Shown here piece by piece: positions 1 through 64,000 of a stretch of DNA of 64,000 nucleotides (positions within the stretch are counted from its first letter, which is position 1; every line of letters starts with the position of its first letter). The DNA lies in sequence record NZ_LR134463.1. One strand, given 5' to 3'. This stretch comes from a plasmid. Under the pieces are notes generated by a model. That model did no database searches. It was given only the letters and a program-made list of their open reading frames with translations, and had not been told where the DNA came from. Position numbers and translations under genes: made by a program.

Positions 1-5
1 CATCG

Positions 6-1313
6 ATGTCCAGTGCCGCCGCCGACCTGACGGTGCACTCGATTATTGATGCCCGTGCGCGGCTCGCCGGGGTGGTGTCGGTGAGCCCGCTGCAGCACTG
101 CGACCGGCTCTCGGCACTGACCGGGGCGAAGGTCTACCTCAAGCGCGAGGACCTGCAGGTGGTGCGCTCGTACAAGATCCGCGGCGCCTACAACCTGATG
201 GCGCAGCTCACCGACGCGGAGAAGGCGGCCGGGGTCGTCGCCGCCTCGGCCGGCAACCACGCGCAGGGCGTCGCCTTCGCGTGCCGCGCCATGGAGGTGC
301 ACGGCCGGATCTACGTGCCGACCACCACGCCGAAGCAGAAGCGGGACCGCATCCGCGCGCACGGCGGCCGGTACGTCGAGCTGATCGCGACCGGCGAGAC
401 CTACGACGCCGCGGCCGCCGCGGCCCAGGAGGACGTCGCGTCCACGGGCGCCACCTGGGTGCACGCCTTCGACGACTCCCGCACCACGTCGGGGCAGGGC
501 ACCATCGGCGTCGAGCTCGTCGAGCAGCTCGGCGGGGTCGTGCCGGACGTGACCGTCATGCCCGTCGGGGGTGCCGGCTGCTTCGCGGGTGTCACGCGGT
601 ACCTGCGCTCGCAGTCCCCGTCCGCCACGATCGTCGGCGCCGAGCCCGCAGGCGCACCGTCGCTGGCGCGGGCGCTCGAGGCCGGCGGGCCCATCGATCT
701 CCCGACCATCGACCCGTTCGTCGACGGCGCCGCCGTCAAGAGGATCGGCTCCATCGGCTACGACGTCGCCGTCGCCGAGGGCGCCGCGGTGTGGCCCGCG
801 CACGAGGTCCGCGACGTGGCGGCCGGCGAGCTCGGCATCATCGGGGTCGACGAGGGCGCCATCTGCACCGCGATGTTGGACCTGTACCAGAACGAGGGCG
901 TCATCGCGGAGCCGGCGGGCGCGCTGTCGGTGGCCGCGCTCGCGCAGCTGCGGTTCGAGCCCGGTGCCACTGTCGTGTGCCTGCTCTCGGGCGGCAACAA
1001 CGACGTCTCGCGCTACAACGAGGTGATCGAGCGCTCGCTGGTGCACCAGGGCCTCAAGCACTACTTCCTCGTCGCCTTCCCGCAGGAGCCCGGCGCGCTG
1101 CGCCGCTTCCTCGACGAGGTGCTGGGACCCGACGACGACGTCACCCTGTTCGAGTACGTCAAGCGCAACAACCGCGACACCGGCGAGGCGCTCGTCGGCA
1201 TCGAGCTCGGTACCGCGGGCGACCTCGGGGCGCTGCTGGAGCGGATGGATTCGTCGCGCCTGCACTGTGAGCGTCTGGAGCCGGGCTCGCCGGCGTACCG
1301 CTACCTGACGTGA
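6..1313 (+). CDS. ilvA: Threonine ammonia-lyase (biosynthetic threonine dehydratase) with a C-terminal regulatory domain
   Basis: A 435-aa ORF carrying the PLP-fold signature of the threonine dehydratase family (KREDLQ..SYKIRGA, GNHAQG) plus a C-terminal ACT-like regulatory region. Its position upstream of treZ/treY matches the Mtb ilvA (Rv1559) neighbourhood. Confidence 0.9.
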   Translation: MSSAAADLTVHSIIDARARLAGVVSVSPLQHCDRLSALTGAKVYLKREDLQVVRSYKIRGAYNLMAQLTDAEKAAGVVAASAGNHAQGVAFACRAMEVHGRIYVPTTTPKQKRDRIRAHGGRYVELIATGETYDAAAAAAQEDVASTGATWVHAFDDSRTTSGQGTIGVELVEQLGGVVPDVTVMPVGGAGCFAGVTRYLRSQSPSATIVGAEPAGAPSLARALEAGGPIDLPTIDPFVDGAAVKRIGSIGYDVAVAEGAAVWPAHEVRDVAAGELGIIGVDEGAICTAMLDLYQNEGVIAEPAGALSVAALAQLRFEPGATVVCLLSGGNNDVSRYNEVIERSLVHQGLKHYFLVAFPQEPGALRRFLDEVLGPDDDVTLFEYVKRNNRDTGEALVGIELGTAGDLGALLERMDSSRLHCERLEPGSPAYRYLT

Positions 1314-1340
1314 TCGCTCGCGCCTGCTCGGTGGAGCAGA

Positions 1341-1694
1341 ATGGCACCGAGGAGGCGCGGTATGGCGAAACTGGAGCATGCGTTCACCGGTGATTTCGAC
1401 AGGGCGTTGGAGGTGCTCGACGCGCACATCATCGGGGGCAGCGTCTCGGCCACCTTCGAGGACGGCAGCACCATCACGGCGGGTGGGGTTCGCGTCGCGG
1501 TGCGGGTGTACGAGCGGTACAGCTACACCGGATCCAACCGGGTGAGCCTGAATCTCACGCTCGTCGGGGATGGCGAGAACCTGTACCTGTCCGGGATCAC
1601 GTCCGGCGGGAGCCAGGCGATGTTCTTCAAGATCAACCGCGTCGGCGAGGACGCCTTCCTGGGCAAGCTCTGGGATGCGCTCGCCCAGCTCTGA
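1341..1694 (+). CDS. Hypothetical small protein (117 aa); the true start may be the internal Met at 1362
   Basis: An intact ORF lying between ilvA and a convergent membrane-protein gene. It has no recognisable motif, but its composition looks coding rather than the Arg/Pro-rich pattern of GC-frame artefacts. Confidence 0.35.
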   Translation: MAPRRRGMAKLEHAFTGDFDRALEVLDAHIIGGSVSATFEDGSTITAGGVRVAVRVYERYSYTGSNRVSLNLTLVGDGENLYLSGITSGGSQAMFFKINRVGEDAFLGKLWDALAQL

Positions 1695-1714
1695 GGAGCC
1701 GCCGGTCGGGATCG

Positions 1715-2218
1715 TCAGGCGACCGGAACCGACGGCTGCTGCGCCCGGTGCGCGGCGACGCGCTGCTGCAGGAAGTAGTTCTGCGCGTAGAGGGTGATGC
1801 CGATGAAGAGCATCGTCGTGACGCCGGCGAAGCCGCGGCCGGTGTGGTCGCCCATCGCCATCGGCACCAGGACGTCGACGCCCACGTGCAGGCCGATCGC
1901 GACGACCCACAGGCCGATGGTGGCGGCGGTGCCCTGGCGCAGGTAGCGGCCGTCGGGGCCTGGGAAGACCTTCGTGGTCAGCGCCCGCGGGTAGGCGAGG
2001 GCGACGGCGATGACGAGGCCCAGGACCGCGGCGACGACGTGGCCCGCGCCGACTTCGCCTCCGCCCGAAACATATTGCACGGTCTGGTACAGGCCGACGG
2101 CGGCGAGGACGAGGGCGATGCGGGCGGTCTTGTCCTTGAGCGGACGGGCCTGCAACTGGCGGTAGAAGATCCAGCCGATGGCGAGGACGGCGATGACGGC
2201 GGTGGTCGCTGTGTTCAT
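1715..2218 (-). CDS. Small integral membrane protein (DUF1453/CcdC-like), ~167 aa
   Basis: The product shows four predicted hydrophobic helices starting MNTATTAVIAVLAIGWIF. The ORF-track start at 2365 adds an Arg-rich N-terminus that is probably not translated, so I chose the ATG at 2218. Confidence 0.5.
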   Translation of the reverse strand: MNTATTAVIAVLAIGWIFYRQLQARPLKDKTARIALVLAAVGLYQTVQYVSGGGEVGAGHVVAAVLGLVIAVALAYPRALTTKVFPGPDGRYLRQGTAATIGLWVVAIGLHVGVDVLVPMAMGDHTGRGFAGVTTMLFIGITLYAQNYFLQQRVAAHRAQQPSVPVA

Positions 2219-2297
2219 GCCGGTGACTCTGCCGCGATCCGGGCCGCGGCGGATCGACCGACGGGTGGAGATCCGGGTGGAGACGTAGCCTCGACCC

Positions 2298-2729
2298 ATG
2301 CAGATCAGCGAGACCCTGACGCCCGCCGTCGTCGACTTCCTCTCCGCCGGAACGCGGACCGGCAACCTCGCCTACCTCGCCGGCGACGGGCGCCCGCTCA
2401 CGACGCCGGTCTGGTTCGTCATCGACGACGGTGCTCTCGTCTTCGCGACGGGGCGGGACACCCCGAAGGGACGCCTGCTGGCGAAGGACCCGCGGGTGGC
2501 GCTTTCCGTCGACCTGCAGGAGCCGCCCTACGCGTTCGCACAGGTGCAGGGCATCGCGGAACTCGTCGACGACCCCGACTACCTACTGAAGGTCTGTACC
2601 GCGTGCGGTGTCCGGTACATGGGTGCCGAGCGGGGCGAGGAGTTCGGTCGGCGCAACGCCGTCCCCGAGGAGATCGTCGTGCGGGTGCGCCCGACGCGCG
2701 TCCTGTTCAACGGCGACGTCACCGCCTGA
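2298..2729 (+). CDS. PPOX-class F420-dependent oxidoreductase (pyridoxamine 5'-phosphate oxidase-like split-barrel)
   Basis: A 143-aa product whose pattern (TPVWFVIDDGALVF, DPRVALSVD, PYAFAQVQGIAELV) is typical of the actinobacterial F420-dependent PPOX family. Confidence 0.75.
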   Translation: MQISETLTPAVVDFLSAGTRTGNLAYLAGDGRPLTTPVWFVIDDGALVFATGRDTPKGRLLAKDPRVALSVDLQEPPYAFAQVQGIAELVDDPDYLLKVCTACGVRYMGAERGEEFGRRNAVPEEIVVRVRPTRVLFNGDVTA

Positions 2730-2828
2730 CGCCGGCCCCTCCGCGCGCGGAATCTGTCGGACCCTTCCGGTACATCTCTATCCCAGGGGAGTCCCGGCGA
2801 ATGACGCCGGGCGGAGGAGGACGGCATC

Positions 2829-3554
2829 ATGCCCACCTGGGTCTCGGCGATCATCATCGTCGTATCGCTATTGCTGATCGCGTGGAATCTGTCGCGCGCG
2901 AAGGACGCTCGCTGGCGGAGGGACTACCGGTCCGTCCTCCGTGCGCTGCGCTGGTGGATGCTGCCGGGCGCGCTCCTCACCCTCGCCGTGGTGATCGGCG
3001 TGACCCAGGCGCTGTGGCAGATCCCCGCGTTGCGGACCGGGTGGTGGAACCTGGCGGGCGGGGTGGGCAACGTCTACCTGGGGCAGACGTCCAACGAGGG
3101 GATCGGGTGGCGGCTGACCGCTCTCGCGGTGCCGCTGCTGCTCGCGCTCATTCTGCCGATCGCGGCCTTCGCCGAGGAGTCGATCTTCCGCTCCGGGTTG
3201 GAGGACCAGTCCTGGGGCGTGCGCATCGGACGGCAGGTGGTGTTCGGTTTCCTCCACTGCCTCCTGGCCGGCGTTCCTCTCGCCGCGGGCTTCGCGATCA
3301 GCGTCGCGGGCGGCTACTACGCCGCGGTGTACCTGGCCGCATACCGCGCGGAGGCCAGGGCGAACCCCGACCGCGTGCTCGTCGGGCCGGGCCCCGGTGA
3401 GCGGTGGGAGGACTGGGTGCGGCAGGCGGACCAGGCGGTCGAGAGGGGTGCCGACGCGCAGCGCGGTGCGGTCGTGACCGCCGCGGCGGCGCATCTGACG
3501 TTCAACGCCATCATCCTGACGGTGGTCATCGTCGCCGCCGCGATCGCGGTCTGA
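2829..3554 (+). CDS. CPBP-family intramembrane glutamic endopeptidase (CAAX protease/Abi-like)
   Basis: A multi-pass membrane protein carrying the three CPBP motifs: EExxxR (AEESIFRSG), FxxxH (FGFLHCL) and a C-terminal His (AAAAHLTFN). Confidence 0.7.
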   Translation: MPTWVSAIIIVVSLLLIAWNLSRAKDARWRRDYRSVLRALRWWMLPGALLTLAVVIGVTQALWQIPALRTGWWNLAGGVGNVYLGQTSNEGIGWRLTALAVPLLLALILPIAAFAEESIFRSGLEDQSWGVRIGRQVVFGFLHCLLAGVPLAAGFAISVAGGYYAAVYLAAYRAEARANPDRVLVGPGPGERWEDWVRQADQAVERGADAQRGAVVTAAAAHLTFNAIILTVVIVAAAIAV

Positions 3555-4580
3555 TCAGCCGAGCTCGTCGACCGCGCCCTTGATCAGCTCGAGGCTGTGC
3601 TTGCGCTCCGCGAGGCCGGGGATCATGCCGGAGATCATCAGCTCCTGCGGCTGGGTGCGGGTGAGCAGCTCGTGCAGCTCGTCGCGGACCGTCTCCTGGG
3701 ACCCGACGATCCATGCCGACGTGGTCGGGGCGATCGCGTGCTCCTGCTCGGGCGTGAGCGGCTGCGCAGCGGCCTGTTCGTAGGTCATCATCCGGCCCGG
3801 GTTACCGGTGCGCACCCGGTACATCGACGCCTTCGCGGGGCCGGCGATGCGCTGCGCCTCCGCGTCGGTGTCCGCCGCCACGACGGTGACCGTCAGCATC
3901 GCGTTGGGGGAGTCGAGGTCCCCGGGGCGGAAGGTCTCCCGGTACTCGGCGAGCGCGGGCAGCGTGGCCTGCGGCGCGAAGTGGCGGGCGAAGGCGAACG
4001 GCAGGCCCAGCAGGCCCGCGAGCTTCGCGCTGAACGTCGACGAGCCGAGCAGCCACATCTGCGGGTTCGAGCCGACGCCCGGCGTCGCGGTGATCGCCAC
4101 GTACGGGTGGTCGGCGGGGAAGTCGTCGTTCAGGAACGCCCGCAGGTGCGCCAGGGCCTGGGGGAAGTCGTCGACGGACTCGCTCACTTTGCCACCGCGG
4201 AGCGCGTGCGCGGTCAGCTGGTCGGTGCCCGGCGCGCGACCGATGCCGAGGTCGATGCGATCGGGGAACAGCGCGTCGAGAGTGCCGAACTGCTCGGCCA
4301 CGACGAGCGGCTGGTGGTTCGGCAGCATGACACCGCCCGAGCCCACGCGGATCGTCTCGGTGGCCGCCGCGATCTGACCGATGAGCACCGCGGGCGCGGA
4401 GCTCGCGATGCCCGGCATGGAGTGGTGCTCCGCGACCCAGACCCGCTCGTAGCCAAGGCGTTCGGCCTCCTGTGCGGTCGCGATGGTGTCGCGGAGGGCG
4501 TCGCCGAAGGACGCACCGTCGACGACGGGGGCGAGCTCGAGCAGGGACAGGCGGGGGCGGGGGAACGGTGCTTCGGTCAC
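3555..4580 (-). CDS. LLM-class flavin/F420-dependent oxidoreductase (luciferase-like monooxygenase family)
   Basis: It has a TIM-barrel LLM signature ([37 protein letters not shown]). The ORF-track start at 4613 lies inside the upstream hairpin, so the start is more likely the GTG at 4580 (VTEAPF). Confidence 0.8.
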
Positions 4581-4593
4581 AGAAGAGACAACC

Positions 4594-4626
4594 GGGGGCG
4601 GCCCGGAAATCATCCCGGACCGCCCC
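4594..4626 (-). terminator. GC-rich stem-loop between the two tandem LLM genes
   Basis: GGGGGCGGCCCGG-aaatcat-CCCGGACCGCCCCC is a near-perfect inverted repeat immediately downstream of the upstream LLM stop codon (minus strand). Confidence 0.5.
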
Positions 4627-4646
4627 CGACGGCGTCGTGGCGACGG

Positions 4647-5687
4647 CTACACGAGCTCGCGCAGCGCCTCGATCTGCTTCACCCGGCCGGCCGCGTCCTC
4701 CGCGATCGGCACGACGTTGAGCACGGTGGCGCCGGCCTCCTCGAACGCGGCGATCCGCTCCTTCACGTAGCCCTTCGGGCCGATGAGGGAGACGCTGCGG
4801 GCCAGCTCGTCCGGCACGGCCTCGACCGCGGCGGCCTTGTCACCGGCGAGGTAGAGCTCCTGGATCCGGTCGGCCTCGGCGCCGTAGCCGTAGTTGGTGG
4901 CCAGGGTGTGGTAGAAGTTCTTGCCCTTGGCGCCCATGCCGCCGATGTACAGCGCGAGGTGCGGCTTGACGAAGCCGAGCAGGTGGTCGACGTTCTCGCC
5001 GATCGCGAGCGCGGGGCCCGCGTAGACGTCCAGCTCGCCGAGCGACGGGTCGCGCTTGGCCTTGCCCTCGGCGACGGCGTCGCCCCACACGTCCTTCGCC
5101 TTCTCCGGCAGGAAGAAGATGGGCTGCCAGCCCTCGGCGACCTCCGCCGCCAGCGCCACGTTCTTCTGGCCCAGCGCGGCCAGCAGCACCGGGATGCGCT
5201 CGCGCACCGGGTGGTTGATCAGCTTCAGCGGCTTGCCGAGCCCGGTGCCGCCGTCCTCCTGGGTGAGCGGCATCGTGTAGAACTTGCCGCGGTGCTCGAG
5301 CCGCTCGCGGCGCCACACCTTGCGGCAGACCTCGATGATCTCGCGGGTCCGGCCGATCGGAGCGTCGTACTTCACGCCGTGGAAGCCCTCGATCACCTGC
5401 GGGCCCGAGGCGCCGAGGCCGAGGATGAACCGGCCGTCGGAGACGTTGTCCAGGCCCGCGGCGGTCATCGCCGTCAGCGTGGGCGTGCGGGTGTAGATCT
5501 GCAGGATGCCGGACGCCAACTGCACGCGCTCCGTCTTCGCGGCGAGGTAGCCCAGCGCGCTCACCGCGTCGAACGAGTACGCCTCGGGGACGAAGACGAT
5601 GTCCAGCCCCGCCCGCTCCAGGTCGAGGACCTCGTCGGCCGTGGCCTTGAACCCGTCCGTGTAGTTGATGCCCAATCCGATTCGCAT
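4647..5687 (-). CDS. LLM-class F420-dependent oxidoreductase
   Basis: A 347-aa product starting MRIGLGINY (ATG at 5687) with LLM motifs (FVPEAYSFD, RFILGLGASGP) that resembles the F420-dependent G6PD/MER-like subgroup. The 854-aa ORF listed in the track is a read-through of this gene plus the antisense of treZ. Confidence 0.8.
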   Translation of the reverse strand: MRIGLGINYTDGFKATADEVLDLERAGLDIVFVPEAYSFDAVSALGYLAAKTERVQLASGILQIYTRTPTLTAMTAAGLDNVSDGRFILGLGASGPQVIEGFHGVKYDAPIGRTREIIEVCRKVWRRERLEHRGKFYTMPLTQEDGGTGLGKPLKLINHPVRERIPVLLAALGQKNVALAAEVAEGWQPIFFLPEKAKDVWGDAVAEGKAKRDPSLGELDVYAGPALAIGENVDHLLGFVKPHLALYIGGMGAKGKNFYHTLATNYGYGAEADRIQELYLAGDKAAAVEAVPDELARSVSLIGPKGYVKERIAAFEEAGATVLNVVPIAEDAAGRVKQIEALRELV

Positions 5688-5743
5688 AGGCGTTAGGTTC
5701 TCACAAAGCAACCGCTTAGCGACAGGGTGCCCGAGGATTGTGG

Positions 5744-7483
5744 TCAGGTCCCGCGGCGGAGCACCACGAAGGAGTGCCCGGGCACCGTCGTCGCGCCGTC
5801 CGCGATCGACGGCTCCTCCCACGACAGCACGGGGGACCCGTCGAACGGCGCGGCGACCGGCGACGGGGAGAAGTTCACGACCAGTGTCAGGTCGCCCCGG
5901 TGCACGGCGAACCAGGTGGCCTCGCCCGGGTGATCGCAGGCGACGGCCCGCAGGTCGTCTGCGGCGAGGGCGGGGTCGCGACGGAGCGCGATGAGGGCGC
6001 GATGGGTCTCCAGCAGCCGCGCGTGCTCCGGACTCGCCGGCTCCGACCAGTCCAGGTGCGAGACCGCGAAGGTCTCGGGATCCTGCGGGTCGGGCACGTC
6101 GCCCGGCGGCCAGCCGTGCTCGGCGAACTCGGCCTTGCGACCCTCCGCGGTGGCGCGCGCCAGCTCCGGCTCGGGATGGCTGGTGAAGAAGCGGAAGGGC
6201 GTCCGCGCGCCCCACTCCTCGCCCATGAACAGCATGGGCGTGAACGCGGAGAACAGGACCAGCGCGGCCTTCACCGCCAGTTGGCCGTCGGTCAGGTACG
6301 CCGCGGGCCGGTCGCCGCGGGCTCGGTTGCCCACCTGGTCGTGCGTGCACGTGTAGGCCAGGAGCTGTGACGGTGCCACCCGCGCGGGGTCGATCCGTTC
6401 CCCGTGGGTGCGGCCGCGGAACGAGCTGTACGTGCCGGCGTGGAAGAAGCCCTCGGTGAGGACCGTCGCGAGGCACTCGGGGCTGCCGAAGTCGGCGTAG
6501 TACCCCTGTCGCTCGCCCGAGACGATGGTGTGGATCGCGTGGTGCACGTCGTCGTTCCACTGGGCGGCGAGCCCGCAGCCGCCCAACTCGGTGGCGGTGA
6601 CCAGGCGCGGGTCGTTGAGGTCCGATTCCGCGACGAGGGCCAGCGGACGGCCGAGGTCGGCGGAGAGGCTCGCGGCCAGCGCGGCGGCGTCCTGCAGGAT
6701 ATGGCGGTCGGAGTGGTCGACGAGGGCGTGCACTGCGTCGAGCCGCAGCCCGTCGACGCCGTAGCGGCGCAGCCACCAACCGATGTCGTCGAGCAGGAAC
6801 CGACGGACCTCGGCGCTGCCCTCGCCGGACAGGTTGATGGTGCGACCCCAGGAGTTCGCGCCGTCGGTCTCGTACGGGCCGAAGCGCCCGAGGTAGTTGC
6901 CCGACGGTCCGAGGTGGTTGTGCACCACGTCGAGGAGCACTCCCAGTCCGAGGTCGTGCGCCGCCGCGACGAAGCGCTCCAAGCCCGACGGTCCGCCGTA
7001 GGGCTCGTGCACCGCGAACCAGCCGACACCGTCGTAGCCCCAGCCGTGCTCCCCGTTGAAGGCGTTGACCGGCATCACCTGCACGAAGCCGACGCCCAGG
7101 TCCCGTAGGTGCGGCAGGCGCTCGATGGCCGCGTCGAACGTGCCCTCGGGGGTGAACGCGCCGATGTGCAGCTCGTAGACGACCGCACCACGCAGCGCGC
7201 GGCCCGCCCACCGCGGGCCGTCCACCTCCGGGATCAGCGCCGACGGGCCGTGGACCCCGTCGGGCTGGCGGGGCGAGCGCGGATCCGGGAGGACCGTCTC
7301 GTCGTCATCGAGGAGGAAGCCGTATCGCGCACCGGGCGAGGCCGGCGCGGTGACCCGCCACCAGTCGCCGGTGCCGCGGCGCATCGCGTGGACCGCACCC
7401 TCGAGCCAGAGCCGCACCCGCCGGGGCCGCGGAGCCCACACCTCGAAGGCGTGGTCGGCGGCGGCGACGGGCGGGGTGGACAT
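5744..7483 (-). CDS. treZ: Malto-oligosyltrehalose trehalohydrolase
   Basis: A 579-aa GH13 enzyme with the characteristic TreZ N-terminus (FEVWAPRP..WLEG) and catalytic regions (GFVQVMPVNAF, GVLLDVVHNHLGP, DGLRLDAVHA). It sits downstream of treY as in mycobacteria. Confidence 0.9.
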   Translation of the reverse strand: MSTPPVAAADHAFEVWAPRPRRVRLWLEGAVHAMRRGTGDWWRVTAPASPGARYGFLLDDDETVLPDPRSPRQPDGVHGPSALIPEVDGPRWAGRALRGAVVYELHIGAFTPEGTFDAAIERLPHLRDLGVGFVQVMPVNAFNGEHGWGYDGVGWFAVHEPYGGPSGLERFVAAAHDLGLGVLLDVVHNHLGPSGNYLGRFGPYETDGANSWGRTINLSGEGSAEVRRFLLDDIGWWLRRYGVDGLRLDAVHALVDHSDRHILQDAAALAASLSADLGRPLALVAESDLNDPRLVTATELGGCGLAAQWNDDVHHAIHTIVSGERQGYYADFGSPECLATVLTEGFFHAGTYSSFRGRTHGERIDPARVAPSQLLAYTCTHDQVGNRARGDRPAAYLTDGQLAVKAALVLFSAFTPMLFMGEEWGARTPFRFFTSHPEPELARATAEGRKAEFAEHGWPPGDVPDPQDPETFAVSHLDWSEPASPEHARLLETHRALIALRRDPALAADDLRAVACDHPGEATWFAVHRGDLTLVVNFSPSPVAAPFDGSPVLSWEEPSIADGATTVPGHSFVVLRRGT

Positions 7484-7501
7484 CGGTTCGCAACGATAGC
7501 G

Positions 7502-8179
7502 TCAGTGGAGGCTCTCCCACTCCGCGGTGCGGGCGCGGTGCAGCTCGATCGCCGCGAGCGCCGACTCCGCCGTCTCGTGCCGGCCGCCGGTGATGCACCC
7601 GATCGGGCGGTAGTCGTGCTGGTCGAGGGCGCGGAACCGCCACACGTCGTCCAACGAGTGGGTGCAGACGTGCGTGGTCAGCGTGACCACGGCCGGTTCC
7701 CCGAGGCACGCGCTGGCGTCCTCGGCGAAGACCTCCGCAAAGGTGCGCTCGCCGAGGCGGACGTACAGCGTGTCGCTCATCGGCACTTCGCTCAGCACGG
7801 TGCGATCCCCGGCGAGGATCAGCCGGTCGTGGATCTCAGCCGTGAGCGCCCAGGCCGAGGCCATCCCCGCGCAGCGGATCAGCAGGTGCGCGACCTCCTC
7901 CGCGTCGTCCAACAGCCCCAGGATGGAGTTGCGGCCCTCGCGCAGCGCCCGCACCTCGATGGCGCCGCCCGGCAGCGTCTGCGCGGTGAGGCGCGACGTT
8001 CCGGAGACCACGACCAGCCGCCCGGTGGGCAGCAGGTCGGCCGGGAGGCCGTGGTCGCGCAGCGATTCGGCGACCCGCGCGAGCGTGGAGGCGCGGATGC
8101 GGTTGCCGCTGACGCCGACGCGCGCGGTGGCGGACTGGGCGAGTGCCGTGGAGAGCGGCCGCGGGGTTTCGCTGTTCAT
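7502..8179 (-). CDS. Hypothetical protein (225 aa) inserted between treY and treZ
   Basis: An intact ORF with tight spacing, 18 bp upstream of the treZ start and 35 bp downstream of the treY stop. I could not assign a family with confidence, but it weakly resembles LUD/XdhC-like alpha/beta proteins. Confidence 0.4.
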   Translation of the reverse strand: MNSETPRPLSTALAQSATARVGVSGNRIRASTLARVAESLRDHGLPADLLPTGRLVVVSGTSRLTAQTLPGGAIEVRALREGRNSILGLLDDAEEVAHLLIRCAGMASAWALTAEIHDRLILAGDRTVLSEVPMSDTLYVRLGERTFAEVFAEDASACLGEPAVVTLTTHVCTHSLDDVWRFRALDQHDYRPIGCITGGRHETAESALAAIELHRARTAEWESLH

Positions 8180-8213
8180 GCCCCGAGTGTGCGCGGACCC
8201 ACTGACAAGTTTT

Positions 8214-10564
8214 CTACTCGCGTACCAGCAGGGCGACAGGATGTTCGAGGAAGACCTCGTTGAGCGGTGTCCGACCTGCGACGACGTTCCCGGTCAGACG
8301 ATCGGTCCAGCTGTCGTCACCGAGGTCGACGTGCGTGTCGCGCCAGCCCCCGGTGCGCTCGAGGCGGAGCGAGTGGCGCGTCGCGAGCGCGGCGACATCG
8401 GGGGCCCCGTCGCGCGGGCCGCGGAGGAAGCCGAGCAGGTGGTCCGCCGCCGGTCCGTCCGCGGCGATCGGGGCGTACGAGCCCTCGACGAAGCTGCCCG
8501 GACGCTCGCGGCGCAGCCGGAGCGCGGCACGGACGAGGCGCTGCTTGGGATGGGCGTCGTCCGCCGCGTCCCAGTCGACGGGCCGCCGGTTGTCCGGGTC
8601 GACCAGCGAGTCCTCCCAGCGTTCGGTGCCCTGGTAGACGTCCGGCACGCCGGGGCCCGCGAGTTGCAGCAGCTTCTGGGCGAGCGCGTCCGAGCGGCCG
8701 TGCGGCGCCAGCCGGGCGACGAGGTCCGTGAGCGCGGCACCGTCGAACAGCGCGTCGAGGAAGGCGTGTCCGGCGGCCTCGAAGGCACCGTCGGGCGAAG
8801 TCCAGGAGGTGCCGATGCGGCCCTCGCGCATCGCCTTCTCGGCGTACGCGTGCAGACGCCCCCGGAGGTCGTCGGTGATCGCGCCGTCATCCGGCCAGAC
8901 CCCGAACGCGGTCTGCAGGAGGAACAGGCCCGTCACCGGGTCCAGCAGGGAGGGGCGCAGGAGCATCCACCGGTCGACGACGGGGGCCCAGTCGGTCGGG
9001 CACTGGCTCAGCACGCCGATCCGGGCCCGCACGTCCTCGCCGCGCTTGGTGTCGTGCGTCGAGAGGGTCGTCATCGTCGCGGGCCACTCGGCGGCGCGGC
9101 GGGCGAACGCCGGGTGCGGGTCAGTCGGCCCGAAGTCCGACGGTGCGCCGCCGACCTCCTGCAGGGAGATCAGTCGCGCGGTGCGGTAGAACAGCGTGTC
9201 CTCGACGGCCTTCGCGGTGAGCGCGCCCGTGAACTGGGGGAAGCGCGCCGTGGTCTCGGCGCCGCGGTCGCGGGCCTCGGCGAGCAGGTCGACGGCGTCC
9301 GTGCTGCCGGGCTCGTCCTCATCGCACTCCTGGGAGCGGGTGCGGACGTCCTCGCGCAGCCGGGCCGCGGCTGTCGCGAGCACGGGGTAGTCGTCGCGGT
9401 AGTACGGCGTGACCTGCGCCCATCGCACGATCGCCTCCTCGATCAGCGGCTGCGGAGGCGGCCCGGCGAGCGATTTCGGCGTCGATTCGCGCAGCACTGC
9501 CCGCGCGAGCCGGCGCAGCTCGGGGCCGAGATCGCCCCGGGCGAGCCCGTCGCCGATCCCGAGGCGCGCGGCGTGCAGCGCCTCCGTGCCGCCGTCGTCG
9601 CCCGCCCAGCGCTCGTGCACCGCGCTGAGGCCCACCGCGCCGGCGGGATCCAGCAGGGCATGGCCGAGCTCGCGGAGCGCGTCGTAGCCGGTCGTCCCGT
9701 CCACGGGTAGCCCCGGATCCAGCGGCTCGTCCGGCTCGAGGATCTTCTCGATCACGATCCAGGCGTCGGGGCCGGTCAGCTCGCGCAGCCGGCGCAGGTA
9801 ACCGGCGGGATCGGCCAGTCCGTCCGGGTGATCGACGCGCAGCCCGTCGGCGATGCCGTCCGCGAACCAGGACCCGATCTCGGCGTGCGTCGCGGCGAAG
9901 ACGGTGGGATCCTCCACGCGCACCGCGGCCAGGTCGTCGACGGTGAAGAACCGGCGGTACGCGCGGACCGGGGAGTCCCACGGCACCAGCCGGTAGGGCT
10001 GGGCGTAGTGGACGCGCTCGGCGTCGCCGCCGCCCACGTCGCGGCCGATCGGGAAGACCCGGTCGTGGTAGCGCAGCACCGGCTCCGGACCGGTCCGGTC
10101 GAGGCTGATCGCCGCGGCGTCGGCCTCGGAGGCCAGGACGGGGAGGGCGAGTTTGCCGCCCGCGCCGTTGCGCGGGTCCCAGTCGATGTCGAAGTAGTGC
10201 GCGAACGGGGACTTCCGGCCGTGCGCGAGCACGTCCCACCACCACGGGTTCTGCTCGGGGCGGCCGACGCCGAGGTGGTTCGGGACGATGTCGATCACCA
10301 GGCCGAGTCCGTCGACGTGCGCCGAATCCGCGAGGCGTTCCAATCCCTTACGCCCGCCGAGCTCGGCGCGGACCGTCGTCGGATCGGTCACGTCGTAGCC
10401 GTGCGTCGAGCCGCGGACCGCCTCGAGGACGGGGGAGAGGTAGAGGTGCGTCACGCCCAGATCGGCCAGGTGGGGCACGCGACGGGCGGCGTCGTCGAAG
10501 GTGAAGGACGGCCCCAGTTGCAGCCGGTAGGTCGCGCCGACGGGTCGCACTACGCCGGAAGACA
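8214..10564 (-). CDS. treY: Malto-oligosyltrehalose synthase
   Basis: A ~783-aa GH13 enzyme ([30 protein letters not shown]). The track ORF extends to 10646, but the start [17 protein letters not shown] at 10564 fits the family N-terminus. Confidence 0.9.
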
Positions 10565-10663
10565 TGGGCCCGATCATGCCATCCGCGATCGCCGCCGCCG
10601 GTCGGCGCCACACCCACCCGGCGGATGGCCACGCGGCGCGGCGCACCGCTAACGTGGCCCGAC

Positions 10664-11935
10664 ATGACGCCCGACGAGATCCTCGACCTGGACACCCGGA
10701 CGCTCTGGCACCCGTACAGCGCCGTCGGCGGCGCGGGGGCGCGGGTCGTCACCTCCGCCGAGGGAGTTCGCCTGACGCTCGGCGACGGCACGGAGGTCAT
10801 CGACGGGATGAGCTCCTGGTGGGCGGCGATCCACGGCTACCGCAATCCCGTGCTCGACGCCGCCGCCAAGGCCCAGATCGACACCATGTCGCACGTCATG
10901 TTCGGCGGGCTCACCCACGAGAGCGCCGCCCGCCTCGGCGAGCTGCTGGTGCGCATCACTCCCGACGGCCTCGACCGCGTCTTCCTCGCCGACAGCGGCT
11001 CGGTCTCCATCGAGGTCGCCGTGAAGACCGCCCTCCAGTACTGGCGAGCCCGCGGCGTCGCCGGCCGCAACCGCCTGCTGACCTGGCGCGGGGGCTATCA
11101 CGGCGACACGTTCACCCCGATGAGCGTCTGTGACCCGGACGGCGGCATGCACTCGCTGTGGAGCGACGTCCTCACGACGCAGGTCTTCGCGCCCGCGCCG
11201 CCCGCCGAGTACGACGAGGCCTACGTCGCCGAGCTGGATCGGCTGGTGGCCGAGCACGCGCACGAGCTGGCCGCCGTCATCATCGAGCCGGTCGTGCAGG
11301 GTGCGGGCGGCATGCGCTTCCACCCGCCCGCCTACGTGGCGGCCCTCCGCGAGATCACGCGGCGGCACGACGTCCTGCTCATCTGCGACGAGATCGCCAC
11401 CGGCTTCGGCCGCACCGGCACCCTCTTCGCCAGCGAAGCCGCCGGCATCACGCCGGACATCCTGTGCGTCGGCAAGGCCCTGACCGGCGGGTACCTCACC
11501 CTCGCCGCCATGCTTTGCACCGATGAGGTCGCGCTCACCATCTCGCGCTCGGACCAGGGTGCACTCATGCACGGCCCGACGTTCATGGGCAACCCGCTGG
11601 CCTGCGCGATCGCCGTCGCCAGCACGGAGCTGCTGCTCTCTCAGGACTGGGCCGCCCGGGTCGCGGCCATCGAACAGGGGCTGCGGGACGGCCTCGCACC
11701 GCTCCGCGAACTCCCCGGTGTCGTGGACGTCCGGGTGCTCGGCGCCATCGGCGTCGTGCAGCTCGAGAAGCCCGTCGACATGGCCGCCGCGACCGACGCG
11801 ACCATCGCCGCGGGCGTCTGGCTGCGCCCCTTCCGCGACCTCGTCTACACGATGCCGCCGTTCGTCAGCACCCCCGACGACGTCGCGGCGATCTGCGGAG
11901 GCGTGTCGGCCGCAGTGCGCGCGGCGCTACAGTGA
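10664..11935 (+). CDS. bioA: Adenosylmethionine-8-amino-7-oxononanoate aminotransferase
   Basis: A class-III aminotransferase with the BioA-specific N-terminus ([22 protein letters not shown]) and the PLP-lysine region (FGRTGTLFA). It is followed by bioF and bioD. Confidence 0.9.
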
Positions 11936-11939
11936 GGGC

Positions 11940-13097
11940 ATGAACGGTGTTCAACTCCCGGCTCGCCGAGACGTGCAGGCGGACGCGCTCGGGTGGCTCG
12001 ACGGCTACGCCGCCGACCGAGCCGACGCGGGTCTCCGCCGGTCGCTGACGGCGCGCCGGCCCGGGGAATCCGGCCTCGACCTCGCCTCGAACGACTACCT
12101 GGGGCTCAGTCGCCACCCCCGCGTGCTCGATGCCGCCGCCGAGGCGCTCCGCGTCTGGGGCGCCGGCGCGACCGGATCGCGCCTGGTCACCGGTACGACC
12201 GAGCTGCACGAACGGTTCGAGCGCAACGTCGCCGCCTTCGTCGGCGCGGAGGCCGCCCTCTGCTTCTCGTCCGGGTACCTCGCGAACCTCGGTGTGGTCA
12301 CCGCCCTCGCCGGCCGGGGTGCGCTCGTCGTCTCCGACGGCGGCTCCCATGCCTCCCTCGTCGACGCCTGCCGCCTGTCCCGCGCCCGGATCGTGGTCAC
12401 CCCGCGGGGCGACGTGAACGCCGTTCGAGAAGCCCTCGCGGAGCGCTCCGAGGAGCGGGCGATCGTCCTCACCGACTCGGTCTACAGTGCCGACGGCGTC
12501 CTCGCGCCCGTCGGCGACCTGTACGCCGCGGCCCGCGCGCACGGTGCCGCGCTCGTGGTCGACGAGGCGCACGGCCTCGGCGTCCGTGGCGACGGTGGGC
12601 GCGGCCTCGTCCAGGAGCTGGGGCTCGCGGGCGCGCCCGACCTGGTCGTCACCGCCACCATGTCGAAGGCGCTCGGCTCGCAGGGAGGCGTCGTCCTCGG
12701 CCCCGAGCGGGTGCGCGCGCACCTCATCGATGCCGCGCGTCCCTTCATCTTCGACACCGGCCTCGCGCCGGCCGCCGTCGCCGCCGCGGACGCCGCCCTC
12801 GGGGAGCTCCGGGCCGATCCCGCGCTCGCCGGCCGGGTCCTGAGCCGGGCGCGCGCCGTCGCGGCGGGCATCGGCGCGCCCGAGCCGACGTCGGCCGTCG
12901 TCTCGCTCGTCCTCGGCGAACCCGAACGGGCCGTCGCCGCCCGCGATGCCTGCGCGGCACAGGGCGTGCAGGTCGGCTGCTTCCGGCCGCCGTCGGTCCC
13001 GGAGGGCACGTCGCGCCTGCGGATCACCGTGCGCGCCGACCTCACCGATGCCGACGTCGCCACGGCCGTCGGCGCGATCCGGGCGGCCGTCGCGTGA
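11940..13097 (+). CDS. bioF: 8-Amino-7-oxononanoate synthase
   Basis: Its ATG at 11940 follows the bioA stop. The alpha-oxoamine synthase pattern is present ([29 protein letters not shown]). Confidence 0.9.
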
Positions 13098-13804
13098 TCC
13101 TCTGCGTCACCGGCACGTCCACCGGCGTCGGCAAGACCGTCGCGACGGCGGCCCTCGCCGCCGCCCTGCTGCCGAGCGGCCCGGTCACCGTCGTCAAGCC
13201 CGCCCAGACGGGGTTCGCCGACGGTGCGGTGCGGGACGAGGACGGCCAGCTCGCCGACGCGGCCGAGGTGGCCCGCCTCGCGCCGGGCGCCGTCACCGTC
13301 GAGCACCGTCGGTACCCCGAACCCCTCGCGCCGCTGACCGCCGCCCGCCGGGCGGGTCTGCCGCCCCTCGGGCGCGACGAGGCCGTCGTCGTCGTGCGGC
13401 AGGCGAGTGGTGCGGTGCTCGTCGAGGGTGCCGGCGGCGTCCTCGTACGCCTCGGTGTCGACCGGAATCGCACACCGTTCACGCTCGTCGATCTGGCGGC
13501 CGATCTTGACGCACCGGTCGTCGTGGTCGCCGACCCGGCGCTCGGCACGCTCAATCACACCGAACTGACGGTCCGCGCCCTCGAGGCGGGCGGCGTCGCC
13601 TGCGCCGGCATCGTGCTGTCCCGCTGGCCCGACGCCCCGGGCCTGGCCGAGCGGTGCAACCTCGACGACCTGCCCGAGGTCACGGGCGTGCCGATCGTCG
13701 GGCGGATCCCCGACGGTGCCGCCGCGCTCCCGCCCGCGCGGTTCGCGGCGGCGGCACCCTCGTGGTTCGACGGGCCCTGGCTCAGCGCGCGATCCAGGCG
13801 CTGA
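13094..13804 (+). CDS. bioD: Dethiobiotin synthetase
   Basis: A GTG start overlaps the bioF stop (GTGA). The P-loop ([11 protein letters not shown]) and the product length are typical of BioD. Confidence 0.85.
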
Positions 13805-14915
13805 GCAGGTCGATCCGCTGCCAGCCGCCCGGCACGTCGAGCGGGTAGCCGGCCGGACCGGCGGTGCGGGCGATCCGCTCGCGCAGCTGATCGTCGGTGA
13901 GGCCGGGATGCGCGGCACGGAGCAGCCGGACGGCGCCCGCGGGCACCTGGACGGGGGCGTCGCCGCCGACGCGCGGCAGGCCCCAGCTCAGGTCGCGCCG
14001 GTACGCCGCGGCCCCGGCTCCCGTCTCGACGTAGTTCTGCTGGCACGCGACGACCTCGGCGATGCCGGCGCCGGCGCGCGCCGAGAGGACGGCGCGCAGC
14101 TCGGTGCGGGCGCCGGCGACCAGGTCGGCGAACCGCGGGTCGGCGAGCGCGTCCGAGACCGCCGCCTGGGCGAGGATCCGCCCGCCGATCACATCGAGCG
14201 GATAGTGCACCCCCAGGACCACGCGGTGGCGGCCGTAGTCGGCGCCGCGCGCGAGGAGCTGCGGCCCGAGCTCGGGGAGCAGCGTCGCGATGACGATCGC
14301 CTCGGCGTACCCCCAGGCGGTGTGGCCCGACGGGTACGAGCCCGAGCCGCGCACCGAGTCGTACAGGTCGGCGCGGCCGTCGCCGTAGCGGGTGATCCGA
14401 TCCGGGGCGATCTCGAACGGGCGCCGGTACTGGAAGTGCTTCTTCGCGGCGGAGGTGTCGACATAGGAGTTGATCAGCGCCTTCTTGCCCACCAGGAGGG
14501 CGGTGGTCTTCGGGAGCTCGCCGGCTTTCTCGGCGGCGCGGAAGGCGGGGGTGAGGCGGCTGCCGAGGGCGTTGAAGACGGAGTCGTCGAGGATGCCGTA
14601 ATTGTCGTTGACGGCGTAGCGCTGCTCCGCGGGGGTCGCGGCGCGGTTGGTGGCCACCGCCGTGTCCAGGTTCGCGTCGAGGACGGATTTCGGCAGGCCG
14701 GAGAAGGCCGCCAACTGATCGATGTACGAGTTGGGCGCGACCTTCGAGCCGCTCGCCTCCGCGGAGAACGGGCTCGCCGACGGCGCCGGCTTCGGGGTGA
14801 GCGTGCAGGAGGCACCCGGGGCCGCGGCGGCGGTACCCGCCGTCGATCCGAGCGGTCCGGTCAGGGAGGCGATCGCGATCGCTGTGACCAGTATCTTCTT
14901 CGAGCGCAACGTCAT
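13782..14915 (-). CDS. Secreted PAP2-family (class A) acid phosphatase
   Basis: It has a signal peptide ([33 protein letters not shown]) and the three PAP2 motifs: KxxxxxxRP (QYRRPF), PSGH (YPSGHTA) and SRxxxxxHxxxD ([14 protein letters not shown]). Confidence 0.8.
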
Positions 14916-15004
14916 GGGAACACTGTCGCGGCGATAGATAGAAAAGGGAAGGAAACGAATTCGGTCGAGTCGGTGAACGTTTCCCGCCGTCGCGAGGCGA
15001 GCCT

Positions 15005-15035
15005 TGAACACTGTTCATGAATTGAACGCTGTACA
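15005..15035. promoter_or_regulatory. Two BioQ-type (TetR) operator-like palindromes, TGAACACTGTTCA and TGAACGCTGTACA, upstream of bioB
   Basis: The first site is a perfect TGAAC-N3-GTTCA palindrome, matching the operator reported for BioQ repressors of bio genes in mycobacteria and corynebacteria. The second is a degenerate copy 18 bp downstream. Both lie 70-100 bp upstream of the bioB ATG. Confidence 0.5.
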
Positions 15036-15106
15036 GTGCTCGGTAACCGCGACGCCTCGGTGTCGCAGACCACAGCCGAACGACCACAGCCGACGAGGGA
15101 GATCAC

Positions 15107-16114
15107 ATGACCGGGGTCCTGGCCGACATCATCGAGGTCGCGCGCGAGCAGGTGCTCGAGCGCGGCGAGGGGCTGAGTCAGGAGCAGGTGCTCGCCGTGC
15201 TCCAGCTCCCCGACGACAAGCTCGACGAGGTGCTGCAGCTCGCGCACGAGGTGCGCATGAAGTGGTGCGGTCCCGAGGTTGAGGTCGAGGGCATCATCAG
15301 CCTCAAGACCGGCGGCTGCCCCGAGGACTGCCACTTCTGCAGCCAGTCCGGCTTGTTCGAGTCGCCCGTGCGCTCGGCGTGGATCGACATCCCGTCGCTG
15401 GTCGAGGCCGCGAAGCAGACCGCCAAGACCGGTGCCACCGAGTTCTGCATCGTCGCCGCCGTCCGCGGCCCGGACAAGCGCCTCATGAGCCAGGTCGCCG
15501 CCGGCATCGAGGCGATCCGCAACGAGGTCGACATCCAGATCGCGTGCAGCCTGGGCATGCTCACCCAGGAGCAGGTCGACGAGCTCAAGGCCATGGGCGT
15601 GCACCGCTACAACCACAATCTCGAGACCTCGAAGTCGCACTTCCCGAACGTCGTGACCACGCACTCCTGGGAGGAGCGCTGGGGCACCCTGCAGATGGTG
15701 CGCGAGGCCGGCATGGAGGTCTGCTGCGGCGGCATCCTGGGCATGGGGGAGACGCTGGAGCAGCGGGCCGAGTTCGCCGCGAACCTCGCGGAGCTGGATC
15801 CCGACGAGGTGCCCCTCAACTTCCTCAATCCGCGCCCGGGCACACCGTTCGGCGACCTCGACGTCCTCGAGCCGAACGAGGCGCTCAAGTCCGTCGCCGC
15901 GTTCCGGCTCGCGCTGCCGCGCACCATCCTGCGGTTCGCCGGCGGCCGCGAGATCACGCTCGGTGACCTGGGTGCCGAGAAGGGCATCCTCGGCGGCATC
16001 AACGCCGTGATCGTGGGCAACTACCTCACCACTCTGGGCCGCCCGGCCGAGACCGACCTGGACTTGCTCGGCGAGCTCAAGATGCCGATCAAGGCCCTCA
16101 ACGACACCCTGTGA
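15107..16114 (+). CDS. bioB: Biotin synthase (radical SAM)
   Basis: It carries the radical-SAM cysteine triad CxxxCxxC ([13 protein letters not shown]) and the YNHNLETS and CCGGILG motifs. Confidence 0.95.
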
Positions 16115-16329
16115 CCCTCGTGGCCGACAAGGAGCCGGTGTACGACGTGTACACCGGCAAGCCGCTCGCCGAGGGCGCGCCCGTCTTCGCGGCGGCGCTG
16201 CTCGGGCTCGAGCCGCCGCGCTATTGCACGTACTGTGCGCGCCGGATGATCGTGCAGGTCAGCCCGCACGGCTGGACCGCACGGTGCTCCCGGCACGGCG
16301 AGTTCGATTCGTCGAGCGGCGAACGCTGA
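16111..16329 (+). CDS. bsaP: Small Cys-rich protein immediately after bioB (BsaP/Rv1590-like biotin synthase auxiliary protein)
   Basis: A 72-aa ORF translationally coupled to bioB (ATGA overlap), with Cys/His residues ([20 protein letters not shown]). Position and size match the conserved gene that follows bioB in mycobacteria. Confidence 0.65.
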
Positions 16330-16366
16330 TCGGCGTTCACAGCTCCTCTCGCTAGGCTGCGTCCCG

Positions 16367-17080
16367 ATGACTACTGCAGCCCCGCCCCGGTCCGCGTCGG
16401 ACGTCGTGGTGCCGGCCGTGATCGCCGCGGTCCTTGGCGCCGCCGGAGGCCTGCTCTGGGGCCTGACGGTGCCCGGCGTGCGCGGCGTGCTCACGCGGTC
16501 CGGCATCGTCTGGCGCGAGGGCCAGCTCGACAACATCTTCCAGGCCACGGTCCTGTTCGTCGCTGTCGCCGCGGTCGGCGGGCTGCTCACCGGCGCTGCG
16601 GTCTTCGTCCGTCGACGGCGTACGCCGCGGGGCGTCGCGATCACCCTCGGTGCCGCGGTCTTCGCGGTGTTCATCGCGACGGTGCTCGGTCAGGCCGTGG
16701 TCGATGCCCGGTTCGCGGGTCCGGGGGAGCCGGGCCTCGACTTCACCGCGGCACCGTCGATCCGGCTCGACGGTGCCAACGTCTTCGCCGTCGCCGACCA
16801 CTCCGGCGGAGTCCTGGGCGATCTCGCGTCGTGGGTGCTGGTGCTCGTGTGGCCGGCGTCCGCCGCCCTGTGGTGCACGCTGGCCGCCCTGGTCGGGCGG
16901 CTCCCGGCGGAGTCAGTCGCCGGTGTGCCCGCGGAGCAGGTCCGCGAAATCGGTGACGGGCCCCAGGTCGAGGGCCTTGCCGGAGCGCCGGGGGGCGCCG
17001 AGGTCCGACGGTCCGCCGAAGCCGGCGACGGCACCGTCGGACTGGACGAGCGCGCCGGCGAGCTCCGCCCCGGCCCGTGA
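16367..17080 (+). CDS. Membrane protein (DUF2567/Rv1591-like)
   Basis: It has four hydrophobic segments, and its position after bioB/bsaP matches Mtb Rv1591. The C-terminal ~56 aa are low-complexity and overlap the convergent FMN reductase gene. Confidence 0.55.
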   Translation: MTTAAPPRSASDVVVPAVIAAVLGAAGGLLWGLTVPGVRGVLTRSGIVWREGQLDNIFQATVLFVAVAAVGGLLTGAAVFVRRRRTPRGVAITLGAAVFAVFIATVLGQAVVDARFAGPGEPGLDFTAAPSIRLDGANVFAVADHSGGVLGDLASWVLVLVWPASAALWCTLAALVGRLPAESVAGVPAEQVREIGDGPQVEGLAGAPGGAEVRRSAEAGDGTVGLDERAGELRPGP

Positions 17081-17569
17081 GACCCTGGCTCCGAGCTCGG
17101 AGGAACCGAAGTCCTCGGTCGCGGCGAACACGCCCGTCGGGAGGATCTGCGCGCGCAGGTAGCTGAACAGCGGCCGGAGCGCGTGGTCGAGGACCAGCGA
17201 ATGCCGCGCCGTGCCGGCGGTGGCCGCGACGAGCACCGGGACGCCGGTGAGGGCCTCGGGGTCGAGGGCGTCGAAGAACATCTTGAACAGCCCGCTGTAG
17301 CTGGCGGTGAACACCGGCGAGACGGCGATCAGGCCGTCCGCGGTGGCGATCGCGTCCTTCGCCGCGCTGAGGGCGGGCGTCGGGACGCCGGTGGTCATGA
17401 CGGTCGCGAGGTCGCGGGCGAGCTCGCGCACCTCGATCACGGTGACGTCCACGGCCTCACCGCGGGCCGACACCGCGGCGCGCGTGGCGTCGGCCAGCTG
17501 ATCCGCCAGCAGGCGGGTCGACGACGGCTCGGAGACGCCGGCCGCGACGACGACGAGTGAGCGGGGCAC
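16913..17569 (-). CDS. NADPH-dependent FMN reductase (LLM-partnered, CE1759-like family)
   Basis: A flavodoxin-like fold (SLVVVAAGVSEPSSTRLLA, VSPVFTASYSGLFKMFFD), immediately downstream of and co-oriented with an LLM monooxygenase. Confidence 0.8.
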   Translation of the reverse strand: MPRSLVVVAAGVSEPSSTRLLADQLADATRAAVSARGEAVDVTVIEVRELARDLATVMTTGVPTPALSAAKDAIATADGLIAVSPVFTASYSGLFKMFFDALDPEALTGVPVLVAATAGTARHSLVLDHALRPLFSYLRAQILPTGVFAATEDFGSSELGARVSRAGAELAGALVQSDGAVAGFGGPSDLGAPRRSGKALDLGPVTDFADLLRGHTGD

Positions 17570-17627
17570 GGTCAGACCTCCTGTCGTGCAGTGGGGAGCG
17601 GCATGGAGAGGAAGGTTCCGGTCATCG

Positions 17628-18767
17628 TCAGGCCTCCTTCGCGGCGGCGAGGTCCTGGGCCGGCAGGACCAGGTGGTGCGGCGAGTCCGGGCCGGCGGCG
17701 ACGAGCGAGGCGTGGGTCGGCGGGTCCGACGGGACGTGCGCCGGGCGGCGCAGCTCGAACTCCTTGCGGAGCACCGGGACCACTCGGGTGCCGAGTATCT
17801 CGACCTGCTCGAGGACCTGGTCCAGCGGGAGTCCGGCGTGGTCGAGCAGGAAGAGCTGGCGCTGGTAGTCGCCGGCGAAGTCCGCGAAGCCGAGCGTCTT
17901 CTCGATCACCTGCTCGGGCGTGCCGACGGTGAGTGGGGTCATCTGCTCGAAGTCCTCCAGCGACGGGCCGTGGCCGTAGACGGGGGCGTTGTCGAAGTAG
18001 GGCCGGAAGCGCCGCTTCGCCTCGGCCTCGGTCCCGGCCATGAAGACCTGGCCGCCCAGGCCGACGATCGCCTGGTCGGCGGAGCCGTGGCCGTAGTGCT
18101 CGTAGCGCTGCCGGTACAGGCGCACCATCTGCTCGGTGTGCTCCTTGTTCCAGAAGATGTTGTTGTGGAAGAAGCCGTCGCCGTAGAAGGCCGCCTGCTC
18201 GGCGATCTCGGGCGAGCGGATCGACCCGTGCCAGACGAAGGGCGGCGTTCCGTCGAGCGGCGCCGGCGTCGACGTGTAGCTCTGCAGGGGCGTGCGGAAC
18301 TGGCCCTCCCAGTCGACGACGGGCTCGCGCCACAGGCGGCGCAGCAGGTGGTAGTTCTCGATGGCCAGCGGGATGCCCTGGCGGATGTCCTTGCCGAACC
18401 ACGGGTACACCGGACCGGTGTTGCCGCGGCCCAGCGTGAGGTCGACGCGGCCCTCGGCGAGGTGCTGGAGCATCGCGTAGTCCTCGGCGATCTTCACCGG
18501 GTCGTTCGTGGTGATGAGCGTGGTCGCGGTGCTCAGCGTGAGGTGCTGCGTCTTGGCGGCGATCCAGCCGAGCAGCGTGGTGGGGGAGCTGGGGACGAAC
18601 GGCGGATTGTGGTGCTCGCCCGTGGCGAAGACGTCGAGGCCCACCTCCTCGGCCTTGAGCGCGATCTTCGTCATCGCCTCGATGCGCTCGTGCTCGCTGA
18701 CGGTGGTGCCGGTGGTCGGGTCCGTGGTGACGTCGCCGACGCTGAAGATTCCGAACTGCATGTCCAT
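17628..18767 (-). CDS. FMN-dependent luciferase-like monooxygenase (CE1758-like family)
   Basis: A 379-aa LLM (FGIFSVGD, TGEHHNPPF, LTLGRGNTGP) paired with the downstream FMN reductase. Confidence 0.8.
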   Translation of the reverse strand: MDMQFGIFSVGDVTTDPTTGTTVSEHERIEAMTKIALKAEEVGLDVFATGEHHNPPFVPSSPTTLLGWIAAKTQHLTLSTATTLITTNDPVKIAEDYAMLQHLAEGRVDLTLGRGNTGPVYPWFGKDIRQGIPLAIENYHLLRRLWREPVVDWEGQFRTPLQSYTSTPAPLDGTPPFVWHGSIRSPEIAEQAAFYGDGFFHNNIFWNKEHTEQMVRLYRQRYEHYGHGSADQAIVGLGGQVFMAGTEAEAKRRFRPYFDNAPVYGHGPSLEDFEQMTPLTVGTPEQVIEKTLGFADFAGDYQRQLFLLDHAGLPLDQVLEQVEILGTRVVPVLRKEFELRRPAHVPSDPPTHASLVAAGPDSPHHLVLPAQDLAAAKEA

Positions 18768-18862
18768 CCTTCCCGATCGGGCCCCTGCCGGGCCCTTCGA
18801 GAACTGTAACGGACTGCGGTCCGATTATGTTCCGCGGGGCGGGTCCGCGGCGTCGTGCCGGG

Positions 18863-19579
18863 TCAGAGGGGCTCCCGGCGCAGCACGTCGGAGGAATTGA
18901 GGATGATCACCTCGCGGTCGGACTCCGTGAGCGCGGTGAGGAAGCCGGACTCGACCTTGAGCACGTGCGCCGTGACGACTCCCGTCCTGGTATGCAGACG
19001 CTCGGCCGGGGACCAGGGCGTGCGCTCGACCGCGGCGAGCAGCAGCACGGCGATGGCCGCGTTGGAACCGACCTCACGGACCGCGAAGTCGACGGTCCGG
19101 CCGCTGACGCCCTCGGCGGACCAGCGCTTCACCGCGAGGATCGCCAGCGCGATCGCGGCGGCGCCGATCGGTACCCAGACGTAGCCGTAGGTGACCGTGA
19201 GGGCGATGCAGGCCGTCGCGAGCACCGCGACGAGCAGCGCCGACCACACGCTCGTCGGCGAGTCGGTGTGCATCCGCCACACGAGGCGCACCGCCGAGAG
19301 CGGGAGCAGGATCATCACGAGGACGCTCGTGAACTCGGGGTCGCTCATGAGGGTGCCGAGCACGATCGTGAGGGCGCTGTTCACGTCGGTCACGGCCATG
19401 ATCCGCGACGCGACGCGCCAGTCCCACTCCGAGACGACGAGGAGCCGCAGCACCACGAACAGCACGGCCACGCTCGCCCCGGTGCCGAGGGTGCGCACGA
19501 TCCGCGCGTCGGTGGCGTCCGCCAGCTTCTTCGCGATCGCCCGGTCCTGCGCGGTTTCGTCGGTCTCCGCATCGCTCAC
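18863..19579 (-). CDS. Hypothetical integral membrane protein (238 aa)
   Basis: An acidic N-terminus followed by 5-6 hydrophobic helices. No family was assigned. Confidence 0.45.
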   Translation of the reverse strand: MSDAETDETAQDRAIAKKLADATDARIVRTLGTGASVAVLFVVLRLLVVSEWDWRVASRIMAVTDVNSALTIVLGTLMSDPEFTSVLVMILLPLSAVRLVWRMHTDSPTSVWSALLVAVLATACIALTVTYGYVWVPIGAAAIALAILAVKRWSAEGVSGRTVDFAVREVGSNAAIAVLLLAAVERTPWSPAERLHTRTGVVTAHVLKVESGFLTALTESDREVIILNSSDVLRREPL

Positions 19580-19742
19580 ACGCGGATCGTAATCACGGCA
19601 CGGCCGTCCGTGGTTGCGATCGCGAGCTCCTGGTCCGCCCAGTCGCGCCGAGATCCTTGCTTTCGTTCCGCAATTCTTCCTGCGGGAACCGGGATCGGCG
19701 TCCTACCATCGGATTCGTCCGTACCCGACCGAGGCGCTGATC

Positions 19743-20693
19743 ATGTCGACACTCACCGACCTGCAACTGCTGACCGAACTCGAACCCGTGGTGGGCGAGA
19801 ACATCGACCGCCACCTGGGCGTGGCGAAGGACTGGAGTCCCCACGACTACGTGCCGTGGGACGACGGCAGGAACTTCGCCGCGTTGGGCGGCACCGACTG
19901 GGAGCTCGCGCAGTCGCCGCTGTCCGAGGTGGCACGCGTCGCGATGATCACCAACCTGCTCACCGAGGACAACCTCCCGTCCTACCACCGCACCATCGCC
20001 GACAACTTCTCCCTCGACGGCGCCTGGGGTACGTGGGTGGGCCGGTGGACCGCGGAGGAGAACCGGCACAGCATCGCCCTGCGCGACTACCTGCTGGTCA
20101 CGCGCTCCGTCGATCCGGTGAAGCTCGAGCGCGACCGCATGACGCACCTCGAGCTCGGCGTGGAGGCGCCGGACGAGTACGGCGGCGTGCTCGACCAGGT
20201 CGTGTACGTGACCATCCAGGAGCTCGCGACCCGCATCAGTCACCGGCAGACGGCGCGGGTCTGCGACGAGCCGGTCGCCGACGCGCTGCTCAAGCGGATC
20301 GCCACCGACGAGAACCTGCACATGATCTTCTACCGGAACCTGACCGCCGCGGCGCTGGAGATCGCGCCCGACCAGGTGCTGAAGTCGATCGCCAAGGTCA
20401 CCACGAACTTCGTCATGCCGGGCGAGGGCAAGCCCGACTTCCGGCGCAACGGCGTCCTCATGGTCAAGCACGGCATCTACGACCTGCGCCAGCACCTCGA
20501 CGACGTGCTCCGGCCGATCTTCAAGGTCTGGGGCCTGTTCGACCGGAACGACGTATCGGCCGCCGGCGAGCAGTACCGCGATGAGCTCGGGCGTTATCTG
20601 GAGAAGCTGGAGGCGGACGTCGTGCGGTTCGAGGAGAGCCGGGCGCGCGCCGTCGAGCGCGAGCGGGCGCGGGCGGAGCGCAGGTCGGCCTGA
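19743..20693 (+). CDS. Soluble acyl-ACP desaturase (DesA1/DesA2-like di-iron desaturase)
   Basis: Di-iron ligand motifs EENRH and DENLH (WTAEENRHS, ATDENLHMIFYRN) are present, and the product is a ~316-aa four-helix-bundle protein. The ATG at 19743 lies inside a longer ORF. Confidence 0.85.
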   Translation: MSTLTDLQLLTELEPVVGENIDRHLGVAKDWSPHDYVPWDDGRNFAALGGTDWELAQSPLSEVARVAMITNLLTEDNLPSYHRTIADNFSLDGAWGTWVGRWTAEENRHSIALRDYLLVTRSVDPVKLERDRMTHLELGVEAPDEYGGVLDQVVYVTIQELATRISHRQTARVCDEPVADALLKRIATDENLHMIFYRNLTAAALEIAPDQVLKSIAKVTTNFVMPGEGKPDFRRNGVLMVKHGIYDLRQHLDDVLRPIFKVWGLFDRNDVSAAGEQYRDELGRYLEKLEADVVRFEESRARAVERERARAERRSA

Positions 20694-20726
20694 CGACGAC
20701 CGGTCCGACGGTGCGCCGCCTGCCCG

Positions 20727-21428
20727 TCAGCCGGGCGGGCGCAGCGTCGCGAACTCGTCGGTGATCCGCAGGTAGGAGTCGGTGAACCGGTACAGCGCCG
20801 GCGGGCGGCCACGGGTCGCCTGCCCGGTCTCGCCGGTCGCGGTGATCACCGATCGACGGGACAGGATGCGCAGCAGGTTGGTCGAGTCCACCGGGTAGCC
20901 CAGGACGGCGACGTAGATGTCGCGCAGCTGGGAGACGGGGAAGGCGCGCGGGGCGAGAGCGAAACCGATGTTCGAGTAGGAGAGCCGGGCCGCGAGCCGG
21001 GCGCGGGCGCGGTGCACCATCGCGGCGTGGTCGAAGGCCATCGTCGGGAGCGCCTCGACGGGGTGCCACGTCGTGTCGTCGGGCAGGCGCGGATCGGTGC
21101 CGGAGCGGACGAGGCCGAGGAAGGCGGACGCCAGCGTGCGGTCGGCGTCTGCACTCGCGGGAACGCGGTGGGGGTCGGAGAACTCGGCGAACTGCTCGAG
21201 GTGCGCGACTTCCGTCAGGTCGACCTTCTCGGCGAGGAGCCGGCGGGCGCTGGTCGGGAGGTCCTCCCGGGCGTCGAGCAGCCCACCCGGGAGCGACCAT
21301 GCGCCCTGGTCGGGGGCCAGGGCGCGCTGCCACAGCAGCACCTCGACGGTGCCCTCGCTCACGCGGAACACGACGGAAAGGACTTCGTGTGCGACGTGGT
21401 GCGCGGGAGCGGTGCTAGCATCGGCCAT
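20727..21428 (-). CDS. nrtR: Nudix-related transcriptional regulator NrtR (degenerate Nudix domain plus C-terminal winged helix)
   Basis: It has a Nudix-like box (LPGGLLDAREDLPTSARRLLAEKV) and a C-terminal wHTH (SNIGFALAPRAFPVSQLRDIYVAVLG). It is divergent from nadA-nadB-nadC, as in the Rv1593c/nadABC arrangement. I chose the ATG at 21428 (MADAST). Confidence 0.75.
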   Translation of the reverse strand: MADASTAPAHHVAHEVLSVVFRVSEGTVEVLLWQRALAPDQGAWSLPGGLLDAREDLPTSARRLLAEKVDLTEVAHLEQFAEFSDPHRVPASADADRTLASAFLGLVRSGTDPRLPDDTTWHPVEALPTMAFDHAAMVHRARARLAARLSYSNIGFALAPRAFPVSQLRDIYVAVLGYPVDSTNLLRILSRRSVITATGETGQATRGRPPALYRFTDSYLRITDEFATLRPPG

Positions 21429-21430
21429 AT

Positions 21431-21462
21431 ATCGATCATAGGTCGATAAATCATCGGATCGA
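21431..21462. promoter_or_regulatory. Overlapping inverted repeats ATCGA-N7-TCGAT-N10-ATCGA in the 49-bp nrtR/nadA divergent spacer
   Basis: The pattern ATCGAtcataggTCGATaaatcatcggATCGA covers most of the intergenic region between the nrtR start (21428) and the nadA start (21478). This is the expected location for an NrtR operator. Confidence 0.4.
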
Positions 21463-21477
21463 GGAAAGGGAGGCGAG

Positions 21478-22530
21478 ATGACCACAGCCACGTCCGCCAC
21501 CACCGAGTTCAGCTCCCCGCTCTACGACCGGATCGTCGAGGGCGGTGGGATGTACACCGGCGTCGACGGCGACCGCGAGTGGGCGGCCGAGGTCAAGCGC
21601 CTCGCGAAGCTCCGCGACGCCACGATCCTCGCCCACAACTACGAGCTGCCCGCGATCCAGGACGTCGCGGACTTCGTCGGCGACTCGCTCGCCCTCTCCC
21701 GGATCGCGGCCGACGTCTCCACGTCGACGATCGTCTTCTGCGGCGTCCACTTCATGGCCGAGACCGCGAAGATCCTCAGCCCCGAGAAGACCGTGCTCAT
21801 CCCGGACCAGCGGGCCGGCTGCTCCCTGGCCGACTCCATCAAGGCCGTCGAGTTGCAGGAGTGGAAGGACGAGCACCCCGGCGCCGTCGTCGTCTCCTAC
21901 GTGAACACGACCGCCGAGGTGAAGGCCCTCACCGACATCTGCTGCACCTCGAGCAACGCCGTCGAGGTGGTGCAGTCGATCCCCGAGGACACCGAGATCC
22001 TGTTCCTGCCGGACCAGTTCCTCGGTGCGCACGTCAAGCGCGTCACGGGTCGGCAGAACATGCACATCTGGGCGGGCGAGTGCCACGTGCACGCCGGCAT
22101 CAACGGCGACGAGCTCGCCGCGCAGGCCAAGGCCCACCCGGACGCCGACCTGTACGTGCACCCGGAGTGCGGCTGCGCCACCTCCGCCCTGTATCTCGCG
22201 GGCGAGGGGGCCGTCCCGGACGACCGCGTGAAGATCCTCTCCACCGGCGGCATGCTCGACGCGGCCCGCGAGACCGGTGCCACGGAGGTCCTCGTGGCCA
22301 CCGAGGTCGGCATGCTGCACCAGCTGCGGATGGCCGCGCCCGGCGTCGAGTTCCGCGCCGTCAACGACCGCGCCTCCTGCAAATACATGAAGATGATCAC
22401 CCCTGCGGCCCTGCTCCGCTGCCTGGTCGAGGGCAAGGACGAGGTCTTCGTCGACGCCGCGATGGCCGACGCCGGCCGCAAGGCCGTGACGCGGATGATC
22501 GGGATCGGGCAGCCCGGCGGCGGGGAATGA
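21478..22530 (+). CDS. nadA: Quinolinate synthase
   Basis: It carries a [4Fe-4S] NadA pattern ([17 protein letters not shown], three Cys regions CCTSSN / HPEC / AGEC). Confidence 0.95.
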
Positions 22531-24017
22531 CCACCACCGCCGTCGCCGACCTGCTGATCGTCGGCGCGGGCGTCGCCGGCCTGACCGCCGCCGTCGCCGC
22601 GGCGGACGCCGGCCTGACGGTCACGGTGCTGTTCAAGCCCTCGACCGGGGGCGCACCGTCGACGTCCACGGCCTACGCGCAGGGCGGAATCGCCGTGGTC
22701 GACCCGTCCGACCCCGAGGACTCGATCGACCGGCACGTCGCGGACACCGTCGGGGCCGGCGGCCCGCTCGTCGACGTCGTGGCGACGCGGTCGATCCTGG
22801 CCGACGGGCCCGCCGCCGTGGACCGCCTGATCAGCTGGGGCGCCGAGTTCGACCGGCGGCCCGACGGCCGCCTGGGGCGCACCCGCGAGGGCGGGCACAC
22901 CGTCTCGCGGATCATCCACGCCGGCGGCGACGCCACCGGCGCCGAGGTGCAGCGAGCCCTCACCGCCGCCGCGAAGACCCGGCCGACCCTCACCGCGCGC
23001 CCGGGCCAGGCCTACGCGCTGCTCGCCGACGGTGACCGCATCGTCGGCGTGCGCACGGCCGAGGGCGATGCCTTCGGCCGCACCGTCCTGCTCGCCACCG
23101 GCGGTGCGGGACACCTGTTCTCCAGCACGACCAATCCGCTGGGCGCCACCGGTGACGGCATGGCCCTGGCGGAGGCGGCGGGCGCCGATGTCCGTGAGCT
23201 CGAGTTCGTCCAGTTCCACCCGACGATGCTCTACACCCCGGGGGCGCGCGGCCGTCGGCCGCTGATCTCCGAGGCGGTGCGCGGCGAGGGCGCGCACCTC
23301 GTCGACGCGAACGGCGACGCCGTCATGGACGGCGTGCACCCGATGGGCGACCTCGCGCCGCGCGACGTGGTCGCCCGCGCCGTGACCGAGGCGATGGAGC
23401 GCACGGGCGCGCCGTGCGTCTACCTCGACGCGACGATGATCCCCGATGTCGCGCACCGTTTCCCGACGGTGACCGAGGCGGTCCGCGCTGCGGGCCTCGA
23501 CCCGCAGACCGACCTCATCCCGGTGGTCCCGGGCGCGCACTACCTGTGCGGCGGCGTGGTCACCGACCTGCACGGCGCGACCGGCGTTCCCGGCCTCTAC
23601 GCCGCGGGCGAGGTGGCACGCACCGGCCTGCACGGCGCGAACCGGCTCGCCTCCAACAGCCTGCTCGAGGCGCTCGTGATGGGGCTGCGGGTAGCGGCCG
23701 CCGCGCGATCCGCGCCTGCACTCGACGACCGAACGTTCTCCACCGGCGCGATCCGGGAGATCGCGCCCCCGCCCGCCCGCGCGCAGCGGGAACCCCTGCA
23801 GGACGCCATGACCCGGTACTGCGGCGTCCGGCGCACCGTCGACGGCCTCACCGGCCTGACCGAACTGCTGGCCGATCCCGGCTTCGTCGCCGACGCGCCC
23901 GCGGTATCTTCCCGGGACCGGGAGGACGCCGTGCTCACCGCGGTGGCCCGACGCATGGCCGGGCAGGCCCTCGCCCGGCAGGAATCCGTGACCGAGGTAC
24001 TGGAGGTACGTCCGTGA
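22527..24017 (+). CDS. nadB: L-aspartate oxidase
   Basis: Its ATG overlaps the nadA stop (ATGA). It has the FAD-binding GxGxxG ([13 protein letters not shown]) and a fumarate reductase/succinate dehydrogenase flavoprotein-like fold ([16 protein letters not shown]). Confidence 0.9.
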
Positions 24018-24877
24018 CCGAGCTGACGCTGGAGCCCGACCGCGCCGAGGTGGTCCGTCTCATCCGGACCGCGCTCGACGAGGATCTCCGCTACGGCCCG
24101 GACGTGACCAGCGAGGCCACCGTGCCCGCCGGTGCCACCACGCTCGCCAAGGTGATCAGCCGCGAGCACGGGGTGCTGGCCGGCATCCCGGTCGCGGAGT
24201 GGGTGCTCGACGAGGTGGTCGGCCCCGGCAACTACCGCGTGCCCGCGAAGATCGCCGACGGCACCGTCATCGCCCCGGGCGATGTTGCCATGGCGATCGA
24301 GGGGCCGACGCTCGCCCTGCTCACGGCCGAGCGCACCCTGCTCAACATCGTCACCCACCTCTCCGGCATCGCGACCGCGACGGCCGCCTGGGTCGCCGAG
24401 GTCGAGGGCACCGGCGCGAAGGTCCGCGACAGCCGCAAGACGCTCCCCGGCATGCGCGCGCTGCAGAAGTACGCCGTGCGCGCGGGCGGGGGAGTGAACC
24501 ACCGGATGGGCCTCGGCGACGAGGCGCTCATCAAGGACAACCACGTCGTCGCCGCCGGCTCCGTGACCGCCGCGATCGAGGCCGTGCGGCGCCGGGCCCC
24601 CGGCGTCCCCCTCGAAGTGGAGGTGGACTCGCTCGACCAGCTCGAGGAGGCCTTCGCGCTCGGCGTCGACCTCGTTCTGCTCGACAACATGCCGCTGTGG
24701 ATGACGCAGTCCGCCGTCCAGCGCCGTAAGAAGCTCGCGCCGCGCACCAAGTTGGAGTCGTCGGGCGGGCTCTCGCTCGACGTCGCGGCGGACTACGCCC
24801 GGACCGGCGTCGACTACCTGGCCGTCGGTGCGCTCACGCACTCGGTGCGGGCTCTCGACCTCGGCCTCGACCTCTGA
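24014..24877 (+). CDS. nadC: Nicotinate-nucleotide (quinolinate) pyrophosphorylase
   Basis: Its GTG overlaps the nadB stop. The type II PRTase pattern is present (DSRKTLPGMR, ALIKDNHV, VLLDNM). Confidence 0.9.
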   Translation: MTELTLEPDRAEVVRLIRTALDEDLRYGPDVTSEATVPAGATTLAKVISREHGVLAGIPVAEWVLDEVVGPGNYRVPAKIADGTVIAPGDVAMAIEGPTLALLTAERTLLNIVTHLSGIATATAAWVAEVEGTGAKVRDSRKTLPGMRALQKYAVRAGGGVNHRMGLGDEALIKDNHVVAAGSVTAAIEAVRRRAPGVPLEVEVDSLDQLEEAFALGVDLVLLDNMPLWMTQSAVQRRKKLAPRTKLESSGGLSLDVAADYARTGVDYLAVGALTHSVRALDLGLDL

Positions 24878-25319
24878 GCCGACCGCGCAGCGCCGTGGCC
24901 GGCGACCAGCGGCGTGCGAGCTCGCCGCCGGCGAGGACCGTCGCCGCGAGCACGACCATGACCGGGTACTGCACGACCAGTTGGTCCGCGGCCCAGTAGA
25001 AGCCCAGCAGCCCGGTCGCGACGAACGCCGTCGCCCGCGGCAGGAGGCCGAGCAGCGCGGCGACGCCGAGGGCGACCTCGGTCAGCGGCACCACGACGCC
25101 GAAGACCGTGGCGAAGCGGCCCATGACCTCGGTGGCGAACCACGCGAACGCACCGGGCACGCGGGGATTGCCGGTCGCGCTCCCGACGACCAGGAGGATG
25201 TCGCTCCGGCCGAAGCCCGCGTGGTACTTGACGTACCCCTCGTGCAGCCAGGCCGCGCCGAGCCCGAGCCGGGCGGCGACCACGGCCACCGTCGCCGCCC
25301 GGGCCGCGGCCGGGGTCAT
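24834..25319 (-). CDS. DoxX-family membrane protein
   Basis: The product is ~160 aa with three or four hydrophobic helices (LGLGAAWLHEGYVKY.., FGVVVPLTEVALGVAALLGLL). It is translationally coupled to the upstream DM13 lipoprotein gene (ATGA), and its 3' end overlaps the nadC terminus in convergent orientation. Confidence 0.6.
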   Translation of the reverse strand: MTPAAARAATVAVVAARLGLGAAWLHEGYVKYHAGFGRSDILLVVGSATGNPRVPGAFAWFATEVMGRFATVFGVVVPLTEVALGVAALLGLLPRATAFVATGLLGFYWAADQLVVQYPVMVVLAATVLAGGELARRWSPATALRGRLRGRGRGREPAPSA

Positions 25320-25792
25320 CGCCCGAGCTGCGCGGCGCCGAACACGGCGAGCGCCTTGTCGCAGTGCACCACCAGGTGGGTGTACTCCGCGGACGAGACG
25401 CCTGCGGGAATCGTGAACCGCTGCGCGGCCTTGTCGTAGGCGATCGCGCCCAGACGGACGCCGCCCTTCACGTCGGCCTCGGTGGTTCCCTTGGCCAGGT
25501 AGAGGTGCAGGTCGGGGCCCTCGTCGGAGGAGAAGCCCGTGAGTTCCACCGCGTCGCCGGTGATCGTCGCGGTGCCGGCGACGTTCTTGCCGTTGAGGCC
25601 GGCGAACATCCCCGTGACGGCGGCGGTCGACGGTGCGGACATGGGCATCGACATGGGCATGGACATCGACATGGAGGCGGCGCCGGTGCTCGTCATGGGC
25701 TCGGCGGCCATGTCCTTCGAACCGCCGCACGCCGTCAGGGCCAAGCCCAGGACGACGGTGGCGACAGCGCCGGTGAGGTGGGAAGCGCGCAT
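25316..25792 (-). CDS. DM13-domain lipoprotein with a Met-rich (MSMP)n tract
   Basis: It has a signal peptide with a lipobox (LALTAC) and a Met-rich repeat (MSMSMPMSMPMS). The C-terminal DM13-like domain is recognisable (GDAVELTGFSSDEGPDLHLYLAKG..YTHLVVHC). Confidence 0.7.
   Translation of the reverse strand: MRASHLTGAVATVVLGLALTACGGSKDMAAEPMTSTGAASMSMSMPMSMPMSAPSTAAVTGMFAGLNGKNVAGTATITGDAVELTGFSSDEGPDLHLYLAKGTTEADVKGGVRLGAIAYDKAAQRFTIPAGVSSAEYTHLVVHCDKALAVFGAAQLGR
25638..25673. repeat. Three copies of a 12-nt coding tandem repeat (gacatgggcatc / gacatgggcatg / gacatcgacatg) encoding MSMP/MSMP/MSAP
   Basis: The repeat is directly visible in the sequence inside the DM13 gene and is a potential slippage-prone tract. 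Confidence 0.6.
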
Positions 25793-25893
25793 GATGGGTA
25801 CTCCTTCTCGATCACGTGGCCGGCGGCTCGGGCGCCGACTCGGGATCGAGTCAATCGCCGGTCGGGGGCCGGGAGAAGGAGAGTGTCAGCGCC

Positions 25894-25920
25894 GTAAGGG
25901 CTCCTTTCAGTTCTGTAAGG
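25894..25920. promoter_or_regulatory. Direct repeat of GTAAGG spaced 21 bp apart (two helical turns) in the DM13/response-regulator divergent region
   Basis: The sequence is ccGTAAGGgctcctttcagttctGTAAGGaacgg. This direct-repeat geometry is typical of OmpR-family response regulator binding sites, and it lies ~40-65 bp upstream of the regulator ATG. Confidence 0.35.
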
Positions 25921-25958
25921 AACGGCGCGTGCGCCGCCGCCCCGCCTAGTCTCGGACC

Positions 25959-26646
25959 CATGCACGAGGGGTCACGGGTGATGGTCGTCGAGGACGATCC
26001 AGCGGTCCGCACGGTCGTCGCCGACCATCTGCGGCTCGCGGGATGTCTCGTCGCGCAGCACCGCGACGGCGCACAGGCGTGGGAGGCCTTCCAGGCCGAC
26101 CGCCCGGACCTGCTGGTGCTCGACCGCATGCTCCCGGGCCTCAGCGGCGACGAGCTGTGCCGGCGGATCCGCGAGGTCTCGGCGGTGCCGATCATCATGC
26201 TCACCGCGCTCGACGGCGTGGACAATCGCATCGACGGCCTCGAGAGCGGCGCCGACGACTACCTCGCGAAGCCCTTCTCCCTCCGCGAGCTCCAACTCCG
26301 CGTCAACGCCCAGCTGCGGCGCAGCGCACCGTCGGAGGCGGAGCTCGTCCTCGAGGCGGGGCCGTTCCGCATCGATGCCGCGCACCGGCGCGTCTGGGTG
26401 TCCGGCCGTGAGACGCCGCTGACCACGCGGGAGTACGAGCTGCTGCTCTACCTCGTGCGCAACCCCGACAGGGTGATCAGCCGCGACGAGATCCTGCGCG
26501 AGGTGTGGCGCTGGGGCTTCGGGGACCCGTCCACGGTGACGGTGCACGTGCGCCGCCTGCGCGAGAAGATCGAGGACGACCCGCGCAATCCCGCGTACCT
26601 GCGCACGGAGTGGGGCGCCGGGTACCGGTTCGGGTGGGGCCGATGA
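25959..26646 (+). CDS. OmpR/PhoB-family response regulator
   Basis: It has a receiver domain (VMVVEDDP, DLLVLDRMLPG, DDYLAKPF) and a C-terminal winged-helix domain (TTREYELLLYLVRNP..VHVRRLREKI). Confidence 0.85.
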
Positions 26647-27782
26647 TGCTCGACGGCGCGGCACTCGCGCAGATCGCGGCGACCGCGCTGGTGGTGACCA
26701 TCCTCGTCACCCTTCTCACGCTGGGGGTCCTCCGGCTGACCCGGCGCTCGAGCATCGGCATCCGGGCGGCGATCGCGATCGCCGGGGCGCTGATCTCCGT
26801 CGTGGCGTCCACGCTCGCGATCGCGGTGCAGATGTACCTGTCGCGGCACGACCTCACGGTACTGCTCTGGGTGATCGGCACGTCCGCGGTGTTCAGCGTG
26901 GTCGCGACCCCCTTCGTCGTCGGCCGCGCCGTCGGCTCGTCGATCGCCGCGCTGCGCACCGCGACCCGCCGGGTCGGTGACGGCGACGTGGTCGAACCCA
27001 CCCGCACCGGCCTCGCCGAACTCGACGCGGTCTCCGCCGAACTCGCCGACACCTCGCGGCGGTTGGAGGAGTCACGGGCGCGCGTGGCCGAACTCGACGC
27101 GGCCCGGCGGCAGTTCTTCGCATGGATCTCGCACGATCTGCGGACGCCGCTCGCCGGGGTGCGCGCTCTCGCCGAGGCGCTCGACGAGGGCACTGCGCCC
27201 GATCGCGCCGCCTACCTCGCCGCGCTCCGCGGCAAGGTAGAGACGCTCAACGCGATGATCGCCGACCTCTTCGAGCTGTCCAAGCTCCAGACCGGTACGT
27301 TGCGCATCCACCCCGAGCCGGTGGTCCTCCTCGATCTGATCAGCGACGCCGTCGCGGACTGCCGGGCGGACGCCGAACGGCGTGGGATCACCATCGCGCA
27401 GGACGGGATCGACGGGCACCTCGTGCTCGTCGATCCGCGGGAGCTGACCCGCGTGATCGGCAACCTGCTCACCAACAGCCTGCGGCACGCGCCCGAGAAC
27501 AGCGAGGTCGTCGTTCGGGCCGACCTGCTCGACGGCCGCCTGGTGCTCAGCGTCATCGATCAGGGGCCCGGCGTCGCCGCCGAGGACCTGGGCCGGATGT
27601 TCGACGTGGGGTGGCGGGCCGACACGGCCCGGTCGGCCGAGGCCGACGGTGCACCGCCGGGCGCGGGCCTGGGCCTCGCGATCGTGCGCGGCATCGTCGA
27701 GGCGCACGGCGGCACCGTCGTCGCGCGCAGCACCGACGCGGGCTTCCGGCTGGACCTGACGCTGCCGGTGGCGGACCGCTGA
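26643..27782 (+). CDS. Sensor histidine kinase (HisKA + HATPase_c) with two transmembrane helices and a very short extracytoplasmic loop
   Basis: The ATG overlaps the response-regulator stop. It has an H-box (FFAWISHDLRTPL), an N-box (IGNLLTNSLRHA), a G1 box (DQGPGV) and a G2 box (GAGLGLAIV). Confidence 0.85.
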   Translation: MMLDGAALAQIAATALVVTILVTLLTLGVLRLTRRSSIGIRAAIAIAGALISVVASTLAIAVQMYLSRHDLTVLLWVIGTSAVFSVVATPFVVGRAVGSSIAALRTATRRVGDGDVVEPTRTGLAELDAVSAELADTSRRLEESRARVAELDAARRQFFAWISHDLRTPLAGVRALAEALDEGTAPDRAAYLAALRGKVETLNAMIADLFELSKLQTGTLRIHPEPVVLLDLISDAVADCRADAERRGITIAQDGIDGHLVLVDPRELTRVIGNLLTNSLRHAPENSEVVVRADLLDGRLVLSVIDQGPGVAAEDLGRMFDVGWRADTARSAEADGAPPGAGLGLAIVRGIVEAHGGTVVARSTDAGFRLDLTLPVADR

Positions 27783-28481
27783 TCAGCTGCCGCTGGCGAG
27801 GCTCACCACCAGGTTGATCGTGGTCGCGAGGATGCCGTTGGCGAAGACGAAGGACAGCAGCGTGTGCCGCAGCGTCTCGGCGCGGACGTCACTCGAGGTG
27901 ATGGCGGTGTCGGAGACGCAGTAGGCGGTCCCGAAGGACAGTGAGATGTAGGCGAAGTCGGTGTAGCGCGGCGGCTGGGTCTGGTTGAAGTCGATGCCGC
28001 CGGGCGGCGGGGTGTCGTAGTAGGTCTGGGCGTAGCGCAGCGTGAACAGCAGGTGCATCATCAGCCAGGACAGGATGGTCGTGCTCAACGCGAGGCCGCC
28101 CAGTGCGAGCCGTCCGTTCGGCGTCGCCGTATGAGCGTCCGCCATGACGATCGCCACGGCGACGAGGCTCGCCAATGCGCACGTCATGGTCAGGAAGTTA
28201 CCGAGGCGGCGCTGCGGATCCTCCTCCGTGGAGTGCGCCGCGGTGGTCTCGGCGTCCATCGGCGAGATGGTGAGCCATACCCAGACCACGTAGATGCCCG
28301 CCGCGGCCGCCCACCCGGCGGCGGGCGCGTGCCGCCACGAGTCGAGCAGGCCCACGGCCACCGCGACGCCGCCGCCCACCAGGACCATGACGGTCGCGCG
28401 GACCCGGGCAACGGCGGCCCGTCGCCTCGCCACGGCCGGCCGGCTGTTCTCCGAACCGGTTGCAGTCGCATCGTTGGACAT
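27783..28481 (-). CDS. DUF1345-family membrane protein
   Basis: The 233-aa product has several hydrophobic helices (GIYVVWVWLTISPMD, ILSWLMMHLLFTLRYAQTYY), and its ATG is at 28481. Confidence 0.55.
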   Translation of the reverse strand: MSNDATATGSENSRPAVARRRAAVARVRATVMVLVGGGVAVAVGLLDSWRHAPAAGWAAAAGIYVVWVWLTISPMDAETTAAHSTEEDPQRRLGNFLTMTCALASLVAVAIVMADAHTATPNGRLALGGLALSTTILSWLMMHLLFTLRYAQTYYDTPPPGGIDFNQTQPPRYTDFAYISLSFGTAYCVSDTAITSSDVRAETLRHTLLSFVFANGILATTINLVVSLASGS

Positions 28482-28580
28482 GGGGCGATCTAAGCACCCG
28501 ATCGCGACTTCCGTAGCCCGCGCGGAGAATCCGGCGAGCGCCCCGGGGTCGCGCGGCGGCGCGTGCGGACGGGGCGCACA

Positions 28581-29645
28581 ATGGAAAGCATGATCGTGAA
28601 CGCATATGGAGCCGTGTCCGCAACCGAGCCGCTCGAGCCGATGACGATCGAGCGCCGCGATCCCGGTCCGCACGACGTGCAGATCGCCGTTCGGTATGCG
28701 GGCATCTGCCACAGCGACATCCACACCGTGCGCAGCGAGTGGGGGCCCGCCCGGTACCCGGTGGTGCCCGGCCACGAGATCGCGGGCGAGGTCACCGCGG
28801 TCGGCTCGGATGTCACGAGGTTCGCGGTCGGCGACCGCGTGGGCGTCGGCTGCTTCGTGGACTCCTGCCGCGAGTGCGCCGCGTGCCTGCGCGGCGAGGA
28901 GCAGTACTGCGAGCGCGGCATGGTCGGCACCTACAACGCGAAGGGCCGCGACGGGCAGCCCACGCAGGGCGGCTACTCGACGGGCATCGTCGTCGACGAG
29001 AACTACGTGCTCCGGGTCCCGGAGAGCATCGACTACGCGGCCGCCGCGCCGCTGCTGTGCGCCGGGATCACGCTCTTCAGCCCGCTGCGCCACTGGAACG
29101 TCGGCCCCGGTAGCAAGGTCGCGATCATCGGTCTCGGCGGCCTCGGCCACATGGGCGTGAAGCTGGCCGCGGCGATGGGCGCCGAGGTGACCGTGCTCAG
29201 CCAGTCGCTCAAGAAGATGGAGGACGGTCTGCGCCTGGGCGCGCAGCACTACTACGCGACCTCCGATCCCGACACCTTCAAGGTGCTGCGCAATCGCTTC
29301 GACGTCATCATCAACACCGTCTCGGCGAACCTCGACATGCACCCGTACTTCGGGATGCTGGCCGTCGACGGCACGCTCGTCGAGGTCGGCCTGCCGGAGC
29401 ATCCGGTGCCGGTCAACGTCTTCGACCTGACCCGCAATCGCCGCAGCTTCGCCGGCTCGATGATCGGCGGCATCGCCCAGACCCAGGAGATGCTCGACTT
29501 CTGCGCCGAGCACGGCATCGGCTCCGAGATCGAGCTGATCTCCGCCGATCAGATCAACGAGGCCTACGAGCGCGTGATCGCCTCGGACGTGCGGTACCGC
29601 TTCGTGATCGACACCGCGACGCTCGAGGCGCCCGCCGCCGGCTGA
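28581..29645 (+). CDS. Zinc-dependent NAD(P)-dependent alcohol dehydrogenase (AdhC/cinnamyl-ADH-like)
   Basis: It has the catalytic Zn motif ([17 protein letters not shown]), the structural Zn cysteines ([15 protein letters not shown]) and a Rossmann motif ([13 protein letters not shown]). Confidence 0.85.
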
Positions 29646-29676
29646 GCCCCGGAGCGAGCGGCCCCGGGCCGGTCGA

Positions 29677-30084
29677 TCAGAGCTGGTTGATCCGGATCAG
29701 GTTGCCGGCCGGGTCGCGGAACGCGCAGTCGCGCACGCCGTAATCCTGGTCCATGGGCTCCTGCACCACGTCGGCACCCGCACCGGCGACGCGTTCGAAC
29801 AGGCCGTCCAGGTCGTCGGTCGAGAGCGTGACCGCGGTGTAGGCGCCCTTGGCGATGAGGTCGAGCACCGTCTGCCGCTCGTCCGCGGTGACGCCGGGGT
29901 CCATGGCCGGCGGGTGCAGCAGGATCGACGTCTGCGGCTGGCCGACGGGACCGACGGTCAGCCACCGCATGTCCTGGTAGCCGACGTCCTTGCGCACCTC
30001 GAAACCGAGCAGGTCGCGGTAGAAGCCGAGGGCGGCCTCGGCGTCGGTGTGGGGGAGGTAGGCGAGCGAGATCGTGATGGTCAT
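29677..30084 (-). CDS. VOC-family (glyoxalase/bleomycin-resistance fold) protein
   Basis: The 135-aa product fits the VOC pattern (GFYRDLLGFEV, YGVRDCAFRDPAGNLI). Confidence 0.7.
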   Translation of the reverse strand: MTITISLAYLPHTDAEAALGFYRDLLGFEVRKDVGYQDMRWLTVGPVGQPQTSILLHPPAMDPGVTADERQTVLDLIAKGAYTAVTLSTDDLDGLFERVAGAGADVVQEPMDQDYGVRDCAFRDPAGNLIRINQL

Positions 30085-30094
30085 GCGGCCCAGG

Positions 30095-30556
30095 TTATTG
30101 CGGCGGGGCGTGCGGTGCTTCTCGGTTCCTGACCGGTCGCATGACCTGCCGGGCGAGGCACGCCGGGATGCCCTCCGCGGCGGCGCTGTGGTCGCGCTTG
30201 TAGACGCTCGGCGGCACGCCCACGAGTTCGGTGAACCGGGTGCTGAACGTGCCCAGCGACGAGCTTCCCACCGCGAAGCACGCGTCGGTCACGGAGACGT
30301 CGCCGCGGCGCAGCAGCATCATCGCCCGCTCGATCCGGCGGGTCATGAGGTACGAGTAGGGCGATTCGCCGTAGACGCGCTTGAACTCGCGGCTCAGGTG
30401 CCCCGCGGACAGGTGGGCGCCGCGGGCCAGTTCCTCGACGTCGAGCGGCTGCGCGAACTCGCGGTCGATGCGGTCGCGCACGCGGCGCAGCACCGCCAGG
30501 TCGCGCGCCCGCTGCGCCGGGTCAGGACTCCGGGCGCCACTTCTTGGCGTACTCAT
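30095..30556 (-). CDS. AraC-family HTH transcriptional regulator (short, DNA-binding domain only)
   Basis: It has an AraC HTH signature (HLSAGHLSREFKRVYGESPYSYLMTRRIERAMMLL..GFSSLGTFSTRF-like). The start is uncertain because the track ORF overlaps the 3' end of plsC. Confidence 0.65.
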   Translation of the reverse strand: MSTPRSGARSPDPAQRARDLAVLRRVRDRIDREFAQPLDVEELARGAHLSAGHLSREFKRVYGESPYSYLMTRRIERAMMLLRRGDVSVTDACFAVGSSSLGTFSTRFTELVGVPPSVYKRDHSAAAEGIPACLARQVMRPVRNREAPHAPPQ

Positions 30557-31235
30557 CCACGTACTCCTGCCCGGTGAGCGACTGGATCTCCTGCATGAGC
30601 CGGTCGGTCACCGAGCGCTCCAGCGCGTGACGCTCGTCGGGATCCGACGGGATGTCGTACTCGATCGGCTCGATGGGCTTGGCGAACTTCACCTGCACCC
30701 GCTCGGCGTGCCAGCTGAACGGACCGGGGGGCGAGACCTTGTCGGTGCCGATGACGCCGACGGGGATGATCGGCACATTCGCCTCGAAGGCGATCCGGAC
30801 CAGGCCGGTGCGGCCGCGGTAGAGCCGGCCGTCGGGGGAGCGGGTGCCCTCCGGATACATGCCGACCAGGCGGCCCTCGCCGAGCAGCTTCTTGGCGGTG
30901 TTCAGCGCGGCCGTCGCCGCGTCGCCGCCGGCGCGGTCGATCGGCACCTGCCCCGTCTGCGTGTAGAAGAACTTCTGCAGCTTGCCGGAGACGCCGGGCG
31001 CGGTGAAGTAGTCGCTCTTCGCCAGGTAGGAGATGCGGCGCGGCACGACCAGGGGCACGAACAGCCAGTCGGCGATCGACAGATGATTGCCGGCGATGAG
31101 GGCCGGGCCGTCGACCGGGATGTTCTCCAGGCCCTCGACGGTCGGCCGGTTCACCAGCCGGATCGTCGGTCCCACCGACACGTGCTTGATCAGCCAGTAC
31201 AGGAGGCCCTGGTCCCCGTGGTTGGTCTCAGCCAT
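30522..31235 (-). CDS. plsC: 1-Acyl-sn-glycerol-3-phosphate acyltransferase
   Basis: It has the acyltransferase motifs HxxxxD (AGNHLSIADW), FPEGTRS (MYPEGTRSPDG) and the VPIIPV block. Confidence 0.8.
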   Translation of the reverse strand: MAETNHGDQGLLYWLIKHVSVGPTIRLVNRPTVEGLENIPVDGPALIAGNHLSIADWLFVPLVVPRRISYLAKSDYFTAPGVSGKLQKFFYTQTGQVPIDRAGGDAATAALNTAKKLLGEGRLVGMYPEGTRSPDGRLYRGRTGLVRIAFEANVPIIPVGVIGTDKVSPPGPFSWHAERVQVKFAKPIEPIEYDIPSDPDERHALERSVTDRLMQEIQSLTGQEYVDEYAKKWRPES

Positions 31236-31389
31236 GGCGGACAACTTACCGGACCGTCAGGTGCCCCCGGGGCCCGAAGCCGAGGTGCGCGGCCGCCTGT
31301 GACGGCACCCACACCGGTGGTCGACGGCATCGCCGGTCGGCCGGTGCCCGGCCGGATACCCGGTGGCGCGGCACCCATAGAATGGGGGC

Positions 31390-33848
<2,459 letters not shown>

Positions 33849-33856
33849 GTGACTCC

Positions 33857-34471
33857 ATGACCGATCGCATCGCCCGCATCGAGCGCACCACGAGGGAGTC
33901 CTCCATCGTGGTGGAGATCAACCTCGACGGCACCGGCACCACCGAGATCGCCACCGGCGTCCCCTTCTTCGACCACATGCTCACCGCCTTCGGCCAACAC
34001 GGCAGCTTCGATCTGACGGTGCAGGCCAAGGGCGACATCGAGATCGACGCGCACCACACCGTCGAGGACACGGCGATCGTGCTCGGCCAGGCCATCGCGG
34101 AGGCCCTGGGCGACAAGAAGGGCATCCGCCGCTTCGGCGACTGCTTCATCCCCATGGACGAGACCCTGGCGCACGCCTCCGTGGACGTCTCGGGTCGGCC
34201 GTACGCCGTGCACACCGGTGAGCCGGAGTACCTGGTGCACTCCGTGATCGGCGGCTACCCGGGCGTCCCCTACTCGACGGTGATCAACCGCCACGTCTTC
34301 GAGTCCCTCGCGATGAACGCACGGATCGCGCTGCACGTGCGCGTCCTCTACGGCCGCGACCCGCACCACATCACGGAGGCGGAGTTCAAGGCCGTCGCCC
34401 GCGCCCTGCGCGCCGCCGTCGAGCCGGACCCCCGGGTCACCGGCGTCCCGTCGACCAAGGGCACGCTCTAA
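33857..34471 (+). CDS. hisB: Imidazoleglycerol-phosphate dehydratase
   Basis: IGPD motifs are present ([33 protein letters not shown]). Confidence 0.95.
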
Positions 34472-34514
34472 CGGTCCCGCGCGCCGAGCGCCGGCGCGTA
34501 GGCGTCCGGCTCGC

Positions 34515-34547
34515 TCGGGGGACCCCGTCCTTTCGGAGGGCGGGGAC
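34515..34547 (+). terminator. GC-rich hairpin downstream of hisB
   Basis: GGGGGACCCCGTCC-tttcgga-GGGCGGGGACG is an imperfect stem-loop that begins 44 bp after the hisB stop. Confidence 0.4.
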
Positions 34548-34549
34548 GC

Positions 34550-34578
34550 AAACAATTTTGTAGGATCAACAAAATTGT
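34550..34578. promoter_or_regulatory. Perfect AT-rich palindrome AACAATTTTGT-aggatca-ACAAAATTGTT
   Basis: It is an 11-bp inverted repeat with a 7-bp spacer, located 17 bp upstream of the M61 peptidase ATG. Such AT-rich sequence is an outlier in a ~70% GC genome, which makes it a candidate operator. Confidence 0.45.
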
Positions 34579-34594
34579 TCGCGGGAAGCCGGGA

Positions 34595-36505
34595 GTGCCG
34601 ATGTCCAAGGTTCGAGGCGTGAGCGCCGTCAGCATCGTGATCGTCCTCCTGGCGGGCCTGCTGGCCTGCGGGTCGCCGGACCGCGCGGGGGAGGGCGCAG
34701 GCGAGCAGAAGCCCATCGCGGTGTCCGTGGACGTCACCAACCTGCCGCAGCGCATCATCGGTGTGAAGCAGTCGATCCCCGTCAGCGCGGGCGAGGTGAC
34801 CCTGCTCTACCCGCAGTGGCTGCCGGGGAACCATTCCCCGTCCGGCCCGATCGACAAGATCGCCGGCATCACCTTCTCGGGCGGCGGGAAGAAGCTGGAG
34901 TGGAAGCGTGATCCGCTCAACGTCTACGCGCTGAAGGTCACGGTGCCCGACGGCGTCGACACCCTGGACGCGGCGTTCTCGTACCTCACGCCGACGGACA
35001 GCGCGCAGGGGCGCGTCGTGATGACGCCGAACATGCTCAACCTGCAGTGGAACGCCGTGCTCCTCTACCCGAAGGGGAAGCCCGCGAGCGAGATTCCGTT
35101 CACCGCGAGTGTGACCTATCCGCCGGGATTCCAGGCCGGCACCGCGCTGGACGTCTCCGGCCGGCGCGGGGACACCGTCGACTACCGCACCGTTCCGCTC
35201 GACGTCCTCGCCGACTCGCCCGTCTACGCGGGACGCTTCCACAAGGAGATCGACCTCGCCCCCGGCGCCGAGGTCCCGGTGCGCCTGCAGGTGTTCGCCG
35301 ATGCCCCGGAACAGCTCGAGGCCAAGCCCGAGCACATCGAGCAGCACAGGGCCCTCGTTGCGCAGGCGATCAAGCTGTACGGGTCCCAGCACTACGACCA
35401 CTACGACTTCCTGCTCTCGCTGTCGGATCAGCTGAGCTCGAACGGGCTGGAACACCAGCGATCCAGCGAGAACGGCCAGCCGACCGACTACTTCACCGCG
35501 TGGAATCCCGAGGTCGGGAGCGACGACCTGCTCGGCCACGAGTACACGCACTCGTGGAACGGCAAGTTCCGGCGCCCGGCCGATCTGTGGACGCCGGACT
35601 TCAACACCCCGATGCAGGACAGCCTGATGTGGGTCTACGAGGGGCAGACCCAGTACTGGGGCAACGTGCTCACCGGTCGCGCGGGCCTGCGGCCGGCGGA
35701 GGTCTCCCGCGACGCGCTGGCGTCCGCGGTCGCCACCTACACCGACGGCAGGCCGGGCCTGAGCTGGCGCAGCCTGCAGGACACCACGAACGACCCGATC
35801 ATCGCGCAGCGCCGCACCAAGCCGTACCGCTCCTGGCAGCTCAGCGAGGACTACTACCAGGGCGGTCAGCTCGTCTGGCTGGGCGTGGATGCGCGCATCC
35901 GGGAGCTGACGGGCAACACCAAGTCGCTCGACGACTTCGCCCGCGCCTTCTTCGGTGTCGACGGGGGAACCTGGAAGACGCAGAACACGTACGACTTCGA
36001 CAAGGTGGTCGCGACCCTGAACGGCGTCGCCGCCGACGACTGGGCGAAGTACCTCCGCGATCGCCTCGACGGCAGGGAGCCGTTCGCCTCGAGCGTCGAG
36101 AAGACCGGGTGGAAGCTGGTGTACGACAACAACCCGGGAGCCTTCCTCACGGAGCAGATGAAGGCGGCGGAGGGCGCCGCCAACTACACCTACTCCATCG
36201 GCCTCAACGTGTCCGCGACGGGCAAGGTGACCGACGTCCGCTGGGACGGCCCCGCGTTCAAGGCGAAGGTCGGGACCGGCATGACGGTGCTCTCGGTCAA
36301 CGACGCGGCCTACTCGCAGGCCACGATGCAGACCGCGATCGAAGCCGCCAGGACGAATCCCGCTCCGATCCGCCTGCAGGTGAAGGACTTCGACCAGACG
36401 CGGACCGTCGAGATCGACTACCACGGCGGCCTGCGGTACCCGCACCTGCAGCGCATCGAAGGCACCCCGGACTACCTCAGCCAGATCCTGGCGAGCCGCC
36501 CGTAG
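34595..36505 (+). CDS. Secreted M61-family zinc metallopeptidase lipoprotein (glycyl-aminopeptidase-like, with C-terminal PDZ-like region)
   Basis: It has a signal peptide with a lipobox (LLAGLLACGSP), an HExxH zinc site (HEYTHSWNG) and a downstream Glu in WVYEGQTQYW. The 636-aa length is typical of the M61 family. Confidence 0.7.
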   Translation: MPMSKVRGVSAVSIVIVLLAGLLACGSPDRAGEGAGEQKPIAVSVDVTNLPQRIIGVKQSIPVSAGEVTLLYPQWLPGNHSPSGPIDKIAGITFSGGGKKLEWKRDPLNVYALKVTVPDGVDTLDAAFSYLTPTDSAQGRVVMTPNMLNLQWNAVLLYPKGKPASEIPFTASVTYPPGFQAGTALDVSGRRGDTVDYRTVPLDVLADSPVYAGRFHKEIDLAPGAEVPVRLQVFADAPEQLEAKPEHIEQHRALVAQAIKLYGSQHYDHYDFLLSLSDQLSSNGLEHQRSSENGQPTDYFTAWNPEVGSDDLLGHEYTHSWNGKFRRPADLWTPDFNTPMQDSLMWVYEGQTQYWGNVLTGRAGLRPAEVSRDALASAVATYTDGRPGLSWRSLQDTTNDPIIAQRRTKPYRSWQLSEDYYQGGQLVWLGVDARIRELTGNTKSLDDFARAFFGVDGGTWKTQNTYDFDKVVATLNGVAADDWAKYLRDRLDGREPFASSVEKTGWKLVYDNNPGAFLTEQMKAAEGAANYTYSIGLNVSATGKVTDVRWDGPAFKAKVGTGMTVLSVNDAAYSQATMQTAIEAARTNPAPIRLQVKDFDQTRTVEIDYHGGLRYPHLQRIEGTPDYLSQILASRP

Positions 36506-36509
36506 CCAG

Positions 36510-36535
36510 GGGCCCGGGGGCCCCGGGGCGGCCTA
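36510..36535. terminator. GC palindrome (GGGGCCCGGGGGCCCCGGGGCGGCC) between the convergent M61 peptidase and allantoinase genes
   Basis: It is an inverted repeat, GGGGCC/GGCCCC, centred between the two stop codons, and is probably a bidirectional terminator. Confidence 0.45.
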
Positions 36536-37882
36536 GGCCTCGCCGCGGCGCAGCAGGCGCCCGTGCGGGGTCTCGAAGTCGACCTTCTCCCCGCGGAGCC
36601 ACGTGCCGCTGATGACGCCCGCGAGCGCGCGGCCGTCGTACGGCGAGATCGCGTTCTTGTGGTGGAGGTGGTGCACGTCGACGACCTGTGCGGCCTCCGG
36701 CTCGAAGATGGCGAAGTCGGCGTCGAAGCCGAGGGCGATCCGGCCCTTGCGGGTCATACCGGCCAGCTTCGCCGGGTTCGCCGACATCCACTCGAGGACC
36801 TGCTCGAGGGAGATCCCGCGCTTCTTGGCCTCGGTCCAGATCAGTTGCAGGCCCAGCTGGAGCGACGCGACGCCACCCCAGGCCACGCCGAAATCGCCGT
36901 TCTCGACGTCCTTGAGGTCGATCGTCGAGGGGGAGTGGTCGGAGACGATGCAGTCGATCGTGCCGTCCAGCAGCCCTTGCCACAGCAACTCGCGGTTCGA
37001 CGCCTCGCGGATCGGCGGGCAGCACTTGTAGGCGGTGCCGCCGTTCGGGATCTCCTCGGCGAGCAGAGTCAGGTAGTGCGGGCAGGTCTCGACGGTGAGC
37101 TTGACCCCGTCGCGGCGGGCCGTCGCGATCATCGGCAGCGCGTCGGACGACGAGAGGTGCAGGATGTGTGCGCGCGCCCCGGTCCAGCGCGCGCGCTCGA
37201 TGACGTCGGCGATGGCGACGTTCTCCGCGCCGCGGGGCCGCGAGGCCAGGAACTTCGCGTACTTGTCGCCCTCGGGCTCCGGGGCGTGGTCGATCGCGCG
37301 CGAGTCCTCGGCGTGCACGATCATCAGCGAGTCGAACGTGGCCAGCTCGGCCATGTCCTCCTCCATCTCGTCGGCCGTGAGATGCGGGAACTCGTCGACG
37401 CCGGAGTGCAGCAGGAAGCACTTGAAGCCGAACACGCCGTCGTCGTGCAGGCCGCGCAGCTCGCCCTTGTTGCCGGGGACGGCGCCGCCCCAGAAGCCCA
37501 CGTCGATGTGGGCCTTGGGGCCCGCCACCTCGCGCTTGATGCGCAGGGCCTCACGGTCGACGGTGGGCGGGATGGAGTTGAGCGGCATGTCGACGAGCGT
37601 CGTGACGCCGCCGGCGGCGGCGGCCTTGGTCGCGGACTCGAAACCCTCCCATTCGGTGCGCCCGGGCTCGTTGACGTGCACGTGGGTGTCCACGAGGCCG
37701 GGGATCAGCACCTGGTCGTCCGTCAGCTCGATGACCTCGCGGCCCGCCAGGCCGTTGCCGAGCGGCTCGATGGCGACCACCCGGCCGTCGCGGATCCCGA
37801 CCTCCCGGGCCACGGTCCCGGCGGTCGTGACGATGCGGCGGCCGCGGACCACCAGGTCGTACTCGGCGGTGTCGGTGCTCAT
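36533..37882 (-). CDS. allB: Allantoinase (cyclic amidohydrolase)
   Basis: It has the amidohydrolase metal ligands (VDTHVHVNEPGRTEWEG, FKCF, HAED, HILHLSS, DHSP) and the allantoinase-typical KCCPPIR loop. Confidence 0.85.
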   Translation of the reverse strand: MSTDTAEYDLVVRGRRIVTTAGTVAREVGIRDGRVVAIEPLGNGLAGREVIELTDDQVLIPGLVDTHVHVNEPGRTEWEGFESATKAAAAGGVTTLVDMPLNSIPPTVDREALRIKREVAGPKAHIDVGFWGGAVPGNKGELRGLHDDGVFGFKCFLLHSGVDEFPHLTADEMEEDMAELATFDSLMIVHAEDSRAIDHAPEPEGDKYAKFLASRPRGAENVAIADVIERARWTGARAHILHLSSSDALPMIATARRDGVKLTVETCPHYLTLLAEEIPNGGTAYKCCPPIREASNRELLWQGLLDGTIDCIVSDHSPSTIDLKDVENGDFGVAWGGVASLQLGLQLIWTEAKKRGISLEQVLEWMSANPAKLAGMTRKGRIALGFDADFAIFEPEAAQVVDVHHLHHKNAISPYDGRALAGVISGTWLRGEKVDFETPHGRLLRRGEA

Positions 37883-37902
37883 GCGGTGTCTCCTTCGGCT
37901 GA

Positions 37903-37923
37903 AAATTCCGAGTGGCGGAATTT
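37903..37923. promoter_or_regulatory. Perfect palindrome AAATTCCG-agtgg-CGGAATTT in the allB/permease divergent promoter
   Basis: The arms are 8 bp with a 5-bp spacer, and the core is TTCCG-N5-CGGAA. It lies 21 bp upstream of the allB start codon (minus strand). Confidence 0.5.
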
Positions 37924-38071
37924 CGTCTCGATCCTGGGGCCACAGTAGGTGTGACCTGCGCCACCCGTCAAGAACGTCGTTTCCGTCGTGTGACGATCAT
38001 ATTCCGAGATGCGACATGGGCCTTGACAGGTGGGCGGGGATAGGTCTTACTTATCGCTACAAGTGGAACAG

Positions 38072-38092
38072 AATTTCCGCACAACGGAAAAG
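38072..38092. promoter_or_regulatory. Second TTCCG-N5-CGGAA palindrome (AATTTCCG-cacaa-CGGAAAAG), ~40 bp upstream of the NCS1 permease start
   Basis: It shares the core and spacing of the site at 37903-37923, and a third copy occurs at 52753-52782. Confidence 0.5.
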
Positions 38093-38128
38093 ATTCGAGC
38101 GGTCAGCCAGCAGGAACGAAGGCCCAGC

Positions 38129-39670
38129 ATGACAGAAGAACTCACCCCCCGCGTCGCGGCGGAGGCGAATCCGATCCGACTCGGCGACGCGGCCGTCACC
38201 GACGTCCCCGACGTGGACGCCCTGAACCGGCTCAGCGCCGGCCTCTACAACCAGGACCTCGCGCCCACGAAGCGGGCCGGCCGGACCTGGGGCGGCTACA
38301 ACATCTTCACCCTGTGGGCCAACGACGTACACAGCCTCGGGAACTACGCGTTCGCGATCGGCCTGTTCGCGCTCGGCCTCGGCGGCTGGCAGATCCTGCT
38401 GGCCCTCGGACTCGGCGGCGTGTTCCTCTTCGTCCTGCTCAACTTCTCCGGCTTCATGGGGGAGAAGACGGGCGTTCCGTTCCCCGTGATGAGCCGTATC
38501 TCCTTCGGCATCCGCGGGGCGCAGATCCCCGCGCTGATCCGCGGTGTGGTCGCGATCGCCTGGTTCGGCATCCAGACCTACCTGGCCTCGGTGGTGCTGC
38601 GCATCCTCATCATCGCGGTGGCGCCCGGCGCGGCGACGCTCGACGAGAACCGCTTCCTCGGGCTCTCCACCCTCGGCTGGATCTCCTTCCTCGTGCTGTG
38701 GGCGATCCAGCTCGTCATCGTCAGCTACGGCATGGAGATGATCCGCAAGTACGAGGCCTTCGCGGGCCCGGTCATCCTCGTCACGATGGCGGCCCTGGCG
38801 GTCTGGATGCTCAGCAAGGCCGACTGGTCGATCGCCTGGACCACGCCGGAGTCCAAGACGGGGCTCGACATGTGGCTCCAGATCGTCGGCGGTGCCAGCC
38901 TGTGGGTGGCCATCTACGGCACCTTCGTCCTCAACTTCTGCGATTTCACCCGCAACGCGACGTCGAAGAAGTCCATCGTGCGTGGCAACTTCTTCGGCAT
39001 CCCGCTCAACATGCTCCTCTTCGGCGCCATCGTGATCACCCTGGCGGGCGCGCAGTTCCGGATCAACGGCCAGGTCATCGAGTCGCCCGCCGACATCGTC
39101 AAGACGGTGCCGAACACGCTTCTGCTCGTGCTCGCCTGCCTCGCGCTGCTGGTCCTCACCGTCGCCGTGAACCTGATGGCGAACTTCGTGGCGCCGATCT
39201 ACGCGCTCAACAACCTGTTCCCGAAGCACCTGAACTTCCGCAGCGCCGGACTCATCTCCGGTGTCATCGGGCTCGTCATCCTGCCCTGGAACCTCTACAA
39301 CTCGCCCGTCGTGATCACCTACTTCCTGGGCGGCCTCGGTGCGCTGCTCGGCCCGCTGTTCGGCATCGTCATGGCCGACTACTGGCTGATCCGCAAGACC
39401 AGGGTCAACGTGCCCGATCTGTACTGCGATCTGCCCGACGCCCCGTACTTCTACAAGAGCGGTGTGAACCCGCGCGCCGTCATCGCGCTCGTACCCACCG
39501 CCGGTGCGGCGCTGCTCATGGCCTTCGTGCCCGCCTTCCACGTCGTGTCGAACTACTCGTGGTTCATCGGCGCCGGTCTCGGTGCTCTGGTGTACCTCGT
39601 GGTGGCCGACCGCAAGGGCCCGTTCGTCGACGTCTCCGGCGAGCCGATCGCCGTCCCCAGCAAGCACTAG
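38129..39670 (+). CDS. NCS1-family nucleobase:cation symporter (allantoin/hydantoin permease-like)
   Basis: The product has 12 transmembrane helices and is NCS1-like (GYNIFTLWANDVHSLGNYAF, FPVMSRISFGIRGAQIP). It is divergent from allantoinase. I chose the ATG at 38129. Confidence 0.85.
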   Translation: MTEELTPRVAAEANPIRLGDAAVTDVPDVDALNRLSAGLYNQDLAPTKRAGRTWGGYNIFTLWANDVHSLGNYAFAIGLFALGLGGWQILLALGLGGVFLFVLLNFSGFMGEKTGVPFPVMSRISFGIRGAQIPALIRGVVAIAWFGIQTYLASVVLRILIIAVAPGAATLDENRFLGLSTLGWISFLVLWAIQLVIVSYGMEMIRKYEAFAGPVILVTMAALAVWMLSKADWSIAWTTPESKTGLDMWLQIVGGASLWVAIYGTFVLNFCDFTRNATSKKSIVRGNFFGIPLNMLLFGAIVITLAGAQFRINGQVIESPADIVKTVPNTLLLVLACLALLVLTVAVNLMANFVAPIYALNNLFPKHLNFRSAGLISGVIGLVILPWNLYNSPVVITYFLGGLGALLGPLFGIVMADYWLIRKTRVNVPDLYCDLPDAPYFYKSGVNPRAVIALVPTAGAALLMAFVPAFHVVSNYSWFIGAGLGALVYLVVADRKGPFVDVSGEPIAVPSKH

Positions 39671-39679
39671 GAGTCCGGC

Positions 39680-40402
39680 ATGCGCATTCTCGTCGCCAAC
39701 GTCAACACCACCGAGTCCATGACGGCCGCGATCGCCGAATCGGCGCGTTCCGCTGCCTCTCCCGGCACCGAGATCGTCGGAATCACCCCGCGGTTCGGCG
39801 CGGACTCGTGCGAGGGCAACTTCGAGTCCTACCTCGCGGCGATCGCCGTCATGGATGCGATCACGCGGTACGAGGGCCCCTACGACGCAGTGATCCAGGC
39901 CGGCTACGGCGAGCACGGGCGGGAGGGCCTGCAGGAGCTGCTCGAGGTGCCCGTCGTGGACATCACCGAGGCCGCCGCCTCGACCGCGATGTATCTGGGC
40001 CACAAGTACTCCGTGGTCACCACGCTCGACCGGACGGTCCCCCTCATCGAGGATCGGCTCAAGCTGGCCGGACTCGACGCCCGCTGCGCCTCGGTGCGCG
40101 CGTCCGGCCTCGGCGTCCTGGAGCTCGAGTCCGCGCCCGAGCGGGCCGTCGAGGCCATCGTCGCCCAGGCGCGCGACGCCGTCGAGCGCGACCACGCCGA
40201 GGTGATCTGCCTCGGCTGCGGCGGCATGGCGGAGCTGGAGGAGAAGGTCTCCGCGGCGACGGGCGTCCCCATCGTCGACGGTGTCCGGGCCGCCGTGACG
40301 ATCGCCGAGGGGCTCGTCCGGATGGGGCTGAAGACCTCCAAGGTGCGTACTTACGCCCCGCCGCGACCCAAGGTCGTGACGGGCTGGCCGTTCGAGAACT
40401 GA
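39680..40402 (+). CDS. Asp/Glu/hydantoin racemase-family protein (candidate allantoin/hydantoin racemase)
   Basis: The 240-aa product carries the two catalytic Cys regions of the family (GADSCEGN, ICLGCGGM) and lies 10 bp downstream of the NCS1 permease. Confidence 0.7.
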   Translation: MRILVANVNTTESMTAAIAESARSAASPGTEIVGITPRFGADSCEGNFESYLAAIAVMDAITRYEGPYDAVIQAGYGEHGREGLQELLEVPVVDITEAAASTAMYLGHKYSVVTTLDRTVPLIEDRLKLAGLDARCASVRASGLGVLELESAPERAVEAIVAQARDAVERDHAEVICLGCGGMAELEEKVSAATGVPIVDGVRAAVTIAEGLVRMGLKTSKVRTYAPPRPKVVTGWPFEN

Positions 40403-40441
40403 GACGGCCGCACCGATAGTCGGGCAACGAAGGGACGGGCC

Positions 40442-41856
40442 ATGACCACCACTGAGGCGCCGAAGAAGAAGCCCTGGTACAGATCCCTGTTCGTGCAGGT
40501 GCTGATCGGCATCGCCGCCGGCATCGCCACGGGCATCTTCTTCCCGGGATTCTCCGATCACCTCGCCCCACTGGGGCAGGGCTTCATCAAGCTCATCAAG
40601 ATGCTGGTGTCGCCCTTGATCTTCCTCGTGGTGGTGACCGGCATCGCCAAGGTCGGCAGCATGGCGGCGTTGGGCAAGATCGGTGCGAAGGCCCTGCTCT
40701 GGTTCACGGTGTGCACCACGTTCGCGCTCGCGCTCGGCCTCGTCGTCGGCAACGTCGTCCGCCCCGGCGCCGGCTTGAACATCGACCCGTCGACCCTCGA
40801 TGCGAGCGCGCTCGACGAGAAGACCCACGGAGAGCACCTGCCGGGTGGTGTCGACTTCGTCATGAACATCATCCCGACGTCGGTCGTCGACGCCTTCGCC
40901 AAGAACAACCTGCTGCAGGTGCTGCTCTTCGCCGTGCTCTTCGGTGTCGCACTCGCGGCGATCAGTGAGAAGGTCCAGCCCGTCCTGCTCGAGGTCATCG
41001 ACCAGGCGATGCACGTGATCTTCCGGATCGTCAGCTACATCATGTATCTGGCGCCGATCGGCGCGTTCGGAGCGATGGCGTTCACGGTGGGCAACTACGG
41101 TGCCGACTCGCTCAAGTCCTTCGGGATGCTGGTGCTCGCGTGCTACGGCGCGGCGGTCGTGTTCATCCTCATCCTCGCGGTCGCGGTGCGCCTCATCACG
41201 GGCGTGAGCACGTGGAAGTTCCTCAAGTACTGCCGCGAGGAGTTCATGCTCGCACTGGGTACGGGCTCATCCGAGGCCGTGATGCCCTCGGTCATCAAGA
41301 AGCTCGACGCCGCCGGGTGCGATCGCTCCGTCGTGGGCCTCGTCATCCCGACCGGCTACTCGTTCAACCTCGACGGTGCCGCGATCTACCTGTCGCTCTC
41401 GATGATGTTCCTCGCGCAGGCCGTCGGCGTGGACCTCAGTGTGGGTCAGCAGATCACGATCATGGGCATCCTGATCCTCAGTTCCAAGGGCATGGCCGGC
41501 GTCCCCGGCTCCGCGTTCGTCGCGCTGTCCGCCACGGCCGCCGCGGTGGGTGCCTTCCCCGTCGCCGCGGTCGCGCTGCTGCTCGGCGCGGACCGGCTCA
41601 TGGATTCCATGCGCGTCGCGACCAACCTCCTCGGCAACTGCCTCGCCACCTTCGTCATCGCCCGGTGGGAGGGCCTGCTCGACACGGAGAAGATGAAGGC
41701 GGTCCTGGAGGGCACGCTCGTCGTCGACGATCCCGACGACGTGCGCGCGCACCCGGGCCACGGCGCGGCCGCGTTCCCGCCCCCGCCGATGCCGTGTCGC
41801 CGGTCGCGGCCGGCGACGGGACGGCCACCGATGCCGAAGGAGCGAAGCATGTCTGA
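40442..41856 (+). CDS. dctA: DctA-type dicarboxylate/amino acid:cation symporter (DAACS family); its 3' end is uncertain because of a probable frameshift near 41770-41800
   Basis: It has a DAACS signature (LIKMLVSPLIF, IPTGYSFNLDGAAIYLSLS, ILSSKGMAGVPGSAFVALSATA). In the annotated frame it has no stop and runs on through the next gene to 42610. An alternative frame ends ...DAEGAKHV* at a TGA (41854-41856) overlapping the next gene's ATG. Confidence 0.7.
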
Positions 41857-42610
41857 CGCCACCGCGCCGTCCGGCGCCGACGCCACGGTCGCGATCCTCG
41901 GGAGTTGGGGCTACTACGGCCTCCTCGACGACGCCCGCTCCTACCCCGTGGACACGCCGTACGGCGCACCGTCGGACGATGTCGTGATCGGGACCGCGCA
42001 CGGACGCCGGGTCGCCTACCTGACCCGGTCCGGCCGCGAGCGGAACATCCCGCCGCACCGGATCAATCACCGTGCCAACGTCTGGGCGCTGCACCACCTC
42101 GGGGTGCGGCACATCCTCGCGGCCACGCCCGCCGGAGCCTTCGATCCCGCGGTGGGCGTCGGCACCGTCGTGGTCCCGGACCAGCTCGTCGACCGCACCG
42201 GGCGCACCGACGACACCTTCCACGACGACGAGGACGTCCGCGTCTCGTTCGCGCAGCCCTTCTCCGACCCGACCCGTGCCGCCGCGATCGCCGCGCTGCG
42301 CGACCAGCGCTGGGTGGTCGCGGACGGCGGCGTCGTCGTGGCCATTCGCGGCCCGCGGTTCTCGACCGCGGCCGAATCCCGCTGGTACGCGGCGCAGGGC
42401 TGGGACGTCGTGTCGACCACGCCCTACCCGGAGGCGGCGCTGGCCCGCGAGCTCGGCATGGGCTACGCCTGTGTCGCGCTGGTGACCGACCACGACGTCA
42501 TCGCCGAAACCCCATGGCCCGTCAGCCAGGAGCGCGTGCAGGAGGAACTGGACGCGAACACCCTGCGGCTGCGCGAGGCGCTCGTGCGCGCCGCCGCGAC
42601 GCTGTCCTGA
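41849..42610 (+). CDS. MTAP/PNP-family purine nucleoside (or 5'-methylthioadenosine) phosphorylase
   Basis: The phosphorylase pattern is present (VAILGSWG, TPYGAPSD, HRINHRANVWALHHLGV, VSTTPYPEAALARELGMGYACVALVTDHD). Confidence 0.8.
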   Translation: MSDATAPSGADATVAILGSWGYYGLLDDARSYPVDTPYGAPSDDVVIGTAHGRRVAYLTRSGRERNIPPHRINHRANVWALHHLGVRHILAATPAGAFDPAVGVGTVVVPDQLVDRTGRTDDTFHDDEDVRVSFAQPFSDPTRAAAIAALRDQRWVVADGGVVVAIRGPRFSTAAESRWYAAQGWDVVSTTPYPEAALARELGMGYACVALVTDHDVIAETPWPVSQERVQEELDANTLRLREALVRAAATLS

Positions 42611-42630
42611 CGCGTCTTTCCACGACGGAA

Positions 42631-42670
42631 ACGACGGTGCCCCTCCCGGATCCGGGAGGGGCACCGTCGT
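42631..42670. terminator. Perfect 40-bp palindrome ACGACGGTGCCCCTCCCGGA|TCCGGGAGGGGCACCGTCGT between convergent genes
   Basis: It is an exact 20+20 inverted repeat centred on GGATCC, lying between the MTAP stop (42610) and the ureidoglycine aminohydrolase stop (42681). Confidence 0.55.
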
Positions 42671-42680
42671 ATCGCAATGG

Positions 42681-43502
42681 CTACAGGACGATCTGGCGGT
42701 TGACGTCCTTGTAGAGCAGGTAGCGGAAGTTCGACGGTCCGCCGGCGTAGCAGGCCTGCGGGCAGAAGGCGCGCAGCGACATGTAGTCGCCCTCCTGGAC
42801 CTCGACCCAGTCGCCGTTGAGGCGGTAGACGGCCTTGCCCTCGAGGACGAACAGGCCGTGCTCCATGACGTGCGTCTCCGCGAAGGGGATCGACGCGCCC
42901 GGCTCGAACGTCACGATGTTGCAGTGCATGTCGTACGCGAGGTCCTGCGGGTCCAGGATGCGGGTGGTGCGCCACTTGTTGTCGGTGCCCGGCATCGGCG
43001 ACGGCTCGATGTCGCGCTCGTTGCCGACGGCGACGCGTGGGGTGTGCCCGGCGAGCGGCTCGTAGCGCTTGCGGATCCACTGGAAGACGGCGGCACCGTC
43101 GGCGGTGTTGGCGACCGCCCAGGGCGTGCCCGCGGGGATGTAGGCGTAGCCGCCCTCGGTGAGCGTGTGCGCCTCGCCGTCGATGGTCACCTGCAGGGCG
43201 CCCTGGGTGATGAGCAGGAAGCTCTGTACCTCGGGCTGGGGCTCCGGGGCCTCGGAGCCACCACCGGGGGAGACCTCGACGATGGACTGCGCGAACGTGG
43301 TCGAGCCGCCCGCGACGGGGCGGTTGAGCACCCACGCGCGGGTGTTCGTCCAGCCGGGGAAGACGGAGGTCACGATGTCGCGCATGACGCCGCGCGGGAT
43401 CACGGTGTAGGCCTCGGTCACGATGGCACGGTCCGTGAGGAGGTCCGTCTGCGGCGGGTGGCCGCCCTGCGGCGAGTAGTAGACGGGTGCGGACGAGCTC
43501 AT
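42681..43502 (-). CDS. (S)-Ureidoglycine aminohydrolase (bicupin, AllE/YlbA-like)
   Basis: It has two cupin barrels (FLLITQGALQVTIDGEAHTLTEGGYAYIPAG and HVMEHGLFVLEGKAVYRLNGDWVEVQEGDYMSL). The 273-aa size is typical, and its ATG at 43502 overlaps the upstream gene's stop. Confidence 0.75.
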   Translation of the reverse strand: MSSSAPVYYSPQGGHPPQTDLLTDRAIVTEAYTVIPRGVMRDIVTSVFPGWTNTRAWVLNRPVAGGSTTFAQSIVEVSPGGGSEAPEPQPEVQSFLLITQGALQVTIDGEAHTLTEGGYAYIPAGTPWAVANTADGAAVFQWIRKRYEPLAGHTPRVAVGNERDIEPSPMPGTDNKWRTTRILDPQDLAYDMHCNIVTFEPGASIPFAETHVMEHGLFVLEGKAVYRLNGDWVEVQEGDYMSLRAFCPQACYAGGPSNFRYLLYKDVNRQIVL

Positions 43503-44773
43503 CGGGTCTCCTCGGGCTGGATGGTGGTGGGGCGGTTCAGGGCGAGGTCGCGGACCGTCTCGACGGTGACCTCGGCGGCGGACGCGACCTCGGCGGCGGT
43601 GACCGCCCCGCAGGTGACGCCGCGATGGATGAAGGACGCGAGCGCGCGGGCCGTGGCGGGCTCGTCGAGGATCGCGGAGTCGATGCGGTGCACGTAGTTC
43701 CGCAGTCGCGTCGCGGCGGCGGGGAAGCCGTCGCGGTAGAAGGCGTAGGTCGCCAGGAATCGCGTGACGAGCTGGGCCGGGTGCAGGTCCCAGCCCTGGT
43801 AGATGCCGCGTTCGAGGTGCCGGCGCACGAGGCGCGCGTGCAGCCGCCACGCGTCGGCGACGTGCGCCGGGTCGCCGATCGGCAGGATGTTGGTCGAGCC
43901 GTCGGACATGTGCACGCCCGTCCCGGCGACGGCGAGCTGCATGACGTTCTTCGCGTGGTCGGCGGCCGGGTGCTCCATCGACTGGTACTGCGCGGCGATG
44001 CCGAGCGAGGCCGAGTAGTCGTAGGTGCCGTAGTGCAGAGAGGTCACGCGGCCGTCCGCGGCGTGCAACAGGGTGGCGACGGGCGCGGTGCCGTCGGCCC
44101 CGAGGATCACCTGCGGGGTCTCGACCTGCACCTCGAAGCGCAGGCGCCGCTCGTCCAGGCCGAGCGCGCCCTCCAGGGCGCGGCTCGCGTCCACCATGGC
44201 CTCGACTTGGCCGACCGTGGTGACCTTCGGCAGCGTGATGGTCAGGCCCTCGGGCAAGGGGCCGCCGGCGGCGAGGCCGCTGACGAAGAGGTCGAGGGTG
44301 CGCAGGCCTCGCGCCCGGACCGGTGCCTCGAAGCACTTGAACCGGATGCCGACGAACGGCGGCGCCGATCCCTCGCGGACGGCGACGGTGACGGCATCGA
44401 CGGCACGCGCCACGTCGGCGTCCTCCGCCTCGTCGCCGCGGTCGCCGTAGCCGTCCTCGAAGTCGAGCCGCAGATCCTCGATGGGTTCCTCGGTGAGCTT
44501 GCGCCGCACCAGCTCCGGGAGGTCGGGATCGTCCAGCCCGACGGTGCGCGCGACCTCCGCGAGCCCGCCTGCGGCATCGGCGGCCGCGAGGGCCTGCTCG
44601 CCCCATTCCCGCGCGGTCGCCGGGGTGAACCGGTCCGCCGGGAGGTAGACGGTGTGCACCGGTTGGCGGCGGCCGTCGTCGCCCGGGTAGTTCCGGGCCA
44701 GGAGCTCGTCGGTGGCGGCCAGCCGACGCTCGATCGCGGCCAGGGCGTCGTCGGTGAGCGAGCGGCTGGGCAT
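43499..44773 (-). CDS. CitE/HpcH/malate-synthase-superfamily (beta/alpha-barrel lyase-like) protein of unknown specificity
   Basis: The 424-aa product has a CitE-like core. It opens with HTVYLPADR, has an acidic metal site DLRLDFEDGYG, a PKV motif ITLPKVTT, a barrel strand VQVETPQVIL, and the block LHYGTYDYSASLGI. It carries N- and C-terminal extensions and is translationally coupled to the downstream ureidoglycine aminohydrolase gene. Confidence 0.55.
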   Translation of the reverse strand: MPSRSLTDDALAAIERRLAATDELLARNYPGDDGRRQPVHTVYLPADRFTPATAREWGEQALAAADAAGGLAEVARTVGLDDPDLPELVRRKLTEEPIEDLRLDFEDGYGDRGDEAEDADVARAVDAVTVAVREGSAPPFVGIRFKCFEAPVRARGLRTLDLFVSGLAAGGPLPEGLTITLPKVTTVGQVEAMVDASRALEGALGLDERRLRFEVQVETPQVILGADGTAPVATLLHAADGRVTSLHYGTYDYSASLGIAAQYQSMEHPAADHAKNVMQLAVAGTGVHMSDGSTNILPIGDPAHVADAWRLHARLVRRHLERGIYQGWDLHPAQLVTRFLATYAFYRDGFPAAATRLRNYVHRIDSAILDEPATARALASFIHRGVTCGAVTAAEVASAAEVTVETVRDLALNRPTTIQPEETR

Positions 44774-44795
44774 GGGACCTCCGTCTGATCTAAAT

Positions 44796-44810
44796 GGAAA
44801 AGAAATTCCG
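44796..44810. promoter_or_regulatory. GGAAAAGAAATTCCG element upstream of the CitE-like/UGlyAH operon
   Basis: It is a GGAA/TTCC-type partial palindrome related to the TTCCG/CGGAA sites of the island, and lies ~25 bp upstream of the operon start codon. Confidence 0.3.
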
Positions 44811-44880
44811 TATGGTGGAGTCTACGCGGGTCCTGTGGTCCGCACAAGGATTTTCGCAGCGTGGTCCCGGCCGCGGAGAG

Positions 44881-46164
44881 CTACGCGGCGACCTCGTCGC
44901 CGCCGATCCAGACGCGCGCGACGTCGGCAGGCGTGGCCAGCGAGAAGATCTTCGCGAGGGCGTTCTCGGCCGATTCGGCGTGGCGCAGGCCCACGTCGAG
45001 CGGGTGGCCGGCCGTCGGACGCAGGAGGATCGCGTCGAACTGCCGCCCGACGGACAGGTCGCCCACCTCGTCGAGCCCCAGAGCGGTCGCGCCGGCGCGG
45101 GTGGCGAGGTGCAACAGGTGCGCCGCGGTGAGCGGCACGCCGTCTCCCTGGAGCAACTGCTGCATGAAGTAGGCCTGCAGGCCTTCCTTGAAGAGCGAGA
45201 AGCCGCTGCCCGCACCGACATCGGTGCCGAGGGCCACGGTGACGCCGTGGTCGAGGTGGCGGCGGAGCGGGAAGGAGCCGCTGGCGAGCGCGGAGTTGGA
45301 GGTGGGGCAGTGGGCGACCGACGCGCCGGTCGAGGCCATGAGTGCGAGCTCGGAATCGGTCGGGTGCGCGTTGTGCGCGAGCACCGCGCGCTCGTGGATG
45401 AGCCCGTGCCGGTGGTAGGTGTCGAGGTAGTTCGCCGATCCCGGGAACTGCTCGATGACCGCCGCGATCTCGGCGGGGTTCTCGTTGATGTGGGAGGTGA
45501 ACCAGAGGCCGGGCACATCGGCCGCGAGCGCCGCCCCGCTCTCCAACATGCCGGGTGACGTCGAGTAGGAGAAGCGCGGCGTCACCGCGTACCGGAGGCG
45601 ACGATGCCCGTGCCAGCGCTCGGCGAGCTTGCGGCCCTCGTCGTACGACCGCGCCGGCGTGCTGAGCAGCGGCTCCGGCAGGTTGCGGTCGCTGGTCACC
45701 AGACCGGCTGTGACGCGCACCCCCACCCGGTCGGCCTCGGTGAACAGCGCGTCGACCGCGTCCGTGAAGTGCGACCCGAAGACGAGCGCGGTCGTCGTGC
45801 CGGCGGCGGTGAGGCCGGTGAGGAACTCGCGGGCGACGGTGCGCGCGTACTCGGCGTCCGCGAGCTTGCACTCCTCGGGCAGGGCGCACTGATCGAGCCA
45901 GTCCAGCAGCGGCATCCCGAGGCCGCCGATGGCCCGGATCTGCGGGTAGTGCACGTGGGTGTCGACCATGCCGGGAAGGAGGACGCCGTCGCGCAGGTCG
46001 ACGACCTCGGCGTCCGGGTGGCGTTCCGTGACCGTGCGGAAGGCGCCGCGATCGACGATCACGCCCGCCTCGACCGCGATGCCGGCGTCGTCGTGCGAGC
46101 GCAGCTCACCCCCGCTGAAGGGGTCGTCGGGCGTGTCCAGGACGCGGCAGCGGTAGATGGTCAT
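44881..46164 (-). CDS. guaD: Guanine deaminase
   Basis: It is an amidohydrolase (MVDTHVHYPQ, HINENPAE, CPTSNSALASG, LGTDVGAG) with the conserved N-terminus MTIYRCRVLDTP, and lies downstream of xdhC. Confidence 0.85.
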   Translation of the reverse strand: MTIYRCRVLDTPDDPFSGGELRSHDDAGIAVEAGVIVDRGAFRTVTERHPDAEVVDLRDGVLLPGMVDTHVHYPQIRAIGGLGMPLLDWLDQCALPEECKLADAEYARTVAREFLTGLTAAGTTTALVFGSHFTDAVDALFTEADRVGVRVTAGLVTSDRNLPEPLLSTPARSYDEGRKLAERWHGHRRLRYAVTPRFSYSTSPGMLESGAALAADVPGLWFTSHINENPAEIAAVIEQFPGSANYLDTYHRHGLIHERAVLAHNAHPTDSELALMASTGASVAHCPTSNSALASGSFPLRRHLDHGVTVALGTDVGAGSGFSLFKEGLQAYFMQQLLQGDGVPLTAAHLLHLATRAGATALGLDEVGDLSVGRQFDAILLRPTAGHPLDVGLRHAESAENALAKIFSLATPADVARVWIGGDEVAA

Positions 46165-46970
46165 GAGGGGTCTCCTTGCACGGATGAGGGGAAGCGGGCG
46201 AGCAGGTCCGCGGCCACACTCACGGCGATGGTCGCCGGGTGCTTGCCGCCCAGGGTGCTCAGCCCGATGGGGGATTGGATGGTCCGGATGGTCGCGGCGT
46301 CGTGACCGGCGTCGGCGAGCATGGCGCGGAACCGGGTCCACTTCGCGGCGGAACCGATCAGTCCGACGCTGCCGAGGCCGGGGGTGCGCAGCACCTGGTC
46401 GCAGAGGCTGAAGTCCTCCGCGTGGTCGTGCGTCATGATGAGCACGTGGCAGCCCGGAGGAAGTTCCTCCAGGACCTCCTCGGGCAGCATCGAATGGCGC
46501 AGGTGCACGGTCGCCTCACCGGGCTCCAGACCGCGGGCGGCCTCGAGCTGCTCGGGGCGGGAGTCGGTGAGGTACAGCTCGACGTCGTGGCGCGCGAGGA
46601 TGCGGGCGAGTTCCAGGCCGACGTGGCCGACCCCGAAGATCGCGACGGCCGGAACCACCGGCAGCGGCTCGAACAAGAGGACCACCTCGCCTCCGCAGCA
46701 TTGGCGCCCGTGTTGATTGCGGGCCTTGTCGTTCAATCGCAGGGTGAGCGTCTCGGGCGTGGTGACCGCGTCCCGCAGTAGTTCGCGGGCCCGGTCGATC
46801 GCCGTCAGCTCCAGGTTGCCGCCGCCGATCGTGCCGAATTCGCCGTCGGCGGTGGCGATCATCTTCGCGCCCGCCTCGCGGGGCGCGTGCCCGCGGACGC
46901 CGATCTGGGTGATCAGGACCGCGGGGACGCGCTGCCGACGGAGGCGGGCGGCGTCGCCCAGCCAGGTCAT
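46161..46970 (-). CDS. xdhC: Xanthine dehydrogenase accessory/maturation protein
   Basis: Its N-terminus is XdhC-like (AVLITQIGVRGHAPREAGAKM), and a Rossmann-like region follows (VAIFGVGHVGLELARILA). It overlaps the guaD start. Confidence 0.85.
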   Translation of the reverse strand: MTWLGDAARLRRQRVPAVLITQIGVRGHAPREAGAKMIATADGEFGTIGGGNLELTAIDRARELLRDAVTTPETLTLRLNDKARNQHGRQCCGGEVVLLFEPLPVVPAVAIFGVGHVGLELARILARHDVELYLTDSRPEQLEAARGLEPGEATVHLRHSMLPEEVLEELPPGCHVLIMTHDHAEDFSLCDQVLRTPGLGSVGLIGSAAKWTRFRAMLADAGHDAATIRTIQSPIGLSTLGGKHPATIAVSVAADLLARFPSSVQGDPS

Positions 46971-46977
46971 GGCGGGC

Positions 46978-49418
<2,441 letters not shown>

Positions 49419-49422
<4 letters not shown>

Positions 49423-50909
49423 GACAGCTCCCCTCGGGCCGTGGTCTCGGCGAACAGCTTCTCGAGCGACCGGCCGAGCATCGCGACGCGGTAGGCGCCG
49501 GACGCACGGTGATCGTCCATCGGGGTGCCCTCGGCCCGCAGCACATCGGCCGCGGCACGAACGGTCTCCTCCGACCACGGGCGGCCCACGAGGGCCTGCT
49601 CGGTGGCGGTCGCGCGGAGCGGGGTCGCGGCCACGCCGCCGAGGCCGATCGCGGCCCGGGTGATCGTGCCCGCGTCGACGGTGACCGCGAAGGCGACGGC
49701 GACGCTGGAGATGTCGTCGAAACGGCGCTTGGCGATCTTGTGGAACGCGGTGAGCGGGCTCAGCGGCAGCGGGATCCGTATCGCCTTGATGAGTTCGTCG
49801 GGCCGGCGCACCGTCGCGCGGTAGCCGGTGAAGTACTCCGCGAGCGGGACGGTGCGCTCGCCGTCGCGCGAGGCCAGTACCAGGCGCGCGTCCAGGGCGA
49901 GCAACGCGGGCGGGGTGTCGCCGATCGGCGAGCCCGTCCCGAGGTTGCCGCCCAGTGTCGCGGCGTTGCGGATCAGGCGCGAGGCGAACTGTGGAAAGAC
50001 CTGGGCGAGCAGGGGGACGCGGCCGTCGAGGCGGCGCTCGATCTCGGACAGCGTGAGCGCCGCTCCGATGTCGAGTTCGTCGTCGTTCCAGTGCAACTCA
50101 CGGAGCTCGGGCAGGCGGTCGATGGCCACCACGAGGGGTTCGCGGCGCCCCTTGAGGTTCACGTCGACGCCGAAGTCGGTGGACCCGGCGACGAGGACCG
50201 GGGATTCCCCGTCGGCGAGGAGATCGAGGACCTCGTCGAGTCCGGCGGGCCGGACGAAGCGGCCCTGCGGGCCGGCGACCTCGGTGTGGGCGGCGGCGGG
50301 TGCCGGCGCGGTACGGCGGGCGGCGAGCGGGTCGTCGGGCGCGGGGGCCGCGGGGAGGCCGTAGGCGGCGTCACGGATGGGTCGGTAGCCGGTGCAGCGG
50401 CACAGGTTCCCGGACAGGGAGTGCAGGTCGAAGCCGTTGGGCCCGTGCTCCTCGTCGTGAGCGGGGCATGCGGCGTCGCCATCGGCCCGCGGGTTCGACG
50501 CGGCCCGATCGGGTCGGTAGAACTCGGCCGCCATGCTGCAGATGAAGCCCGGCGTGCAGTAGCCGCACTGCGAGCCGCCGCGGAGCGCCATCGCGGCCTG
50601 CACCGGGTGCAGGTCGTCGGGCCCGCCGAGTCCTTCGGAGGTGATCACCTCCTGGTCCGCCAAGGCTGCTGCGGGGGTCAGGCAGGCGTTGATGGCGGTC
50701 CACCGCGTCCGGTCGTCGGGGGCATCGGGGTCGCCTGGGCGGGCGACGAGGATCGAGCAGGCGCCGCACTCACCCTCGGCGCAGCCCTCCTTGGCTCCGG
50801 TGAGGCCCTGGTCGCGCAGCCAATCGAGGGCACTCGTGTGCGCCGGGCCGGTGAAGGGTCGGGATCGACCGTTCACGGTCACATGACATCCGGTCAGCGT
50901 TTCGGTCAC
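49419..50909 (-). CDS. xdhA: Xanthine dehydrogenase small subunit ([2Fe-2S] + FAD-binding)
   Basis: It has ferredoxin-type cysteine clusters (CAEGECGACS, CGYCTPGF, CRCTGY) and the FAD/CO-dehydrogenase-flavoprotein domain (GSTDFGVDVN, LGGNLG). I chose the GTG at 50909 (VTETLTGCHVTVNG), but the start is uncertain. Confidence 0.85.
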
Positions 50910-51061
50910 CGCTGCATCCCTACTGAACCGCCGCACGCGGTTCGGACAGGCATGGTTTGCGAGGCTGAGCTGGACCGCTGGTTTTCCATGCGAACACGAT
51001 CCAGTGCATTTCATGATAGGTGACGGGGATCACATCGGGAAGGGTATTTGGAATCTTCTTT

Positions 51062-51084
51062 CCGCATCACGGAGTGTGATGCGG
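51062..51084. promoter_or_regulatory. Perfect palindrome CCGCATCAC-ggagt-GTGATGCGG upstream of xdhA
   Basis: It is a 9-bp inverted repeat with a 5-bp spacer, lying ~150 bp upstream of the xdhA start and 35 bp downstream of the NCS2 permease stop. It could be an operator or a terminator. Confidence 0.4.
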
Positions 51085-51118
51085 GAGCCGTTCCGGCTCG
51101 ACTCTGCGTCGTTGCAGG

Positions 51119-52627
51119 TCAGCCGCCGATCAACGCGGTGATCGGTCCTCGGACGAAGTAGAGGATGAATCCGATCGAGACCGCCCACAGTAGCCAGTGC
51201 GCCTTCTGTCCGCGACCGCTGAGGACGCTCAGGAGCGCCCAGGTGATGAAGCCCACGCCGATGCCGTTGGCGATCGAGTAGGTCAGCGGCATGGTGACGA
51301 TCGTGAGGAAGGCGGGGAGGGCCACCGAGAAATGGGTGAAGTCGATCTCGCGGATCTGCGCCACCATCATCGATCCGACGACCACCAGGGCGGCCGCGCC
51401 GACCTCCATCGGGATCACGCCGATGAGGGGAGCGAAGAACATCGAGCCCAGGAACAGCACGCCGGTCACGCAGGCTGCGAGACCCGTGCGCGCACCCTCT
51501 GCGATCCCGGACGCCGAGTCGACGAAGACGGTGTTCGACGAGCCGGAGGTCGCGCCGCCGGCGACCGCGCCCATGCCCTCGATGACGAAGGCCGAGCGGA
51601 TGCGCGGGAACGTCCCGTCGGGCTGGCCGACGCCCGCCTGGCGCGCCAGGCCCGTCATGGAGCCCATCGCGTCGAAGAAGTTGGTGAACACCAGGGTGAA
51701 CACCAACATCGTGGCCGCTAGTGCGCCGACCCGCTCGAAGGCTCCGAACAGGTCGAATTGGCCGATCAGGCTGAAGTCGGGGAGCGCGACGATCTGACCG
51801 GGCAGCTCAGGGGCGCTGAGGTTCCAGCCCTTGGGGTCCGGGTGGCTCGGGTCGCCGACGGTGCCGAGCTTGGCGAAGTGCTGGATGACGATCGCGGCGA
51901 TCGTCGCGACGATCATGCCGATGAGGATGGCGCCGGGGACGCGGCGCGAGACCAGGACGGCGATGAGCAGCAGGGCGAAGATGAAGACGGCGGTCGGGAT
52001 CGCGTCGATCGACCCGTCGTGGCCGAGCTGGACCGGCGGGCCGGCCGGGGTGCGCGTCACGAAGCCGGAGTTCACGAAGCCGATGAAGGCGATGAACAGG
52101 CCGATGCCGACCGTGATCGCGGTCTTCAGCTCGGCCGGGACCGCGCGGAAGATCGCCGTCCGGATGCCGGTGGCCCCCAGGAGCACGATGATCACGCCGT
52201 TGATGATGACCAGGCCCATGGCCTCCGGCCACGTGACGTCCTTGACCACCGCGACCGCGAGGAAGGAGTTCATGCCGAGGCCCGCGGCGAGCGCGAACGG
52301 AAGTCGCGCGACCACGCCGAACAGGATCGTGATGACGCCCGCCGTCAGGCCGGTGACCGCCGTGACCTGCACGAATCCGAGGGTGCCCTGCGCCGCGTCG
52401 GAGGAGCTGCTCAGGATGAGCGGGTTGAGCACGACGATGTAGGCCATCGCGACGAACGTGACGAGCCCGCCCCGGATCTCGCGGGGGATCGTCGAGCCGC
52501 GGCGGGTGATCTCGAAGAAGCGGTCCAGGAACGGCGCGCCGGCGCGTGCCGGGCCGTCGGTGCGTTCGGTGGGCGCCGGGGGTTCGACGTGTTCGTCGGC
52601 CCCGTTCTGCTCTTGCTGGCTGGTCAT
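51119..52627 (-). CDS. NCS2-family nucleobase permease (AzgA/PbuG-like guanine/hypoxanthine or xanthine transporter)
   Basis: The product is ~500 aa with multiple TM helices and an AzgA-like pattern (GGLVTFVAMAYIVVLNP, NFFDAMGSMTGLARQAG, AFVIEGMGAVAGG). I chose the ATG at 52627 (MTSQQEQ). Confidence 0.85.
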   Translation of the reverse strand: MTSQQEQNGADEHVEPPAPTERTDGPARAGAPFLDRFFEITRRGSTIPREIRGGLVTFVAMAYIVVLNPLILSSSSDAAQGTLGFVQVTAVTGLTAGVITILFGVVARLPFALAAGLGMNSFLAVAVVKDVTWPEAMGLVIINGVIIVLLGATGIRTAIFRAVPAELKTAITVGIGLFIAFIGFVNSGFVTRTPAGPPVQLGHDGSIDAIPTAVFIFALLLIAVLVSRRVPGAILIGMIVATIAAIVIQHFAKLGTVGDPSHPDPKGWNLSAPELPGQIVALPDFSLIGQFDLFGAFERVGALAATMLVFTLVFTNFFDAMGSMTGLARQAGVGQPDGTFPRIRSAFVIEGMGAVAGGATSGSSNTVFVDSASGIAEGARTGLAACVTGVLFLGSMFFAPLIGVIPMEVGAAALVVVGSMMVAQIREIDFTHFSVALPAFLTIVTMPLTYSIANGIGVGFITWALLSVLSGRGQKAHWLLWAVSIGFILYFVRGPITALIGG

Positions 52628-52752
52628 GGTGGTCCTCTCGGTCCGGAACGCCGGGCTGGGCCCGTCGCGTTCAGGCGCTCCGGGGAGCGACGGCGAAGTG
52701 GGGCTGATCGAAGGCGACGCGTGGTGGCGATCGCGTGGGGCTCCGCAGATTT

Positions 52753-52782
52753 GCGTTCCGCCCATCGGAAATGTGATTCCGA
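52753..52782. promoter_or_regulatory. TTCCG-cccat-CGGAA-atgtga-TTCCG: a third copy of the TTCCG-N5-CGGAA palindrome in the permease/IclR divergent region
   Basis: It matches the core and spacing of the two sites in the allB/NCS1 divergent promoter. It lies 126 bp upstream of the NCS2 permease start, in the 460-bp region shared with the IclR gene. Confidence 0.5.
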
Positions 52783-53086
52783 TCACGTCGAGTGAAGCAT
52801 GCGCTCCCAGGCCTGTCAAGCACATGTTCTGCATGGTTCTCCGCGACTTCCGCCGCGCGACAACACTTGCCGGTCCGGCCTTATGTGTTGACCGGTCGCC
52901 GGTCGAGGCGAGTGCTTCAGACGGTGTTCCGTATCGTGGCGGATGACTTTCGGTCAGCAGTCGTCCGTCGCGCCATGTGGTCGGCGGCGGATCGACATCG
53001 ATACCGCAATACGGAACGCAGGATGGAATTGTGCGCGTACCGTCGTGATTGGAACAGCAAACGACCAGACGTCCGGGGAGGCGATC

Positions 53087-53851
53087 ATGGCGGGGAAGTC
53101 CACCTCAGGTGTGCAGTCGGTGGAGCGTGCGTTCGAACTGCTCGAGCTCATGGGGCGCGCCGGCGGCGAGTGCTCGCTCAGTGAGCTGTCGGCGGGCACG
53201 CCGCTGCCCCCGCCGACGATCCACCGGTTGCTGCGCACGCTCGTGGGCATCGGCTACGTGCGGCAACTGCCCAACCGGCGCTACGCGCTCGGGCCCCGGC
53301 TGATCCGGCTCGGGGAGGTCGCCAACCGCCAGCTCGGCGCCGTCGCCGTGCCCGTGCTGCAGGCTCTCGTCGACGAACTCGAGGAGACGGCGAGCCTCGC
53401 GGTCCTCGACGGCGACATGGTGATCTACACCGGCCAGGTGCCCTCGCAGCACAGCATGCGCACGAACAACGAGGCCGGCCGACGGGTGAACCTGCACAAC
53501 AGCGGCGTCGGCAAGGCGGTCCTCGCGGAACTCGACGACGCCCGCATCGTCAAGCTCGTCGGGCAGGCCGGGATCCCGGCACCCACGCCCAATAGTGTGA
53601 GCACCCTGTCCGGGGTCTTCGCCGAGGTGGAGAAGGTCCGCGCCCGCGGCTACTCGATCGACGACGAGGAGCAGGAGGTGGGCGTGCGCTGCTACGCGAT
53701 GGCGGTACCGGGCGCCCCGACCCCGATGGCGGTCGGCATCTCCGGCCCCGTCTCCCGCCTGAGCGACGACTTCGTCGACCGCGCGATCCCCGCCCTCGAG
53801 CGCGCCACCGGCATCATCTCCGACGCCCTGATCGGCGCCCGCGAGATCTGA
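53087..53851 (+). CDS. IclR-family transcriptional regulator (candidate regulator of the purine/allantoin island)
   Basis: It has an N-terminal wHTH (GVQSVERAFELLELM..LSELSAGTPLPPPTIHRLLRTLV) and a C-terminal IclR effector domain (GVGKAVLAEL, YSIDDEEQEVGVRCYAMAV). Confidence 0.85.
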   Translation: MAGKSTSGVQSVERAFELLELMGRAGGECSLSELSAGTPLPPPTIHRLLRTLVGIGYVRQLPNRRYALGPRLIRLGEVANRQLGAVAVPVLQALVDELEETASLAVLDGDMVIYTGQVPSQHSMRTNNEAGRRVNLHNSGVGKAVLAELDDARIVKLVGQAGIPAPTPNSVSTLSGVFAEVEKVRARGYSIDDEEQEVGVRCYAMAVPGAPTPMAVGISGPVSRLSDDFVDRAIPALERATGIISDALIGAREI

Positions 53852-53854
53852 GCT

Positions 53855-54220
53855 TCAGTCCGACCAGACGACCACCGCGAGTCGCCGCCGCGCGGCCTCC
53901 ACGTAGAAGTCGCGGAGCGCGTGGAAGTGATCGGCGATGTATCCGCGCGGGTCGCTCGGTGCCTCGAACCCGAGATCCCGCTCGGCCTGCGCGGGGTCAG
54001 CCGAGATCGCGCGTACGGAGTGATCGATGTCGATCGACAAGAGCTGCCTCGCGACGACGGGAAGATCGTCGGGTCCGATCGCCCGCGGCGCCCAGTCCAG
54101 GCCGAGGTAGTCCTCGTCGGGGCCGTCGAATGAACACAGCCGATCGAGCACGTCGACCGAGCGGGAGCACGTCGCGAGGTGTTCGCCTGTCACGCGCGCC
54201 AGCTGCTGTGTCACAGCCAT
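53855..54220 (-). CDS. Hypothetical small protein (~121 aa)
   Basis: It is an intact ORF (MAVTQQLARVTGEHL..) and no family was assigned. The longer track ORF adds a low-complexity N-terminus. Confidence 0.3.
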   Translation of the reverse strand: MAVTQQLARVTGEHLATCSRSVDVLDRLCSFDGPDEDYLGLDWAPRAIGPDDLPVVARQLLSIDIDHSVRAISADPAQAERDLGFEAPSDPRGYIADHFHALRDFYVEAARRRLAVVVWSD

Positions 54221-54341
54221 GGTGCAGTCCCTCCGTCTGATGGTCGTCGAATGATCACTGTCGACGCACGGTAATGCGTGTCCGCACCGTGCGGTACCGG
54301 ATTTCGGTCGGGGTGATTCGAGGCGGAATTGTCGGCCGCCG

Positions 54342-55301
54342 GTGGCGGTTGGAACGGTCATGGCGAAAGCAGTAGTGGCACAGGCGTTCGGAGGGCCCGA
54401 GGTCCTCGCGGTGGTCGAGCGGGAGCTGCCGGCCCCCGGGCCCGGTGAGGTCGTGGTCGAATTCAAGGCGATCGGGGTCAACCCCATCGATTACAAGCTC
54501 TACAGCGGAGCGTTCGGCGACGATCCGTCGACGCTGCCGCAGACCGTCGGCAGCGAGGGTGCGGGGGTGGTGACCGCGGTCGGTCCCGACGCCGTCGGAC
54601 CGAGGGGCCCGATCGCCGTCGGCGACGAGGTCGTCGTCTACCGGGGTGACGGTGTTTACGCCTCCTCGGCGATCCAGTCGGCGCAGGCGGTGCTCCCGAA
54701 GCCGGAGAGCCTGGGCTGGGAGGACGCCGCCGGGCTGCTGCTCACGGGCGCGACGGCGTGGGACGCCGTGGAGCGCATCGGAGTCGCCGCCGGCGACACC
54801 GTGCTCATCCACGGCGCAGCCGGCGGGGTCGGGCTGCTGGCGGTGCAGCTCGCGCGGCTCCGCGGCGCCACCGTGATCGGCACTGCACGGACCGCGAACC
54901 ACGAGTACCTGCGCGGGATCGGCGCGATCCCCGTCGCGTACGACGACGGGCTCGCCGAGCGGGTCCGCGCCGTCGCGCCGGACGGGGTGACCGCCGCCAT
55001 CGACACCGTGGGCACCGACGAGGCCGCCGACGTCTCGCTCGAGCTGGTGGCGGATCGGCAGAGGATCGTGACGATCGCGGGATTCGGTCGCGCCGCCCAG
55101 GACGGATTCCTCGCGATCGGTGGGCCCGACCCTGACAGCGCCCGCATCCGCGACGAGGCCCGCGGCCCGTTGCTGGATCTCGCGGGTGAGGGGAAGCTGG
55201 TGAATGCGGTCGCGAAGACGTTCCCGCTCGCCGACGCTGCGCGCGCTCACACCGAACTGAAGGCCGCCCATCCGATCGGGAAGTTCATCCTGATCCCTTA
55301 G
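54342..55301 (+). CDS. NADPH:quinone oxidoreductase / zinc-binding MDR-family dehydrogenase
   Basis: It has an MDR fold (GVNPIDYK, GAAGGVGLLAVQLARLRGATVIGTA) and lacks the catalytic Zn cysteines, which makes it Qor-like. Confidence 0.8.
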   Translation: MAVGTVMAKAVVAQAFGGPEVLAVVERELPAPGPGEVVVEFKAIGVNPIDYKLYSGAFGDDPSTLPQTVGSEGAGVVTAVGPDAVGPRGPIAVGDEVVVYRGDGVYASSAIQSAQAVLPKPESLGWEDAAGLLLTGATAWDAVERIGVAAGDTVLIHGAAGGVGLLAVQLARLRGATVIGTARTANHEYLRGIGAIPVAYDDGLAERVRAVAPDGVTAAIDTVGTDEAADVSLELVADRQRIVTIAGFGRAAQDGFLAIGGPDPDSARIRDEARGPLLDLAGEGKLVNAVAKTFPLADAARAHTELKAAHPIGKFILIP

Positions 55302-55343
55302 AGCTGTTCGCGGAATCGCCGACGTTTGGACGGCAATGAGCGC

Positions 55344-56519
55344 TCAGCGGGCTTCTCCGAGAATGAGATACGCCGCTGCAGTGATCTGGTGAGCCTGGTC
55401 GGTTTGCGGAGCCTCCACTGCGGAGACGTAGCGGCCGCGAGATACGAAGCAGGTCGTCATCAGGATCGCTGATGCGGTTTCGCCCAGGCGGTACACATGA
55501 CAGACCGACCCGGGTACCTGATCTACCGAGAATCGCTTCCGGATCAGGGCACCATTCAGTCGAACCTGGCCGGCGAGGAAGTCTCTGAGCGCGTCGGCGT
55601 CGGATGTCGTTCGCGCTCGGTAGACGGTGTTGATTCCCATCCCGACGAGGTCGACGCCGGTTCGGTCGAACGTGCTGCTCGCGGCGACGGTGTCGGGTTC
55701 GTCGAGGGCCTGGATGCGGGCGCTGCGATATCCGTACTCGGCGTAGAAGCCGTATTCGCTCGGAGTCTGATTCTGGACCGTGTACGACACGATCTGATCG
55801 CGGTCCGCGGTCAACATCGTCGCGAGTTCACCTTCAGGTGCGTGGTACCCGCCTAGACGGTCCACCTGCAGGTCGATGGCCTTGCCCACGAGCTCCTGGG
55901 CCCGCCCGGTCGTGCGCGCAAAGGCGGTGATGTACGCGACGGTCGAACCTACAGATGAGATCGCCACCAGCGACCGACTCCCCGCTCCCGGGATTGTCGT
56001 ATCGGTGATCGGAACCCGGCGGTCCGCCGAGTCGCCGACTCGGACGCCGCTGTCGGCGGTCCTCAGGTCGTCGGCGAGAGACTTCGCATGATCCGGTGTA
56101 TCGGTCTGGAAGAGTTGCGTCGACATCATTTCGCTGTAGTCGCCGGTCTGGCGAACCGACTTGTAGCCGTACCGGTATCCGTTCCGGCGGAGGATCGGCG
56201 CGCTGTTCGAGATGGGGGCCGCGTTGTCGGCGGACATGAGCGGCCCGAGGTATCCAGCAGACCGGGTGAGGCTCGGATCCACGTCGGGGGCTGACAGAAT
56301 CCTCTCACCTAGATAGTTCGCGGCGAGTACGAGGCGTTGCGCGTCATTCGGTGGCAGCACGGGACGCGGTGCGGTGTTGTACGAACCGGGGTTGATGGAT
56401 GTGCCTGCGGTCGACGCCGAGGGGTTCCCAGGGATTGCTGCGGAGCACGCGGTCACCAGCATCAGGAGCATTGCCACGGTCCCCAGTCGCCACGCCCGCG
56501 TTGCTTCTCGTTGGTGCAC
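55344..56519 (-). CDS. Hypothetical secreted lipoprotein (391 aa)
   Basis: It has a signal peptide with a lipobox (LLMLVTACSA) and a mature domain that is Ser/Thr/Asp-rich. No family was assigned. Confidence 0.45.
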   Translation of the reverse strand: MHQREATRAWRLGTVAMLLMLVTACSAAIPGNPSASTAGTSINPGSYNTAPRPVLPPNDAQRLVLAANYLGERILSAPDVDPSLTRSAGYLGPLMSADNAAPISNSAPILRRNGYRYGYKSVRQTGDYSEMMSTQLFQTDTPDHAKSLADDLRTADSGVRVGDSADRRVPITDTTIPGAGSRSLVAISSVGSTVAYITAFARTTGRAQELVGKAIDLQVDRLGGYHAPEGELATMLTADRDQIVSYTVQNQTPSEYGFYAEYGYRSARIQALDEPDTVAASSTFDRTGVDLVGMGINTVYRARTTSDADALRDFLAGQVRLNGALIRKRFSVDQVPGSVCHVYRLGETASAILMTTCFVSRGRYVSAVEAPQTDQAHQITAAAYLILGEAR

Positions 56520-56549
56520 CGTCTGATCGTGGCACGGTGTGCTTACCCA

Positions 56550-57751
56550 TCACTTGCTCTTCGGTTGGAGCCATTCAGGCAATGAGGCCGTGAGGAGAAG
56601 TGTCGCCCACTGAACCTCATCGTGGCCGCCGGAGTAGACGGTGTGCTCGACGTCGTGACCCGCGGCGCGCGCCGAGGCGGCCAGATCGCGCACGCCCGGC
56701 GTGAGTTCCTCCTCGAAAGCCCCGGAGGCAAGGCGGATCGAGAACCCGCCGGGCGGGCACCCGCGGACCACATCGTGGATCCAGCCATGCCGTTCCGTGA
56801 CGTCGGAGGGCAGCCCGGTGAGGCCGGGCCGCCACCACACGGAGGGGGAGTAGGCGAGAACCTCGTCGACGAGATCGGGGTTCCGCGCCGCGAACGCGAG
56901 TGCCGCGAGGCCGCCCAGGCTCTGACCGGCGATGGTCACCCGGCCAAGGGGGCCCGTCACCATCCGAGCGGCAGGGAGCGCATCCTCGGTGATCGCCGGG
57001 AACAGGGCATCGTGGGCACCGAGAAACCGGAGGCGCTCACTGGGATCGGCGGGCGAGTCGATGCCGAGCACGGCGCACCGTCGGCCCGCGGCGGCGAGGA
57101 CGTCGGGCAGGCGGAACCGGTCGAGCCACACGTCGGCGTCGAAGGCGATGACCAGGTCCATCGCGCCCGCGCCGGACGGCACGGACAGCCGGTACCGGAG
57201 GGGCGCAGGTGCCAGATCGACGGTGCGGTCGAGCGCCGTCGACGTCGTGGCCGGCGATGCGGTCCAGACGTCGATCCGGGGTGCGTCGGGTCCGGCGAGG
57301 ACCGATCCGAAGGGCGAGTTCGCCAGCGCGGCAGCGTTGTGCGGGTCGATCCGTGCGCGGCGGAGCAGTTCGCGCGGGGCGGGATCTCCTCGGTCCCTGC
57401 ATCGCCCGCGGCGTGCAACGGGAGCATGCGGTAGGTGGCCAGCACGTCGCGCGGTACGGCGAGCTCGACGAACCACAGGTCGCTCGCGGCCCGGCGCCGC
57501 ATCATTCCGCGGGCCACGTGCCGCTTGTCGGTGAGGCGGTTCACCCAGAGGTATGCGCCCCCGGCGGGGTCCCCGGGAGCGGGGCGCCACGTGAAGAGCG
57601 CCCGTACCCGCGTCGGGTCGTCGGGGTCGTCGGTGAGGAGCGGTCTGCCGAGAGACTGCAGCGTGGCCACGGTCGCCACGGCGAGTGGCTCGACCTCGTG
57701 GACGATGCAGTGCCGCAACGCATCCGGCGACGGCGCCGGGTGGACCGTCAT
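56550..57751 (-). pseudogene. Fes/IroE-like siderophore (enterochelin) esterase, split by a +1/-1 frameshift near 57385-57400
   Basis: The N-terminal esterase beta-sandwich domain (ALFTWRPAPGD..AYLWVNRL..DLWFVELAVPRD) is in one frame (57751 to ~57400). The alpha/beta-hydrolase domain with GxSxG (VTIAGQSLGGLAAL) and the catalytic His region (YSGGHD) is in the adjacent frame (~57390 to 56550). The switch occurs at a GGGGCGGG run. Confidence 0.55.
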
Positions 57752-58285
57752 GTCGTCGGCTCCAGCCCCGTGACCGGCGCCGCGTCCTCGGGCTCGGCTC
57801 GGGTGCCCCGGCGGACGCAGTAGGCGGCGAGGAAGGCTCCGGCCGCGGTGATGGAGCAGAGGACGGTGGCGGCGACGTCGTTCTTGTGCTCCACCTTGCG
57901 AACGCTCCTGGTGCGTGCGTAGTCGTACGGGGACGGCGCGGCCGAGATCCCGCGTTGTAGTGCGGCACGGTGGGCATCGAATTCCGAGACGGGCGCCGCG
58001 GCGGCCGGCGCGTAGAGGTCGAACGTCGAGTTCCCCTTCGAGACGATCATCCAGCAGGTGTCGGCCGGCCCCATGGGGCGTCCCTCACAGCGCACCGCTC
58101 CGCCGGGCTCCCGCACGAGGTCCGTGCCAAGGGTGATCGCGCGCCAGGTGACGACGACGCCGATCACGATCAGCAGAACCGGCAGCACTTTCGCGGCGAG
58201 GCGGTCGTTCTCGGCCGCGAGCTCGGCGCGGTAGGCCTTCGCCTCCTCGCTGCCCTCGTCCGCCCGGTCGAACACCCCCACCAGC
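57748..58285 (-). CDS. Hypothetical membrane-anchored protein (~175 aa); start uncertain
   Basis: The 3' portion of a long ORF has one TM helix ([15 protein letters not shown]). The 5' part of the track ORF is antisense to hisH and was discarded. Confidence 0.3.
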
Positions 58286-58339
58286 CCAGCGTAATACTGC
58301 GATGCGGTGCCTTCTCCGGGCCGATTAGGCTGGACGGCA

Positions 58340-58968
58340 TGAAGACGGTGGCGATCCTCGACTACGGCTCCGGCAACATCCGGTCCGCGCATCGCGCGAT
58401 GGAGCGGGCCGGCGCCGAGGTCACGGTGACCTCGGACGCGAAGACCGCGCTCGCCGCCGACGGCCTCCTCGTCCCCGGCGTCGGCGCCTACGAGGCGTGC
58501 ATGGCCGGGCTCAAGGCGGTGCAGGGCGACCGCATCATCGGCGAGCGGCTCGCCGGCGGCCGACCCGTGATGGGCATCTGCGTGGGCATGCAGATCCTCT
58601 TCGAGAAGGGGATCGAGTTCGGCGTCGAGACCGAGGGCTGCGGCGAGTGGCCCGGCACCGTCGAACGGCTGCAGGCCGAGGTCGTTCCGCACATGGGCTG
58701 GAACACCGTCGAGGCCGCCGAGGGCTCGAAGCTCTTCGCCGGCACCGATGCCGACACCCGCTTCTACTTCGTGCACTCCTACGCCGCGCAGAAGTGGGAG
58801 CTCGACATCGCCGACCACATCCGCGCGCCGAAGGTCACCTGGGCCGATCACGGCGGCCGGTTCGTGGCCGCGGTCGAGAACGGACCGCTGTGGGCCACGC
58901 AGTTCCACCCCGAGAAGAGCGGCGACGCCGGCGCGGTGCTCCTGAAGAACTGGGTGGGCACGCTGTGA
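58340..58968 (+). CDS. hisH: Imidazole glycerol phosphate synthase, glutamine amidotransferase subunit
   Basis: It is a class-I GATase ([17 protein letters not shown] catalytic Cys, HSY..QFHPEKS). Confidence 0.95.
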
Positions 58969-59219
58969 GCGGCAAGCGCGGGCTCTCCCTGGGCCGCCTC
59001 GCCCTGTTCTCCCTCGGCGCGGCCGTCGCGGTGCTCGGCGTGGCGGTTCTCCTGCTCAACGTGCTGCGCCCGAGCCCGGCCGTCGGGCTGCTCATCGTCG
59101 CCGTGGGGCTCGTCGGCGCGGTCGCGGCGATGGGGATCGTCTCCAACCGGATCGTCGGGCGCGCCGTCGGGAACGCCGAGGACCGGGAGCCCGGAAAGTC
59201 GGATGACACGACGCACTAG
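58965..59219 (+). CDS. Possible small membrane protein (84 aa) between hisH and hisA
   Basis: Its GTG overlaps the hisH stop (GTGA), and the ORF ends 10 bp before hisA. It has two hydrophobic helices. It could instead be a GC-bias artefact. Confidence 0.3.
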
Positions 59220-59228
59220 GCTGGTCGC

Positions 59229-59963
59229 GTGAGTCTGGTACTTCTTCCCGCAGTCGACGTCGCCGAGGGCCGGGCCGTGCGCCTCGTGCAGGGGGAGGCC
59301 GGCAGCGAGACGGCCTACGGGTCGCCGCGCGACGCCGCCCTCGCCTGGCAGAACGACGGGGCGGAGTGGGTCCACCTCGTCGACCTCGACGCGGCCTTCG
59401 GCAAGGGCAGCAACCGCGAGCTCCTCGCCGGTGTCATCGGCGAACTGGACGTCAAGGTCGAGCTGTCGGGCGGCATCCGCGACGACGACTCCCTGGCCGC
59501 GGCCCTCGCGACCGGCTGCGCCCGCGTGAACCTCGGCACCGCGGCCATCGAGAACCCGGACTGGTGCGCCAGCGCCATCGCCCGCCACGGCGACAAGATC
59601 GCGGTCGGCCTCGACGTCAAGCAGCTCGACGGCCAGTGGCGGCTGCGCGGCCGCGGCTGGGTCACCGACGGCGGCGACCTGTGGGAGGTCCTCGAGCGGC
59701 TCAACAACGACGGCTGCAGCCGCTACGTGGTCACCGACGTCTCCAAGGACGGCACCCTGACCGGCCCCAATCTCGACCTGCTCGCCGCCGTCGCGGCCGC
59801 CACCGACGCGCCCGTCGTCGCCTCCGGCGGCATTTCCGCGCTCGAGGACCTGACGGCGATCGCGACCCTCGTCGACCAGGGCGTGGATTCCGCGATCATC
59901 GGCAAGGCGCTCTACGCCGGACGGTTCACCCTCCCCGAGGCGCTCGACGCGGTGTCGCGCTAG
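59229..59963 (+). CDS. hisA: Phosphoribosyl isomerase (HisA/PriA, bifunctional in actinobacteria)
   Basis: It is a (beta/alpha)8 HisA ([31 protein letters not shown]). Confidence 0.9.
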
Positions 59964-60826
59964 TGACCGCCCTGCCCGACGGCTTCACGGCCGACCCCGA
60001 CCGGCTCCTCGCCCTCGCCGGCGAGGCGCTCGACGCCGTCGCGCCCCGCTTCATCGAGGGCGTCGGCGCGCCCGCGTCCGTCGCGAAGGGCCCGGCCGAC
60101 TTCGCCACCGACCTCGACCTCGAACTGGAGCGGCGCATCACGGCCGCCGTCGCCGAGGCCACGGGAGTCCCGGTACACGGCGAGGAGTACGGCGGCCCGG
60201 CGGTCGACGAGGGCACCGTCTGGGTCCTCGACCCCATCGACGGCACCTTCAACTACTCCGCCGGGTACCCGGCCACCGGCACGCTCCTCGGCCTGCTGCA
60301 CGACGGCAAGCCCGTGGCCGGGCTGGCCTGGTTCCCGCTCGTCGGAGACGCCTTCGCCGGCCACGTCGCCGGTCCCGTCCGCAACCGCGGCGAGGTGCTC
60401 CCGCGACTCGCGCAGGGCGGCCTCGACGACGCCATGATCGCCGTCGGCAGCTTCAGCCGCGGCAGCAACGGACACTTCCCCGGCGACTTCCGGTACGCCA
60501 TCCTCGGCGAGGTCTCGCGGCGCGTCGCCCGGGTGCGGCAGTTCGGGTCGACCGGCGTCGACCTCGCGTACACCGCGTCCGGCGCGCTGGGCGGTGCCGT
60601 CGTCTTCGGGCACCACGCCTGGGACAACGCCGCGGGAGCGGCGCTGGTCCTCGCCGCCGGTGGCCGGGTCACCGACCTCGCGGGCGAGGACTGGCACGTC
60701 GGTTCCGACTCGGTGCTGGCCGGCGCCCCCGGCGTCTACGACGAGCTGCTCGCGATCGTCCGGTCGGTGGGCGCACCGTCGGACTACCGCGGCGACCCCG
60801 GGCATTCCGGAACCCTGAGCTACTAG
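59964..60826 (+). CDS. impA: Inositol monophosphatase-family protein within the his operon (ImpA-like)
   Basis: IMPase motifs are present ([29 protein letters not shown]), and the position between hisA and hisF matches Mtb Rv1604. Confidence 0.85.
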
Positions 60827-60851
60827 ACACTTTCGAAGGAGGCCTCGACCG

Positions 60852-61628
60852 ATGACGGTGGCCGTGCGCGTGATCCCGTGCCTGGACGTCGACGACGGGC
60901 GCGTCGTCAAGGGCGTCAACTTCCAGAACCTGCGCGACGCGGGCGATCCCGTCGAACTCGCGGCCGCGTACGACGCGCAGGGCGCCGACGAGCTGACCTT
61001 CCTCGACGTGACCGCGTCGAGCTCCGGGCGCGGCACGATGCTCGACGTCGTGCGCCGCACCGCCGAGCAGGTGTTCATCCCGCTCACCGTCGGTGGCGGC
61101 GTCCGCTCGGTCGAGGACGTCGACACCCTGCTCCGCGCCGGTGCCGACAAGGTCTCCGTGAACACCGCGGCGATCGTCCGCCCGGAGTTGCTCCGCGAGC
61201 TGTCCAACCGGTTCGGCAGCCAGTGCATCGTGCTCTCCGTCGACGCCCGCTCCGTGCCGGACGGTGAGGAGCCGACACCGTCGGGCTGGGAGGTCACCAC
61301 GCACGGCGGCCGCAAGGGCACCGGGATCGACGCGATCGAATGGGCCCGCCGAGGTGAGGAACTGGGCGTGGGGGAGATCCTGCTCAACTCCATGGACGCC
61401 GACGGCACCAAGGCCGGCTTCGACCTGCGGATGATCACCGCCGCCCGCGCGGCCGTGCACATCCCCGTCATCGCCTCGGGCGGCGCCGGCGCGGTCGAGC
61501 ACTTCGCGCCGGCCGTCGAGGCGGGTGCCGACGCCGTGCTCGCCGCCAGCGTCTTCCACTTCGGGGACATGACCATCGGTCAGGTCAAGGACGAGATGGC
61601 CACGCACGGTCTGGTGGTGCGGCGATGA
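60852..61628 (+). CDS. hisF: Imidazole glycerol phosphate synthase cyclase subunit
   Basis: The HisF motifs are present (VIPCLDV, VGGGVRS, SVNTAA, ASGGAG). Confidence 0.95.
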
Positions 61629-61972
61629 CCGGACTCGACGAGGCGATCGCCGATCGGCTCAAGCGCAACGCCGACGGCCTCGTCGCCGCCATCGCCCAGG
61701 AGGAGGGCACCGGCGACGTCCTCATGCTGGCCTGGATGAACGACGAGGCCCTCGCGCGCACGCTCGCCACCCGGAAGGGCACCTACTACTCGCGGTCGCG
61801 GCAGCAACTGTGGATCAAGGGCGAGACCTCCGGGCACGTGCAGGAGGTCGTCGACGTGCGGCTCGACTGCGACGGCGACACCGTCCTGCTCACCGTCCGC
61901 CAGACCGGACCCGCGTGCCACACCGGCACCCACACCTGCTTCGACGGGGACCTGCTGCTCGGCCGGGAGTGA
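61625..61972 (+). CDS. hisI: Phosphoribosyl-AMP cyclohydrolase
   Basis: It overlaps the hisF stop and has the HisI pattern ([33 protein letters not shown]). Confidence 0.9.
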
Positions 61973-62020
61973 CCGTGCAGCGCTCCCAGCGCAGCGTGAC
62001 CGACCTTACCTAGATCTCAG

Positions 62021-62608
62021 ATGGTGTATCGGGTATTCATGTTGTTCATGACTACCGCGACCCTCCTGCGCCGTTTCGCCGTCACTTCCGCTGCCGTGGC
62101 GGTCACCGCCGTCGGCGTCGCCGCCCCCGCTACCGCCGCACCGGACCGTCTGAGCGCGGCGGCACTGTCGTTTCCGACCTCTGCGCTGCCCGGGTGGTCC
62201 ATCAGTCCGGCCGAGGCCGGCGGTGTGGGCCTGGCGCGGGCTCCGTTCGGCCACTCGGGCACCTGGGTGTCGCAGATCCGGATCGGCGACTTCGGCCGGT
62301 CCGGACTCGACGTGAAGGGGCTCGCCAGGGCGTTCGCGGTCGAGATCACCAATGGGGGCGGTTACACCGGGCACAGTGCCCGCATCGAGGGCCTGCAGGT
62401 CACCGATGCCAGCGTTTCCGGTATCCGGGCCGCTCGCGCCACCGCGAACGTCATTCTCCAGAACGCGCCCACTCGCGGAGAGCGGCTGCGGATCACCGTC
62501 GTCGACACGAATCCCGAGACCTACTTCGTCTCGCAGGTGCCGTTCGAGGCGGCGGATCGCCAGGCGCAGGCCGCAGCAGCCGAATCCGGGCTCGTCGCCA
62601 CGCGCTGA
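62021..62608 (+). CDS. Hypothetical secreted protein (signal peptide; ~170-aa mature domain)
   Basis: Its N-terminus is a Sec signal (MTTATLLRRFAVTSAAVAVTAVGVAAPATAAP). No family was assigned. Confidence 0.4.
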   Translation: MVYRVFMLFMTTATLLRRFAVTSAAVAVTAVGVAAPATAAPDRLSAAALSFPTSALPGWSISPAEAGGVGLARAPFGHSGTWVSQIRIGDFGRSGLDVKGLARAFAVEITNGGGYTGHSARIEGLQVTDASVSGIRAARATANVILQNAPTRGERLRITVVDTNPETYFVSQVPFEAADRQAQAAAAESGLVATR

Positions 62609-62623
62609 CCGACCGGTCCGTGG

Positions 62624-63082
62624 CTAGCCGCTGAGGGTCCGGAGGAAGGCCAGCGTCTCCTCGACGTGCGCGACCGCCCGCAGCTCGCCGACCACGATGT
62701 GCAGCACCGTCCCGTCGGCGTCGATGAGGAAGGTCTGCCGGCGCACCGGCGCCATCGCGAACCTGCCGCGCTTGACGTCGTACTCGGCCGCGACCGCGCC
62801 GTCGGCGTCGGTGAGCAGGGGAAAGCCCGGTTCCATCACATCGGCGAAGGCTTGTGTCCGTACCAGCGGGTCCATGCTGATCCCGATCCGCGCCGTGCCG
62901 CGCCGGTCGAATTCCTCACCCGCGTCCCGGAACCGCCCGACCTCGGCGACGCATACCGGCAGGCCCGCGGTGAGGTAGAAGAAGACCGCCGCGCGGCCGT
63001 CGCCGCGGAGCTCGGAGAGCGTTCGGACGGTGCCGGTGCGGTCGGGGAGTGCGAACTCAGGGGCCTGCTGGCCTATGCGCAT
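62624..63082 (-). CDS. bcp: Peroxiredoxin (Bcp/AhpE-type thiol peroxidase)
   Basis: It has a thioredoxin-fold Prx with the peroxidatic Cys (GLPVCVAEV). Its position before trpE on the opposite strand matches Mtb bcpB (Rv1608c). Confidence 0.75.
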
Positions 63083-63119
63083 GGCCACGAACCTACCGGC
63101 GCTGGGATACTGGCAGGCG

Positions 63120-64000
63120 ATGAGTACCGCACAGCAGCCGAACCTGCAGCCCGACGGCGCGACCACCAGCCTGGACGAGTTCCGCGCGCTCGCGGACCGG
63201 CACCGCGTGGTGCCCGTGATCCGTACGGTGCTCGCCGACGCCGAGACCCCGCTGTCGGCGTACCGCAAACTCGCCGGCGGCCGACCCGGCACGTTCCTCC
63301 TCGAGTCCGCCGCCGCGGGCCAGTCCTGGAGCCGGTGGTCCTTCGTCGGGGCCCCCGCGCCCGCCGCGCTCACCGTCGTCGACGGTGCCGCCACCTGGAT
63401 CGGGAAGGCGCCCGCCGGCGCACCGTCGGGCGGAGACCCGATCGAGGCCCTCGGCGAGGTGCTGCGCCTCCTGAGCTCGGAGCGGATCGAGGGGCTGCCG
63501 CCGCTCAACGGCGGGATGGTCGGCTACCTCGCCTACGACGCGGTGCGGCGCCTGGAGCGGCTGCCCGACACCACCGTCGACGATCTGCACCTGCCCGAGA
63601 TGGTGTGGCTGCTCGCGACGGACCTCGCCGCGATCGACCACCACGAGGGCACGATCACCCTCATCGCCAACGCGGTGAACTGGGACGGCTCCGCCGACCG
63701 GGTCGACGAGGCGTACGCCGACGCGGTCGCGCGCCTCGACGCGATGGAGGCCGCCCTCGCCGCGCCGCTCGCGTCGTCGGTGGCGTCGTTCACGCGTCCC
63801 GAACCGGAGGTGACGGCGCAGCGCACGGTCGAGGAGTACAGCGCGATCGTCGAGAAACTCGTCGGCGACATCGAGGCCGGCGAGGCCTTCCAGGTGGTCC
63901 CGTCGCAGCGGTTCTCCGTGCCGTCGGACGCCGACCCCATCGACGTGTACCGGGTGCTGCGCGCCTCGAACCCGAGCCCGTACATGTACCTCGTGCAGGT
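63120..64000 (+). CDS. trpE: Anthranilate synthase component I (5' partial; continues beyond the window)
   Basis: It has a TrpE N-terminal region ([41 protein letters not shown]), and its location after bcp matches the Corynebacteriales arrangement. Confidence 0.9.

What the first reader, a model, noticed from the sequence alone, without database searches (positions are those of the whole stretch)
37903..38092. A TTCCG-N5-CGGAA palindrome recurs in the divergent promoters of the island and is a candidate operator for the local IclR regulator
Two near-identical palindromes flank the 246-bp allantoinase/NCS1-permease divergent region: AAATTCCG-agtgg-CGGAATTT and AATTTCCG-cacaa-CGGAAAAG. A third copy, TTCCG-cccat-CGGAA followed by a half-site TTCCG, lies in the 460-bp NCS2-permease/IclR divergent region at 52753-52782. 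A related GGAAAAGAAATTCCG element sits upstream of the CitE-like/UGlyAH operon at 44796-44810.

The spacing and core of the first three sites are conserved. All sit within ~20-130 bp of start codons of catabolic operons. An IclR-family gene at 53087 is the only regulator in the island, and allantoin regulons in other bacteria are controlled by IclR-type AllR. The motif here differs from the E. coli AllR box.
Basis: seen in the sequence. Interest (0 to 1): 0.65.

Follow-up and report, generated by a model that had tools for sequence, protein, structure and literature searches.

The report
AllR-type operator boxes, Tsukamurella purine island
The repeated TTCCG-N5-CGGAA palindromes are real, conserved binding boxes for the neighbouring IclR-family regulator of allantoin and purine breakdown, but the same motif has already been described for the orthologous actinobacterial AllR regulators, so this is a well-supported but ordinary new instance.

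Summary
There are three exact TTCCG-N5-CGGAA sites against 0.07 expected, all in divergent promoter regions of a purine/allantoin island in a Tsukamurella genome.

I fetched 80 loci holding orthologues of the regulator. The motif (true consensus aATTCCrCAwtGyGGAATt) is the only conserved sequence in the allB<>NCS1 and DUF6986<>IclR spacers of Gordonia, Mycolicibacterium and Jongsikchunia. Variant boxes occur in Micrococcaceae.

A weight matrix trained only on non-Tsukamurella sites puts its top five window hits on island promoters.
- 44806 (DUF6986)
- 51060 (xdhA)
- 53002 (autoregulatory)

Auxiliary half-sites lie exactly 21 bp from the matching half of the palindrome. The boxes overlap or sit just downstream of inferred −10 elements, which suggests repression.

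It is not new, though. Suvorova & Gelfand 2021 list the same motif for the S. coelicolor allR regulon and for M. gilvum, Rhodococcus and Arthrobacter orthologues. S. coelicolor AllR has been characterised biochemically.

What is specific here is a guanine deaminase–xdhCBA–NCS2 block. It split the ancestral two-operator spacer and carries operators of its own. Binding and the effector remain untested.

The parts
37906..37920 (.). Operator O_allB, TTCCGAGTGGCGGAA. Its centre is 31 bp upstream of the allantoinase start codon.
   Evidence: Exact match; weight matrix 19.7 bits; positional orthologue of the conserved allB-proximal box AATTCCTCATCGTGGAA in other genera.
37942..37971 (-). Inferred allB promoter: -35 TTGACG (reverse complement of 37966-37971), 18-nt spacer, -10 TACTGT (reverse complement of 37942-37947). 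The operator then lies about +15 to +29 from the inferred transcription start.
   Evidence: Read from the sequence. The equivalent TTGACT-17nt-TAGAGT is conserved in 34 Mycolicibacterium-type spacers. Inference only; the transcription start is not mapped.
38002..38016 (.). Weak extra site TTCCGAGATGCGACA (2 mismatches).
   Evidence: weight matrix 4.0 bits; partly conserved in T. strandjordii. Function doubtful.
38023..38028 (+). Inferred -35 (TTGACA) of the NCS1 permease-racemase operon.
   Evidence: Invariant TTGACA followed by the conserved CTTACTTA block in all aligned genera. Inference.
38064..38068 (.). Auxiliary half-site TGGAA, exactly 21 bp from the CGGAA half of O_NCS1.
   Evidence: Sequence; 21-bp phasing enriched across loci, 107 against a background of 2.9.
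38075..38089 (.). Operator O_NCS1, TTCCGCACAACGGAA. Its centre is 47 bp upstream of the NCS1 permease ATG.
   Evidence: Exact match; 21.3 bits; orthologue of the conserved CTTCCGCACAGTGGAAT box.
44795..44799 (.). Auxiliary half-site TGGAA, 21 bp from the TGGAG half of O_DUF6986.
   Evidence: Conserved as AATGGAAG in T. strandjordii.
44806..44820 (.). Operator O_DUF6986, TTCCGTATGGTGGAG. Its centre is 40 bp upstream of the start of the DUF6986-UGlyAH operon.
   Evidence: Top weight-matrix hit in the window, 21.8 bits. Orthologue of the AATTCCACATTGTGGAGTTTAG box, conserved at 90% or more in 57 distinct spacers.
44819..44824 (-). Inferred -10 (TAGACT) of the DUF6986 operon, overlapping the operator by 2 bp.
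   Evidence: The invariant GTTTAG fused to the box in other genera reads TAAACT on the gene strand; the window has TAGACT. Inference.
51049..51053 (.). Auxiliary half-site TGGAA, 21 bp from the CGGAG half of O_xdhA.
   Evidence: Conserved (C/T)GGAAT in all 13 Tsukamurella spacers.
51060..51074 (.). Operator O_xdhA, TTCCGCATCACGGAG. Its centre is 53 bp upstream of the xdhA start.
   Evidence: One-mismatch hit; 14.1 bits; conserved in all clade members while the sequence to its 3' side diverges.
52756..52770 (.). Operator O_NCS2, TTCCGCCCATCGGAA. Its centre is 136 bp upstream of the NCS2 permease start.
   Evidence: Exact match; 8.8 bits; conserved across the clade.
52777..52781 (.). Auxiliary half-site TTCCG, exactly 21 bp from the TTCCG half of O_NCS2.
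52815..52820 (-). Inferred -35 (TTGACA on the minus strand) of the NCS2 permease promoter. O_NCS2 lies just downstream of it.
   Evidence: CTGTCAAG is invariant in the clade alignment. Inference.
52927..52941 (.). Weak site TTCCGTATCGTGGCG, 75 bp upstream of O_allR. This is the position that the DUF6986-proximal operator holds in genomes with the undivided spacer.
   Evidence: 4.9 bits; partly conserved in the clade. Similarity to O_DUF6986 is limited to 13 nt. A possible auxiliary or relic operator.
53002..53016 (.). Autoregulatory operator O_allR, TACCGCAATACGGAA. Its centre is 78 bp upstream of the regulator's ATG.
   Evidence: One-mismatch hit; 13.4 bits; positional orthologue of ATTCCGTATTGCGGAA, found upstream of nearly every orthologue.
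53087..53851 (+). IclR-family regulator (actinobacterial AllR type), 254 aa.
   Evidence: PF09339 at 61.7 bits and PF01614 at 105.4 bits. 65-100% identical orthologues across Corynebacteriales and Micrococcaceae. HTH and wing invariant.
36533..37882 (-). allB allantoinase (regulon member).
   Evidence: TIGR03178 at 558 bits against a cut-off of 358.
38129..40402 (+). NCS1 (allantoin-type) permease at 38129-39670 and Asp/Glu/hydantoin-family racemase at 39680-40402 (regulon members).
   Evidence: PF02133 and PF01177; allantoin permease models below cut-off; synteny conserved in about 55 loci.
42681..44773 (-). DUF6986 (43499-44773) and (S)-ureidoglycine aminohydrolase bicupin (42681-43496), forming one operon.
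   Evidence: PF22484 at 563 bits; NF008376 at 466 bits against a cut-off of 338; the pair is adjacent in all loci that cover the region.
44881..52627 (-). Clade-specific block on the minus strand, in order of transcription: NCS2 permease (51119-52627), xdhA (49419-51014), xdhB (46978-49578), xdhC (46161-46970), guanine deaminase (44881 to about 46341). It lies between O_DUF6986 and O_allR.
   Evidence: Pfam; guanine deaminase NF006679 at 477 bits against a cut-off of 351. The block is present in L001-L011, L013 and L014, and absent in T. strandjordii, T. soli and other genera. It splits the ancestral spacer.

Best explanation
The palindromes are operators of the adjacent IclR-family regulator, the actinobacterial AllR type. 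I count six clear operators in this window: O_allB, O_NCS1, O_DUF6986, O_xdhA, O_NCS2 and O_allR. Each is a 15-17 bp inverted repeat, aTTCCR-N5-YGGAAt. Four of them have an extra half-site exactly two helical turns (21 bp) from the matching half of the palindrome. That is the layout expected if one dimer of an IclR tetramer sits on the palindrome and the second dimer makes a weaker contact beside it.

The boxes overlap the inferred -10 (DUF6986) or lie just downstream of inferred promoters (allB, NCS1, NCS2). Bound protein would therefore block initiation or early elongation. I take the regulator to be a repressor of the allantoin genes, of the xanthine dehydrogenase, guanine deaminase and NCS2 permease block, and of its own gene. 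It would be released by a pathway intermediate, most likely allantoate and/or glyoxylate by analogy.

Shown here: the existence, statistical excess and cross-genus conservation of the boxes, their linkage to the regulator gene, and the 21-bp half-site phasing. Inferred: binding by this protein, the sign of regulation, the promoter positions and the effector.
For: - Three exact sites against 0.07 expected. Both one-mismatch sites are also in island promoters.
- A matrix trained only on 197 unique non-Tsukamurella sites gives its top five window hits in island promoter regions. Seven hits reach 10 bits against 0.63 expected.
- Every orthologous locus has paired boxes in the allB<>NCS1 and DUF6986<>IclR spacers. 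These are the only blocks conserved at 90% or more there.
- Clade-specific boxes at xdhA and NCS2 are conserved while flanks diverge.
- 270 of 294 hits at or above 12 bits in 1.6 Mb lie in these promoters, and none lies inside an orthologous gene.
- The box stays upstream of the regulator even where its neighbour has changed.
- The regulator's HTH and wing are invariant across genera, and it is the only transcription factor in the cluster.
- The 21-bp auxiliary half-site appears 107 times against a background of 2.9.
- A -10-like TAAACT/TAGACT is fused to the DUF6986 box, and a -35/-10 pair lies upstream of the allB box.
- The same motif is published for the SCO6243/6246/6201/6206, Mflv_3169/3173, RHA1 and Arthrobacter sites (PMC8222616 Table S2).
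- From my own knowledge: Navone et al. 2015 (PMID 26187964) showed that S. coelicolor AllR is a repressor that binds such promoters and is released by allantoate and glyoxylate.
Against: - There are no binding or expression data for this protein.
- Orthology to S. coelicolor SCO6246 was not tested directly. It rests on the published grouping of the Mflv sites with the SCO sites.
- The consensus promoter scan found no sigma-70-type promoter, so the promoter positions are my own reading of conserved hexamers.
- The matrix training sites were pre-selected with the TTCCR-N5-YGGAA pattern, so the core columns and the first two categories are partly circular. The unbiased alignments are not.
- O_allR in this clade has a degenerate TACCG half.
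Confidence: 0.85

Rival explanations
1. The boxes are bound by the local IclR protein, but it acts as an activator or dual regulator rather than a simple repressor. Some IclR-family members do this.
For: IclR-family regulators can activate (general knowledge; the PMC8222616 introduction). O_NCS2 is 136 bp and O_allR 78 bp from their start codons. No promoter was detected by the consensus scan, so positions relative to transcription starts are unproven.
Against: At the best-defined promoter, the box is fused to a conserved -10-like hexamer. At allB, NCS1 and NCS2 the boxes lie downstream of conserved -35/-10-like elements. From my own knowledge, the characterised S. coelicolor AllR and E. coli AllR are both repressors.
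Confidence: 0.1
2. The palindromes are recognised by a different transcription factor encoded elsewhere, for example another IclR paralogue with a TTCC-N7-GGAA-type motif such as NdgR/LtbR, or a global nitrogen regulator. On this view the local IclR gene is merely a neighbour.
For: TTYCR-N5-YGRAA is a generic IclR-family motif class, and the NdgR/LtbR consensus KTYCRSMWYSYGRRM is similar. Cross-recognition is therefore conceivable.
Against: The box travels with this regulator gene in all 80 loci, including after rearrangement. Strong hits are almost confined to this gene cluster in 1.6 Mb. The published reconstruction assigns the motif to this orthologous group.
Confidence: 0.04
3. The repeats are chance palindromes, or structural elements (RNA hairpins or terminators) in AT-richer intergenic DNA, with no protein-binding role.
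For: The scan flagged 38090..38074 as a terminator-like hairpin followed by a T-run. Intergenic DNA is AT-richer than the 71% GC genome average, which raises the chance frequency of TTCC/GGAA.
Against: No shuffle of 100 reaches 3 exact matches. The half-site sequences themselves, not just their pairing, are invariant across genera, while the 5-nt spacers vary. The sites lie in divergent promoter regions where nothing needs terminating. There is no Rfam family in the island. A 5-bp stem is too weak to be a stable hairpin.
Confidence: 0.01

Closest known systems
Streptomyces coelicolor AllR (SCO6246) and its operators at allR/allB, aceB1 (SCO6243), SCO6201 and hyi (SCO6206)
   Same: An IclR-family regulator next to allantoin catabolic genes. 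The 17-bp motif is the same type (e.g. TTTCCACAAaGCGGAAt, cTTCCgTAATaCGGAAA). There is a site upstream of its own gene, and sites are arranged with 21-bp phasing. From my own knowledge of Navone et al. 2015, it is a repressor released by allantoate and glyoxylate.
   Different: - In Streptomyces the second element at 21 bp is a full, if weaker, site. Here it is usually a single half-site, and full sites are 67-246 bp apart.
- The target set differs. There it is allantoicase, malate synthase aceB1 and gcl/hyi. Here it is UGlyAH, DUF6986, racemase, NCS1 permease and, in this clade, xdhCBA, guanine deaminase and NCS2 permease.
- From my own knowledge, xdhABC in S. coelicolor is controlled by the TetR-type XdhR.
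- Direct orthology was not tested here.
Predicted sites of the same orthologous group in Mycolicibacterium gilvum (Mflv_3169, Mflv_3173), Rhodococcus jostii RHA1 (ro02579/80), M. smegmatis MSMEG_5478 and Arthrobacter (Achl/Arth/AAur), from Suvorova & Gelfand 2021, PMC8222616 Table S2
   Same: These are the same boxes at the same promoters. Mflv_3169 -42 (gTTCCACcATGaGGAAt) is the allB-proximal box. Mflv_3173 -47 (acTCCACgATGtGGAAt) is the DUF6986-proximal box with its TGGAG half. Their 69-bp spacing matches my 67-73 bp.
   Different: No Tsukamurella entries appear in the held part of the tables, which were cut when stored. The xdh/NCS2 operators and the split spacer are specific to the Tsukamurella clade. 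That study is computational only.
Escherichia coli AllR (allantoin/glyoxylate regulon repressor)
   Same: The same protein family and the same pathway logic: an IclR-type repressor of allantoin utilisation that senses a small pathway acid. The C-terminal domain aligns to 1TF1 at E 3e-19.
   Different: It is not an orthologue: NF007548 gives 107 bits against a cut-off of 406. The operator is different, KTTGGAAWAWTWTTCCAAC, with half-sites in the opposite order (GGAA..TTCC). There is no match in the window within 3 mismatches.
IclR-family operators with an external extra half-site (PcaU, PobR, HmgR)
   Same: A palindrome plus an additional direct half-site repeat. That repeat is required for binding in PcaU, as summarised in PMC8222616.
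   Different: The half-site sequence differs (GTNCG type), as do the pathways (aromatic catabolism). The exact 21-bp register seen here was measured only computationally.

Membership tests
IclR family of transcription factors | N-terminal winged HTH (PF09339) | tested here: met
   61.7 bits against a cut-off of 22, residues 11-62.
IclR family of transcription factors | C-terminal IclR effector-binding domain (PF01614) | tested here: met
   105.4 bits against a cut-off of 24, residues 79-244. Aligns to the IclR, AllR and PcaR structures.
Actinobacterial AllR regulon (S. coelicolor AllR type) | Operator is a 15-17 bp palindrome of TTCCR-N5-YGGAA type with an inner CA..TG | tested here: met
   Window sites. 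Consensus AATTCCACAATGTGGAATT from 197 sites against the published TTTCCACAATGCGGAAA-type sites.
Actinobacterial AllR regulon (S. coelicolor AllR type) | Sites upstream of allantoin catabolic genes | tested here: met
   allB (TIGR03178 met), UGlyAH (NF008376 met), NCS1 permease and racemase operons all carry boxes.
Actinobacterial AllR regulon (S. coelicolor AllR type) | Site upstream of the regulator's own gene (autoregulation) | tested here: met
   53002-53016, and its orthologues in nearly all 80 loci.
Actinobacterial AllR regulon (S. coelicolor AllR type) | Second site or half-site in 21-bp register | tested here: met
   Auxiliary half-sites at 38064, 44795, 51049 and 52777. Offset -21 is enriched, 107 against 2.9. 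Published Streptomyces pairs are 21 bp apart.
Actinobacterial AllR regulon (S. coelicolor AllR type) | Regulator is the orthologue of SCO6246 | not tested
The link is indirect: the Mflv sites are listed in the same motif block as the SCO sites, and Mycolicibacterium orthologues are 77-81% identical to the window protein.
Actinobacterial AllR regulon (S. coelicolor AllR type) | Protein binds the boxes in vitro and is released by allantoate or glyoxylate | not testable with these tools
   Needs EMSA or footprinting. The source paper (PMID 26187964) is not held.
Enterobacterial AllR (NCBIfam NF007548 equivalog) | Score at or above the curated equivalog cut-off | tested here: not met
   107.3 bits against a cut-off of 406. 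BhcR (156 against 350) and IclR (136 against 380) are also below cut-off.
Enterobacterial AllR (NCBIfam NF007548 equivalog) | Operator TTGGAAWAWTWTTCCAA | tested here: not met
   0 matches within 3 mismatches in 64 kb.

The most novel reading that the evidence does not exclude
In the T. tyrosinosolvens/ocularis/hominis/pseudospumae clade, a guanine deaminase-xdhCBA-NCS2 permease block was inserted into the ancestral two-operator DUF6986<>allR spacer. Each new promoter acquired its own AllR box with a 21-bp auxiliary half-site.

On this reading, one allantoate/glyoxylate-sensing repressor governs the whole route from guanine or xanthine uptake to glyoxylate. In Streptomyces that job is split between XdhR and AllR.

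The regulon's most constant member, DUF6986, would be an uncharacterised malate-synthase/CitE-like enzyme that disposes of the glyoxylate end product.
Probability: 0.4. Interest if true: 0.4.

Novelty: new member of a known kind. Interest (0 to 1): 0.25.

Why it matters
The result gives a confident, testable regulon map for purine and allantoin catabolism in Tsukamurella, an opportunistic pathogen genus with almost no regulatory data. The map comprises six operators, four or five transcription units and one regulator.

It also shows how a regulon grows. A catabolic block inserted into a divergent promoter carries the same operator type at its own promoters.

The general biology is already established in Streptomyces and predicted for related actinobacteria: an IclR-type AllR repressor with a TTCC-N7-GGAA box. 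A specialist would therefore not be surprised. The more promising lead is the side observation that the uncharacterised DUF6986 enzyme is a core, operator-embedded member of this regulon.

Tried and rejected
- **Consensus promoter scan.** The sigma-70 scan of both divergent regions found nothing. Promoter positions are therefore my reading of conserved hexamers, not tool output.
- **Terminator-like hit.** The hit at 38090..38074 is the operator palindrome itself, inside a divergent promoter. I rejected it as a terminator.
- **Off-island matrix hits.** 35489 (12.5 bits) and 5368 (10.4 bits) lie in coding sequence and have TTCAC rather than TTCC halves. I rejected both as chance; 0.63 hits are expected.
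- **Duplication at 52927.** I asked whether this site is a duplicated copy of O_DUF6986. Similarity is limited to 13 nt, so duplication is not supported. The site may be a relic or a weak auxiliary site.
- **DNA looping.** Centre-to-centre distances are 169 bp here, about 130 bp in Mycolicibacterium, and 67-73 bp in the other spacer. They do not share a helical phase, so I make no looping claim.
- **E. coli AllR box.** Absent.
- **Known RNA families.** None in the island.
- **Navone et al. 2015.** The paper could not be opened by DOI or PMC id.
- **Literature searches.** Searches for work on this regulator in mycobacteria or other actinobacteria found nothing beyond PMC8222616. One search was badly framed and useless.
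- **Table S1 of PMC8222616.** This table pairs each transcription factor with its sites. It is truncated in the held copy, so the regulator assignment of the Mflv and SCO sites could not be read directly.
Full report
**What is in the sequence.**
The window is 71% GC and comes from a Tsukamurella of the tyrosinosolvens/ocularis/hominis group. The IclR protein is 100% identical to those of T. ocularis and T. hominis. The DUF6986 protein is 100% identical to a T. tyrosinosolvens protein.

- TTCCGAGTGGCGGAA at 37906-37920
- TTCCGCACAACGGAA at 38075-38089
- TTCCGCCCATCGGAA at 52756-52770, followed by TTCCG at 52777

Exact matches to TTCCG-N5-CGGAA number 3 against 0.07 expected, and no shuffle of 100 reaches 3. 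Allowing one mismatch adds only two sites.

**Gene context.**
Pfam and NCBIfam give the following genes.

| Coordinates | Strand | Gene |
|---|---|---|
| 36533-37882 | − | allB allantoinase (above its equivalog cut-off) |
| 38129-39670 | + | NCS1 permease |
| 39680-40402 | + | Asp/Glu/hydantoin-type racemase |
| 40442-42610 | + | DctA-like and MTAP-like reading frame |
| 42681-43496 | − | (S)-ureidoglycine aminohydrolase bicupin |
| 43499-44773 | − | DUF6986 |
| 44881 to ~46341 | − | guanine deaminase |
| 46161-51014 | − | xdhC, xdhB, xdhA |
| 51119-52627 | − | NCS2 permease |
| 53087-53851 | + | IclR-family regulator |

No other HTH protein was found in or beside the island.

**Comparative test.**
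One scan of species-representative genomes with the regulator returned 80 loci with about 10 kb of flank. They come from Tsukamurella, Gordonia, Jongsikchunia, Mycolicibacterium/Mycobacterium, Zhihengliuella, Kocuria and Arthrobacter, and the regulators are 68-100% identical to the window protein.

tblastn with the island's proteins shows the usual layout outside the window's clade. It is allB(−) <> NCS1-racemase(+), then UGlyAH-DUF6986(−) <> IclR(+).

Each of the two divergent spacers holds two boxes in essentially every genome:
- An IclR-proximal ATTCCGTATTGCGGAA, centred mostly 60-80 bp from the start.
- A DUF6986-proximal AATTCCACATTGTGGAGTTTAG, 67-73 bp further on.
- An allB-proximal AATTCCTCATCGTGGAA.
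- An NCS1-proximal CTTCCGCACAGTGGAAT, about 130 bp from the allB-proximal box.

Unbiased MAFFT alignments of 57 and 34 distinct spacers show these boxes as the main blocks conserved at 90% or more in otherwise unalignable sequence. The only other conserved blocks are promoter-like hexamers.

The real consensus is therefore TTCCR-N5-YGGAA with an inner CA..TG, not strictly CGGAA.

**Back to the window with an independent matrix.**
I built a palindromised 19-bp weight matrix from 197 unique sites, all from non-Tsukamurella loci. The window hits were:

| Position | Score (bits) | Location |
|---|---|---|
| 44804 | 21.8 | DUF6986 promoter |
| 38073 | 21.3 | NCS1 promoter |
| 37904 | 19.7 | allB promoter |
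| 51058 | 14.1 | xdhA promoter |
| 53000 | 13.4 | regulator's own promoter |
| 35489 | 12.5 | coding sequence, TTCAC halves |
| 5368 | 10.4 | coding sequence, TTCAC halves |
| 52754 | 8.8 | NCS2 promoter |

Seven hits reach 10 bits against 0.63 expected. The two coding-region hits are consistent with that chance level.

The operator is TTCCGTATGGTGGAG at 44806-44820, and it is the positional orthologue of the box with the conserved TGGAG half.

Across all 80 loci (1.6 Mb), 270 of 294 hits at or above 12 bits lie in the allantoin or regulator promoter regions. None lies inside an orthologous coding gene. This count is partly circular for the training regions, but it shows how rare the motif is elsewhere.

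**Clade-specific rearrangement.**
L001-L011, L013, L014 and the window have a guanine deaminase-xdhCBA-NCS2 block between DUF6986 and the regulator. T. strandjordii (L012) and T. soli (L015) keep the undivided spacer.

The window's DUF6986-upstream spacer aligns to the left part of the L012 spacer. Its IclR-upstream spacer aligns to the right part. So the block split an ancestral two-operator region.

The inserted block has its own boxes, at xdhA (51060) and NCS2 (52756). Both are conserved in all 13 clade spacers, including the most divergent (L013), while neighbouring sequence diverges.

A weak TTCCGTATCGTGG at 52927 sits 75 bp from O_allR, the ancestral distance. Its similarity to O_DUF6986 does not extend beyond 13 nt.

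**Architecture.**
Four of the six window operators have an extra half-site exactly 21 bp from the matching half of the palindrome. These are TGGAA at 38064, 44795 and 51049, and TTCCG at 52777.

Over all strong sites in the loci, YGGAA occurs at offset −21 in 107 of 586 oriented contexts, against a mean of 2.9 per offset. It also matches the 21-bp site pairs published for Streptomyces.

The DUF6986 box is fused to an invariant GTTTAG. That reads TAAACT on the gene strand, and TAGACT in the window at 44824..44819, so it looks like a −10 hexamer overlapping the operator.

Upstream of the allB box, a TTGACT-17nt-TAGAGT pair is conserved on the minus strand. The window has TTGACG-18nt-TACTGT. That places the box at about +15 to +29.

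Conserved TTGACA hexamers precede the NCS1 and NCS2 boxes.

All promoter assignments are inference, because the consensus scan found none. If correct, they point to repression by promoter occlusion or a roadblock.

**The regulator.**
It has both IclR-family domains. Residues 8-75, which cover the HTH and wing, are almost invariant across all genera. That fits the conserved box.

It is not an orthologue of E. coli AllR: 107 bits against a cut-off of 406. Its best NCBIfam scores, all below cut-off, are to BhcR and IclR, both glyoxylate-sensing to my knowledge. The E. coli AllR box is absent, and no Rfam family lies in the island.

**Comparison with what is known.**
Suvorova & Gelfand 2021 (PMC8222616) define a generic IclR motif class, WTTYCRY-W3-RYGRAAW. 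In Table S2 they list 17-mers of exactly this type. The genes covered are:
- S. coelicolor SCO6243 (aceB1), SCO6246 (allR), SCO6201 and SCO6206
- other Streptomyces species and Saccharopolyspora
- MSMEG_5478
- RHA1_ro02579/80
- Mflv_3169 and Mflv_3173
- several Arthrobacter genes

The Mflv sites are the allB-proximal and DUF6986-proximal boxes I found independently, with the same 69-bp spacing.

From my own knowledge, Navone et al. 2015 (PMID 26187964) showed that S. coelicolor AllR represses these promoters and is released by allantoate and, more weakly, glyoxylate. The paper is not held.

The finding is therefore a new instance, in a new genus and with an enlarged target set, of a described regulator-operator pair. 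Direct orthology to SCO6246 was not tested.

**Verdict.**
Novelty is low, a new member of a known kind, and I score interest at 0.25.

**Side observation followed up.**
DUF6986 is the regulon's most constant member. It has no solved relative by sequence and no literature.

An AlphaFold model (pLDDT 82, pTM 0.81) matches the CitE, CLYBL and malate-synthase TIM barrels. That suggests a glyoxylate/acyl-CoA enzyme, analogous in role to aceB1 in the Streptomyces AllR regulon.

Noticed in passing
window 43499-44773 (-): DUF6986 is the gene most tightly tied to the AllR-type regulator: it is divergent from it in most genomes and its -10 is embedded in an operator. Yet it is uncharacterised. It has no PDB relative by sequence and no papers, and all homologues are named 'aldolase' or 'DUF6986'. 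An AlphaFold model (pLDDT 82, pTM 0.81) matches the putative lyase 3qqw, malate synthases A/G/H, CLYBL and citramalyl-CoA lyase. It is a candidate glyoxylate-condensing enzyme of the actinobacterial allantoin pathway.
   Followed up: partly
window 40442-42610 (+): A DctA-type C4-dicarboxylate transporter (aa 9-433) and an MTAP/PNP-family phosphorylase (aa 480-720) read as one 722-aa ORF with no stop between them. The junction carries GAAGGAG-N6-ATG at 41850, so the phosphorylase probably also starts independently. This is either a lost stop codon, i.e. a real fusion, or a sequence error.
   Followed up: partly
window 31390-34471 and 57970-59963: Everything between about 34.5 and 57.9 kb lies between hisD-hisC-hisB and hisH-hisA. 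This includes the M61 peptidase, the purine/allantoin island, a Zn-ADH, a DUF7373 protein and an esterase-domain protein. The stretch interrupts what is normally a contiguous actinobacterial histidine operon.
   Followed up: no
window 51021-51033: An inverted repeat, GTGAC-GGGGA-TCAC, lies between the xdhA start codon and the xdhA operator. It is conserved in most of the Tsukamurella clade (GGTGACGGGGGTCACAT). It could be a second regulator's site or a 5'-UTR element.
   Followed up: no
window 52846-52866 and 53023-53055: Further clade-conserved blocks lie in the NCS2<>IclR spacer. One is CTTCCGCCGYGCGACAAC, a 2-mismatch box. The others are ATGGAAT and TGGAAC, lone YGGAA half-sites between O_allR and the regulator's start. 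An ATGGAA block is also conserved at a different distance in Mycolicibacterium.
   Followed up: no
L050, L054, L065, L075-L077, L080 (Micrococcaceae loci): In Zhihengliuella, Kocuria and Arthrobacter the regulator is about 3 kb away from DUF6986-UGlyAH. Strong boxes of up to 26.7 bits occur at additional, unannotated promoters, e.g. L080 4462 and 4534, and L065 14764. L080 has NCS2 and xdhB-like genes downstream of the regulator, with a 1-mismatch box between them. The regulon is evidently larger there.
   Followed up: no
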